64,000 bases of DNA from Octopus sinensis (Eukaryota), in assembly GCF_006345805.1 (NCBI RefSeq), contig NC_043005.1, positions 90,768,001 through 90,832,000 of the forward strand, in the 5' to 3' direction. Each line of letters opens with the position of its first letter. Position 1 is the stretch's first letter. The notes beneath the pieces were generated by a model, which did no database searches, had not been told where the DNA came from, and worked only from the letters and a program-made list of their open reading frames with translations. Shown here in pieces: positions 1 to 64,000 of the stretch. A program made the translations under genes and the position numbers.

Positions 1-9
1 GCTTTACAG

Positions 10-190
10 GACGATCCAAAGCATAACTTAATTGGTTTCGCTGGTTATTGCTGGTTCATCAGGAGTGTCTACTTCGTTGTTCTACAGAAAACAACCTTAA
101 CTTACAACTATGGAAGAAAGCTATGTGTAGCTGGCATTGATTTTCATAGAAGTACATTCATTAAGAGATGAGGAATTATGTACATTATTT
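10..190 (+). mobile_element. Decayed RTE-like LINE 3' fragment
   Basis: IGFAGYCW...GRKL resembles the RFAGHCWR...GRP C-terminal motif; weak. Confidence 0.35.
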
Positions 191-207
191 ATATTATTTA
201 CATTCGA

Positions 208-298
208 CGGATATGCCCACGGGCATACGGCGTAGTGGTTAAGAGCGCAGGCTACTAACCCCAAGATTCCGAGTTCAATTCCAAGTAGTGACCTGAAC

Positions 299-329
<31 letters not shown>

Positions 330-473
330 TCGAAAAATACCTTAGGAATGAGAACCCAGGTTCGAAATTTCCCCAAGACACATGAAAGAGGCTGGAGGGT
401 ATATCAGCCGAAACATTGTGCTAACAACAAACAAGGTGTGGACAAATATCCGTCGAATGTAAATAATGTATAT
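208..473 (+). mobile_element. tRNA-headed element with (AAT)n and hammerhead-bearing Penelope-type tail, copy 1
   Basis: A box cggcgtagtgg, B box gagttcaattcc, ctactaa anticodon-like loop, (AAT)n, then gaaaaataccttagg...ggctg-gagggtatat-cagcc-gaaac...taaataatgta. Confidence 0.75.
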
Positions 474-1108
474 TCATAAAGACGGTGAACTTGTAGAACC
501 GTTGGTACATTGGACAAAATGCTTAGCAGCGTCTCTTCGGGGGGCCTTTACGTTCTGAGTTCAAATTTCACCGAGGCCAAATTTGTTTTCAATCCTTTCA
601 GGATCGATAAAATATGCACCAGTCAAATACTAGATCTGTGTAATTGATTTGCTCCTTCCCTCAAAACTGTTGGCACTGTGCCAAAATTTGTGACATTATA
701 GTAGTACATTCATCGGCTACGTTTTGACTGTAGTACAGATGTAGCGCGAGTGTGCGGCTAGATTTGAATTACTTTTACATGCGTACGTTAAATAAACACA
801 TTTAATCCAGCTGTGTTAAGTGATGATCTGTTTAAACAAGACTTGCTCTGCAAAACAAGCACCAGGACTCGTACGCATGTAAACATATTTACAGTTTATC
901 CAGATGTGTGTTCTTTGGGCGGGTGTGGCCTTTGTGTTTGTCTCACACAGCTTGACAGCCAGTGTTGGTTTGTTTACGCCCCATAACTTAACGGTTTGGC
1001 AAGAAGAGTCCGATAGAAAAAGTACGACTTAAAAAATAAGTATTGCGGTCGATTTCATCGATTCATCGACTAAACACCTCAAAGCAGTAAAAGCAAGTAA
1101 AAGAATAG

Positions 1109-1178
<70 letters not shown>

Positions 1179-1358
1179 AAGTGTTATAATTTCGATTAAG
1201 CATGGCGATACTAATAACCTGGTGTTATACACATGCTTCAGAACGAAGCGTTAGTCGAGTACAGAGCAGTAATAAGAAATTAGAATGACAAAGGAATAAG
1301 AAATTATATCATGAACTTCATTGGCTTACATCTGTTTCTGCTATAAGATGTAATGCAC

Positions 1359-1772
1359 GAGGCGGCGAGCTGGCAGAAACGTTAGCACGCCGGGCGAAAT
1401 GCGTAGCCGTATTTCGGCTGCCGCTACGTTCTGAGTTCAAATTCCGCCGGGGTCGACTTTGCCTTTCATCCTTTCGGGGGTCGATTAAATAAGTACCAGT
1501 TACGCACTGGGGTCGATGTAATCGACATAATCCGTTTGTCTGTCCTTGTTTGTCCCCTTTGTGTTTAGCCCCTTGTGGGTAGTAAAGAAATAGGTATTTC
1601 GTCTGCCGCTACGTTCTGAGTTCAAATTCCGCCGAGGTCGACTTTGCTTTTCATCCTTTTGGGGTCGATAAAGTACCAGTTACGCACTGGGGTCGATGTA
1701 ATCGACTTAATCCCTTTGTCTGTCTTTGTTTGTCCCCTCTGTGTTTAGCCCCTTGTGGCCAATAAAGAAATA
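1359..1772 (+). mobile_element. tRNA-derived SINE family A, dimeric copy with 17-bp TSD
   Basis: ggcggcgagctggcagaa...gagttcaaattcc (B box)...gcctttcatcctttcggggtcgat (Meta/MESC-like domain, from recall); TSD TATAAGATGTAATGCAC at 1342-58 and 1773-89. Confidence 0.92.
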
Positions 1773-2527
1773 TATAAGATGTAATGCACTCATTGTTGAA
1801 TGCTTGTGTACCACCCCATAGCTTCGTCGGAGCTTCAAACATGAAGAGCAATTTTATCTAGGGAAACATTTGCATTTATATATATCATACACAAAAAAGC
1901 ATTACCGTGGACAAAGCATAATCGTATGTATGAAACGGAACTTTTATTCTACTCTTGGGAAGAGCTTCTCCTCATTAAACCCCTGAATTAATTTCCTACA
2001 TACTGGAGGATTCGTCGGTTACGATGCTGAGAGTTCTAGTTGATTCGATTAACGGAACAACCTGCTCGTGAACTTAACGTGCAAGTGGTTCAGCACTTAA
2101 CAGAGTTCTCAATGGGACACACCGAATGTGTCAAGGCTGGACCGTTGAAATACAGATACAACTCATTTTTGCCAGTTGAGTGGAGTGGAGCAACGCGAAA
2201 TAAAGTGTCTTGCGCAAAGACACAACGCACCGCGGAGAATCGAACTCACGACCTTTCAATCATGGGTCGAATACACTAACCACTAAGCCACTCGTCTTCT
2301 TGCAATGCTTGATCCATACAAGAAATATGTTTTGAGTACGTCCTAAGGTTTTCATCCAGTTTAGCCGTAGCTCAGTTTTGAAACTGAAGTAGTGAGGGAA
2401 AAATCGAACACAACAATTAACATTGTCCCTGAAAATGTAAGCCGACACACCATCGGAATGAAAGACATTGTAGGTTGTTCCCCAACTCCATCTCTTTAAA
2501 AGATATTATCTCTTTTCTTTCATTTAG

Positions 2528-2765
2528 GATGCAGACTTCACTGAATAGAAGCAGAATGAAGAATGCAAAATTATTTGATGAAATTTCTGATTTAAACAAA
2601 GAAATATACAGATACAAAAGACGTCTTGAAAGAGCATACAGACCAATTGATGCTACTTATGAGACAAAGCCAAGACGCCCTGTTTACGACAGTTACTCAA
2701 CACTAAGATGCCCTGAGATATATTATCATGCTCCTTCTTTCGGTTTTTACGATGAAGACTGGGAA
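2528..2765 (+). CDS. Exon of a small uncharacterised protein gene (basic, Tyr-rich)
   Basis: Strong acceptor tctcttttctttcatttag|G ATG at 2528/2529; MQTSLNRSRMKNAKLFDEISDLNKEIYRYKRRLERAYRPIDATYETKPRRPVYDSYSTLRCPEIYYHAPSFGFYDEDWE then GTAAGT at 2766 (phase 0). Confidence 0.65.
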
Positions 2766-2942
2766 GTAAGTTAATTTTAAATAATTTATTTTTACAACAC
2801 TTTATTCATCACAAATTGATTTTAATCTTGTTTAATTTTCGCAAAAAAAGATACCTAAATGTTCCATCTTCTATTGAAATTTTCCCTTTTATATGGCACT
2901 ACTCTGTATTGGAACATGATTTTTGCATTTTCTTAGAGTATA

Positions 2943-4235
2943 CGAGGGGCGTTCAATAAGTAATGCCTCTGACTCACTTGCAATTGTTTAATCTAGCTGA
3001 AATTTTGCATGTGTAATTATTTATATCTCTATAGATTAAATGGTAAATTACAGCTCTGAACTAATTGTGGTTTCTGATTTACAGGTGTTTGAACTGAGTC
3101 AAGTGTGAAATGGAGCCTGTTGAGTGTCGGGCAGTGATCCGCTTTTTATATTTGAAAGGACGCACACAACGGGAGACTTTTGATGAAATGAAAGTAACTT
3201 ATGGTGATGATGCCCCATCATATGACCTTGTAAAACGCTGGCATTGTGAATTCAAACATGGTCGGAACTCTGTGGAAACAGCTCCCAGATCTGGTCGCCC
3301 CCCTACTGCTATTGATGAGGCATCTGTCCATCAAGTTGAGGCTGCCATTTTGGAAGATCGACGCATAACTATTCGCCAAATAGCCCATAAGGTCAAGATT
3401 AGTACCGGGTCTGTGGAAACCAATCATTCATGACCATTTGCATATGCAAAAGGTGTCTGCCAGATGGATTCCCAGGTTGCTCACATCTTTCCGGAAGCAA
3501 GAACGCGTCGAGTGCTTGAGGATGAATTTGGAGATGTGCCAAGAAGATGAATCAAAATTTTTCAAAAGACTGATTACACAGGATGAAACCTGGGTCCATC
3601 ACTATGATCCAGAGACAAAAGCCCAGTCAATGCAGTGGAAGCACCGTGACTCACCTCCTCCAAAGAAGGCAAGGGTGCAGCCCTCCGCTAGCAAGGTCAT
3701 GCTCATAGTCTTCTGGGACCAGGACGGAGTAGTGATGACAGATTTCCTGGCAAAGGGTACCACAATTACAGGAGCCTATTATGCTTCACTTTTGATGAAA
3801 TTAAGAGAAGCTATCAAAATCAAGAGGCGGGGCAAGATCAGCAAAGGCATCCTCCTCCTGCAGGACAACGCTCCGGTCCACAACTCGATGGTCGCCAGAT
3901 CAGAAGCACAGGCATGCGGCTATGAACTCCTCCCCCATGCCCCTACTCTCTTGACCTTGCACCCTCGGATTTTCACCTCTTCCCAGCCATGAAGTTGTTT
4001 TTGAAAGGAAAGCGTTTCCCAGATGATGCAGCCTTGATTTCTGAAGCCACGTCGTGGTTGGAGGACCAAGCTGGGGTCTTCTACAAAAACGGTCTCCAGA
4101 GCTGCATCAAACGATGGGAGAAATGCGTAACTCTGGGTGGTTTCTATGTAGAAAAAGACTGATAACTGTGCCAAGTTTCGTTGCTCTACTGCTATGGGAA
4201 GTGGGTCAGGGGCATTACTTATTGAACGCCCCTCA
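2943..4235 (+). mobile_element. Full-length mariner (DD34D) DNA transposon, 1293 bp
   Basis: 37-bp TIRs (2943-2979, 4199-4235; 3 mismatches), TA duplication at 2941-42 and 4236-37; lies in the intron of the small gene. Confidence 0.97.
3110..4162 (+). pseudogene. Mariner transposase with two compensating 1-bp frameshifts (about 350 aa when repaired)
   Basis: HTH region, WIPRLL, QDETW, QDNAP and (YS)LDLAPSD with 34 residues between the last two Asp; +1 at about 3421 and -1 at about 3943. Confidence 0.95.
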
Positions 4236-4291
4236 TACCTTGATACATCACGTCAATGCAGACTTTCACTATTATAATCGCATTTTAGTAA

Positions 4292-4678
4292 TCTATATAT
4301 ATAAAGCTGAAGTTGTCTGTGTATGGCAAGTTTGGTAGCCTTCAACTAACACTATTTCCTCCGAGACTCTGCGGTACAAGTTGACCAAAATTGAGAGTAT
4401 GATAGAAGGCTTGTTCTTCCTTCCGTAGAAGACAAAATTCAAATCAGAGCAGGTTAACACCAAAAATTATTTACATCAAAAAGGTGCTTTTTTTCTATGA
4501 AAATCCCTATTTTTTACGATTTTTTTACTGCTGTATCGCCATTTTTCGGTGTATTTCAACCAGAAACATGTTCACTTAAAGAGAATAACAAGCTACATAA
4601 TGCAAAATTTTTACTATTCAAAAGTTCCAATTCTAAAGGGTCGAAACAAACCCGAGCAACGCCGGGCGATACTGCTAG
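4292..4678 (+). mobile_element. Non-autonomous Helitron, copy 1 (387 bp)
   Basis: A|TCTATATATATAAA...CCCGAGCAACGCCGGG hairpin...CTAG|T; no TSD; near-identical copies at 10.7 and 18.0 kb. Confidence 0.85.
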
Positions 4679-5074
4679 TTATAGTAATTATTCCTTCAAT
4701 AAGTAATTGATTATCTGCGGAGCGTCCAGAGTTATATCCAAACAGTGTTAGGATGTTGAAACAATATAACTGTAATTATTAACAATAATATTTTAAAAGA
4801 TAGTCCAGTTCTGTATGGTATTTCGAAGCCCAGTCCTGAATTTCTAATGTTAGATCAGGCACTGCTACTAACACATAGTATAGGTAATTCCATTAACAAA
4901 ACGTCAAGAACTTGCTAAAGTTCTTCTCTTTCATTCCTTTAGTTTTCTTTACTGCAACAATACTTGTGACTTCTTAAATATATTTGTAGTAATTACATAG
5001 AGGACATTGTCCGAGTATATCTAATAATTATAGTCTATAATATGCATGGAGTGCATTTTGTTCTTGTTCGATAT

Positions 5075-5144
<70 letters not shown>

Positions 5145-5199
5145 GAACGTTGAGCTGGATTGAATGAATAAGAGAAGGGCACTCAATATGTTGTGTAGA

Positions 5200-5950
5200 A
5201 TATAAGGAATGAACTGAATGTTATCTTGCGATTCGAGTTTCAAATCATTGCGATCTTCAGGTAAGAACTGTTAAAAATAGGTTTGATGGTGTCTTTATAT
5301 TCGTTGGTATCCCTCTGATCACATCTTGTATTTCCTTACGGGTTTGGGTAAGGATTTGCTTTCATTTTTCTGCCTCGTCAGTGAGTATTTTGTTTTCTGA
5401 TGGATTGGTTATCTTTTGTCTGTTACTGATAAAGGGCCTGCTTTTAATTTGTTATCTGTATATTCTGCTATTTTAGTTAAAGCTGTATTTTGAACTATCC
5501 ATTTGCTTAACTGTCTAGATGTCCACTTCGTGGAATATTTCGATTTGTTGCTTATGTTTTCTAACCCTATCTATTAGTTTTGATCCTGTTTGGCCGATAT
5601 AATTCTCAATGCATCGTAGACAGATAATGCAGTAAATATGAAGTTTTTTTTTTTTTTTCAATTCATTTTTACCATTAACTTTCAATTCTTTCCCGTTCTT
5701 GAAATTTTTAGTTTTGCTAAAATTCAATTAATTCACATGTCCCACGACGAAGGTGTTCGCGCTTTGTTTCCTGCATTTTCTCTTCTGATGTGAATTTTAT
5801 CTTCGTAAAGAGTCTTTTAAGATTTCTTTAATGTCTTCAGCTGTTGTTAATTTGTAACTCTCATTTTTCCCAGGCTTGATGATTGCTGTAGAAATGGAAG
5901 GTACTTTTTGGTAAAATGTAAGATGTTTCTAGGATTATCGGGTAGTACAA
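5200..5950 (-). mobile_element. Penelope-like retroelement 3' fragment (GIY-YIG endonuclease)
   Basis: LHIYCIICLRCIENYIGQTGSKLIDRVRKHKQQI at 5515-5660; hammerhead remnant downstream at about 5224-5268. Confidence 0.8.
5224..5268 (-). ncRNA. Decayed hammerhead motif at the Penelope 3' end
   Basis: tcttac CTGAAGA tc gcaa tga ttt GAAAC TCGA ATC gcaaga; stem I pairs 5 of 6. Confidence 0.5.
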
Positions 5951-6130
5951 ATGGAATATTTGTGTTTTTCTCTTCACTCTCATTTTGAGTGTTTCTCCGT
6001 AAGTGAGAGATCGAAATTTCTTTTGCCGTGGTTATGGCATGCTTTTTACGTTTTTACGTTTTTCCGGTATTTTCGTTTCTACAGGATTGTTTTTAGTTTT
6101 GTCAGTTGTCTCACTAGTCAAATATACAGA

Positions 6131-6189
<59 letters not shown>

Positions 6190-6469
6190 TTTTTTTGTTT
6201 TTGAAGGATGGTTTAGATAAAAACAAGCAAAAGGGAAAAGGTTGAAAAAGTTTCTGATGAAACGAATGAGCACTAAAATTTCTCCGGTTGGATTGTGGAG
6301 ACCGGTTAAATGAGTGATGGATATTTGTTCAAGCTACCAGTTGTTCTCAAATAAAGACAAAGTCGTCATACAAAGTTTGCAATGAATCACATTTATTTAC
6401 ATAAAGACGTTACAGAGATTTACTGCCGAAAATATTAAACTGAAAGCCAGTTTATTTGGCTATAGGTGA

Positions 6470-6690
6470 AATAATTCTATCTTTGTGTTCGTTGTAGCCG
6501 AGGTGATTCTTTTTAACTCGAGGTTGTCACCCCTTGAACTTCAGCTTTCACATGACTCTCTGTGCTGAATGGGAAGAACCCCATTCCGGAGATTTGTATT
6601 CGCGACCGTACTCTTTCGGTCATTACCCAACATTTATGACCATAGGTGAAGACAGACACGAAACCGAATTGAGCTAGTTAACAGAATAGA
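6470..6690 (-). mobile_element. RTE-clade LINE fragment
   Basis: SVFTYGHKCWVMTERVRSRIQISGMGF matches the RTE post-RT motif LTYG.E.WVMTERVRSR.QA.EMGF. Confidence 0.75.
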
Positions 6691-7380
6691 TACTGTTACT
6701 GCTAATTTTGTTAAGTTACAGACCGGAGTGTAGCGTCGTCAAAGGTTCATCTAATGCATGAGATATAGATGTCACGGCGAGCTATTAATTGTACTCTGGC
6801 GAAATGAATGTATTATATCATCAAATCGCATTTATCAAACACATGATCGTTGTCCTCGGTATCCAAGGACGAGATAAGCTTTTGATGCAGAAATTCTTCA
6901 CTTAACAAAAATTCGTTGAGTGGAAACCCTTCTAAATCTGCGTTTTGTGGTGAATTAAATACAAATACTGGTGGCAGTAAGCATCACGGACAACGTTTAT
7001 AGAACTGTATCAAACGCCTTAAAAACATAAAATTATCAATTCCTCTAAGCTTACGTTCATTCTCTGGTACTAGAAGCTAGAGGAATCGCTTACAATAAGG
7101 AGTTATGAGTGAAAATTCAAACATTCATGATAGTGAATTTATATATGTATGTCTGTATGTATGTATGCATACATATACGCATACATATATACATACATGC
7201 ATACATACATACATACATACATACATACATGTATGTGTGTTTGTTTGCCTATGCAAACATATGTATGATTAAATATGTATAAAAGTTTTTCATTAATGGG
7301 AATCTATTTACTCTGAATCTTGTTTGTGTATTATATAAATGATTTCAAATAAAACGCATTTACTCTCTATTTTTCCATAG

Positions 7381-7488
7381 ATAAAAAGAGCTCCAGCCCC
7401 TGCAGATCCTGTTGTCCAGAAGTCGTACCGAACTAAAGACGGAGTTTTACACCATATTTATACAGTAAAATCTGCACTCAAGTATTAA
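7381..7488 (+). CDS. Terminal exon of the same small gene
   Basis: Acceptor ttactctctatttttccatag|; phase 0 reads IKRAPAPADPVVQKSYRTKDGVLHHIYTVKSALKY*; joins in frame to the 2765 donor; AATAAA at 8047. Confidence 0.6.
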   Translation: MKRAPAPADPVVQKSYRTKDGVLHHIYTVKSALKY

Positions 7489-8679
7489 AATACTAAAAGA
7501 ATATAAACTATTCTGTCCAGAACTTACGTTAGTAAACACTTTGAAAATATGAAGTAACTTATAACAGTGATTATTTCAGTTGATTTGTTTTTCATTTGCC
7601 TGTCGACATTAACAACTAATATTGCTATTTATTTGGTTCAATTTCATATTTAACATCTTCGGCGAGAAGAAGTAATATTTTAAATCCGGTATTGAAAGAC
7701 AATGACAACCGGAAAAAAGAAATGGATTTGAAAGTTGGCTTTCACCCTGTTTAACGACCACGCTTACTTTCTGCTTATTTTCTGACAGAATGTTCCGACT
7801 TGTATAAAAGCAGTTTCTAACAATATACAATATTGTTATAATGCATTCCCTGCAAGAAAATAAGAAATACATTTAAAAAATGTAAATGCGTCAAGAATAT
7901 TGTTTGGTAATTATAATGCATTCGTAACTTTATGTAACAACATAAATTTCCATAAAATAAATTGATATACCATCTTACAAGCATTCTGTTTAAACATCAT
8001 TAACGAATGTTGAAAAATAATGTATTCTTAATATAAAGCTTAAGAGAATAAAACATCATTTATGTATGGAATAAATAATCTTATTGATTATTTTTAGCGA
8101 TATAAAGTGAAACTTAAAACAGATGATATTTTCAAGAAATTCAGGACATTGAAAACATCGATCATAAAACAACGTAAAAGATTTAGTTCTAATTGAAAGT
8201 TTTAATTTAATGAATTAATGCATGTGGTAAATACATATGAAAGTGAAGTTCTAAACGAAGCCAGAGACATAATGGAGAAATTTTCGTTTCAATCCGAACA
8301 ACAAATTAAATGGCAATTTTAAAAGAAGGAACGTGGTTGTTTATTTATTGATTTTAATGAGAGACAATCCCCAGAGTTGGACAGCTTTTCAGCTGAGACA
8401 AAAATTGCGATAACTTTCGGTTTTGCATTTAGTTTGAATTAAATCTGAAAGAAATGTTTTTGCTATAACTCTAATTATAGTTATAATTTTCAGTGGAGGA
8501 TCTGTATTTAGGTATTTTATTTCACTTTTCAATGTTTCGTGTTTCAACTTCTACTGAAATTACTCAAAAGCCAGTATACACGGAATGAATCAGGCAAACC
8601 CCAACAGATGGGTTGTAATGATAAATGGGGATATCGTACTTTCTTTATACAGCATTACATAAAAAGAGACTCAAGTCAA

Positions 8680-8910
8680 GGCGGCGAGCTGACAGAATCG
8701 CTAACATGCCGGGCGAAATGCGTAGCCGTATTTCGTCTGCCGTTACGTTCTGAGTTCAAATTCCGCCGAGGTCGACTTTGCCTTTCATCCTTTCGGGGTC
8801 GATAAATTAAGTACCAGTTACGCACTGTGGTCGATGTAATCGACTTAATCCGTTTGTCTGTCCTTGTTTGTCCCCTCTGTGTTTAGCCCCTTGTGGGTAG
8901 TAAAGAAATA
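8680..8910 (+). mobile_element. SINE family A monomer
   Basis: Full-length match to family A; CpGs retained. Confidence 0.9.
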
Positions 8911-9078
8911 GATATAGTTCTAACTTATCCCCAAGGATTCAAACTTATCAAAAAGCGATTTCTTCGACATTACTTTCTAAAATGGTTCAAGTTTATATAG
9001 ATCTTGCTCTCTCTTCAAGAAAATCGCCTGTCTCTTAATCCTCACTTCACGCACATACGCGTCTAAAAGTTTACATAT

Positions 9079-9503
9079 AGGCGTAGGAGTGGCTGTGTGG
9101 TAAGTAGCTTGTTTACGAACCACATGGCTCCGGGTTCAGTCCCACTGCATGGCACCTTGGGCAAGTGCCTTCTACTATAGCCTCGGGCTGGCTAAAACCT
9201 TGTGAGTGGATTTGGTAGACGGAAACAGAAAGAATCCCGTCGTATATATGTATATATATATATGTATATATGTATGTGTGTATACGTTTGTGTGTCTGTG
9301 TTTGTCACCCCAACATCGTTCACAACCGATGCTGGTATGTTTACGTCCCCGTAACCTAGCGGTTCGACAAAATAGACCGACAGAATATGTACTAGGCTTA
9401 CAAAGAATAAGTCCTAGGGTCGATTTACTCAACTGAAGGCGGTGCTCCAGCATGGCCACAGTCAAATGACTGAAACAATTAAATGAGTAAAAGAGAGTAA
9501 AAG
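9079..9503 (+). mobile_element. tRNA/CORE-like SINE family B
   Basis: aggcg(c/t)aggagtggctgtgtggtaag...gggttcagtccc...caccttgggcaagtgtcttc, internal (TA)/(TG) microsatellite, (aaaagagt)n tail. Confidence 0.9.
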
Positions 9504-9739
9504 AGTATATGTGTATACACACACACACACGCACACACGCACGCACGCGCACAGTGTCGATGCGTAGTCTAGTAGTCACGATCATAATAATACCTAGCTT
9601 CAATTCCTTCCTGGACCGAGCGGCGCCTTATGTCCTTGAGCAAAGTACTTCAATTCCCGTTGCTCTAGTATACTCAATTTAAATTAATACCAACTGATTC
9701 AGTTCTCTCTCACCCTCTCTCTCTCTCTCCCTCCACCCC

Positions 9740-9791
<52 letters not shown>

Positions 9792-10689
9792 ATGGGCTCC
9801 TGCAGTCCAGAAAGTGTCTCTGCCTGCTCGCAAGGCACCTAAACCAAAGAGGAAAATGAAACAATTAGCATGGTACATATTTCTCAAAAGAGACACCAAC
9901 TTAACAATGTAAAGAAATTCACATAGATAAACAATATTTTCTCTCGTGATTGTAAGATAGCTAACGAGCTGTTGCCATCCGCCCATCCATCTTGTTCGTC
10001 CAGTGTTCCCGGGAGTGTCTTCCTTTCTCTTTCTCCTTCTCAAACACACACACACACATTGTTGTGTTTTGGGAGAGTCATAACGCCAATAATAACAAAA
10101 TATACGCACAGGTTCAGTTCCACTTCTTTGTCGGTCTATTGGTTATATCTGACCGAACTAACTGATCAATTGTTTGTATAATGTGCTGGTTAAACAATTA
10201 AGCGGTTGCTTGTAACTCAAAGTTCGTCAAAGTTCTTCCATCGCGGTTCGCGACCTTTCCGGTGGCTTGGTGACCTTTCTTTTCGCTCAACCTATTTATG
10301 CATTTGTTTATCTATTTATCTTTTTTTATTATTATTATAGCGCCAAGCAGTTGAAGTTGCTCGAAACACTAAATACAGTTTTATGGTGCTCAAATTTTGT
10401 CGATAAATTTGCGATTAGTTTTAGCTGCTACGGAAAAAAAAAAAGAAAAAACTAAATGCATTAAATGTATCCGCTAAACGAATAGACTATATAAAAATAG
10501 ACTACGTACTGTTCGTTCACTCTTCACAGTAGCAACGCAATCTAATCTGTCAGATGGAACTGTGCAGATGTAAGCATTTTGCCATTGGATTTACCTACAT
10601 CAACAATAATCTCTATCAATTAATATCAGTGAGATACGTCTCCACAAATGCCTAGATTTATGGAAAATATCTTGTCATTTAATTCTCAA

Positions 10690-11086
10690 CAAGCAGTATC
10701 GCCCGGCGTTGCTTGGGTTTGTTTCGACCCTTTAAAATTGGAATTTTTGAAAAGTAAAAATTTTGCATTATGTAGCTTGTTATTCTCTTTAAGTGAACAT
10801 TTTTCTGGTTGAAATACACCGAAAATTGGCGACAATGCAGTCAAAAAATCGTAAAAAATAGGGATTTTCATAGAAAAAAAAATAGCACCTTTTTGATGTA
10901 AATAATTTTTGGTGTTAACATGGTCCGATTTGAATTTTTTTCTTCTACAGAAGGGAGAGCAAGCCTTCTTCTATCATACTCTCAATTTTGGTCAACTTGC
11001 GCCGCAGGGTCTCGGAGGAGATAGTGTTAATTGAAGGCTACCAAACCTGCCATACACAGACAACTTCAGCTTTATATATAGAGAGA
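10690..11086 (-). mobile_element. Non-autonomous Helitron, copy 2
   Basis: Reverse complement of 4292-4678; terminal CTAG mutated to CTTG. Confidence 0.85.
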
Positions 11087-12023
11087 TATAGTGGTAATAG
11101 TATGTGAGCATGCGCTGTAACAGAGCGTTGCCGCATCCACGATTTGTTGATGAATCCTGGCGTATGACACCTGTACATCACTCAGGTGACAACCCTCCAA
11201 TTTATGGGTTTCTTTTGGGTAGTCGTTGTCGGTGATGGTTTTATGAAGTTGAAGAGCAAATCTTGCCTCAATATCCTTTGATCACCTTTTACGTCAGACA
11301 TTGTTCTGAAAACAAAAAGAACTAGCTGCAGAGGAGACTTGTTAATAAATTATTATCAAAGTCAAAGATGCCCTGTTAAACTCCAATATCTTGGGAAAGT
11401 TTATATATCTAACCGAATTTGGTAAACTGATAGATTAAAACTTGTCTTTTGTTAGACTTTAAAATTGCTTAATCTTTCAAACACTATAACTGGAATTTCT
11501 TCGATATCATTTTCCGGCAGAATACCAATCTTTTAATGCCTTCGGCAAAATATATTCCTAATTCATTCTCCAAGCTAGTACTCTTCACCGAAGCCCATGA
11601 TTTTTATTCCACAAATTCTTTTAATACACAATCTTTCACATTACACAACTTTTAACGCTGTACAAGTTTATCACTTTGTGTTACGCGTTCATATCTATGT
11701 GTATACGTAGGTATACGTATGCATGAATACATCCCCACTACTGGCACTATTTGTTAGTAAACAGTATGAACTGCATCTAAGGCGGATAGGCACAATGTGT
11801 ATCGCTCCGCTGTATGAGATAGTTCGTAAACAGGTTAAGCAAAATAAACACGTAAAACAATAACAATGCCTTCAGTGAGTTGTCTATCATCCCATCACGA
11901 ACGAAAGAATGCATAACACTTTGAAAATTGTCCCATGCTGCGCTACTTCCTACAGTGGTTTTTGTTGTTATTGCAGTTAATTTCACCACCTCCAGAAAAA
12001 TTACCACTGATTTTATTATCTTT

Positions 12024-12434
12024 GAATCTTTTCGGTTTGAACGGCAGTTTTTTCTAGCGGTGTCATATGAAATTGTCACCCATAATTATGACCCTAGTAT
12101 CGATCTATTGCATTTCAATCTGTTTTAGGGCTAGAGGTGGGGGATGGGTATCTTTTTTTCTTCAGAAATGTAAATAAACCCAATCTGTTTCTTAAACGTG
12201 GGACATATTCATACGGCACAGAATGGTTTCACCTCAATAGACGTCATTGATTGGTTGAAATTGCAGAAATTGAAAAAAAAAACCCAACAAATATCTTACA
12301 AACCATAGAATTTTCTCAATAAAGCCAAGAGAAAAAGATGTTTTATAAACACATTCTACCAGTATACGAAGTTTAAAAGTGTTTAGTTACGTGGAAATTA
12401 TTTTTAAAAACTGCCGTTCAAACCGAAAAGATCC
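12024..12434. mobile_element. MITE with 27-bp TIRs and 8-bp TSD, copy 1
   Basis: TIR g(g/a)atcttttcggtttgaacggcagttt; TSD TTATCTTT at 12016-23 and 12435-42. Confidence 0.9.
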
Positions 12435-13930
12435 TTATCTTTAATTATTATTGTTCTCTAAATTATTGTTTTCATGGAAACCATCATTGTTGCTTCAGCT
12501 GTAGTTGCTGTCATTGCTTGTAACGACAAGTGTTTCAGAAGGAATATTTCAAAAGAGTATCATAAATTTTAACCCTAATGAAAAGAAGACATTACAGTAA
12601 ACACTGCGGATCTTTTCACTTTGACCGGCAGATTTTAAAAATAAAAGATCCAACACTGCACCTTTTCTAAGATACTTGAATGGAAAACCTGCAGAAAAGT
12701 ATAGTTCACAGAGGAAGACCAACTAAACCACTCCTGGGAGGAAGAAAGCTGATAAACTATTAAGAATGTAAGCGAACGACAACGAGCTGCGTTCGTGCTT
12801 GAGGAACTGTTCGAAACAGTTTATTAAAACTAGTGCATGAGCCGTTGTTTACAACCTGAATGAGCAGTACTTGGTTTCATTGAAATTTACGTATATATTC
12901 AACAAAGAATGAAATAAAAGTTGGTAAAACAATATTGAAATAAAAAAAACCATTTAATACTTCAAAATACAAATTAGTCTTTAATTGTCTTTATTTCTAT
13001 TTTTAACATTATATACAGAAAACCACGGACAGAAAATTTTGACGACCAATGTCTGTATATTCATAAGTTTTAGTGAATTTTACATTTTCATTATTGTGAT
13101 ACCTATGAGATCCTCATAGGTATTCCAACTGACCAGTAAAAGTCTTTATATCTGAAAAAATCCAACTCTGTCGAGAGAAACATGCAATTGACCATGTGTG
13201 AACATGTTTGTAATATTTTAAAGAAACTAATTAGAATTGAACAGAGGGAAACGAATCTTTATTCTTAAGTTTTCTTATAAAAAATTTGAAGAACGAGGAT
13301 TTATTTTCTTTCCATTACGTACTAAACTTACTTCTTGAAAGAGAACATACATACAAACATACGTTCATACGTACGTACATACACTGACGAGAGAGCGAGA
13401 AAAAAAAAGAGGAGTGTTTTCAGTGAGAAATCGAAGTAAAAGGTAATAGAATGTTATTGCTGCGTCACTTGTTTTGACTTGTTTTATGGAATTACATGAC
13501 AAACTAACTGTTCGATAATAAAATGAACTTTAAAATAGCTGTAAGAAAATAATCTTTGGACTGCTTTCTGAAATGACTGAATGAAAGACACTGAAGTGGA
13601 GAGTGCTGGTAAGTCATCCAGGTACCTCGCACAATCGATGAAAGATTGAAATAAAAAAAAAACACACAGACAGACAGACAGATATATAGATTGATAGGCG
13701 TACAGACACACGGACGGACGGACGGACGAACTGACTGATTGATTGATTGATTGATTGATGGCGGTTCTTATTGTGAGGAAAGGTATGCGATAAGGAAGAA
13801 AGAAAAATCGATAGATATGACAGGTTAGGTTTGGGAAGGTGCTCAAGAAATAAGAGGTGTTACCATAGTTCACCGGTAGTGAACAGCTGACACGGTAATA
13901 TATCACCAGCGTTAGAAATTGGGCAAAGGC

Positions 13931-13979
<49 letters not shown>

Positions 13980-13984
13980 TTTAT

Positions 13985-14194
13985 TCTTTACTCTTTTACT
14001 TGTTTCAGTCATTTGACTGTGGCCATGCTGGAGTACTGCCTTTAGTCGAGCAAATCAACCCCAGGACTTATTCTTTGTAACCCTAGTACTTATTCTATCG
14101 GTCTCTTTTGCCGAACCGCTAAGTTACGGGGACGTAAACACACCAGCACCGGTTGTCAAGCGATGTTGGGGTGACAAACACAGGCACACAAACG

Positions 14195-14274
<80 letters not shown>

Positions 14275-14423
14275 CGACGGGCTTCTTTCAGTTTCCGTCT
14301 ACCAAATCCAATCACAAGGCTTTGGTCGGCCCGAGGCTTAAGTAGAAGACACTTGTCCAAGGTGCCACGCAGTGGGACTGAACCCGGAACCATGTGGTTC
14401 GTAAGCAAGCTACTCCTACGCCT
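13985..14423 (-). mobile_element. SINE family B
   Basis: Reverse-complement match to family B. Confidence 0.9.
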
Positions 14424-14432
14424 ATAATAATA

Positions 14433-14470
<38 letters not shown>

Positions 14471-15909
14471 ACTTATGCGTAACTAGGTGCTTATACATAG
14501 GCTTAGGTGCATCTACAAAAAGAGTAGAAGGATATTTATGGCTTTGTGCAATCCAGCGAGGCACAAATCAAAATATATCAATGTAGATAACATTAGAAGG
14601 TGGAAGAGCAAAGGCATGGTGGAGCGATATATAATATTCATTCAAAAGTACGTCAAAAATGTACATTGCACGAACATGTGTCGCATGATAATCATGAGTG
14701 CCACTGACAGTTTTACGAGGAGAACAACATAAATGTGAAGTGGAAACATTAGCTGAAGCAGCGACATTGACATCAACTAAAATTATGTAGATATTTGTAA
14801 TATTAATCATTGCTAACTATTGTGTACCCATCCTGCTTGTGCTTCCTAAATCGGCGTCCTTTTCAATGGCGTCGCAATCCTTTCGATTCACTAGCTGATT
14901 GAAATAAATCTCGAGTAGAAACAAGAGAAGCATCTTGAACTGAAGTACTTCTTCATGGTTTTTCTAAAACGCATCTACTACTTGTATCCGGTATGAAATC
15001 TAAATGAAAATAGGTCCGGGAGTAAAAATGAAACCTCTGTAACCAGTAGAATCCAATCAATTCGTGGATTGGATATGGCAAAATCTCATCTTGACCATCC
15101 ACAGCCAACCAGGAAGGTATAATCAATAGTGTTTCGTCTAGAACACTTTTTGAGATATCATTTAAAATGTTAAAGATTTTGGCGACTAACTTGTCTATAG
15201 AAACTGAACAACCTTGAATGGTCGTGAAAAAATCCTCCAAGGAAATCTTCAGTTTTTGCAATTTATCGGAGAGATTTAGAATTTGGTCTGTAAAATCAAA
15301 CTAGCAGAGCACAATGAGTAACTAGTTAAAAAAAACACATTAATTCATAGTTAGTGCAGGAATTTTTATGCACATCATACAGTTTCTTTATTAACTCGTT
15401 TCATTTAACTCTATAAGAGTAATCAGGCTCTTCTGAGAATGTTAATGCCAATAGTCTAGTATCTTATTTAATGCTGTCGACATAGAAATATTAGAAAGGG
15501 TGAGGACCCCCACCTCACGTGAACGCATTATGGTCGGTAAATTTTTTTATTGATGGAAATCGATCAATTTAAAACACTTGACGATATTCGATTATATTGA
15601 TCTCACAGGTGTCTGGTTTCTTGTTTTTAGTGTAAATACTGATACTGAGTCACGAAAATAAATAACCTCCACCAAATGCTGTTCAACGTTCATTTTTGTT
15701 GGTTAGGTGTTATTGCTGTTGAAACTTAGCCTTTTACTGAAAATATTATGCAAATCCATTCGGTAACTCGTGACACGTAACAGATCTGTTGAAGTCGTCA
15801 CGGCACTATCACAAGTTACAACACAAAACTATATATTTAGATTCGTCTCTGCTACTTCCTTGGTTTATTTTCAAAATTCTTTCATCTTTAAAGGTTTTGT
15901 AATGTTTCC

Positions 15910-17679
15910 ATTACACAAGTTTGCATTTTTAAATGAAGTAAATGATTATTGTCTACTTAAAGGTTATTCTGAACCATTTTTAATGCTGATTTCAAACATG
16001 TCTTTAGTTTTTGCCTACCACGTACAAATTTTGCGTAAATAGCTGCCAAAGATATAATGAGTTTTCTTGTCGTTGATTCCCTTTTGTGGCAAACTTTTAG
16101 ATGAAGTATGATGAAATTAAGAACAAATGGCTAGAACAATAATAAAAAAAAAAGGTATGAATAATGTAAGTAGGCCTACATATTGACTAAATATATTTTT
16201 TAATGCCCTTCCCATGACTCCAAAGTAATTTTACTCCATTTTAAACTTCCTTTTCTTTGATTTCCTCACAGCTTTTGATAGTTGCATGCAGTCTCTCTTT
16301 AGGGTCCAGCAGTAATCCACCATCATATTTACATTCCAGCTCCCTTGATACCTCCACACCATTTCTTTATTGTCCTGGTGAAATCTCTTACCATGCTCTC
16401 CGCTTAGATTGCCAAGGTTCTACGGGAAATAGTCGAGGTATGAGTGAAGAAAGTGCATTTTAGCATTCATGTTGCATCCAAGCTTTTTGAACTTTTGCAA
16501 CATAGTATCAAGTAATTTGAAAAAGTTCTCGACAACAGACTTGAAGCTCACCTCTTTTTGAGATTCATTCATGAATTTCTTATAATCTCGGTTTTACATT
16601 AGTTTACGTATGTTAGGACCAACAAATATTTCTGATTTATTTTTCTCACTGGTTGTATTTGGGAATTTTTTTTTTTTGAGAGATACATTTTTAGTCTAGA
16701 ACCAAGAAGTTCCGCTGCTTCCTTTGGTAGGTCCAAATCTCTCATCAAATCATTGAGTTCTTCCTATGTAAATAACTGCGGACTTTCCATTTCGTCAGGA
16801 GTGTAGTCATCACCTTCTTCTTCACATTTGTCTTCTTCATCACTATCTAATGTAACAATGGGTGGAGAGAGGATCTGGAATATCAGCCCCATGTGCAATA
16901 GGCCATATAGCTGAGGGAATACTAAGAAACACTATTTTTTGCACTGTACCCATCAAGTTTAGTAATGCAGAAATAACAATCGTCACTGTGGTTATTCGGT
17001 TCTCGCCATACTAGTGGTATTCCAAAGGTCATTTCTTTTTTTCTTACCAACTTTCCAGAGTCTCAACCCCTCCACACAAGTGTGACATACTTGGTGTGGA
17101 GCTCCAGGTTTGCTTTCATTAGCGATTTTAACACCAAAATAAGCGAAGTATAGGTTCTTTACAAGGTCGGTTATATTTTGTCTCCTCTGCTTAATGACAA
17201 TATACCTCCTACAAATGTAGCAGAATATGTCTGGATTGTTCCCGCACTTATGTCTATATGCATTCATTTTGAATGGACTTTATACATAAACATCATCAAT
17301 GACTAACCTCTGGTACTACTAGAACAACACTAAAGCATGCATCAATCAGTTAGCAATCGTGTATACAGCTTTTCAGGGTCACGTAGTCTGTTAGAATTGC
17401 CAGCGACTGTTTAATACACTTTATATTGGCTGCCGTTCTACCTTTATTAATATTAAGTCAGCATCAGTTTTTAGCAATTTATTTTGTTGAGAAAAATAAA
17501 TTAGATAATCACTGTCATCCTATTCTCTGATACCATAATGCAGAAAAAAAAAACAAAGCTTTATTACAGAAAAACTAGATGTGATGGAGAAAAACTAATC
17601 ACAGATCTGAAATCAGCATAAAAAATCGATTCAAATAGTCATGTAGGCATTTAAATATAGAAAATCATGCAGACTAGTG
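15910..17679 (-). mobile_element. Internally deleted CMC/Chapaev3-like DNA transposon remnant
   Basis: N-terminal C..NPD.FCYIC...YFAYFG...APHQVCHTC...HSDDCYFC; C-terminal FVGPNIRKLM...LGCNMNAKMHFLHSYLDYFP*NLG..SGEHGKRFHQD...RYQG.W...DYCW; CACTAG terminus at 17679; shared subterminal tgctgatttc repeat near 15985. Left end approximate; superfamily from motif recall. Confidence 0.75.
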
Positions 17680-18031
17680 TTATCTTTTATTAAATTCTTT
17701 TTATAAATAAATAAACGTACAAACAAACAAATATGACAATTGCAAATTCCGATATGTCGATAATAGAGGCTTCTCATTGGATAAAAGTAACTATAAATTT
17801 CAATTGTTTTATATTATAAACGAATGTGATTTTTATGACTAATATGCAGAACTGCATCACTGTAGAAAATTAAAAACAAAACCAAAAAGAAAAAAGCAAA
17901 AGGACATCAGCCACTATGACTCGAACGAAAAAAATCCATTTCTCCCATTTAGTTAAATGCATCCTTTTTAATATAAATATAATATTCATTTAAACTTTAT
18001 TTCTTTTACGGTATCCTTTCTATATTATATA

Positions 18032-18424
18032 CTAGCAGTATCGCCCGGTGTTGCTTGGCTTTGTTTCGACCCTTTAGAATTGGAATTTTTGAAAAGTAAA
18101 AATGTTGCATTATGTAGCTTGTTATTCTCTTTAAGTGAACATTTTTCTGGTTGAAATACACCGAAAAATGGCGACAATGCAGTCAAAACATCGTAAAAAA
18201 TTGGATTTTCATAGAAAAAAAAGCACCTTTTTGATGTAAATAATTTTTTGTGTTAACATGGTCCAATTTGAATTTTTTTCTTTTACGGAAGGAAGAGCAA
18301 GCCTTCTTCTATCATACTCTCAATTTTGGTCAACTTGCGCCGCAGGGTCTCGGAGGAGATAATGTTAGTTGAAGGCTACCAAACCTGCCATACACAGACA
18401 ACTTCAGCTTTATATATAGAGAGA
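18032..18424 (-). mobile_element. Non-autonomous Helitron, copy 3
   Basis: Reverse complement of copy 1, intact CTAG end, inserted between A and T. Confidence 0.85.
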
Positions 18425-19064
18425 TTTTCCATATACGTTCTTTTACTTCCTTTAACTTACTATAATCACGTAATTAATCTTACTTTACCTCTCAGTCTTC
18501 ATAAAGTGGGTTTCAAATTGATTACTTACGAGGCTTCTCGAAAATATTAATGAAATATTTCAGCTCTCACCTCCACTTTATTTATTAGAAAACAAAATAG
18601 TGTGTATCTTAAATTTATCAAACATGGCAGTTTGTGTGCTCGCTTTTCAGTCCTCGTTGGCCTATGCCAATGAACCTGTCCCCCTCCATCCACACACCTA
18701 TGAGAAACACAACGCTAATATATTTTCATATATTCATAACTTTTTACAGGAAATAATTGTCAAACGAATTTTGAATGTAAGTTAAATTAATTGAGCTGTT
18801 TTACAAAAAGAAATATCTCCACATATTTTAAATTGAAGCAGTTTAACAACTTTTTAACTTAACAATTTTCATATCCCATATATCATTATCAAACTTAATC
18901 TTTCATACGTCCGTCATTTTTATGTAATCGCTACGAACCATCAGTAATCATAGGAGCAGGCGTGGCTGCGTGGTAAAGAGTTTATTTCTCAACCAGATGG
19001 TTCTGGGTTCAGTTTCACTACGTTGTATCTAGCCCAGGAACTGATAAGGATTATTCCTCAGGAA

Positions 19065-19330
19065 CTGATCAGGAATCAGTTCTTGATATTGATTCCCCTT
19101 CTATTTCCTCGATAAGATGCCTTCTATTTAATTGAAACAATCTATTTTGTTCAAGACTTTTGCATCTAGTACCATATCTTTTTAATGGGGCTTTTAACGT
19201 TGTCATCCTTTGAGACATTTCTTCGTGTACTGTTTGCTTCCCCTCTTTTCTAATCTCTACTGTCCATTCAATTTTCTGATTACTAACTAATGCTCTAAAG
19301 CTGTGTTCGCATCCAATTAGTCCTCTTCCT
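19065..19330 (-). mobile_element. R4/Dong-like non-LTR fragment (pre-RT region)
   Basis: LKAPLKRYGTRCKSLEQNRLFQLNRRHL resembles LKQK..A...R..RY......QN.LF..N. Confidence 0.6.
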
Positions 19331-19339
19331 CCTCTTCTT

Positions 19340-20478
19340 CCTACTGTTAAGCGGCAGTTGACGGGAGCAATCGTTAACAACTGGTGGTGGATAGGCCTGA
19401 AAAGGGTGATTAGAGCAGAATCGATAAAGTTTAGCAAAGAGTTAGCTATAGAAAGAAACAGTTTAGAGGGAGAACTAGTTATCAAACTAGAAAAGGCGAT
19501 TTAAAGACATCGCGACTGAAATGGTAGCGGCGAGAACGACTCTTGACCGTTCCTTTGAGGCGAAACATGAAGGTTGCATTGTCAGAACTAAGGCCCGCGC
19601 GCTAAAACATTGAGGAAACTAAAGCCTTCTGATGGGCTCGAACGGTGGAGACGCGACGTGGCAACAAAACCACGATCGGGTCTTTGACGGATCTGAATGG
19701 GCGCATGCTACATGGTTCTGAGCAGATGTGTGCGGCTTTTCATCAGCACTTAACGCAACTGTTTGAAAGGGGTGAGGGTTAACGACAGCAGCAGACTTTA
19801 GTTTGTACCTAGATGGCCTGCTGCGGCTCTTAGCAGGGGACGTGAGGTTCTGCGAAAAGCCGATAACGGTCACTGAAATACGAGAGCCGACAAGCGATTG
19901 CACAAGTCGCAAGCCGCCAGGTTTAGATGGTCTGCTCTATGAATTCAAAGTATTCATGCCAGATTTCTTGGTTGACTTCTTTGCAGACGTTTACCGCAAC
20001 TAGTAACAATCGGCCCATAACTCTGCTAAACACAGAGTTTAAGATTTTGACCAAGGTACTAGCGAAAAGATTGACGATTGTCGTTGGTAGTCTAGTAGAG
20101 AAAGCACAAACGTGCGCAATTCCGAACAGGTCTAATCGCGACAACCTCCACCTTATGCGATACACCATAGCTTCGGTGGGGCCCTGATCAATTTGGATCA
20201 ATCAAAAGCATTGGATAGGGTTGACCATCGCTACCTGGAAGTCGTCCTTAAAACGGCCGGCTTCGAACCCGTTTTCAGAAGCTGGATCGCTGCAATATAC
20301 AACGGAATCTGCTCGGTAGTCAAAGTAAATGGCCATCTATTGGAACCGTTTAGCATCGCATGCTCGATCCGTCAGAGCTGCCTGCTGTCACCTCTTCTGT
20401 ACATGCTGGTTCTCGAGCCTCTGCTGCGGAGGTTGGAACAATTGAGGGGTACCCCTTTCAAGCTGGGACTCCGAAAAG
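19340..20478 (+). mobile_element. L1/Tx1-clade LINE ORF2 remnant (linker and RT)
   Basis: KPPGLDGLLYEF, RPITLLNTEFKILTKVLAKRL, LDQSKALDRVDH, RQSCLLSPLLY; several frameshifts. Confidence 0.9.
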
Positions 20479-20479
20479 C

Positions 20480-21590
20480 AGTATCTATTTATTCCAAAAT
20501 TCCTGCACTTCTTTTGATGGGACAGACTTTACTGTAACTGGTATTTTCCCTATCTTCCTGTAAACATTTTTTGGATTATTTTTGAACATGCTGTTGTCCT
20601 TGATGAATCTAACGCACTTTGCATACCTTGCCATGCGGGCAACTTTAGCACATAGCTTTTGCTTGATAGTTTCTATGGTGGCATCGATGTCCAGTATGGT
20701 TTTCATATTATATTCTTTCTTTAATTTTCGGATTTTTTTTTTTTTGGTTTGATAGTCTTTTTTAAACATTCTATGTCAGACCTAAGTAGTTGAATTTGGT
20801 GTTGAATACGCTCTTGCCAAGTAGACTTTTTGTGGGAATGTTGTCGTTTTCTAACCTTTTCACCACATAGAATCGTTGAGATTTTCGCAGATACATAGGA
20901 CAAGTGGTTGAGATATATAAATATCAACATCATTAGCTGAAATTACATCCTTAAGTGCAAGGCGGATTTTACCAATTACTTTCAAGTTTTCGTTAGAATT
21001 GTCTCTCCTAAGTATCCTAGCTGTCCCTAATAACACTGTTTTCTGGAGCTGTACTAAACTGGGGTTTATGCTTATTTCCTCTATCCATCTGTTCAGATCT
21101 TTAGGAATATTTCCCAATGCACCTAAAACTATTGGGATACATTTAACCCGCACTTTCCATAGTCTCTCTAATTCGATAGCTAGATCCTGGTACTTCGCTA
21201 TTTTTTCTATATTTCTCTTGTTAATGATTTCATCATTTGGGACTGTAAAATCTACTCTCTGGCTCTTTCTATTCTCTTTATCTACTACTATCAAATCAGG
21301 TCTTCTACCTTCTTTTACTCTGTCAGAGTGAATGTTGAAGCCCCACATTTTATTTTCCTTACTTTCTAGGTTCATGTTCATACCATTTATCAGCATATTC
21401 GAATCTTATCTTTCTACATAGCTCTCAGTGGATTGCTCTCCATAGATTGTCATGTCTTTTCTTGTATTCTTTCTGTGCCATCATGCTACATTTACTTATT
21501 ATGCGAGTAACGCTTTCCTCTTTTGACTTGCATAATCTACATTGAGAATCTACTTGGTTTTTGTCTATCTTGGCTTTTATCCAATTAGTC
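20480..21590 (-). mobile_element. R4/Dong-like (RLE) retrotransposon pieces: CCHC and PD..D endonuclease, then pre-RT region
   Basis: CRLCKSKEESVTRIISKC...KRHD; RRPDLIVVDK...VDFTVP...EKIAKYQDLAIELERLW...IVLGALG...LLGTARILRR; then IKQKLCAKVARMARY...FKNNPKNVYR...FWNK. Confidence 0.9.
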
Positions 21591-21599
21591 CTTAATGAT

Positions 21600-22030
21600 T
21601 AATCGAAAGAGGTCAACTAGCTCGTCTTTTCCGAAGGTCTTTCAGCCCAGGGCCTACAAATAATATCCGGAAATCTCTGGCCTGAAGGTGTTACCAGGAG
21701 GCATTGTCACTTCAGGTGATGCACTACGGCGATTACAGTGCCGTCAACCGATTTGTCTGATCGGTTCACGGCGCTGTTATGCGTCTGTTGCGCATTGTTA
21801 CACACTGAACAGTGAAACTGTCTTGCATGCGTTCATTTAGATATGGAAGCAATGCATCATTATGGACATCACTTGAACATATAGAACAGCTGTTGGGGGC
21901 TGAAATGTCTTCAGGCCTTAACGAGAAGGGTGTGAAGCTAATGGTTGCGTGCGTGATACGATGAGTCTACGAGAGAATCTGGATGTATAGGGTTAGAGTG
22001 TGAGATCTATGAAATGCGTTTGAATGAAAT
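21600..22030 (+). mobile_element. L1/Tx1 ORF2 C-terminal remnant, probably the same element as 19340-20478
   Basis: Decayed W(R)CYQEAL...C...ETVLHAF zinc-knuckle region. Confidence 0.5.
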
Positions 22031-22199
22031 GTTTGTGATTATGTTATGGTCGGAGGAATATATTGTGTGCGCGTGGTAATTTGGGTGAAAGTGTGTGTAT
22101 CGGTGTGAGATGGTGTGTGTATGCGTGTGTCCGTGCTTGTGTGCGTGTGTGTGTTTGTATGTATGTGTGGAGTTAAAAGTTACTCTTGTGTATTAGAGC

Positions 22200-22425
22200 A
22201 GCGGTCCCCAACCATTTTTGCATCACGGACCGGTTTTATGCGAGACAATTTTCCCACACACTGGGGAAATCACGTTCATAACATGACACAATAAAATATA
22301 TAATATAAAATTAAATTATAACACGTATACACCATGCAGACGACAGCCAATAAAATAAAACTAAATTTTAAAATTTATTTCTTCTATGTGGCTCGGTACC
22401 AAATGATCTGCGGCCTGGTGGTTGT
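22200..22425 (+). mobile_element. hAT/Charlie-like MITE fragment
   Basis: cagcggtccccaacc...ggaccggtttt...agacaattttccc terminus; second partial copy at about 27648-27720. Confidence 0.55.
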
Positions 22426-22450
22426 AAGTGCGTGTGACATGTTCAGTGTA

Positions 22451-22824
22451 CACTGGCGAAATTAAATTTAAGACCGATGATAAAAGTTCTATTTCAGCCG
22501 TTATTAAAAATAAAGGCTATGGCACAAAGTACTAATATGTACTTCGTTCTTGTTGCTCATTTTTGCTACGATTTTAAGCTTTAAATAAAATTATAATGAT
22601 ATGGTCTTAAACTAATTTTGCTGGTAAATTTGAAACGTTTATATTAATTTAGCCTTAGAATTCTTCATGTTGTATAAAAAATAGTTATTGTCTGCATCAT
22701 TCGAAAGAGAAATAAATTCTGCATAAGGTGTAAAAGATAGTAATATTTTGTATGGTGTTAGTAACAACATATTTTGTAAGAAATAGAACTTTTAACATCG
22801 GTCTTAAATTTATTTTCGCCAATG
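22451..22824. mobile_element. Tc1/mariner-type MITE (about 48-bp TIRs, TA TSD)
   Basis: TA|cactggcgaaattaaatttaagaccgatgataaaagttctatttc ... gaaatagaacttttaacatcggtcttaaatttattttcgccaatg|TA. Confidence 0.85.
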
Positions 22825-23460
22825 TATACGGATGTGCAGATGTAAAGTTTAAAGCGAAGGAGAGGAGGCAGGAGCGTGTCCCTCGGAAAAGGTAAGACAG
22901 TGGGAAAATGATTTCAACTAAGAGAGGACATACTATAGGTTTCAGAACAGAGGGAACAGTCTGGAAAAGGTCAACAAAAATGGAGGACATTACGGTGTAA
23001 AGATTCAAGAGCAATAACCCTCTAATATTTTGGAGTGTGTGTGTGCGCGCGCGCAATATTTGTCTTTCTTGGCAAAGTACGTGCGCATTCTTACAAGTAG
23101 ACGTTTGCAGTTCAAATATTTCGATTTCCTCAAGAAAACCTAATGTACGCACATTTTTCATTTGTGCACTTGTTGCAAAACTTGTGCGCACGCAAGCGCA
23201 CAGCTTAGAGGGAGCAAGGGAACATTGTGTGGTAGCTGCTTGCATATGATGTAGCAGCTATAATGGTCAAGCAGATGCTTGTAAAAAGTGGCTAGGACTG
23301 CCAAGGATGAGCATACCTACACTTGAATGCCCCCTCCATCGACTTCTTTCTGCATAAGTTTCAGAAAATTGGGTACCTTTTGATGAAATTTTCTACAAAT
23401 ACCTTTCAGATGGTACAAATCTCGGTTATACTGGTTATACTCGATTATACTCGGTTACAA

Positions 23461-23780
23461 AGCGGCGAGCTGACAGAATCGTTAGCACGCCGGGCGAAAT
23501 GCTTAGCGGCATTTCGTCTGCCGCTACGTTCTGAGTTCAAATTCCGCCGAGGTCGACTTTGCCTTTCATCCTTTCGGGGTTGATAAATTAAGTACCAGTT
23601 ACGCACTGGGGTCGATATAATCGACTTAATCCGTTTGTCCTTTCTGTGTTTAGCCCCTTGTGGGTAGTAAAGAAATAAGTATTAAATAAGTACCAGTTAC
23701 GCACTGGGATCGATGTAATCGACTTAATCCCTTTGTCTGTCCACTCTATGTTTAGCCCCTTGTGGGTAGTAAAGAAATAG
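23461..23780 (+). mobile_element. SINE family A with a duplicated 3' part
   Basis: Monomer followed by a second taagtaccagtt...aaagaaatag unit. Confidence 0.9.
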
Positions 23781-24254
23781 GTTATACTGGAATTTGTGAA
23801 CATTTTTACGGGGGGGCAGAAGTGATTCGAAGAATTCACAAAATTCGACTTTGTCTCTTCTTAACTTTCAGAAAAGTGGTAATTTTTTAATGAAATTTTA
23901 GGCAAATACCCTTCAGATGGTATAGATTACGACTAAATAGGAACTTAACGTGCAAAAAAAAAAAAAAAAAAAAAAAAGAATGGTGGGCTCACACGCGTAC
24001 GTACATACTTGCACATCACATATTTTCGAAATTTCAAATTTCATTTGTGCTTATGTGTGATGTATATCAGTATGTATGTGTGTGAGCCAAACTTTTCTTT
24101 TTTTCTTTACATAATATTCCCATATAATTCTAGTGTATACTATCTAAAAATTGTCAAAAAAATTATTAAAATATACCCATTTTTTTTTCTGACATTTATG
24201 AGAAAACAGAGTTGTGGTAGTGGTGGTGGGGTACACTTGTGTAGGTATGTCCAA

Positions 24255-24520
24255 GTGTTGTCTGATGTCGTCTGGGCGTTCAGAGAAAATTAAGCTCCCA
24301 TTCACATAGGTACTCAAAGAATTTAAAGCGGGCAAGGTGCGCTTGGTTACGATACTGATGAACTCTGAGATGCAACAATTGCGAAGATGAAGTCTCCAAT
24401 CTTTACTGAACACAAGTGGAAGATGGAGAAAACCGCAGACGAGGCTGCTGCACAGGCGAAGAAGAAAAAAGTTTCGGGTGCGGAGTGAACTGACAACGAA
24501 AGGAGTCGGCTTTCTTCTCT
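24255..24520 (+). mobile_element. Decayed Hero/NeSL-like non-LTR fragment
   Basis: KIKLPFT*VLKEFKAGKVRLV...TEHKWKMEKTADEA resembles KL.LP.SSL.EEFK..K.R...TGRKW.A.EAV.EA. Confidence 0.55.
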
Positions 24521-26899
24521 GCGAAACAGCGATTTCACTATGCAGGATCGGACGAACAGGGGTACTTAGTGGTAGAAGTTATCTAAAAGAAGGGTGGGAC
24601 CAACACGCGCACACACACACAGACACGACAGAAAGGTAAGTGTGCATGAGTACAGTGAGACAAAGTGGATCAGCCACTCGACATGTAAAGTATGCAATGA
24701 CGTGGACACCGGAAGAAGATAAATGTAAGATAGCCAGTCCTAGGACACCTGGTGTTGGACGTTCCAATACGACATCAAATGCATGAGGATCAACTGGAGC
24801 GGAAAGGATTTAGGCAGATCGAATCCGCTGGAGGAAGCTTGCTGCCTAATGCTTTTCACGTAACGGTAGTATCTAAATTTAAGTAAAAGCTGCAACAAGG
24901 GTAGCTACATTGATTTATCGATGACTAAAGAAGGTAAATAAAACTATTGTTTCACGCTGCAATTTTGTTTATCTTCGACTGAATCCGCAGTTCTTATGTA
25001 AGTTCATAGTATGAGCATAGTGGACTGCCGTAACCAAATAAATAAATAAACAACGATTGTAACAATAACATATAGTTTTTAGGACCTTCAGGAGTAGATA
25101 AAATAATATGGAAATCGATATTGTGGTGCACCTGAGCACTGTATACAATAATTTCATTATCATTATCATGTTTTTTTCGGTATTTGAATAGCATCTGCAT
25201 TTTCTTTCAATGTATCGAATTTAAAATTAATTGCTTTCGGCATTTTTTTTTCTCGCTTTATCGAGCTTCACAAAACTTATTTAGTTTTGTATCATATACC
25301 ACTGCTAAGCAATATCGGCAGCACCATTTTTTAGTTTTAAGATTTTAAGCAACTAATTACAATAACAAAACCCGTGCCTGCAAACCGTCGTCAACGGAAG
25401 CAAACTGAAGGAAATGGTACGTTATTGATTTATCTTCCCATTGAACTTTTCCGTTTAAGAAAGTCGTCAGGTGGCAGCACGCACACACACACACACATAC
25501 ATACACACACACACAAATAAACACACACACACACAAATAAACACACATGTATATACACACGTGTGTGTAAACACAATCTCGTTGTTGGACGGCATGGCTC
25601 CTTCCGTAGTCAATGTCCTTGCGGCGACTCAAGGTACAAGACTTTATTTTGCTATAATCAAATTATTTACGACATTCTTTTTAACTGCTTGGCTGCCTAG
25701 AGTAATCTTTTAACTACCTGTAAAAAACAATCGAAGCTGTTTGTGTGTTTGCAAGAAGCATTACTACTTTATATAAACAATTAGGAGGAAGAAAGCAGCT
25801 TCGAGATTCCATTTCATTCATCCTCCTGTTTAAAATTGTGATGTTTATATTCACATAATATTCTGTTTAAAGATAGAGACAGCAGCTCTGTCATACGATG
25901 AAATTGACCGGTATATATGTATGTAACTGAACATAAACCTAATTTAATTTTTTATATTGATTTCCGGTGATGTGTAAACTAATCTAGAACAGTAGTGTAC
26001 GTATATTTTCTTCGTTAATTAACGTTGTGCTAATTAAAAAGCACCAACGTAGAAGTAAATAAGCTGTGCTCTCTCTCCCTTCTTCACTTTCACTTCGCAT
26101 TATGTATTGGTAAACCACTCTCGTAAAACATGTGAAGAAGCCGGTCGCTCGGCCAGCTAGAAATAACGGTCAAATCTTCTTCAGATCAGGATCATTTCGT
26201 CTTAGAAAATGGCATATAAATGTGACCATGGGCTCGTTGTACTCTGCCAAAAGACAGATGGCCATGGTTGGAATGTCTTTGATCATAGGCCTAAATACAC
26301 CTACATTGTGGATGTGTGTGTATATACTTGAATATTTATATGTATGTTTTGTATTTTACGAAGCTTGAATGATCGAATGGAAACTATTACACCCTATTCT
26401 CTTGTCAATGAGGGAAATCTCTATATAGCTGCTAGACCCATACAAAAATAGCAGCCAATTCTTCCTTAAATAGCACCCTACTGCCTTATGTATGTTTTTT
26501 TTTCTGTATGAGCCAACGAGGAAGACCTCTACATGGTAGTTACATATGTTAGAAATTGCAGCCAAATCTCTTTATAAGGACAGGTTTTCGATCGACTTGC
26601 TAGAAATCGCAGAGAATGTCTCCCACTGACCTAAGGGCTAAAGAACAATAATAAAATCTTCACCACTATCATTACTACTATTTGGTAGCAGTGGTGGTGG
26701 TGATATTGCTTGTAATATTCCCAACTCCACCACTAGAACGACAACAACCACTGCAACAACCTCCAACGTAACCAGTATTAACACTACCACCGCCAATACT
26801 AACAGCCACCACACTTCAATGGTTGTTAGCAGTTGTAACACGCAATATCACCATCACTACAGCCACCATATAGTGTTATCGTTTATTGTTGTTTAACCC

Positions 26900-27500
26900 C
26901 AGATCAGGTCACATCTTTGATTTGAGATCAAAATTGGATGCATTATATTGGCTGAAATTCCAGACAATTTCAATCTTTAAAGGATCGTAATTTTATTTAG
27001 TATTTCTCGAAAAATGGTCTTGATTTTTGTAATTAGCATGAAAAACTACAGCGTGTAGAAATTTTCGAAAAATTGGATCTGATATGTTAAACCGAAAAGA
27101 TTTCAAATTAATGAATGTACTGAGTTCAATTCCTCCAACATCACCTCATAAAATTGGCCGTTGTCCAGTTAGAAGTACGTGCCTCTGTGAGTCATCCGAG
27201 TTAAATTTATTTATTCGTGTGAACTCGGTTGACACGAGTTTTCCTCCTACTCACCATTGGCTTAACTCATAAATTTGTCTGAAGATTGCATTAGATTGTC
27301 TTAAAGTATTTACAAATTTAAGCATTAATTCCCAACACCTTTTAAACCTCTTTGCAAAGATAATTAACGAGAGAAAAAATTGTACAATACATAATTACAA
27401 ATTACTATTACTGTTTTAGTAAATTTATCTTTTCATCTTGCATTAAAAAGTTTATTTCTTTTTAATCATAGTACACATGTGGCTGGTGTATACCCTACCT
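26900..27500 (+). promoter_or_regulatory. Probable promoter / non-coding first exon region of the PRKCSH-like gene
   Basis: The first coding exon has a splice acceptor, so an upstream exon must exist. CpG decay starts at about 28.2 kb. Candidate donors aa|gtacgt (about 27175) and ct|gtgagt (about 27187). Inference only. Confidence 0.3.
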
Positions 27501-27767
27501 GCATTATATCGTTAGCTTCTATTACATTCTGCAAAACTGAACTAAACAGTCGAATGACGTGATTTAATGAATTAAAGCAATTTAAAACCAGGGGGAACCA
27601 TAGTTGGAAAATATACACACTTGGCTCGGCCGACAAAGTTTTCAAAGGCAGCGGTCCCCAATTTTTTTTTTATCATAGACCGTTTTCATGCAAGACACTT
27701 TTCCGTGGACTGGGGAATCATACACGTAACAAAACACAATTAAGTACATAATCTTTTATTTCTTACT

Positions 27768-30651
27768 CGTTTCAGTCATTAGACCGGGGCTAAACTGGAG
27801 CATCGCCTTGAGGAATTCTAGTCGAACTCATCGACCCCAGTACTTCTTTTTTTTTTTTTTTAAGCGTGGTACTTATTCTATCGGTATCTTTTGCCGAACT
27901 GCTAAGTTACGGGGACTTAAACATACCAGCACCGGTTGTCAAACAGTGGTGGGTGACAAATACACACATGTTTATATGCGATGGGCTTCTTTCAGTTTCT
28001 GTTTACCAAATCCATTCACAAGGATTTGGCAGTCCTGAGGCTATAGTAGAGGACACTTGCTTAAAGGTGCTACATGGTGAGACTGGACCTTACTTTATGT
28101 GGCCAAATTCCTAAATATGGCTTGAGTGTCAAACCATTTGCTCATTAAAAGTCTCTTGTTCTGTGCCTATTTAATGATATGAAATCTGAGATTTCTCAGA
28201 TAAAATTATCATATAATTTTACAAGAAAATGCTTTAATAGTGAAGATAAAATTTGTAAATTTATAAATTTATGGGCTTCCTAAAATCTTAAATATCTTTA
28301 AGAAAGTATCTTGAAACTGATAATGACGCTTGAACACTTGTTTTTGAATATATATATATGTATAGGTGCAGGCATGGCTGTTTGGTAAGAAGCTTGCTTC
28401 CCAACCACATGGTTCCAGGTTCAATCCCAATGTGTGACACCTTGGTCAAGTGTCTTTTACCATAGCCTCAGGCCAACCAAAGCCTTGTGAGTGGATTTGG
28501 TAGGCAGAAAACTGAAAGATGCTCATATATATGCATGTATGTATGTTTGTGTGTCTGTGTTTGTTCCACACTGTTACTTAACAACTGATGTTGGTGTGTT
28601 TACATCCCTATAACTTAGCAGTTTGGCAAAAGAGACCTATAGAATAAGTACTTGGCTTACAAAGAATAAGTTCTGGGGTCATTTTGTTTGACCAAAGGCA
28701 GTGTTCCAGCATGATCGCATATATATATATATATATATATAGATGCAGACATGGCTATGTGGTAAAAAGCTTGCTTCCCAACCACATTGCTTCCAGTTCA
28801 GTCTCACTGCATGGCACCTTGGGCAAGTGTCTTCTACTGTAGCCTCAGGCTAACCAAAGCCCTGTGAGCGAATTTGGTTGAAGGAAACTGAAAGAAACCT
28901 GCTGTGTACATGTGTATGTGTATATATTTATGTCTGTGACAACCAATGTTGGTGTGTTTACATCTCTGTAACTTAGTGGTTTGGCATAAGATACTGTTAG
29001 AATAAGTACTAGGCTTACAAAGAATAAGTCCTGGGGTCAACTTCTTCAACTAAAAAAACATGGCTGCAGTCAATGACTGAAACAAGTAAAAGAATAAAAG
29101 AGATTTACCGTAAATCCTCGAGTATAATACGCAGGGGATTTTCAGGGGGCTGTACCTCTGAAAAATCTAAACCTTGTGTATAATACACATCCCTTCTCTA
29201 ACTTGAGTCAAGGAGGTCTATATAACGTCTTTGGTTTGTAAAAATGCATACGGTAACGTCCTTTATTATTATTGTATATATAACATAATGCAAACGTGTA
29301 GCTTTTTTTGTGTATTTTGTTTGCAGAAAATAAAGAAATAACAGTAATAACATTTAATAAATGTTGCTTGCTGCAAGTTATGGATGATTCTTTTATGACT
29401 TCATTGCTTTCAGGTTTAGCTTAAGGTATTTTCACGCCCAACATCACAAAATGCGTCTGCATAAACATTGCCAGACAGCAAATAGAGACTTGGACATTGC
29501 TTAGAAAATATTTTTCATTTTTAACCTCGTATATAGTACGCACTAGGGATTTTGACCATTAAATTTTGGGGAAAAAATGCGGATTATACTCGAGGATTTA
29601 CTGTATATGTGTATATACATATGTATGTAGGCGCAGGCATGGCTGTGTGGCTAAGAAACTTGCTTTGCAGCCATGTAGTTTTGGGTTCAGTCCCATTGCA
29701 CAGCACCCTGGGCAAGTGTCTTCTACTTTAGCCCTGGGCTGATCAATGCCTCATGAATGAATTTGGTTGACAGAAACTGTGAAAGCTCATTGCTTGTGTG
29801 TATATATATTTATATATATATATACATATACACACACATATGTCTGTTTGTTTGCCTGTGTTTGCCCCGATTGCTTGATGACTGGTGTTGGTTTGTTTAT
29901 GTCCCCATAACTTAGCAGTTTGACAAAGGCGACTGATAGAATAAGCACCAGACTTAAAAACAAGTACTGAGGTTGATTTGTTCATTGTGATCTGAATACT
30001 AAAGTTTCTCCTCGTAAAGCAGTTCTGTAATGTCAAACTGACCCGACCTCTCACCTCTACCCTACCATGTCGTTGTAGAAGTAAACAACCACATCATTGA
30101 AATCTCAATGCATGAATAAATTTGACAGTGATCTGATTACTAAAGGGTTAAGAATCTTATTGCTTTCTTAACTACAGTTATGACCTTATCAGTAAATCAT
30201 ATTTCTTCTCTTAAATAACTCTGAAGATATGATTTTTGCTTATGTAAGTATAGTTTAGATTAAAATTAAGTGTAAGCAATTATATATGTTCTGTTTGAAG
30301 TGTCATAATCTCCATTAGATAAAACATTCACTTTGTTAAATAATTTTTGAATTGTTTATTTATAAAATGAAGATGGTCAAGATATGCATTGCTTTTATTG
30401 TTATTAGAGATTTATAACATTGGGGTATAATTATTATTGCATTAGCAAAGGTATTTTGCCTATCTTAATTATGAAATTTATCATTTTGTCAGTTGTGCTT
30501 AAATTCTATGCACATATATGTACATAGGCTTAACAGTGGCTGTGTGGTAAGTAGCTTGCTTATGAACCACATGGTTCCGGGTTCAGTCCCACTGCGTGGC
30601 ACCTTGGGCAAGTGTCTTCTACTATAGCCTGAAAGAAGGTCGTCATATGTA

Positions 30652-30682
<31 letters not shown>

Positions 30683-31456
30683 GTATATATGTGTGTGTGT
30701 GTATATATGTTTGTGTGTCTGTGTTTGTTCCCCCAACATCGCTTGGCAACCGATGCTGGTGTGTTTACATCCCCATAACTTAGCGGTTTGGCAAAAGAGA
30801 CCGATAGAATGAGTACTTGGCTTACAAAGAATAAGTCCTGGAGTCGATTTGCTTGAGGAAAGGCGGTGCTCCAGCATGGCCACAGTCAAATGACTGAAAC
30901 AAGTAAAAGTGAAAAGAGGCCTTTTTGAGAGTATTTTTGAATCGTTAATGCATGTTAGCTGCACTTTCTTATAATGTGAATGAGCAAATTTTATGTTCAG
31001 ACTTAATTATATCATCTTGTATTATGCTGAAGATTACTTTCCATCCTTTGGAATCTCCTTTTGTTTTACTCTTTTACTTCTTTCAGTTATTTGACTGTGG
31101 CCATGCTGGAGCACTGCCTTTAGTCAAGCAAATCAACCCCAGGACTTATTCTTTGTAAGCCTAGTACTTATTCTATTGGTCTCTTTTGCCGAATTGCTAA
31201 GTTACGGGAACGTAAACACACCAGCATCGGATGTCAAGCGATGCTGGTGGGGACAAACAGACACAAACACACACACACACATATATATATACATATATAT
31301 GACGGGCTTCTTTCAGTTTCCATCTACCAAATCCACTCACAAGGCTTTGGTTGACCTGAGGCTATAGTAGAAGACATTTGCCCAAGGTGCCATGCAGTGG
31401 GACTGAACCTGGAACCATGAGGTTGGTAAGCCAGCTACTTACCACTCCTGCGCCTA
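27768..31456. mobile_element. Cluster of six SINE family B copies upstream of the first coding exon: 27768-28080(-), 28364-28716(+), 28742-29100(+), 29628-30000(+), 30524-30912(+), 31066-31456(-)
   Basis: Each matches the family B consensus, with varying CpG decay. Confidence 0.88.
29108..29603. mobile_element. Tc1/mariner (pogo-like) MITE with TA TSD
   Basis: TA|ccgtaaatcctcgagtataat ... attatactcgaggatttactg|TA. Confidence 0.85.
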
Positions 31457-31575
31457 TGTTTTTTTAAAAAAATGTTTGTTTTTGTTTTTATTTCATGTGT
31501 TCTCATGTGTATCTTCTTGTTCTTCCTTGCAGTGGAACTTTGTTGGGAAAGCAATCAGAAAAAATAAAAATAGTT

Positions 31576-31896
31576 ATGAAGAGAATATTTTGGAGCAAAT
31601 ACCGAATTCTTTTGTTGCTGCTGGGGATGACAGCTAGCTTATACATTCTATTTCTCTATTATTCCATGTCGAAACTGGATGCGGTCAACAGTAATTCCTT
31701 TCTGTTAGAAAGAAGAAATATTATTAAAGTGGCAGCATTGCATGATAAAATGCAGGAAATTCCAGAAATTTCAGTTGTTTCAAGAGTACAGCAATCCAGA
31801 CTGCACTCAAAAGTTAAAATAAGAGGTGTATTTCTTGATCAAATGCACCTTTATTTTCCAACAAAGAACAACACATTTCAATGTCTGCATTCCAAG
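31576..31896 (+). CDS. PRKCSH-like: Glucosidase II beta (PRKCSH)-like gene, coding exon 1: basic tail, hydrophobic anchor, stem, start of G2B/LDLa-like domain
   Basis: Acceptor cttccttgcag at 31531-32 (exon starts 31533); ATG 31576 MKRIFWSKYRILLLLLGMTASLYILFLYY...KIRGVFLDQMHLYFPTKNNTFQCLHSK then GTAAGC at 31897; 321 nt, phase 0. RGV...Y...F.C matches the PRKCSH N-terminus. Confidence 0.9.
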
Positions 31897-32084
31897 GTAA
31901 GCATTTTAACTCCTGTGGTATCAAGAAACACTTCTCGCTCATATGGGTCACTTCTTCTAATGTCTGTGCATACCTATAGATGTTTACACACACACAAACA
32001 CTTACACATGTAAAGACAGTATTCTTCTGGGACCGTGTATTAAATATGAAAAAAAAATAAGCAAGGATAAAGAAAATAAATTGA

Positions 32085-32420
32085 AATCTTGTGTAAAGTG
32101 GTTGGCATTAGGAAGGGCATCCAGCCATAGAAACCATGCTAAATCAGACTGGAGTTTGGTGCAGCTTGCCAGCCCTGATCAAACCATCCAACCCATGCCA
32201 GCATGGACAACAGACATTATAAGATTATCATCATCATCATCGTTTAACATCTGCTTTCCATGCTAGCATGGGTTGGACGATTTTGACTGAGGGCTGGCAA
32301 ACCAGATGGCTGCACCAGTGTCCAATCTTGATCTGGCAGAGTTTCTACAGCTGGATGCCCTTCCTAATGCCAACCACTCCGAGAGTGTAGTAGTTGCTTT
32401 TTACATGCCGCCGGCATGTA
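32085..32420. mobile_element. Tail-to-tail pair of RTE-tail repeats (family C)
   Basis: + copy ggaagggcatccagc...ccatgccagcatgg abuts a - copy through a shared (ATC)n tail at about 32228-32240. Confidence 0.85.
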
Positions 32421-32640
32421 AAAGATGATATATATATATATATATATATACACAAAATAAGAAAATGGAGAAATATATCTAAATCATTCATCAACTATCA
32501 GATAATACCGAATCATATACTTTATTAAAACACTACACAAGAGCATTAAGATTAGACATTAATACAGTACAATAATTACAATCAATATAATGAGATATAA
32601 CTAAATAAAATAACAAGATATAAAAATACATATACATTAT

Positions 32641-32754
32641 AACTGACAGCTGTTTCGGCCATGCAGATAGGTGTCTCATTTAACCTATATTAGCCATATA
32701 TTGCAGGTATAAATGAGACATTAACAAATATATCTTACGGCCTCTTCGGAGATT
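32641..32754 (-). ncRNA. Near-intact type I hammerhead ribozyme with an 84-nt extended stem II
   Basis: Minus strand: tct CCGAAGA GGCC[gt aagata...tgtctcattta...taaatgagaca...tatct gc at]GGCC GAAAC AGCT GTC ag; GUC site; palindromic ACAGCTGT stem III. Confidence 0.7.
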
Positions 32755-33399
32755 CTAATGTAAGTATGAGTACATACCCAAAAATCATTTACATATAAAT
32801 ATAAATATGGGTGCATATATACTCATATCCTTATATATATACACATACGTAATAATATAAATAATATAAATCAATATATATCAATAAACATAATAATGTT
32901 CTATATTGAATGTTACAGTTCCTCAACCAATATTAAGAAATTACAACAGTTATATTCATACTTAATGCAGACATATATAGTAAACAGTTCATTATATTAA
33001 TTTGTGTTACTTTACAAAAAGTCAATAATGCTAATACCAATACCGTTATCAATAACAATAATGTTATCAATATCAATATTATTACTAATAAAACAATACA
33101 TATATCTCACAATTAACAACATAGTAGCAACACTGAAGACCAATAAATACCACCATAGTACTATTCAAGGCAAATAGATATCTGCATATATATGCAATCA
33201 GTCAAATTCTTCTGTTTGCATGGTATTAATTTCCACAGATGCATTCGATTGGCCTATACTTTTAAATTTGAATTACAATAGATATTTTACGGTTAGTTAG
33301 CTATATGAATGTTGTAGTTCGCTTGAAGCATTGTGATATCAAAGAATGTGGAAAGAGGGAAAATAGACAGCTTCTAACAATGCCAAAAGTTTGATAAAA

Positions 33400-33438
33400 C
33401 CTTAATATATTTCAGGCTCAAAGTCCCATCTTCAGAAG
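33400..33438 (-). ncRNA. Decayed hammerhead motif
   Basis: CTGAAGA T GGG actttgag CCT GAAA T atat TA; changes are consistent with CpG decay of cccgaaac. Confidence 0.4.
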
Positions 33439-33859
33439 AGAAGAACAGTCAAAGAAAAGTCCAGTTGTGTAGGATCCATTACTCCATTTAAACTCTCCAG
33501 CATTTATAAACACTTAACCCCCATCATCCCTACCCTTTCCTCTTCCTAACCTTTCCTACTTATTATCCCTCAACACTTATTCACAATATTCACCCTGACC
33601 CTGTCTCTTGCTCACCCATACAATCTGTACCTTCCCTTGTCCCCTTTCACTTCTGCTCACCTCGTATCCTGAGGGTCCACTCTATCACCTAATCACTTCT
33701 TTTTCATCTCTTTCCAGCTCCACTCTCTCTCCTCAAAACCCTCTGGTTCCTTGTTTCTCACTTTAACCTTTCATCCCATAGCATAAAACTACCTTCCTCT
33801 CTACTACACCCCCACTTAACTGCAGAAGAGAAGCCATATGGTAACATCACTAGTGCTGG

Positions 33860-35385
33860 TGCCATGAAAAAGCACACAATACAAGCTGCAGAATCATTAG
33901 CATCAAGAAGGGCATCACAGTTCATGACTTTTGGAAGGGATACAATATCTACAAGGCTGTACAGAACATAGCAGTGGCATGGAATGATGTACAGAGCAAG
34001 CTATGAATAGTGTATGGAAGAAGCTATGCCCACAATTCATGAATGATTTTAAGGGGTTTGATAATGTTGCCATCAACAAAAACATTGTAACTATGCCAAG
34101 CCAGATGCTGGTTGCTGTCTTCAGACACACATTAGATCCTCTCAAACCATCCACCCATGCCAGCATGGAACATGGACATTAGTAATGATGACAATGTTGT
34201 GTGTGTGTGTGTGTGTCTTCCTGTCTTGAAACTGCGCAACAGTTATAAAACAAGCACCACCATAATGCAATCAATGTCATTTGTTTCCTGCATTACTTGA
34301 AAATCATGTCTGGTCATGAGGAAACTGATGAGGTTTGGCAACTGGATGGGTATCTGGCCAAAGAAAATTTGCCTGAACAAATTCCATCTGACCCATGCAA
34401 GCATGGAAAAGTAGACATTAAATCAATGATGAAGATGATATAGATCTCTGCTTGCGAAGACCTGTTGAGGCAAGTGAAATCAAATTTGATGACTGGCGTC
34501 CGTGCTAGCAGGGTGAAATGAAACCACACAAGTGTGATCCTTGACCGAGCGGCTAACCAGCTTCCGTGCCAGTGGAACTTAAAAGGCACCATTCGAGTGT
34601 GATCGTTACCAGCGTCGCCTTACTGGCACTCGAGCCCTGTGCTAGTAGGGTGCTAAGAGCACCATCCGAGTGTGATTGTTGCCAGAGCGGCTAACTGGCT
34701 TCCATGCTGGTGGCATGTGTAAAAGATTTGAGCGAGGTCATTGCCAGTACCGCCAGACTGGCCCCGTACCAGTGGCACATAAAAAAAGCACCCACTACAC
34801 TTTCAGAGTGGTTGGTGTTAGGAAGGGCATCCAGCAGTAGAAACTCTGCTAGATCAAGATTGAAGCCTGGTGCAGCCATCTGGTTCACCAGCCCTCAGTC
34901 AAATCATCCAATCTATTCTAGCATGGAAAGCGGACGTTAAACGATGATGATGATATGTGCACACACACACACATCTTTATATGAATAAACATAAAATACA
35001 GCTTCCATGCTGGTGGCACGTAAAATGCACCATTCGAGCGTGATTGTTACCAGCGTCGCCTTGCTGGCACTTGTGCCGGTGCCATGTGAAAATACATTCG
35101 AGCAAGGTTGTTGCCAGTGCCGCTGGACTGGCTCCTGTGCAGGTGACACGTAAAAAATACCGTTTGAACGTGGCTGTTGCCAGTACCGCCTGACTGACTC
35201 TCATGCCGGTGGCACGTAAAAGCACCCACTACACTCTCGGAGTGGTTGGCTTTAGGAAGGGCATCCAGCTGTAGAAACTCTGCCAGATCAGATTGGAGCC
35301 TGGTGCAGCCATCTGGTTCGCCAGTCCTCAGTGAAATCGTCCAACCCATGCTAGTATGTAAAGTGGACGTTAAACGATGATGACA
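33860..35385 (+). mobile_element. Tandem family C (RTE-tail, (GAT)n) repeats with internal GC-rich subrepeats
   Basis: Repeated gccagt.ccgcc..actggc..ccgtgccggtggcacgtaaaa-gcacc units and 3' ...ggacgttaaacgatgatga tails at about 34950 and 35380. Confidence 0.8.
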
Positions 35386-36233
35386 GTGGTCAAGAGTTCA
35401 AACTTTGATATGGCTATTGTGTCTCTGAGCAAAGCAAAACTCTTCTTGCATGATTTTGTCTTATTGATAAAAGGCTCCCTTCTTTTTAATTTTAATCTTA
35501 TGGTTAGCAGTAGGAAGGGTTCCTGTTACCACAAGTAATTATAAACAAGAAGAAGGTTATCAATCAAGTAAAATTATGTCTGTACTGAGGAAGAAAATTC
35601 ATTATCAATGACTATTTCTGGTGAAGAAAACAGGCGAGAGAGTCACGGAATTGTAAATAATTAAAAATAGAATTCATTGAGGAATGAGTTTGATCTTTGT
35701 TAGTTCAGTGGCAACATCAGACTTCTTTCAATTTTATTAGACCTCATCAGCAGTGCATAGTATAACCATTAATGTCTGATCTTTAGAATTTATATGTATA
35801 AAATCTAATAAGAATAACACCAATTTATAAATGTATTCGTTTACAATTTTGTTAATTATCTCTTTTGATACCAACTCACCTGAAACTGTCTTCGATTCTA
35901 TGAATCAAATTTCCTGTTTTAAATTGATCTGAATTAAAACCATCAATCAAATTTTTTTTAAATTTATATTTCAAAAACCAGCTTAATAATAACAATGGTG
36001 TTTTACTAAATTTTTCATTAACTTCAAAATTGATTAAAACAAATGATATGTATTTAAAAAAGATATGGTAATAAAAAGCTAGAATATCTATTTTAAAACC
36101 TTCACCTACAAAACTTTGTATTCAAATTTATTTATTTATCTACAGTGGACTGAATTATTTTTCATTGTGTTTTAATCCAAATGTTTATTTGAATGGTTTA
36201 CAAAATGACTAATATTTTGGCCTTTCATTTCAG

Positions 36234-36325
36234 CAACAGATTCCATACCAGCATTTGAATGATGATTTCTGTGATTGCAATGATAACTCTGATGAACCTG
36301 GAACTTCAGCTTGTCATTCATCAAA
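36234..36325 (+). CDS. PRKCSH-like: PRKCSH-like coding exon 2 (first LDLa-like repeat)
   Basis: cctttcatttcag|CAA...TCAAA|gtaag; QQIPYQHLNDDFCDCNDNSDEPGTSACHSS, matching IP...VNDDYCDC.DGSDEPGT.AC; 92 nt, phase 0 to 2. Confidence 0.95.
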
Positions 36326-38022
36326 GTAAGACATCTAAAATATACTATTTCAGTTTATTAGACTGCAACCATGCTGAGGTACTACTTTGAAGAATTTTTA
36401 GCAAATGAATCAACCCCATTACAGGCATACCTCACCTTAAGTCATTTTGATTTAAGTTGTTCTCAATTATACATCGGTTTTCAAAAATAATATATGAAAA
36501 AATAAAAGTCAAGTCATTTTACTCAACTTTACGTCTGTCTGATACAAATATTGGAATTGTAAAATCACTATTCAAAATTACTATAAATAGCTGAGTTTTG
36601 CATCAGGACACCCATGAGTTGGATTATCTCCATTTTGACAGGGATTTCCTCCTTTTTTTTTATTTTTTCGTCACAGCCTTAGAAATGATGTAGGGAAGCT
36701 TTTCAGGAAAAAAAACTTGGGAAAATTTTTGATCCCCTCCCCTTTTTTTTGTTTTTGCATTACACTCTTAAAAACGATAGGAGAATATTTTCAGGCAAAA
36801 AGGTGTGTGATTTAACTGTTGTTTCTAACACATCCAACGACCATCTGGTACGACCATCTCAGAATTGCATGAATACTTAAATTAAAACACAAACGAAATC
36901 TCAAAACCAGTTCTTTGCTTTAGCTTTTAAAAGCATAAATTAACATCATTAAAAACATCTGTAACTTAGAGTAAACTCATTAGGAGAAAGAGAAAAAAAC
37001 AACAAACAAATAAGTAAACACTACCACAGATTGTCCTACTGTATTCAAAATCAGAAGAAAAAAGAACTCGCATCTGACTTTAATAGACTACAAAGTAATA
37101 TTCATTGCACAATGTAATTTTTATTGCTGAAATTTGACCAATATTTCTCAAAGGAAAACAAAATTTATACATACAGGTAGAATATCCACTTGATAAAATT
37201 TAAATGTCACTCTCCATACATTGTTTAAACAGTGAGAGGGGAATAAACAATATTCTTAACCCAATGATCCAATGCTAGTTTTAGCCTCTAGAAGACTCAA
37301 TTTGGTGCATTTTTTTATAGAGATATATGTTTACTTATTAACTAGTTCGTCCATTTCTTGAAATTCTGACTCAAATTCAATATTTGAAGCCTTGGATCTG
37401 TGTTCCTACCATGTGGGAATACAGCAGTTTGACAAGTAGTGTCAGTACACCATCTTCTTTATTGACTTCATAATGCTCTTTGCTATATCATGGCCAGATT
37501 CAGCAATGACCATACAGGATTTGCAAGAAATTTTTCTTTATGTTATAAAAATCTTGAAGAAAATATATTCTTTTCTAAATGGAAATTGACAATAAGATTT
37601 TCACTTTTATATTTCATAATGATTATTTAACCTATCCCTATCAATTTTAATATCAAAATAAGCAAAAACATTCCTCTTCATGCCTATGATTTTTGGTGCA
37701 AATTGTGTTACAGCACTCCAGCACATTGAACTAGAATGAGGGCCACCATTCACCAGTCAAAAAAAGTTGTGGGGAGCAAACTTTGTGAATGGGTGGAAAT
37801 AACAGGGTAATTGAGGGACCCTGGCATGATATGTAAGTGTCGGATTTTGCATGAGAAGGAAGTTCACATCCAGAACTTTCAAATGATATATAATTTTCCA
37901 TGGAATAAATGTATTTTGTCATGAAAATGATCAAAGAAAAAGTGTATTTTTGCATGGTCAAAGTGTACTTGTCTCCCTTCTACAGTGCTCTATAGTAAAA
38001 GTATTACACATTCAAAGTTCTC

Positions 38023-38211
38023 TTTTACTTGTTTCAGTCATTTGACTGTGGCCATGCTGGAGCACCACCTTTAGTCGAGCAAATCGACCCCAGGACTTAT
38101 ACTTTGTAAGCCTAGTACTTATTCTATCGGTCTCTTTTGCCGAACCGCTAAGTTACGGGGACGTAAACACACCAGCATCAGTTGTCAAGCGATGTTGGGG
38201 GACAAACACAA

Positions 38212-38242
<31 letters not shown>

Positions 38243-38409
38243 CACGACGAGCTTCTTTCGGTTTCCGTCTACCAATCCCATTCACAGGGCTTTGGTCGGC
38301 CCGAGGCCATAATAGAAAACACTTGCCCCAGGTGCCACGCAGTGGGACTGAACCTGGAACCATGCGGTTCGTAAGCAAGCTACTTACCACACAGCCACTC
38401 TTACGCCTA
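38023..38409 (-). mobile_element. SINE family B
   Basis: Reverse-complement match. Confidence 0.9.
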
Positions 38410-38850
38410 TGAAATAAGAAAAAAAAACAAAAAAAAAACTTTTGTTGAATTAGTTGTAAGCACAATCTTAATTCCAGTTTATTAAATCTTCATGTTCATT
38501 TCCACTATTATAGTGAAGCCTGTTCTGAAATTGCTTCATTCACTATAGATAATTTTGCTGAATCAAATTTTGGGGACTACTTTTGATTTTTTTATCCTGT
38601 TCTGTGAGTGTATAGTCTCCAGTTTTGAGTTTGGATCTCTGTGCTCTTCTGCTGATAACCATTTTCTTAATTGTTGGAATTGATGTTTACACCAGACCAA
38701 GTAGCATTTTTCTCATTACATAAATTAAAATTACCTAACCATCTGTGAAGAGTGTCTAGCCAGTGTATAAAGAAATTTCAAAATGTTTTTGTATTGAATT
38801 TATAGTTATTACATACAGAGAGTGCAAAATTACTGCGTAGTGGGAGAATG

Positions 38851-39266
38851 GGATCTTTTCGGTTTGAACGGCAGTTTCTAACATAATTTCTAGGTAACTA
38901 AAAAATTTTAAACTTCGTATACTGGTAGAATGTGTTTATAAAACATCTTTTTCTCTTGGCTTTATTAAGAAAATTATAGTTTGTAAGATATTTGTTGTTT
39001 TCTTTTCTTCAATTTCTGCAATTTCAACCAATCACTGACGTCTATTGAGTTAAAAAAACATTCTGTGCTGTATGAATATGTCCCTCGTTTAAGAAACAGA
39101 TTGGGTTTATTTACATTTGTGAAGAAAAAAGGATACCCTTCCCCCACCCTTAACCCTAACCCTAAAACAGATTGAAATGCAATAGATTGATACTAGGGTC
39201 ATAATTATGGGTGGTAATTTCATATGACACCGCTAGAAAAAACTGCCGTTCAAACCGAAAAGATCC
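38851..39266. mobile_element. MITE with 27-bp TIRs and 8-bp TSD, copy 2 (opposite orientation, intronic)
   Basis: Perfect 27-bp TIRs; TSD GGAGAATG at 38843-50 and 39267-74. Confidence 0.92.
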
Positions 39267-40034
39267 GGAGAATGTGATATTAATGTAATCAAGTTCAAAT
39301 TCAAGTGTATTAAAATTTTGCCTCATTCTAGCTTTGTGGATTGAATAATGCTACTGGTGTTCAGACATTTCATTTGTTGGATGCAACAAGTTGGGAGACA
39401 AAGAGAATACACATATTTGAAAGTATCATTTGATGGTGTGTCCAGCATTTAGCTTCATGCTTGGCACATATAATTAAAATGTCCTGAAAGTAACCTTTGT
39501 TGGATAATAGTGTAATCAAAAAGAGGCCACTTCTTAGAGGAGACCTCCACAATGTTTTGTAGATATTGTGTTACACAGCTGTATAGAATTTCATACTGTT
39601 GTTGTGTGCACCAAGTGCTTAAAATTGTTGTCGAAAAAGTATGTGTGCGTATACATTGATTATATATAGAAAGGGAATATTCAAAGTAGAGAGTGTATAA
39701 TCATTGCATACAAAGAGTATATTAGTCATTGCGTAGAGAATGTATAAAGAAAGTGCATTGACTAGAGAGAATGTATAGTTATTCTATTCAGAGAGTTTAT
39801 ATATCCATTGCATAAAGTGAGTATACATACATTTTGTATGGCCAAGTGCTGTCAAACCATCCTACTCCTGCCAGTGTAGAAAGTGGATGTTAAATGATGA
39901 CGATGGCTATCGTGGTGGCAGCGACAACGACACAAGAGAGAGAGAGAGAGTGTAATCATTGTATAGAAAGAGTATATGTAGTCATTGTGTAGAGGGAGTA
40001 TATATGGAGAACATATTGATTCAATGTATATAGA

Positions 40035-40412
40035 ATGGGAGTGGCTGTGTGGTAAGTGGCTTGCTTACCAACCACATGGTTCAGGGTTCAGTCCCACTGC
40101 GTGGCATCTTGGGCACGTGTCTTCTACTATATCCAACCAAAGCCTTGTGAGTGGATTTGGTAGACGGAAACTGAAAGAAGCCTGTCATGTGTGTGTGTAT
40201 ATGTTTGTGTGTCTGTGTTTGTCCCCCCAACATCGCTTGACAACTGATGCTGGTGTGTTTACGTCCCCGTAACTTAGCGGTTCGGCAAAAGAGACCGATA
40301 GAATAAGTACTAGGCTTACAAAGAATAAGTCCTGGGGTCGATTTGCTCGACTAAAAGCGGTGCTCCAGCATGGCTGCAGTCAAGTGACTGAAACAAGTAA
40401 AATAGTAAAAGA
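40035..40412 (+). mobile_element. SINE family B
   Basis: Family B match. Confidence 0.9.
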
Positions 40413-40510
40413 GATAATGCATACTGTCATTGAGTTCTTGACATTTAGTGCTTTAATACAAAACTTAATGAAAAATTTCCTGCTGTAGATTATTTTGCTT
40501 TCTTCTACAG

Positions 40511-40650
40511 GTTTTATTGCACTTTTCAGCTGGAAGGATTGAAACCTCAGTTTACTTGGTCGAGTCGTGTACAAGATGGTATTTGTGATTGCTGTGATGG
40601 TAGTGATGAATGGTCAAATGAAGTTTTACCTGATAACATCCGAATTAAAG
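40511..40650 (+). CDS. PRKCSH-like: PRKCSH-like coding exon 3 (second LDLa-like repeat)
   Basis: tcttctacag|G...AAAG|gtaata; (K)FYCTFQLEGLKPQFTWSSRVQDGICDCCDGSDEWSNEVLPDNIRIK; 140 nt, phase 2 to 1. Confidence 0.95.
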
Positions 40651-41264
40651 GTAATACTGTCCAAATCTTAGCAATTTGCCATTGTATCTCTATCATATTC
40701 TACACCAGCCTGAGCCTCTCCTATATTTCACTCCATGTGGCATATTACAGTGACCACAATTTTGATTGACCCAGCCCATCTCACCCCCTCCAGTGTCCTC
40801 TGAGGGCATGTCCCAACATGTCTTCGCCATCATTTCTCTCACTATCATTCTCTAACTCTCTCTCCTTTGTTTTCCAACTGGGGCATCCGTGTACCTACTC
40901 TACAGCAAGACACCTTAAATCTCTCAACTGGCACAAAGCCACACCTCCTCAATATTACTCCCTCCCTCCCGGTTGAGAGGCTTTTTGCCTTGCCAGGTAC
41001 TTGGTGACCCCTGTCAGTGCTGGTGCTACATAAAAGCACCAGTACACTCTGTAAAGTGGTTGGTGTTAGGAAGAGCATCCGGCTGTAGAAACCATGCTAA
41101 AACAATCAATGGAACCTGGTGCAGCTCCTGGTCTTATTCTTTTCCTAGGAAAGAAGCTTGGGTAAAGTTGGACAGTTACAGAGTCAGATTGTAAAAGACA
41201 AATTATAAAGGATGGTATGCTGAAGCATTCAGGTACTGTGGTGGGAGGATAGAAAGAAAGTAAT

Positions 41265-41668
41265 TCAGTAAGGCAGAAACGTTAGCATGCCGGGCAAAAT
41301 GCTTAGCAGTATTTTGTCTGCTGCTACGTTCTGAGTTCAAATTCCGCTGAGGTTGACTTTGCCTTTCATCCTTTCAGGGTCGATTAAATAAGTACCAGTT
41401 ATGCACTGGGGTCGATATAATCGACTTAATCCATTTGTCAGTCCTTGTTTGTCCCCTTTGTGTTTAGCCCCTTGTGGGTAGTAAAGAAATAGGTATTTCA
41501 TCTGCTGCTACATTCTGAGTTCAAATTCCACCAAGGTCGACTTTGCCTTTTATAATTTCGGGGTCAATAAATTAAGTACTAGTTACGCACTGGGGTTGAT
41601 ATAATCGACTTAATCCATTTGTCTGTCTTTGTTTGTCCCCTCTTTGTGTAGCCACTTGTGGGCAGTAA
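41265..41668 (+). mobile_element. SINE family A dimer (CpG-decayed)
   Basis: Same aaagaaata|ggtattt junction as the 1.4-kb copy. Confidence 0.9.
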
Positions 41669-41671
41669 CAA

Positions 41672-41951
41672 CGTCATCGTCGTTGTTGTTGTTGTTCAGG
41701 TCTCTGCTTGGAATTGAACTCGGAATCTTGGGGTTAAGAGCATGGGCTACTAACCCAAAGATTCCAAGTTCGATTCCAAGCAGTGACCATAATAGTAATA
41801 ATAACAACAACAACATTGAAAAATACCTTAGGAATGAGAACCTAGGTTCGAAATTTCCCCCAAGAAACCTAATGAAGGCTGGAGGGTATATCAGCCGAAA
41901 CGTTGTGTTAACAACGAGGACAAATATCCGTCAATTGTAAATAATGTACAT
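41672..41951 (+). mobile_element. Same composite element, copy 2, with an inverted duplication of its 5' head
   Basis: Same head/(AAT)n/tail junction and 3' end as copy 1; 41682-41736 is the reverse complement of about 41751-41815. Confidence 0.8.
41864..41908 (+). ncRNA. Minimal type I hammerhead ribozyme motif (core mutated)
   Basis: CTAATGA (CUGAUGA with G5A) + A, stem II ggctg/cagcc, GAAAC-GT-T, gtgt; the copy at 376-420 retains the acac arm of stem I. Confidence 0.6.
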
Positions 41952-42693
41952 AATTCCTCATCTCTTAAATATAGAACTGTATTTTTGTTTTATTTTGCCT
42001 GTCTCTATATATATTAGCTATGCATTCTTCATTATTTCCATGTACCGAACTCACTGTGCCCCACTAAGAGTAGAATCCTGTTTTAAAGCGCACCACTTCA
42101 AATTACTGTTCACTTCCTTCAAAGGCAAAAGCTTGAAGCATAAGACTTCCATTCCACATAGCAAGAAAATATATTAAACATTTCCTTAAATTCTTTTTCT
42201 AATACCTGTACAGACTCTTGCTAGTTTCCTTGCATTCTGGAAATATTTTAAAATATTGTAATTATATAGAAGGCTTGTACCTAATTGTTGGAATTGTGTC
42301 CAAATATATTTACTCATACAATGAGTGACATTAGGATCTCTTAAGGGCCTTTTTTTTTTTGGAAACCTATTATGAGGAAAAAACTAACTAGTTTCATTGT
42401 TATTTAACAATTACTCTGGAATTTTCACATCAAAATTTATTCACAATTATGTTATCTTAGCATCTAAGAAGGCCTCTGAGACAAGGAGGGGAGACCAATG
42501 GTGGTCTCAGTATCAGTTGTGGTTTGAATGAGATCACATGATATGACAGTTCCACTGTTTTGCTGAAGAAGAATTAAGTAGAGCGTAGTATAGGGATACA
42601 AGGATGTAGAGTTAGTATTGGAGGCGAGGCAATTATATATAAAGTCATTATATATAAATTCTTATATATTATATATATATATAAATTTTTTAG

Positions 42694-42923
42694 GGCGGCG
42701 AGCTGGCAGAATCGTTAGCACATCGGGTGAAATGCTTAGCGGTATTTCGTCTGCCATTACATTCTGAGTTCAAATTCTGCCGAGGTCGACTTTGCCTTTC
42801 ATTCTTTCGGGGTCGATAAATTAAGTACCAGTTATGCACTGGGGTCGATGTAACCAACTTAATCAGTTTGTCTGTCCTTGTTTGTCCCCTCTGTGTTGAG
42901 CCTCCTGTGGGCAATAAAGAAAT
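42694..42923 (+). mobile_element. SINE family A monomer just upstream of coding exon 4
   Basis: Family A match ending about 35 bp before the 42958 acceptor. Confidence 0.9.
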
Positions 42924-42957
42924 AATTATATACAAATTTTTGTGCTTGTTCTTACAG

Positions 42958-43112
42958 ACCCTGCTTTAGGAGGTGCAGTGATGCATGCTCCCTGTGCTAA
43001 TTGGTGCCTAACAATTCTTCAGAAAGTTCATCGGAAGAAAATGATGCTACTAGAAGGCCGTAAACATAAAGCTCCCTATTTGGCAGCAGCAGCTAATGTG
43101 GAAAACAAACTG
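42958..43112 (+). CDS. PRKCSH-like: PRKCSH-like coding exon 4 (C.N.C motif and short helix)
   Basis: ttcttacag|AC...CTG|gtaagt; (D)PALGGAVMHAPCANWCLTILQKVHRKKMMLLEGRKHKAPYLAAAANVENKL; 155 nt, phase 1 to 0. Confidence 0.9.
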
Positions 43113-43247
43113 GTAAGTACCTAATTAGTTGCATTGAAATCAATAATAACAAAACCACTCAGAGAACACAAACCACTTCTGACTAAGCCACAAAAATATT
43201 AATGTTATTTCTAAATGTTTTATGTTTCATGCAACATTTGCAGTACT

Positions 43248-43535
43248 ACTTTTGCGGCCGATGCCAGCGCCGCCTTGACTGGCTTCCGTGCCGGTGGCAC
43301 GTAAAAAGCACCATCCGATCATGGCCGTTGCCAACCTCGCCTGGCACCTGTGCCAGTGGCATGTAAAAAGCACCCACTACACTCACGGAGTGGTTGGCGT
43401 TAGGAAGGGCATCCAGCTGTAGAAACACTGTCAGATCAGACTGGAGTCTGGTGCAGTCTCCTGGCTTCCCAGATCCCGATCGAACCATCCAACCCATGCT
43501 AGCACGGAAAACGGACGTTAAACGATGATGATGAA
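43248..43535 (+). mobile_element. Family C repeat
   Basis: Same 3' tail; further pieces at about 40985-41130 and 47750-47890. Confidence 0.85.
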
Positions 43536-43953
43536 GCTAATAAATTTGATAATACAAACTTTAGTAGTACTTATCCCCACTTAAATGCAGATACTCTGTT
43601 AGAACAAACTATACCGCAGTAGATACCATGAGAAAAACTCTCATATTGGCCCCTAGTACAAAATGCACTCTTATTTATATTGCTAGCAGGGAGATAAATC
43701 CCCATGACCTCCAGATCGCATGATTTCAACCTTCCTTGCTCTTATCAATGACAGGCACTCAATCACTAGAGGAAGCAGCAACTCATCCTCCTGTCAGCGG
43801 TATATAGTAAGAAAAATGCCAGAACAGGCACTGGTATCATGATTAGCTTGTTAAAAATATTTAGTAGAATTGGTTTTTTGGATTTTTGCTCTCGTTCCTA
43901 ACATTTTCCTCAGTTATTCAATTCAACACCATACCTTTTTCTTCTTTTCTTAG

Positions 43954-44193
43954 AGCTATGGTCCTGAAGGTGTGTTTTACAAACTAAGTCTGAAATGTTT
44001 TCAAATTCAACTTCCTCCTTATGACTACAATATATGTCCTTTCAAGAAATGTACTCAGCAAAAGTTTCCACAACCAGTGATATCAATGGGACAGAAACCT
44101 GTGTGGGAGAAAATGAGACCTGGTTCTTATGTCTTAAAGATGACAGGAGGTAGTGCTCAGTATTGCCCAGAAAACAGAGATCGTCTTTCATGG
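43954..44193 (+). CDS. PRKCSH-like: PRKCSH-like coding exon 5 (MRH domain, main part)
   Basis: cttcttttcttag|AGC...TGG|gtaggt; SYGPEGVFYKLSLKCFQIQLPPYDYNICPFKKCTQ...YCPENRDRLSW; YGP.G.F..L...C...Y.Y..CPF is the PRKCSH/GNPTG MRH signature; 240 nt, phase 0. Confidence 0.95.
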
Positions 44194-44393
44194 GTAGGTA
44201 AATTATTCGATAAACATTTACTTTGTATTATGTATGCCAGCTGGAGGGAGTGACGTGTCACTTGTGTATGTTTGTTTCATGTTTTGCACATACATTCACT
44301 TGCACAACATTTTTGTGACATAGCATGATAAATGGTACAAATTGTAATTAGTACTTTTATTAGTACTATATTATGTTTAATAGTATAAAGTCC

Positions 44394-44795
44394 CCAGGAG
44401 TGGCTGTGTGGTAAGTAGCTTGCTTAACAACCACATGGTTCCGGGTTCAGTCCCACTGCGTGGCATCTTGGGCAAGTGTCTTCTACTATAGCCTCGGGCC
44501 GACCAAAGCTTTGTGAGTGGATTATGGTAGATGGAAACTGAAAGAAGCCCATCGTATATATGTATATATATATATGTATGTGTGTGTATGTCTGTGTTTG
44601 TTCCCCTAGCATTGCTTGACAATCGATGCTGGTGTGTTTATGTCCCCATCACTTAGCAGTTCGGCAAAAGAGACCAATAGAATAAGTACTAGGCTTACAA
44701 AGAATAAGTCCCAGGGTCGATTTGCTCGGCTAAAGGCAGTGCTCCAGCATGGCCGCAGTCAAATGACTGAAACAAGTAAAAGAGTAAAAGAGAGT
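44394..44795 (+). mobile_element. SINE family B
   Basis: Family B match. Confidence 0.9.
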
Positions 44796-45006
44796 AAAGA
44801 GTAAGGAAAATGGGGATAATGTATTTATTACAGAGAATAATTGCATGAGAAATACTTTTAGCGAATGGGTAGGTTGTGTGTTTGTAACTGAGATGTTCAA
44901 TCATACTGTCTTGTTGTTCTATATATGTATCCTAATATACAATCTCATCCTTTCCTTGTTTTCATTTGTCATCTTCCATGGACACCCTACAGATAACACT
45001 GTTTAA

Positions 45007-45226
45007 CCCTTTTGTTACTGTATATATTTTGAAATGCTCTGTGTTTCTTTCACTCACTTTAAATATAACAAAGTATTTAGTAAAATAACTTAGTTATCAT
45101 TCAGCTAATGTTAGGAACATAAATTGTGACTTAAGTTCAGTGGAAGATTTCAATTCAAAACTTATGAAAACAAGACATTTGTACTGAGATCCAGAGCCGG
45201 TTTCAGCCAGGTTGGTAAGGAAAGGG
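45007..45226. mobile_element. piggyBac-type MITE (TTAA TSD)
   Basis: TTAA|cccttttgttac ... gtaaggaaaggg|TTAA; decayed relative at about 35856-36080. Confidence 0.75.
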
Positions 45227-45513
45227 TTAACAAAATTTTGATTTTTCTTTTGTCTTTGGTCAGTAAGTGTTATTTCCTATTTGCTTCCATCTAGAAATCA
45301 AGGAAGTGACTACTATTCCCTTCAAACTTTGCTTTTCTAACCTGGTCATCAATGTTTCGAAACTGACCTATTTTCAATTACAATTCAGGCAGATTATTTG
45401 CCGTTAATATTAGCCATTTTTCATACTTTCTAGGAAAGTAGGGAATAACAGTTGCTACCCAAGGACAAAAATTGTGTTACACAATGTAATAGCTTGTGGT
45501 ATTTTTTACTCAG

Positions 45514-45730
45514 TGGCAAGCTGGCAGAAACGTTAGCATGCCAGGCGAAATGCTTAGCAGTATTTCGTCTGCCGTCACATTGTGAGTTCAAATTCCGCTG
45601 AGGTCGACTTTGCCTTTCATCCTTTCGGGGTTGATAAATTAAGTACCAGTTACGCACTGGGGTCAATGTAATCGACTTAATCCTTTGTTTGTCCACTCTA
45701 TGTTTAGCACCTTGTGGGTAGCAAAGAAAT
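45514..45730 (+). mobile_element. SINE family A monomer (CpG-decayed)
   Basis: Family A match. Confidence 0.9.
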
Positions 45731-46193
45731 AGGCATTTTTTACCCAACACTCATTGTCCATTCTTATCACACAGTCTTTTCTCCTGCACATTCTCTTGTT
45801 CCAAGGATACACCACTGACTGTGGAAATTTTTACTGAGTATATTTCTTACATGAACATAACTGATAAACATAAGGAATAATTTGAATTTGAAAGTACTCT
45901 AGATTTAATTTATAACTATTAGCTAATATCTTTAAAACTGCTCTCCTACCTCACACTCTCTCTTTCATGCTGGTTATCATTATACATACAACAAATCATG
46001 CTTATATCATTTCTCTCCAACCTCTTTAAGTCTATGTCCACTACCCATGTCTCCTTACTATATAGCTTCACACTCTTTGTACGCTCTACCTTCTACATAG
46101 AAATACCTTGGTGCCAACTTCCTTAAACTTCTATTCCTTCCTTTCTACTGTTTGACTAAATCACTAAGACAACATAACCTATTAACTACATTT

Positions 46194-46501
46194 GTGGAGG
46201 CACATGGCCTAGTGGTTAGAGCAGCAGACTCGCAGTCGAGGGATTGCAGGTTCGAATCTCAGACCGGGCGATGTGTGTGTTTATGAGCGAAACACCTAAG
46301 CTCCACGTGGATCCAGCAGAAGGTAATGGTGAACTTCTGCTGAATCTTTCGCCACAACTTTCTCTCACTCTTTCCTCCTGCGTCATGCAGCTCACCTGCG
46401 ACAGACCGGCGAACCGTCCATGTGGGGAACTTATACGCCAAGGAAACCGGGAAACTGGCCCTTATGAGCCAGGCATGGCTCGAGAAGGAACAAACAAAAA
46501 C
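46194..46501 (+). mobile_element. tRNA-derived SINE family D with 13-bp TSD
   Basis: A box tggcctagtgg, B box ggttcgaatc; TSD ATTAACTACATTT at 46181-93 and 46502-14. Confidence 0.9.
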
Positions 46502-47311
46502 ATTAACTACATTTAGTAAACCATCTGAGCACTTTGTTTTGCAATTGTTTTCATTGTATATCAGACATTTAAAGTTGTGATTTCTAGAAAGTGTGCTAGA
46601 AACTTCACTGCATCTTTTGCTAGCTGTTGCATGGTATACACAGTATCAAGTCCTTAATTACTTGCTACTTCTCAAACAAAGTTTTACTCCAGATGGTGCT
46701 AGGGCATGTTGCTCTCTGCACTAATTTGTACTTTGGTGTTTGTGATGTTAACCTTTCAGCTGTTCCATGTACATAATTTTCTTGCAGCACTTTCAAAGAT
46801 TCTACCACAAGAATAAGGTCTTTTGCATGTTAAACTCCTCAAGAAGAACCTGTTCTGATCTCTTGTATATATCGCCCAAAGAACTATAATGAAGCAGAGA
46901 ACAGTGTCCTGAGGAATGTTTGCTTGTGTACTAAATTCATTTAATTCACTGCCAGCCTTAACCATATTTCATCATTGTACATGACTTAACACAACTCTAA
47001 CAAGATATCCCACTCCATCTTGTTTCCTTTGAGTTTACTAGAATATAGAATGTAGGAAAAACTTCTCTAATCGTTTCTAGAAAACAAATCAAAGTCGAAT
47101 GGTCTGCTTTTAGATTGGAATATCTTGTGCAGTTATCTCATTAGAAATATGAAATGAATTAAATATAGTACTCACTATATTAAATATTTCATTAAGTCAT
47201 TAACTTATGTTGTCTTTTCTTTATTGTTCAATTATTTGTAATTACCTTTTTAATGTTTATTGCATTAAACATAGTAACACTAAATTATTGGCATCTCTGA
47301 AAAATTGATTG

Positions 47312-47612
47312 AATGGCCCTGTGGTTAGGGCAGCGGACTCGCGGTTGTAGGATCGCAGTTTCGATTCCCAGACCGAGCGTTTTGAGTGTTTATTGGTCAA
47401 AAACACCTAAAGGTCCACGAGGCTCCGGCAGGGGGTGGTGGCGGTCCCTGCTGTACTCTTTCGCCACAACTTTCTCTCACTCTTTCTTCTGTTGGCCTGC
47501 TCACTTAGCCAGTGGGGTGGTGTCATTTGAAGGCTAAAACAATGCAAAGCGCATTGTGATCAGCGATGTGTAGCAACATCTGATAGCCTGGTCAGTCACA
47601 GTGATCACGGTG
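47312..47612 (+). mobile_element. tRNA-derived SINE related to family D, flanked by a 135-bp duplication
   Basis: Shares aaacacctaa...tctttcgccacaactttctctcactcttt with 46194-46501 but has a different 3' part. Confidence 0.85.
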
Positions 47613-48234
47613 ATATTAAATATTTCATAAAATGATTAAATTAAGTCATTAACTTATGTTGTCTTTTCTTTATTTGTAATTACCTTTTTAATGTTTATTG
47701 CATTAAATGTAGTAACACTAAATTATTGGCATCTCTGAAAAATTGATTGTATTTGGTGTTAGGAAGGGCATCCAGCCATAGAAATTATGCCAAATCAGAC
47801 TGGAGTCTGGTGCGTGCAGCCTTCCATCTTGCCAGCCCTGGTCAAACTGTCCAACTCAATGGACAATGGATGTTAAATGATGATGATGATTTGTTGCTTT
47901 TGCATAAGCCCTTACTTACACCACTTTAATTAATTATTGATAAAACTTAAATAATTTTTTTTTTTTATTGGCAATTCTATTTAGAAAGAAAATAATTGAA
48001 GACAAACCTGGTTAAAATAAATAAAAATTTCTTTTGCAGATTTAGTAAATGGGTGTCAATCAGAATTCCCCTGTAGACTAACTTCTTCTTCTTCCAGGAA
48101 TATGCTCTTTTACACATTTATAATTCAGTTTGACACATCTATACAAATGTGTAAGAGTTACAAATATATTTGAAATTTAACTCACTCAAAAAAAATAATT
48201 TATCTAATTATCTGATTTTTCTTGAATTCTGCAG

Positions 48235-48330
48235 ATAACTTTTGAATGTGGAGTTGTTGATAAAGTGAAATCAATACACGAAGATGCTTGTGAATATTAT
48301 ATCAAATTCAGTACACCTGCTGCATGCTGA
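48235..48330 (+). CDS. PRKCSH-like: PRKCSH-like last coding exon (end of MRH domain, stop)
   Basis: cttgaattctgcag|ATA...TGA; ITFECGVVDKVKSIHEDACEYYIKFSTPAAC*, matching C....E...CEY....TPAAC. Total CDS 1044 nt = 347 aa + stop. Confidence 0.95.
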   Translation: MTFECGVVDKVKSIHEDACEYYIKFSTPAAC

Positions 48331-49950
48331 TTTCATTCATCTTCTGGCAAAAGTATTTGGGACCAGAACTTCAGTTTTTTTTACCTTGTTATTCATGTCT
48401 ACATTCCATCAAGAATTTGATTAGACTTCATTTCCTTATCATTACATTTGGCCTAAGGACAATTTGTTCAGTCAATAGTCTTTTGTTTTTTCCTGTGATT
48501 CTTATGTGCCTGTACTATATAAAAATATAAGCTCTACAGGTATAGTAGCTGTGAAGTAAAGAACTTTTGACTATAATACTGTCCAATCTTATTACAGGTA
48601 TGGATGTAGAAAAGGGAAATTGTTCTAATCTAATGATCTGTAAATATTTATTACTCTTTCTTTACTGAAGAGGAGCTTCCAATGGGAAAAGCATCTAACT
48701 AGAAATTCTTTTTTAAAAATATTTATGCAAGTATGCAACATTTCAAACTTTCATTCATTCATGGATATTATTGAAAAACAGATGTGAATTTCTTAAAACC
48801 ATATTGCTGAATATATTATGAAATAACAAAACCACTTTTTTGGTTGACATCTACAGTTTGTTATTTCAAATGGGTGTACCAAATTTGGGGATTTTGATGC
48901 TGTGGTGAGACCAATTTTTCATCCTCCTGAAATGTATGACAACTTTTACACATTACACAAAGTACACCTACTATACATAATATTCTATACAAGATAAGTA
49001 CAATAAGCTTGTACTCATCTGATCATATTTTTTTCTGAAAGCGAGTTCACTTGAAAGATATTTTCTAAAATGTATATCAAATGACAGTATATTATGATTA
49101 TAAATGGCAAACGATTTGTTAAAAAAAAACAATAAAATTATATTGTGTAATATAACAGTGCATTTTATAACATTGAGAATTTATAATAAATTGTTATAAA
49201 CTATTACATGGTAATTTATTTTTGACAAAAAATTAATAATAATTTTACAGTCATACTTCAAGAACAAAAATTGCATAAACCAATGGATGGAATTCGAAAT
49301 ACATACAATACACAGCCCTGTTTTACATATACACATGAACAACATCGTGCAGAGATATATAAAGACACCCATTCATACATTATCATAGCTCATGTGTACA
49401 GACATTTATACATATACATGCACCCATATATACACATATATCTTATTTTTCCTTTCTGTCATGGAGTTGTTGGGGTTATATCATATCTGGCATGTCTTGG
49501 GCATTTAAAACCTGACAGAGCTGCTGATTTCTTCAACAGAGAGGAGAGAGAGAGAGAAAAGAATTATGTTGAGCACTGGACTGGTACTTTATTTGCTGAA
49601 ACTGAAAAGATAAAAGGCAAAGTTGACCTCAATAACATTTAGATTTAGAGTACAGAGAACCAGAATAAATATCAACACAAGTTTGACACTCTGCCAATTG
49701 GTATTGCATGCACATGCACGTGCACACACACACAACCAAGCATCCATATACACACACTCTAGCTTGAAAATATCATCCTGTCCAATCAGCTTTAAATATT
49801 TGTTTGATGATTTGCTTATTAATTATCACTGCACCATTAATAAGCATTTATAAACTGAAATATAATTATAAAAAACTCATGACTGGTGATTGGATACATG
49901 AAACTTTGAGTAACAGCTTATGAAGTCTTTTCAGCTTCAATAAAACTGTA
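48331..49950 (+). other. Probable 3' UTR of the PRKCSH-like gene with candidate poly(A) signals
   Basis: AT-rich, CpG-poor sequence after the stop; AATAAA at 49185, 49664 and 49939. True cleavage site unknown. Confidence 0.5.
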
Positions 49951-49980
49951 TTTTATATACATATATATATATATATATAT

Positions 49981-50297
49981 AAAAGGAAATGAAGAAAATG
50001 CTGACAAAATAATTTAAGTAAGGGAGAGTGTATTTAATTAGGTGAAAGTTCTTTTTACCGGTTGCGCATTTGTTATGCTTATCAAAAGATATTTTTTAAG
50101 AGAGATAGAGTTCTTTTCTGATAGATTTTTTTCTTAGATAAGAGAAAAAAATCTATCAGAAAAGAACTCTATCTCTCTTAAAAAAATATCTTTTGATAAG
50201 CATAACAAATGCGCAACCGGTAAAAAGAACTTTCACCTAATTAAATACACTCTCCCTTACTTAAATTATTTTGTCAGCATTTTCTTCATTTCCTTTT
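49981..50297. repeat. Near-perfect palindrome: 154/155-bp arms, 8-nt loop
   Basis: 49981-50134 is the reverse complement of 50143-50297 apart from one homopolymer indel; the arm holds a hammerhead-like remnant tttgataa-gcat-aacaa-atgc-gcaac-cgg-ta (50192-50222). Confidence 0.97.
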
Positions 50298-50332
50298 TTT
50301 TATATATCACAACTCGTGTTCCACATCTTTTT

Positions 50333-50372
<40 letters not shown>

Positions 50373-50393
50373 CATCATCATCATCATCATCGT

Positions 50394-50442
<49 letters not shown>

Positions 50443-50450
50443 TATATACA

Positions 50451-50504
<54 letters not shown>

Positions 50505-50514
50505 TATATATACA

Positions 50515-50990
50515 TACATCATCATCATCATCATCATCATTTAGCGTCCGTTTTCCATGCTAGCATGGGTTGGACGGTTCTACTGGGGTCTGTGAAGCCA
50601 GAAGGCTTCATCAGGCCCAGTCAAATCTGGCAGTGTTTCTACGGCTGGATGCCCTTCCTAACGCCAACCACTCCGTGAGTGTAGTGGGTGCTTTTTACGT
50701 GCCACCCGCACTGGTGCCAGACAGAGCTGGCAAACGGCCACGAACGGATGGTGCTTTTTATGTGCCACCGGCACGAGGGCCAGGCGAGGCTGGCAACGGA
50801 CACGAAACGGGGCGGTGCTGGCAACGGTCGCGAAACGGAAAGTTCTCTTACATGCCACCGGCACTGGTAACACATCTGCAATTTCCATTGATCGATTTCG
50901 ATTCTGATCCTCACTTGCCTCAATGGGTCTTCACAAGCAGAGTTTCGACATGCCACCGGCACTGGTAGCACATCCGCAATTTCCATTGAT
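50515..50990 (-). mobile_element. Family C repeat
   Basis: Reverse-complement match with an (ATC)n tail. Confidence 0.85.
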
Positions 50991-51009
50991 CGATACATGT
51001 AATATATAT

Positions 51010-51207
51010 GGGAAGAGTTTACGAAAAAAACAAAAGACGAAGACAGGTGGTGTACAAACAAAACAACAGATGTATTAGTATAACGCTCAGGAATAGAAAA
51101 AGTCTTTTACATTTCGAGCCTACGCTCTTCTACAGAAAGGTACACAGAGAAAACAAGGAGAGAAAAAAAATGTGTGTAGTAGCTAACGATCTATCATGGC
51201 GTCTGAC

Positions 51208-51256
<49 letters not shown>

Positions 51257-51560
51257 CAATTTAATAAATAAAACATATGCATGCATACATACATATATGT
51301 ACATACCTACATTTATATGTATATATACATGCATATATGAGTACAGGACACCACAAATAAACATAGAACACAACGAGAAACGAAAACATAAAATCAAACA
51401 AGGAAACGGACTTTTTTTAACAACAAAAAAACAGAGTACAAGACAAACAATACAAGGAATATTCCCCTTCATCAGCTACCCCTGTTTCGACTCAATGCGT
51501 GTTTTGAAGGTAAGGGCAGAACACGATCCGGCCGAAGCAGTCCTTCCTGCAAAATGAATT
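51010..51560 (-). mobile_element. Penelope-type terminal repeat fragments
   Basis: ctgtagaa-gagc-gtag-gctc-gaaat hammerhead-like remnant near 51110-51135; ctgatgaagggg motif near 51475. Confidence 0.45.
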
Positions 51561-51619
51561 AAATGAAATTCTTTTGCAGAGGGGTAAAAAAAAAAAAAAA
51601 AGTGACAAGAACAGGACAT

Positions 51620-51845
51620 AAAAGCAATTCCTACTTAGAATCATCGTAAATGATGAAAAGTGGATTCTGGGTTCTCTATAATCACATTCAATAAGAACAA
51701 CAATGGTTAGCACCCAATGAAAGAGGAGAATCCATTCCCTAAATAGGGCTACACTCAGATAAAATATGCTCTGTGTTTGATGGGATATGAAAAGTGTCAT
51801 CTTTCATGAAGTATTAAACCAAAATGAAACAGTTAATGCAGGGAT
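51620..51845 (+). mobile_element. Decayed mariner transposase fragment
   Basis: FLLRIIVNDEKWIL...QQWLAPNE...WDMKSVIFHEVLNQNETVNA resembles the TGDEKW...WWD region. Confidence 0.7.
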
Positions 51846-54102
51846 TGGAATCTCCTATTTACCCACCTACTGATATGTTTAAATAACATTGTAAATGAAT
51901 AATGAGTGGAATAGTATCGGTAAATACCTTCATATGCATTTGTTAGTTATTTGATAGATGCAGGCATGGCTATGTAATTACGAAGTTCATTTTGCAACTA
52001 TATGATCTCCAGTTCGGTTCCACCTGCACGGCATTTGATCACGTGTCTTCTACAAATGTCTAGGAAACTGAGCAGAAGGCTTAAGTATGGAGAGAACCAA
52101 TGACCCTGTGGCTGCAAAAAGGATTGTTCACTATTTGGCTATACTGCACCCCTGTCTGTCTATCTATCTACCTACCTACCTATCGGTTTTTGGATCAGAT
52201 CAAAGAGTTGTGTATACATATATGCAGAGGTGGACACCGTTAATTGAAAAGTGAACTTTATTAATTCTTTTATTGAAAAAAGGCATAACTACAGTTTACT
52301 CGCCGACTTTGTTGCCTCCTAACTTCCAGAAAAATAGATATCGTTTAACGAAATTTTCACCAAATAATCACTTATATCATGTAGATTAGGTGTATATAAA
52401 GATTTGTTGGAAAAAAATTTTCTGAGGGGTAGGGGAGAGGAGTTTCGAAAACTTCACAGGACCCGTGACTTTCTGGAAAATCGGTATTTTTAATGAAAAT
52501 TTATACAAATACCTTTCAAACTGTAGATTACGACTACAAAGAAATTTGCAGGCAAAATGTTTAGAAGAGGACGGGGGGGAGGAGTTTCGGATCAGACGGC
52601 CCACATAAGTTGGAATTTCTCCGTTATGATGGGGATTTTTTCCAATTTTTTCACCAAAGTCTTCAGAATGATGGGAGGTACCTTTTTTACGAAAAAAAAA
52701 TTTGAAAATTTGTGTTTTTTCACTCACGTTATGCCCTCACCACCCCAGTCCGAAACGATTTTTTTTTTCACTACACACTTTCGGTTTAATAAAAATTAAT
52801 AATTTCAGAGGAAAATGTGTGATTTAAGGGAGATCTGGCTGTTGTTTCTAGCACATCCCAAAACCTCCTGCCTCGTTTCTTTCTCATTCACCCATCTATT
52901 GATATTTCCCCATATAGCGGCAGTACCATCGCCAACGATAACAAGCAGTACAGCATGTCATTTCCAAATTTCTGGCTGAGTGAATTGCATCCTGGTGCTG
53001 TTTTTCTCACAGACGGTGCCCAACTGACCCTATTATACTGTGTAGTCAACAAAATCAAAAACTAACAATGCGCATGCGCGAAATTAAAAATATAAAATGT
53101 CGACAATTTACTCATTGCATCCTGCGCACGCGCACACACACACACAAATATATCCCAGTTTATATAGAACAATATATTAATCAATGAAATGCCAACAGCC
53201 TGATTTCCACGTTTTATTTGTAATTTTTACAATTTTACAATATTGAAATAAGCTAGTACTTTCATGCGTTACGCAATCGTCAGGTTTATGAAGTGACAGT
53301 CGTGTTCCACAATTAACTGTCACAGTTGTCAATTAGAGCTTTGCTCTAAGCATCCAGAAGATTCCCGTATCCTCACGGGATACAAACTTATTCAAATTTA
53401 CAATCTTTATTTACAAATGAATTGGATTATGTTTTAAAGCAATCTGTAGGAATACCAGATGTGATATTATCTAGACATTCATAAAACTGCATGGACGACT
53501 TAATCGAATATATTCTTTTAAAAAAATTAACTTCATTCAAAAAAGAAATCATGATATTTGCTTCATCATAGCAATTTTGTTGATTTTTTCAATGTAAATA
53601 CATCGGAAATAACCGTACTTTAAAGGTTAGTTTCACCAAGCTATTATCATGTTATTACAAAGCATTTTGTAAATGCAAATATGCTGTGTAGTGGAATATA
53701 TAATTCACTTTTGTCGTTTCTTTTTGTCGAAGTAATACCACATTGTAACGGATGCATTGAATCTGAAGATGATTCTATAAAGAAAAGCAAATTGCGATTA
53801 TATAAAAGCTGGTCCTGCACTCTCTTTAACTTAGATTTTATTCTGAAAAAGATTGGGTGGGGGGAGATAATAAGTATGTTATCATACAAAAGAAAAGAAA
53901 AATTGATTATAACATATGCTTTACAATGTAAATAATGTAGTTACAATACCTTCGTTAACATTAAACACCAACACCTGATGATTGTTATCTAGATTCAGAG
54001 AAACAAGTGCAATTATTGCAAATAGAAATGAGACTAATAAATACAGAAAAGCAATAATTACTGCCTACATAACAGTGGTAACCAATGTAAAGTCAAAAGT
54101 GG

Positions 54103-55176
54103 TGTAGCTGCAGCATATCTGATATCCTCACTGTTTGAGAGACACATTAAGAATGATCTCGTTTGAGATTACAACCATCTTTGGCTAGTTTGAACCTGTT
54201 GTGTCCTCTACTCTGACTGGTTGGCATTTGGCGCGGTTTGTCTCTCGACTTATTTCGCGCCAGTGTGTAAGCTAACCAATCACGGCCTTTGGATAAGGTC
54301 TCGTGACACTGTTTTTCAGATGCCCTGTATGAGCCTATCACTGGCTTTAAAAGGCGTCAGCATTCACTATTCTAGGTCTTTTGGCTTTAGATCTTCTGAG
54401 GTCTAGTCACTGACCACAGAGCTACTCAGCCATGTTCCAGTTCGAGCGACAGATGACCAGTCAGCCAGACAGCCCTGTTACTGCTCCAGCCATGAAGACG
54501 CTATTATACACCAGCGACAGACAGGACGTTCTCCATCTCCTCCGCCGTCATCACCACCGTCATACTTCAACTTTACGTCGTCTCCACCACCGTAAACTTC
54601 AAATATGTACACATCAGCAGCTACGCAGGTTTAAGCTCACGCTGTTTGTGAATATTTCACCGAGTTAAAACAGTTACAGTCTACCTGAAAGAACTATCTG
54701 CATCAAGAGACTCGGCACGACATGATAGCCACAATTTCTACACGTGTAGTAACCGGCCTCTGCCACGTGACCCCCAACATCTTGTTATAGAACTCTTGCT
54801 ATCATGTACCTCACTTACGAACTGGTAAACAAATTCCATCTTAACTCATTATGCTGAGAGGCTTAACTAATGCTCTGTATTTCTGTTATATGCGTACACC
54901 ATTATTTGTACCTTCTGTCGCACACGCAGACACAAATACTTGTCGCACGCATTCAGACACAACGCTACGCAAGCACCAATACATTATCTCTGTATACTTT
55001 GTAAATAAAGTCTTCTTCTCTCTCAAACAGTAGAACGGTTGTCATCCTTCATTCATTTCGTTTGGCACTGTATTTTATATCATGTATTTGGCTTCATATT
55101 TTGTTAGGGGCGACTGTGCGGCGTTCGAAAGGAGACATTTGTCACGAACTCCTTACGTACGGTCGTATTCCCTACA
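54103..55176 (+). mobile_element. Solo-LTR-like unit
   Basis: TGTAG...CTACA ends; CCAAT 54276, TTTAAAA 54346, AATAAA 55004; CpG-rich; no clear TSD. Confidence 0.45.
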
Positions 55177-55506
55177 TAGTCAACTGTTATATTCCGTGAT
55201 TATCTAATTGCAAAAAGAAAAAAATGTTCAACTTTACACGAACGAACGATGAGGTACGACCTCATGACAGCTAAGCTAACGACGATTGTAAGGTCGTTAT
55301 TGCAATCTCTGATATACAAGGTGGTATATACACATCAGCATCTACAAAGGTTTAAGCTCACGCTGTTTGTGAATATTTCACCGAGTTAAAACAGTTACAG
55401 TCTACCTGAAAGAACTATCTGCATCAAGAGACTCGGCACGGCATGATAGCCACAACATCTACACGTGTAGTAACCGGCCTCTGCCACGTGACCCCCAACA
55501 TCTTGT
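54608..55506 (+). repeat. 178-bp direct repeat pair (54608-54785 and 55329-55506)
   Basis: About 6 mismatches in 178 bp by eye; each copy carries two CACGTG motifs. Confidence 0.95.
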
Positions 55507-56616
55507 AATTCACAAATGTAAGCCATAATGAACAAAATGTACTTTGAAGATTGAATCGGTTTTCATGGTTTCAAAATCGTGGATCTTCTCTGTCACTAAA
55601 TAGAAAGAGTCATAAATAATACGAAAACAAATTTCTGATGCTTCAAGGTCAGTTATAGAACAATCTTTGTAACTGAAGGTGGTGTCTCGAAAGTAACAGT
55701 GACGTCAAAAATGAAACGTCATCAAAAGCTTTCAATAATTTGTTCAGGGAAAATATACTAAAAATTTCTGATAGTGTAAAGATTAAAAAAGAAAAAGAAA
55801 AAACTGAGCAAATTCGTACACCAGTTAGCATATGGATGAAGCTATGGATTTCGACAATTACGCTGGAAGTGTTAAACATTCACTCGAGAAAGTCTTTGAA
55901 ATTTTTACTCTGCTAGCAATCGTTTTTCTTTTCAATCAACTGGTAATCTGTGAACGCAAAGTCAACGAGATCAAACAAGAGGTTGTGTTTGCCAGTTTCC
56001 TCCTCGCCACATTTGCTGTCCTAAATATGTGTGTTTTGACGTTATTAATTATTCAAACAACACAGAACGAAGGTATTTATTTCCAAAATAATGAATTACG
56101 ATCACAGATGCATAGGGGTTAACTACACGAGAGAGCAAGAAAACAATATCTTGTTAAGATTAAGACAAGTTTTGGTATATTTCTACTTGCGAAGTAATAA
56201 CTGCAGTAAAAGAAAGAGTATGCTATTGCAATGCTTCGAATTAATTGGGTAGATCAACATAATTGTTAATGTTTATAATGGTATTAAAGTAATTTTGAAC
56301 TCTTCCTTTGGATTACTTATTCTACGTACAGAAGTTCTAAATATAAATGAAATCTAATTCCATATAGAATTTTGCTTTGACGCCGCTTTTTCTGTCTCTT
56401 CTTGATCATTTATGGCACAGTAGTGTAGCAATTATTTAGAAGAAGGAATTTAAACTAAAGAAAATGTTAAAGAAAATAGTTCTGTACAAAATTATCTCTG
56501 ATTGCGACACTGATTAAAATATATTATATTAGCAACCTAACGAAGGTTACATATTCATCAAATGTGATATGTAATACTTATTTTGGATTAATTTGTGTGT
56601 ATATCTGAAGAGTTGT

Positions 56617-56940
56617 GAAGGCGCGTGACTTAGCGGTTACGGGCATTCGATTTACTATCGTAAGGTCGTGAGTTCAATTCCTGGCGACGCGTTGTGTCCT
56701 CCTACAAGATACTGTTTCACGTTGCTCCAATCCACTTAGCTTGCAAAAATGAGTAGTATCAGTATTCCATAGGGCCAGCCTTGTCACACTCTGTGTCATG
56801 CTGAATCTCCTTGAGAACTACATTAAGGGTACACGTGTTTTGTGGAGTGCTCAGCCACTTACTCGTTAATTTCACCAGCAGGTTGTTCTGTTGATCATAT
56901 CAGCTGGAACCCTTGTCGTCGTAACCGACGGTGCCAGTTA
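56617..56940 (+). mobile_element. tRNA-derived SINE family E (minus-strand relative at about 2005-2300)
   Basis: ggcgcgtgacttagcggtt...gagttcaattcc head; tail ...gtcgtaaccgacg shared with the reverse complement of 2005-2300. Confidence 0.75.
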
Positions 56941-56987
56941 TAACTGAAGAGTGGAACATCAGATTAAATTCCTTGCAATATATTACA

Positions 56988-57360
56988 GGCGCAGGAGTGG
57001 CTGTGTGGTTAAGTAGCTTGCTTACCAACTACAAGGTTCTGGGTTCAGTCCCCCTGCGTGGAACCTTGGGAAAGTGTCTTCTACTATAGCCTCGGACCGA
57101 CCAAAGCCTCGTGAGTGTATTTTGTAGACGGAAACTGAAAGAAGCCCGTCGTATATATGTATGTATGTGTGTGTATATGTTTGTGTGTCTGTGTTTGTTC
57201 CCCCAACATCGCTTGATGCTGGTGTGTTTACGTCCCCGTAACTTAACGGTTCGGCAAAAGAAACCGATAGAATAAGTACTAAGCTTACAAAGAATAAGTT
57301 CTGGGGTCGATTTGCTCGACTAAAGGCAGGGCTCCAGCATGGCCGCAGTCAAATGACTAG
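56988..57360 (+). mobile_element. SINE family B
   Basis: Family B match; CpGs retained. Confidence 0.9.
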
Positions 57361-57424
57361 TAGTCTAGTATATATGTATTTCTTCATATGTATGTATGTA
57401 TGTTATGTCAGGTCACTTTCGAGT

Positions 57425-57825
57425 GCTACTGGTAACATGTAACCCAGTACAACCAGTACACTTGCTTGGTGAGGAGGGTGTTTATTGGACACCCTGCTGG
57501 ATGAAAAACAAAACCAGTCAAAGGGCAGAGGAACTCTTGAGAGTCAACGGCCATCCAATAAATGTGTAATTTTTTTTTTCTTCTTAAGGCTTCATGCGCG
57601 GGGACATAGAAATAATCGGACTGAATACCCGATCGCGCGGCTAAACCATTGGAAGTGAAGGACTCCTAGGAGAAGGTAACTCAGGTAACTGGGATAACTC
57701 CGACATAAAACCTACGGCTCAGTGGTTACCGATGATGTTGACTTGTTCTTCTTTTCGGATTATGGCAGCTGTTGCTTAGTGAGTGGGATTGACTCTGTGC
57801 ACAGCCTTTCCTCACTTTAAAAAAA
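57425..57825 (+). mobile_element. Probable 5'-region fragment of an RTE-type LINE
   Basis: GC-richer block (gggataactccgacataaaacc...gtggttaccgatgatg) recalled as an octopus RTE 5' region; not verified. Confidence 0.3.
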
Positions 57826-58069
57826 TCTTCCTGCACAGGCATTGCACGGTAACAACATTGTTCATGGTGCTGTGAGTCTCAACTGAATGGCTGGCTGTAG
57901 CCTTAAAAAGCAAATAAAAGTCACATTCGATCACAGCACCAATAACAGTTAAGCTTCGTGCAATGGCCATACTCGATAACGAGGGGGCAGCCATCATGTA
58001 TGTATGTATGTATGTATGTATGTATGTATGTATGTGTGTGTAGTTCACTTGTTAATAGAATCAGCGAAA

Positions 58070-58900
58070 AAGTACTCACTGTAGCGACAGACGAATAGCA
58101 TTTAATGAATGCGGGCCATTTCAAGTTTATTTCTCGGGTAGGGCGATAAATGGACGGGCTTGTTTTACGTACGGTCTACTATTCGTTTATGATTCAAGCT
58201 ACACTGCGAGAAAACTCGAGAAAAAATACTTCAAATATATACAATGTCGATAGTTCAGTTACTGCAGTATTTATCCTGAGAGAACATTCCTTATGGACGT
58301 ACGGTATTAAAAGAAACAATAAATATAATGAGATGAAACGGCTAGAGGGAATGCCCAACCTTTTGGGACCTTTTCAGTGGCATGTACCAGTAGCCAGCCA
58401 CATACTCCAATGAGAATTCGTCGCTTCGGGCGTAGGAAAAAGTGAATAAAATATTCACTGATATTGCAAATAAGCGCCCGTCTGAATAAAACTCCTGTAT
58501 ACGCATTTGAGGCAGTTGTAAACGAAAATAGCCATCTGTGACTCATACAATGCCAATAGGGAGGTTACTGCAGTATTTATCCAAAGAGAACATCTCTTAT
58601 GGACGTGTTGTTAAAAAAAAAAAGAGAACATGTCAGGAGACGAAAATACGCCCCAGTTGTGGTCAACGAGGATGCGGGATGATAGATTTCGCTCTTGTCT
58701 AGCAATTCCCAATGGTGCTTGCTCGCAATTATTCACATTGTTGGACGAGATTTCGTCGCCTTTGATACAGAAAAAAGTATCAGAGGCAACATTTACTTTG
58801 TTGTAACACAGCACATCCATAAAAGATGTTCTCCCAGGAACAATTTTGCAGTAACTCTCTATCGACAGTTTGTATACATTAATGTGATATATAAATGACT
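58070..58900. mobile_element. Cluster of Tc1/maT-like transposon ends
   Basis: Three copies of gttactgcag...gagaacat..ttatgga.gt (ends about 58305, 58610 and inverted at about 58803); FEAVVNENSHL-like C-terminal remnant. Confidence 0.45.
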
Positions 58901-59329
58901 ATTTTCAATTAATATTGCCTTATTTAAGTGAAAAACGATTTCTATTTAGTCGGGCAGCTATTCGCAAAATTAATATACAAATATCCAAAGCTTTATACTT
59001 AAATATTCATCGTCTGAAAATCTTGTCTTTGCTTTCTTTCTGTTTACACGTATTCTCATTTAGATATATATTGTATATCAAACCCAAGCTGTTATATCTA
59101 ATCTATTCTTCCACATAATTACCTGCATGCATACATACATACATACATACATACATACATACATACATACATACATACATACATACATACATACATACAT
59201 AGTTATAGAAGAAACCGTGACTACAAAATTCAATTTGGTGTTATGAATTGAAAAGTGATTTATTTTAATGTCATAAAAAAGCGAAAGAAAAATCCGCTGT
59301 TGGATATATGAACAGACTGAAATCATTCT

Positions 59330-59652
59330 GGGGCGATCTGCATCCAGAACTAAATCATTTTACTGCGAAACAATTACGCCAACAAGCAACATTTGTGGAA
59401 GATCGGAAGAAAGTCAGTGAATGTAACTTTATTTGAAAGATCAGAAACAAACCTTCTCCAAAACAATACAAAATAAAACGTAGACAATGACAGTGCCATC
59501 GTGAGTTTTGAGAGAGAAAATCAATAAACAAAGAGTTTAACCGGAACCGAGCAACAGTGTACAGAGACATGAGAGGAGAAGCAGTGAACATCATAGAAGC
59601 TTCTTCACGAGAAGACATAGACTCTTTCTGGGGCAAAATTTGGAGCGAAGAG
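59330..59652 (+). mobile_element. R4/Dong-like N-terminal and pre-RT fragments
   Basis: LHPELNHFTAKQLRQQA and INKEFNRNRATVYRDMRG...DIDSFWGKIW. Confidence 0.65.
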
Positions 59653-59655
59653 ATG

Positions 59656-59706
<51 letters not shown>

Positions 59707-60229
59707 TGCGTGCGTGTATACACACACACATTCGTAATTGTCAACATGGAAAACCTCTTACCCTGAAGATGAAGAAATTGTCAAATAATGGGTATTATAT
59801 CCATTTATTTTTCCCCCGCAACGAACCCCCAGAAACAGCTGTTGGTATCCTACTTTAACTAATTTTAACTATCCCGAATTTTAACTTCCCCCCTCGTTGT
59901 ATCTTTTAGTTCGTTTCTATCACCACTTCAGACTTCCTCCAATGTTTTTACCTGTACACGCATGTTTTAACGTTTTTATATCTACATCAGGAGATTCTTT
60001 AAAATTTATTACTTTACACATATATATTTTTAATATTATTATTTGATTGAATGCAACGCATCCACTTCCAACTAAGTTTATCTTAATCTTTTTGATGCGA
60101 CTCTCTACTCTCTACTTATCTTCTTATGGGATACCGTTTTTATATTTATTCCACTGACCTTGACTACCTACTACTTCTGTCATTAACCATTTCCTCTTTG
60201 TCGACTCAAAGGAATTTCTTTTACAATTT

Positions 60230-61400
60230 CAAGTGGCCTGATGCTGCTATCTCTGCTGTTTATTTTCCTTCAATTTCAGGACAGCAAGCCTTCAAATGAC
60301 CTTTTAGTTCTGTAGGCAACGCTATTTGAAGCAGGTTCGTAGCCCGCAAAATATCCGTTGGGAATCAACGACAGTTATCTCTCCTGTCGAATTTTATAGA
60401 ACATCCCAAGCGAACTTGGTCAGCTCCCCCTTTGCTAGTATACAAGGCGTAACCGCTAAACGACACACAGGAGAGTGTTAGAAGCATATCGCCTACTTAA
60501 AAGCGTATTCCAATTGAATTTTCTCTCTTTTTCTCTACGACACGATAAGGCCAACTTCGGAGAGAGACAAGCACACGGATATCCTTTCCTACCAACAACT
60601 CGCTATGGTATTCTACGCCTAGTGCCCGTCTGAAAGTAAATTTTGTAGTTTGAATTCCTTCTATTTTCTCATTGTCATCGTGGAACATGGCAAGATGTTC
60701 AGAACTTTTTTCTTCGTCCCAGATAACTTTATTGAACATTGTGTACTCACGGTATGAGATGGTTTCTTAAGCATAAAACCTTGGACACGAAGTTGTTCAT
60801 ACAGGGACACGAGTGTTGTTGTCACTTACTGCACCAGAGAAATCCATAGCCGTTGGATTAATGACTCAGTCCAATTATTAAAGTGTTGACGTTTTCATTA
60901 GCGACATCCTCGCCAAAGTTTCAAACATATGGCAGTTGGGCTTTTTCCATGCAGTACAAGTTTCATTGTTTTCCTTTCTACACCCACGACGGGTAGCAAC
61001 TCCAGAACACCTTATATTTTGGGCGGGGGGTGGAGACATTAAGACTTAGATGTCCATTCAGAACCCACTCGACCAAATGTCATTCTAGTCATCTCAGTGT
61101 TCATCATCTACTCGTGGTGACGAACCAAGAGTCAATATCAACTCCATTATAATCCACCCTGTAACTCTTGTTATACTGTCCCATGTGTTGATCACGTCCT
61201 CAGATTTGAAAACCAGGTATTCGAACTCATAAGCCATACCCCAATCGATATAAACGATATCACCCCTTACAGCTTTGAGGGCACAAGAAAAAATCTGCGT
61301 TTTAGAGATGTAGATATATGAGCTCCTTCTTGCGGTCTCAAGCAAGGTTGTGCTTTCTTTGGCAACATATTTCTGTCACGTAGACCTCTTTTCTAGGCCA
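60230..61400 (-). mobile_element. Highly decayed non-LTR retrotransposon sequence
   Basis: DIVYIDWGMAYE resembles the RT motif (YID..KA.D); otherwise many stops. Confidence 0.35.
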
Positions 61401-61539
61401 GTTGTGTTCAGCACCTATTGCTAGCAACATTATTTAAAAAAATTACTGTCAGTCGTTTCTGTATTGCACAAAGTAATATTGTCGTATATTGAAATTAGCT
61501 TGTTTCTTCGTTTGGCAAATTAGCTACATTAGTATTGCC

Positions 61540-63000
61540 CTAATGCATTTAGAAATAAAGTAACAAGAGGAGATGTTGTAGAGCAAGGAAACATCTAGCC
61601 CAAATGGCATCCAGGGGATCTGGCTGAAGAATTTGCTTCAGAAAAAATAAAACGTTTTGACAAGCGTCTTACTACTGGGAAAATATCTACCTTGATGGTT
61701 GAAGAAAGAATACCCCTCATTATGGAAAATAAGAAGAAAGGAATTGTCGCACAGAATTATCTTCCGGTAACGTGTTTAAAACTGCTTTGAAACCTCTGAA
61801 CACGGAAAGAGTTGTACGAAGGAGGGTAACTGACAAGCAATTTTACATAATTGCAATCTGAGTATGGCATGAGTAGACTTTTTTAAAAGCCCACCTATTG
61901 CTATTGAAGTGTTTGTTAACGCATGGCATTGCTGAAAATGTTATCAACCTCATGGCTACTAACATGTCACATTGGAAGACAAACCTATATCATGGTAATA
62001 AAAGGCAGCGAGCCGTATTTCGTCTGCCGTTACGTTCTGAGTTCAAATTCCGCCGAGGTCGACTTTGCTTTTCATCCTTTCGGGGTCGATAAATTAAGTA
62101 CCAGTAAAGCACTGGGGTCGATGTAATCGACTTAATCCGTTTGTCTGTCCTTGTTTGTTCCTTCTGTGTTTAGCCCCTTGTGGGTAGTAAAGAAATAGGT
62201 ATTTTGTCTGCCGTTACTTTCTGAGTTCAAATTCCGCCGAGGTAGACTTTGCCTTTCAGCCTTTCGGGATCGATAAATTAAGTACCATTTACGCACTGGG
62301 GTTGATGTAATCGACTTAATCCGTTCGTCTGTCCTTGTTTGTCTCCTCTATGTTCAGCCCCTTGTGGGCAATAAAGAAACAAAAATTCTGTGATCTGTCC
62401 GTATTAAACGAAGCATTTTCCAATGTTCTTTTTCAGTCTTTTTTTTTTTTTTTGCCATTGATACAATTGTTATTGATATACTAGAAATAAGAACTGAATA
62501 CAGACTTGGGAGAAAAAAGCTTCAGAGAGCAACTATCTTTTAATGGCCGACAATCTGTTCATTAAATCAGAAATTCAAGTTAATACACTTGTAAAATCTA
62601 TGTGGTAGTTACCATGATATTGGGATAGAATTTGGCGTGCGAAAATGTACTGTAGTTAATTTCAAAAAGAAGTAGGAGTGAGACATACAGCGATATTCAG
62701 CTGTTATCTGAAGAAAGTTGTTTTGAAGGTAATTGTTATAAATATCTATTCGTTTGTTGAAATGACAAGAACCATTTAGTCATCCTCAAGGATGACTGAT
62801 GACATGACTTTCTTTAAAGTGAAGAAGGGTTGCACACATCAACCTCACTCTCTTGTCTGTGATCGTCTTCAGTCCAATAACAAGACCAAATCAAGACAAC
62901 TAGGATGGAAACGGATGCAGTGGATGACCAAAATGTTTTATTTGCCTCATGTTGATCTGAATTCTGTTGTATACTGTATGTCGTCTGAAGTATATAGAGA
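61540..63000 (+). mobile_element. R4/Dong-like RT remnant interrupted by a SINE dimer
   Basis: SPNGIQGIWLK, QNYLPVTCLKLL, LLKCLLTHGIAENVINLMATNMSHWKT, YLLMADNL...DIGIEFGVRKC. Confidence 0.75.
62005..62382 (+). mobile_element. SINE family A dimer, 5'-deleted
   Basis: Same dimer junction; interrupts the Dong-like RT remnant. Confidence 0.9.
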
Positions 63001-63222
63001 TAACGTATAAACTATACACTGATACTTCAGACTGGCTGATTCGATTTCATTTTAGAAGTGACATTGACAAGCTGCAACAACGGCGAAATACATATCTGTC
63101 ACCTAGCTCTAAATTATATTGCGTTCTTTAACACAATACGTCTACAGAGATTTTTCCCAGTGAAAAACCGCAGCTTCTAGCCTTTCAATGACACACCAAG
63201 ATTAATCGTATTATATTGACGA

Positions 63223-63283
<61 letters not shown>

Positions 63284-64000
63284 TGTGTGTGTGTGTTTTG
63301 TGCGTGTGTATTGTGTGTGAGTGTGTGCACGCGTTTGTACGTATATTTATGTATGGATGTATAACAAAACTAATGTATAAACAGACAGTCAAGGTACCGA
63401 GGCAGTTTATAACATATTTATAATTATATAGCATATTGAAGAGAAATGCAAAGATAAATAAAAGAAATAAGTATATTGCAGAAAGTTAGGAATTATCTGG
63501 AATGTGAACAGTTCCAATAGTTCAGATGTAAACAGGTACACTTCAGGATAAAGTAGAAAAGAAATCCATAGTGTTGATGAGACATAGTTTGTTACGTAGA
63601 TCAATGGCACCACAAGTAAAACCTTGGCATTAATAGAAATAAGGTGTACAAATTATCCTTTACAGCTGTTTCTAGAATGGTTGTGAAATTGATGCAGATC
63701 TCTGTATGTTGACTGCATCGCATACAGCAGCTCGATCGATACATTGCCTGTAGCCAATCTTCATTTGGACAGGCATCACATCTCTGCAATTTAAAGCTGG
63801 AGTTTAGGTGCACATTTTGATAGGAGCACTCTATGTACCTATTACCTTATGTCGTTTGACATCTTATTACCCACTACTCACACACGTGACATCACTGATA
63901 TGTTAAATGTCATATACTACAAATTCCATCCTCAACTAAAACTTCTAATCACACCCTGACACCTGATCCATTTCCTACCCATCCTCTCCTCTCAATTTAT

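What the first reader, a model, noticed from the sequence alone, without database searches (positions are those of the whole stretch)
31576..48330. Membrane-anchored, HDEL-less glucosidase II beta paralog: a minimal LDLa-pair plus MRH lectin adaptor
Seen in sequence: the spliced 347-aa protein begins MKRIFWSKYR-ILLLLLGMTASLYILFLYY (short basic tail plus about 19 hydrophobic residues). A stem of about 50 aa follows, then both acidic Cys repeats (LNDDFCDCNDNSDE; VQDGICDCCDGSDE), about 50 aa of linker, and an MRH domain ending exactly at TPAAC*. Established: canonical PRKCSH/GII-beta is a soluble ER protein with a cleaved signal peptide, EF-hands, an acidic region and C-terminal HDEL. Its N-terminal domain binds GII-alpha, and its MRH binds mannose through Q/R/E/Y residues, all apparently present here (CTQ, DRLS, HED, CEY). 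Inference: the tail-TM-stem layout resembles a type II Golgi glycosylation protein. This could be a second, membrane-tethered adaptor that recruits a GH31 glucosidase, or acts like GNPTG in lysosomal-enzyme sorting, outside the ER.
Basis: partly seen in the sequence, partly recalled or inferred. Interest (0 to 1): 0.72.

Follow-up and report, generated by a model that had tools for sequence, protein, structure and literature searches.

The report
Membrane-anchored glucosidase II beta paralog
This octopus gene encodes a short, membrane-anchored relative of the glucosidase II beta subunit that lacks an ER-retrieval tail; it belongs to an old, conserved invertebrate gene lineage that has been sequenced many times but apparently never studied.

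Summary

- **Layout:** a basic tail, a 19-22 residue hydrophobic segment, a disordered stem, a glucosidase II beta N-terminal (G2B) domain, a helical linker, and an MRH lectin domain ending at TPAAC-stop.
- **Not a truncated PRKCSH:** the same genome has a separate canonical gene ending in RDEL.
- **Orthologs:** about 85 database clusters share the layout, from molluscs, annelids, nemerteans, a brachiopod, a rotifer, echinoderms and tunicates. None ends in an xDEL retrieval signal. No named vertebrate, arthropod, nematode or cnidarian member appeared.
- **Phylogeny:** they form one supported clade, sister to animal canonical GII-beta.
- **Transcripts:** assemblies from a related cephalopod confirm the start and stop codons.
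- **Conserved residues:** the MRH Q/R/E/Y residues and the two G2B glutamates needed for alpha-subunit binding in fission yeast are (near-)invariant. The GII-beta-specific MRH tryptophan is replaced by proline.

Type II membrane topology is well supported by heuristics. The proposed role as a membrane tether for a GH31 glucosidase is inference, and the compartment is unknown. I found no literature on this lineage.

Verdict: a real, uncharacterised variant of a known family, of moderate interest.

The parts
31576..31896 (+). Exon 1 (aa 1-107). It encodes the basic cytosolic tail (aa 1-10; 31576-31605), the hydrophobic signal-anchor candidate (aa 11-32; 31606-31671), the poorly conserved stem (aa 33-~80) and the start of the G2B domain (RGV...FQCLHSK).
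   Evidence: One search gives the model and the donor TCCAAG|gtaagc. Searches give the hydrophobicity and flank charges. In one search, AlphaFold2 predicts a helix over aa 8-56 with pLDDT above 90 for aa 11-30 and below 50 for aa 45-79. One search shows an in-frame stop upstream with no earlier ATG, both in the window and in cephalopod transcript contigs.
36234..36325 (+). Exon 2 (aa 108-138). It encodes the first LDLa-like acidic Cys repeat, QQIPYQHLNDDFCDCNDNSDEPGTSACHSSK, including the invariant E128.
   Evidence: In one search, C120, D121, C122, D124, D127, E128, P129, T131, A133 and C134 are invariant across 30 orthologs. maps S. pombe E73 to this glutamate.
40511..40650 (+). Exon 3 (aa 138-184). 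It encodes the second LDLa-like repeat, FYCTF...SSRVQDGICDCCDGSDEW, including the invariant E171, and the start of a clade-specific insertion.
   Evidence: In one search, V158, D160, G161, C163-G168 and E171 are invariant. maps S. pombe E114 to E171. One search shows a ~19-aa insertion relative to canonical GII-beta.
42958..43112 (+). Exon 4 (aa 185-236). It encodes the rest of the insertion, the CxxxC motif (C197, C201) and the linker helix with conserved G218 and Y225.
   Evidence: Searches show the acceptor ttcttacag| and donor CTG|gtaagt. One search shows the invariant residues. In one search the helix spans aa 201-229 with pLDDT 81-95.
43954..44193 (+). Exon 5 (aa 237-316). It encodes the N-terminal two thirds of the MRH domain, with Q271 (44056-44058), P308 in place of the canonical Trp, and R313 (44182-44184).
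   Evidence: In one search pLDDT exceeds 90. The exon ends at the same position as the last intron of the canonical octopus gene.
48235..48330 (+). Exon 6 (aa 317-347 plus the stop). It encodes the C-terminal MRH strands with E332 (48280-48282) and Y337 (48295-48297). The protein ends ...TPAAC, followed directly by TGA, with no xDEL tail.
   Evidence: One search shows E332, C335, Y337, P344, A345 and C347 invariant. Searches show the C-termini of 38 orthologs.

Best explanation
The gene encodes a single-pass type II membrane protein: N-terminus in the cytosol, the rest in the lumen of the secretory pathway. It is an ancient paralog of the glucosidase II beta subunit.

**What is kept and what is missing.**
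- It keeps the G2B domain, which in canonical GII-beta holds the catalytic GH31 alpha subunit.
- It keeps an MRH lectin domain with the mannose-binding Q/R/E/Y residues.
- It lacks the coiled-coil, EF-hand and acidic middle region and the C-terminal xDEL signal.
- In place of a cleaved signal peptide it has a basic tail, a conserved roughly 20-residue membrane anchor and a flexible stem.

**Most likely mechanism.** It acts as a membrane-tethered adaptor. The G2B domain would hold a GII-alpha-type glucosidase at the luminal face of an early secretory membrane. The MRH domain would bind high-mannose N-glycans and present them to the enzyme. Localisation would depend on the anchor and tail rather than on KDEL-receptor retrieval.

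**Shown versus inferred.**
- Shown: the gene model, the domain content, the absence of an xDEL tail, the separate canonical gene, a conserved clade, and conservation of the key residues.
- Strongly inferred: type II topology.
- Inferred only: binding to an alpha subunit, the glycan ligand, and the compartment (ER membrane or Golgi).
For: **Gene model and domains.**
- Searches give the spliced model and the G2B and MRH matches.
- The G2B region is about 48% identical over 100 residues to mouse GII-beta (counted from the alignment).
- It covers all of the 83-88 residue beta fragment deposited with the alpha subunit in 5f0e and 5hjo.

**A separate canonical gene.** The canonical PRKCSH lies at G000:C23:12173136-12216525 and ends ...NRDEL.

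**Conserved layout (38 sequences analysed).**
- About 85 short-type clusters are found.
- The tail is 7-47 aa with 2-13 Lys+Arg.
- The uncharged run is mostly 20-29 aa, and the best 19-residue Kyte-Doolittle mean is 1.9-3.3.
- The N-flank is more positive than the C-flank in 36 of 38.
- The best 19-residue hydrophobic window starts as far in as residue 51.
- None ends in xDEL, whereas 21 of 22 canonical sequences end in a KDEL-like xxEL motif.

**Anchor conserved in sequence.** The anchor has a conserved sequence across phyla (the FQxFS motif, with Gln in 86% of sequences). This is not expected of a signal peptide that is cut off.

**Phylogeny.** The short clade is monophyletic at 96/94. Styela, Haliotis and bivalves carry both types.

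**Key residues.**
- Q271 is nearly invariant, and R313, E332 and Y337 are invariant.
- E128 and E171 are invariant. They correspond to S. pombe E73 and E114, whose mutation abolished alpha-subunit retention and G1M9 trimming (PMC3103398; primer sequences read).
- 37 of the 49 G2B positions conserved in canonical GII-beta are also conserved here.

**Structure.** AlphaFold2 gives a confident transmembrane helix, a disordered stem and a confident MRH domain. Foldseek matches MRH domains of GNPTG, OS-9 and GII-beta.

**Transcripts.** Three contigs from separate sequencing runs encode the 347-aa cephalopod ortholog without interruption, with in-frame stops in the 5'UTR.
Against: - No tool here tests protein-protein binding, glycan binding or localisation.
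- The second alpha-interacting region reported for mammalian beta (ID2, residues 273-400, as summarised in PMC12732852) has no counterpart here.
- Twelve G2B positions conserved in canonical beta are not conserved in this clade. They include Asn143, invariant in canonical beta, and Gly137, 95% conserved. The partner could therefore have changed.
- The Trp invariant in the canonical MRH motif CW(N)GP is Pro in 89% of the clade. From my memory of the S. pombe MRH structure work, that Trp contributes to glycan binding, so specificity may differ.
- In the octopus sequence alone, T-A-S at aa 19-21 could be read as a signal-peptidase site. SignalP and DeepTMHMM were not available.
Confidence: 0.55

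Rival explanations
1. It is a membrane-bound MRH lectin that no longer binds GII-alpha. The G2B domain would serve another partner, or act only as a Ca2+-stabilised spacer. The protein would work as a cargo, sorting or quality-control receptor for mannose-type glycans, including the reader's GNPTG-like idea.
For: - The MRH domain is the most confidently folded part, and its best structural match is the GNPTG MRH domain (7s69_A, E=2.4e-8).
- Canonical-invariant G2B positions (N143, G137) and the GII-beta-specific Trp are lost.
- The ID2 region is absent.
- The conserved polar Gln in the anchor suggests a membrane partner.
Against: - The G2B domain is the most strongly conserved part by sequence (E=1e-32; 37 of 49 canonical-conserved positions kept).
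- Both glutamates needed for alpha-subunit retention in S. pombe are kept.
- GNPTG has no G2B domain.
- This protein has no DMAP-binding domain.
Confidence: 0.27
2. The N-terminal hydrophobic segment is a cleaved signal peptide. The mature protein would be a soluble, secreted or post-ER luminal lectin that escapes the ER because it has no xDEL tail.
For: - The basic n-region followed by a hydrophobic core also fits a signal peptide.
- The octopus sequence has small residues (T-A-S) at aa 19-21.
Against: - The candidate cleavage site is not conserved in orthologs.
- The hydrophobic run is mostly 20-29 residues, against 9-26 in canonical signal peptides.
- In Lottia, Lineus, Owenia and several unnamed sequences the best hydrophobic window begins 28-51 residues from the N-terminus.
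- The second half of the segment is conserved across phyla.
- AlphaFold2 models one continuous high-confidence helix.
Confidence: 0.12
3. It is a gene-model artefact: a truncated or mis-spliced canonical PRKCSH, or a pseudogene.
For: - The gene spans 16.8 kb of repeat-rich sequence.
- The genome does contain a disrupted PRKCSH-like copy elsewhere (C12467).
Against: - All splice sites are canonical and the frame is intact.
- The canonical gene is on another chromosome.
- The same architecture recurs in about 85 clusters across six or more phyla.
- It also occurs in uninterrupted transcript contigs.
Confidence: 0.02

Closest known systems
Glucosidase II beta subunit (PRKCSH / GII-beta / S. pombe Gtb1)
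   Same: - A G2B domain with two LDLa-like Cys/acidic repeats, about 48% identical to mouse GII-beta.
- A CxxxC motif after the G2B domain.
- A C-terminal MRH domain with Q/R/E/Y and the ...TPAAC ending of the domain.
- The last intron at the same position as in the octopus canonical gene.
   Different: - About 20-residue membrane anchor with a basic tail instead of a short signal peptide.
- A 50-180 aa variable stem.
- A ~19-aa insertion after the second repeat.
- No coiled-coil, EF-hand or acidic region (the ID2 region).
- No xDEL tail.
- The canonical MRH Trp is replaced by Pro.
- It forms its own clade.
GNPTG (gamma subunit of GlcNAc-1-phosphotransferase)
   Same: - A small protein of about 300 aa.
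- An MRH domain, which is the best structural match (7s69_A; rmsd 2.5 A over 112 columns).
- No ER-retrieval tail.
   Different: - GNPTG has no G2B domain. From my own knowledge of the family, it is a soluble protein with a DMAP1-binding region, but I did not test this.
- This protein has no DMAP-binding match.
- Its strongest conservation is in the G2B domain.
Teleost 'glucosidase 2 subunit beta-like' (about 430-460 aa)
   Same: It carries the same automatic database name and is shorter than standard PRKCSH.
   Different: - The teleost proteins have short signal peptides and end in HSEL or HNEL.
- They group with canonical GII-beta, outside the short clade, in the tree.
- They are a different paralog.
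Type II Golgi/ER glycan-processing enzymes (for example glucosidase I and glycosyltransferases)
   Same: The overall layout: a short basic cytosolic tail, a signal anchor and a flexible stem leading to a luminal functional domain.
   Different: - There is no catalytic domain; the luminal part is an adaptor plus a lectin.
- Localisation was not tested.

Membership tests
Glucosidase II beta subunit family (PRKCSH) | N-terminal G2B domain with two LDLa-like Cys/acidic repeats (Pfam PF12999) | tested here: met
   - PF12999 matches at E=1e-32, 113.8 bits against a cut-off of 34.9.
- Mouse and human GII-beta match at E~1e-34.
- The Cys and acidic residues are invariant in 30 orthologs.
Glucosidase II beta subunit family (PRKCSH) | C-terminal MRH domain with the mannose-binding Gln, Arg, Glu and Tyr | tested here: met
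   - PF13015 matches at 34.2 bits against a cut-off of 23.
- Q271 is nearly invariant; R313, E332 and Y337 are invariant.
- The MRH fold is confirmed by Foldseek.
Glucosidase II beta subunit family (PRKCSH) | GII-beta-specific Trp in the MRH loop (motif CW-N/Q-GP) | tested here: not met
   The Trp is present in 100% of 22 canonical sequences. It is Pro308 here and Pro in 89% of the short clade.
Glucosidase II beta subunit family (PRKCSH) | Central coiled-coil, EF-hand pair and acidic stretch (includes the reported ID2 region) | tested here: not met
   - No EF-hand family matches at E<=1.
- Only about 62 residues separate the G2B and MRH domains.
- Precomputed Pfam lists show EF-hand families for canonical hits and none for short-clade hits.
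Glucosidase II beta subunit family (PRKCSH) | C-terminal H/K/R-DEL-type ER-retrieval signal | tested here: not met
   The protein ends ...TPAAC-stop. None of 38 orthologs ends in xDEL, against 21 of 22 canonical sequences with a KDEL-like xxEL ending.
Glucosidase II beta subunit family (PRKCSH) | Cleaved N-terminal signal peptide and a soluble luminal protein | tested here: inconclusive
   Heuristics favour an uncleaved signal anchor: segment length, conservation, distance from the N-terminus, flank charges and the AlphaFold2 helix. No dedicated predictor or experiment was available.
Glucosidase II beta subunit family (PRKCSH) | Forms a heterodimer with the GH31 alpha subunit | not testable with these tools
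   The evidence is indirect only. E128 and E171, equivalent to S. pombe E73 and E114, are invariant. The genome has at least six apparently intact GH31 loci, which I did not classify.
GNPTG | An MRH domain followed by a DMAP1-binding region, with no G2B domain | tested here: not met
   The MRH domain matches (7s69). There is no DMAP-binding match, and a strong G2B domain is present.
Type II single-pass membrane proteins of the secretory pathway | Short positively charged N-terminal tail, one hydrophobic segment of about 20 residues, and a luminal C-terminal domain | tested here: met
   - The tail carries +4 charge.
- The uncharged run is 22 residues, and the best 19-residue hydrophobicity mean is 2.11.
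- The N-flank is more positive than the C-flank in 36 of 38 orthologs.
- The luminal identity of the C-terminal part follows from its disulfide-rich LDLa and MRH domains (inference).
Type II single-pass membrane proteins of the secretory pathway | Residence in a defined compartment (ER membrane or Golgi) | not testable with these tools
   Arg-rich tails such as RRKYR and RRRRR could fit either an ER-retrieval or a Golgi-retention pattern. The octopus tail (MKRIFWSKYR) fits neither strictly.

The most novel reading that the evidence does not exclude
Many non-vertebrate, non-ecdysozoan bilaterians may run a second glucosidase II holoenzyme. In it the catalytic alpha subunit would be held on a type II membrane anchor by this beta paralog and would not depend on KDEL-receptor retrieval. 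That would allow glucose trimming or glycan surveillance in a different place (the membrane-proximal ER or the Golgi) and with different glycan selectivity (the MRH Trp-to-Pro change). This arm of N-glycan processing would have gone unseen because the main model animals, vertebrates and ecdysozoans (flies, nematodes), appear to lack it.
Probability: 0.22. Interest if true: 0.75.

Novelty: new variant of a known kind. Interest (0 to 1): 0.5.

Why it matters
Glucosidase II sets the timing of the calnexin/calreticulin folding cycle. Its beta subunit is textbook-defined as a soluble protein retained by HDEL.

- **A different way to localise the same parts.** A conserved membrane-anchored paralog without a retrieval signal means the same adaptor and lectin modules were redeployed with a different localisation logic. 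This appears to have happened before protostomes and deuterostomes split.
- **Why it has been missed.** No named vertebrate, arthropod or nematode member turned up, which probably explains why the lineage has gone unnoticed.
- **It is testable.** Ciona and sea urchins carry it and are tractable for experiments.
- **Annotation.** Automatic names such as 'glucosidase 2 subunit beta(-like)' currently merge three different things: canonical beta, the teleost HSEL-type paralog, and this membrane-anchored lineage.

Tried and rejected
- **MRH domains in this genome.** I searched the genome with PF13015 to count MRH genes and look for GNPTG. Only the intronless C12467 copy was found, because exon splitting removes the sensitivity. 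Nothing can be said about GNPTG.
- **Exact look-up of the octopus protein** in assembly collections. Nothing is on record, so I relied on transcript contigs of a 52%-identical cephalopod ortholog instead.
- **Counting GH31 loci to look for a dedicated alpha partner.** At least six apparently intact loci and two disrupted ones were found. I did not classify them as GANAB-like or otherwise, so this is uninformative as it stands.
- **Alpha/beta interface residues in the literature.** The mouse structure paper is not in the library. The Chaetomium paper covers the alpha subunit only. I obtained only the ID1/ID2 summary and the S. pombe mutagenesis results.
- **Source of the deepest-branching member, P0133.** It comes from an unnamed JGI environmental contig, so the age of the lineage beyond Bilateria is unresolved.
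- **Teleost 'beta-like' proteins as vertebrate orthologs.** Rejected: they end in HSEL or HNEL and fall with canonical beta.
- **Shared intron positions between the two octopus genes.** Only the last (MRH) intron coincides. The G2B introns differ.

Full report
**1. The observation**

Joining six exons gives a 1044-nt open frame and a 347-aa protein. The exons are 31576-31896, 36234-36325, 40511-40650, 42958-43112, 43954-44193 and 48235-48330. Every junction is a canonical AG|...|GT. The frame upstream of the ATG is closed by a stop 36 codons earlier, with no intervening ATG.

The window lies at C9:90768001-90832000 of a 2.72-Gb assembly. The protein is 95% identical to Octopus bimaculoides LOC106881055. 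The genome is therefore an Octopus species close to, but not, O. bimaculoides.

**2. What the protein is made of**

- Pfam finds PF12999 (glucosidase II beta N-terminal, or G2B, domain) over aa 78-173 at E=1e-32. It finds PF13015 (MRH domain) over aa 233-347 at E=2.5e-8. It finds nothing else, and in particular no EF-hand.
- Against PDB sequences the best matches are mouse and human glucosidase II beta at E~1e-34. Counting from the printed alignment, the G2B region is about 48% identical over 100 residues.
- Our residues 97-180 cover the 83-88 residue beta fragments deposited with the alpha subunit in 5f0e and 5hjo.
- AlphaFold2, run with a 30-sequence alignment, gives mean pLDDT 76.8. The regions are:
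  - a long N-terminal helix with pLDDT above 90 over aa 11-30;
  - a disordered stretch at aa 45-79 with pLDDT below 50;
  - a moderately confident G2B region;
  - a confident helix at aa 201-229;
  - an MRH beta-sandwich with pLDDT above 90.
- Foldseek against the PDB returns MRH domains: GNPTG 7s69_A first, then OS-9, GII-beta, XTP3-B and the mannose-6-phosphate receptors. It also returns the G2B fragment of GII-beta.

**3. It is a separate gene, not a broken PRKCSH**

Searching the same genome with PF12999 and with a canonical abalone GII-beta finds three loci.

- **This window.**
- **A multi-exon canonical gene** at C23:12173136-12216525 (- strand). It matches abalone residues 37-542, and its last exon ends ...VTPASCAKPTPSPTTNRDEL-stop. 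A canonical beta subunit retained by a KDEL-type signal is therefore present.
- **A compact, intron-poor copy** on C12467. It has a frameshift inside the second Cys repeat and stops in the MRH region, and it ends ...SDEL. It is probably a processed pseudogene.

The short and canonical octopus genes share the position of the last intron: DRLSW|ITFECG against DRSVK|VHFDCG. Their G2B introns are at different positions.

**4. Relatives**

A single-sequence search and then a profile search recover about 85 clusters of 290-460 aa proteins. These score 230-470 bits, ahead of canonical beta subunits at about 220 bits.

- Named sources:
  - many molluscs (cephalopods, bivalves, gastropods, a chiton);
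  - annelids (Owenia, Dimorphilus);
  - nemerteans (Lineus, Tubulanus);
  - the brachiopod Lingula;
  - the rotifer Seison;
  - echinoderms (crinoids, urchins, sea stars);
  - tunicates (Ciona, Phallusia, Styela, Clavelina).
- No named vertebrate, arthropod, nematode or cnidarian sequence falls in this set.
- All carry only automatic names.

I analysed 38 of them against 22 canonical sequences.

| Feature | Short type (38) | Canonical (22) |
|---|---|---|
| N-terminal tail | 7-47 aa, 2-13 Lys+Arg | 0-13 aa |
| Uncharged hydrophobic run | mostly 20-29 aa | 9-26 aa |
| Best 19-residue Kyte-Doolittle mean | 1.9-3.3 | 1.0-2.6 |
| First CDC motif at residue | 91-231 | 49-68 |
| C-terminus | ...TPAAC (ascidian-type sequences add a few residues, the longest being nine); none xDEL | 21 of 22 end in a KDEL-like xxEL motif (HDEL, HSEL, HNEL, HEEL, HTEL, REEL) |

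In the short type the N-flank is more positive than the C-flank in 36 of 38. The most hydrophobic 19-residue window starts at residue 9-51. The interval between anchor and G2B domain is poorly conserved.

The anchor aligns across phyla and has a conserved sequence: an aromatic residue, then FQxFS, with Gln in 86% of sequences. A signal peptide that is removed would not be expected to keep its sequence in this way.

An IQ-TREE analysis of 60 sequences over 307 columns puts all short-type proteins in one clade at 96/94 support. That clade is sister to animal canonical beta when rooted on fungal and protist sequences. Styela, Haliotis and bivalves have one gene of each type, so the duplication predates the protostome-deuterostome split.

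The teleost 'glucosidase 2 subunit beta-like' proteins group with canonical beta, outside the short clade, and end in HSEL or HNEL. They are not orthologs.

**5. Transcript evidence**

The exact octopus protein is not on record in the assembly collection. A 347-aa cephalopod ortholog (52% identity) is encoded without interruption on three 1.3-2.0 kb contigs from three separate sequencing runs. Since the octopus gene is split over 16.8 kb, these are transcript assemblies.

In all three, the reading frame upstream of the ATG contains stops and no earlier ATG, and the stop codon follows TPAAC directly.

**6. Functional residues**

- **MRH domain.** Q271 is nearly invariant. R313, E332 and Y337 are invariant. 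These are the positions of the MRH sugar-binding residues. The S. pombe MRH mutant used in PMC3103398 was E456Q/Y462F, which has the same Glu-to-Tyr spacing as in most members of this clade.
- **G2B domain.** The S. pombe mutations E73A and E114A abolished complementation of G1M9 trimming. They also reduced ER levels of the alpha subunit to those of a beta-null strain (PMC3103398). The published primers show that these are the Glu of ...SDEPG in repeat 1 and of ...CCDGSDE in repeat 2. Those are E128 and E171 here, and both are invariant.
- **Overall G2B conservation.** 37 of the 49 G2B positions conserved in canonical beta are also conserved in the short clade.

Differences that argue for caution:
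- Twelve canonical-conserved G2B positions are relaxed, including Asn143 (invariant in canonical beta) and Gly137.
- A ~19-aa insertion follows the second repeat.
- The Trp invariant in the canonical MRH motif CW(N)GP is Pro in 89% of the clade.
- The region equivalent to ID2, a second alpha-binding region reported for mammalian beta (summarised in PMC12732852), is absent.

**7. How it most likely works**

The protein is inserted as a type II signal-anchor protein with the tail in the cytosol. It projects a flexible stem, a G2B domain, a helix and an MRH domain into the lumen.

By analogy with canonical beta, the G2B domain would hold a GH31 GII-alpha-type catalytic subunit. The MRH domain would dock on mannose arms of N-glycans. 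Because there is no xDEL tail, localisation must come from the anchor and tail.

The basic cluster next to the membrane (RRKYR-like) could fit either ER-retrieval or Golgi-retention patterns and is not decisive. I rate the topology as very likely, the adaptor role as the best single hypothesis, and the compartment as unknown.

Rivals:
- a membrane lectin whose G2B domain has a different partner;
- a cleaved, soluble protein;
- a gene-model artefact, which is essentially excluded.

**8. Comparison and novelty**

The protein belongs to the GII-beta superfamily by both of its domains. It fails four features of canonical GII-beta: the EF-hand and acidic region, the xDEL tail, the MRH Trp, and probably the cleaved signal peptide. 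It also forms its own old clade. It is not GNPTG-like beyond the shared MRH fold.

Seven full-text searches found no paper describing a membrane-anchored GII-beta paralog. The terms covered 'glucosidase 2 subunit beta-like', 'PRKCSH-like', and MRH or G2B together with transmembrane or invertebrate. The library does not hold all journals, so this is absence of evidence in what could be searched.

I classify the finding as a new variant of a known kind. The octopus gene is one ordinary member of an undescribed but widely sequenced lineage.

Noticed in passing
G000:C12467:307754-309258 (- strand; locus L015): A third PRKCSH-like locus in the same genome. It is compact and apparently intronless. 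It has a frameshifting insertion inside the second Cys repeat (VNDGLC...DCCDGSDE) and stops in the MRH region, and it ends ...FISDEL. It is very diverged from the canonical C23 gene and is probably an old processed pseudogene. Disrupted DEAH-helicase-like frames lie next to it.
   Followed up: partly
window 31069-31445, 38001-38420, 40039-40405 (-), 44398-44784 (-), plus 8 more copies between 9077 and 57358: There are twelve copies of a roughly 390-bp SINE-like dispersed repeat, 69-89% identical to each other, each with an internal (TA/CA)n microsatellite. One ends about 130 bp upstream of the start codon, and one ends about 105 bp upstream of exon 3. ARAGORN finds no tRNA-like head.
   Followed up: partly
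window 3098-3992 (+): Two overlapping frames look like a mariner/Mos1-type transposase: an HTH region, then ...QDETWVHHYDPE...LLQDNAPVH.... The frameshift suggests a decayed copy. I identified this by eye; no family search was run.
   Followed up: no
window 20136-20537 (+) and 20860-21405 (-): Open frames resembling reverse-transcriptase and LINE-type fragments. They were not classified.
   Followed up: no
L019 and L021 versus L020 (cephalopod transcript contigs): The 5'UTRs are the same for about 45 nt before the ATG and then diverge completely. This suggests alternative first (non-coding) exons in the ortholog. In the window, a candidate acceptor (ccttgcag|TGGAAC) lies about 50 nt upstream of the ATG.
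   Followed up: partly
P0122 (Dimorphilus gyrociliatus, 774 aa): The short-type luminal part (stem, G2B, MRH, ending SPAAC) is fused behind a DOMON plus cytochrome b561 multi-pass region. This is either a merged gene model or a natural replacement of the single anchor.
   Followed up: no
P0084, P0087, P0114, P0116, P0118 (teleosts): Teleosts have a second, shorter beta paralog (about 430-460 aa) ending in HSEL or HNEL. It carries the same automatic name as the invertebrate membrane-anchored lineage but groups with canonical beta, outside the short clade.
   Followed up: partly
G000: C9497:180541-181561 and C1794:1081927-1083047: Two GH31 (alpha-glucosidase family) loci are contiguous but full of stop codons, probably processed pseudogenes. 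At least six other GH31 loci look intact. Three of those have long uninterrupted frames: C12:68.17 Mb, C3:78.53 Mb and C18:1.02 Mb.
   Followed up: no
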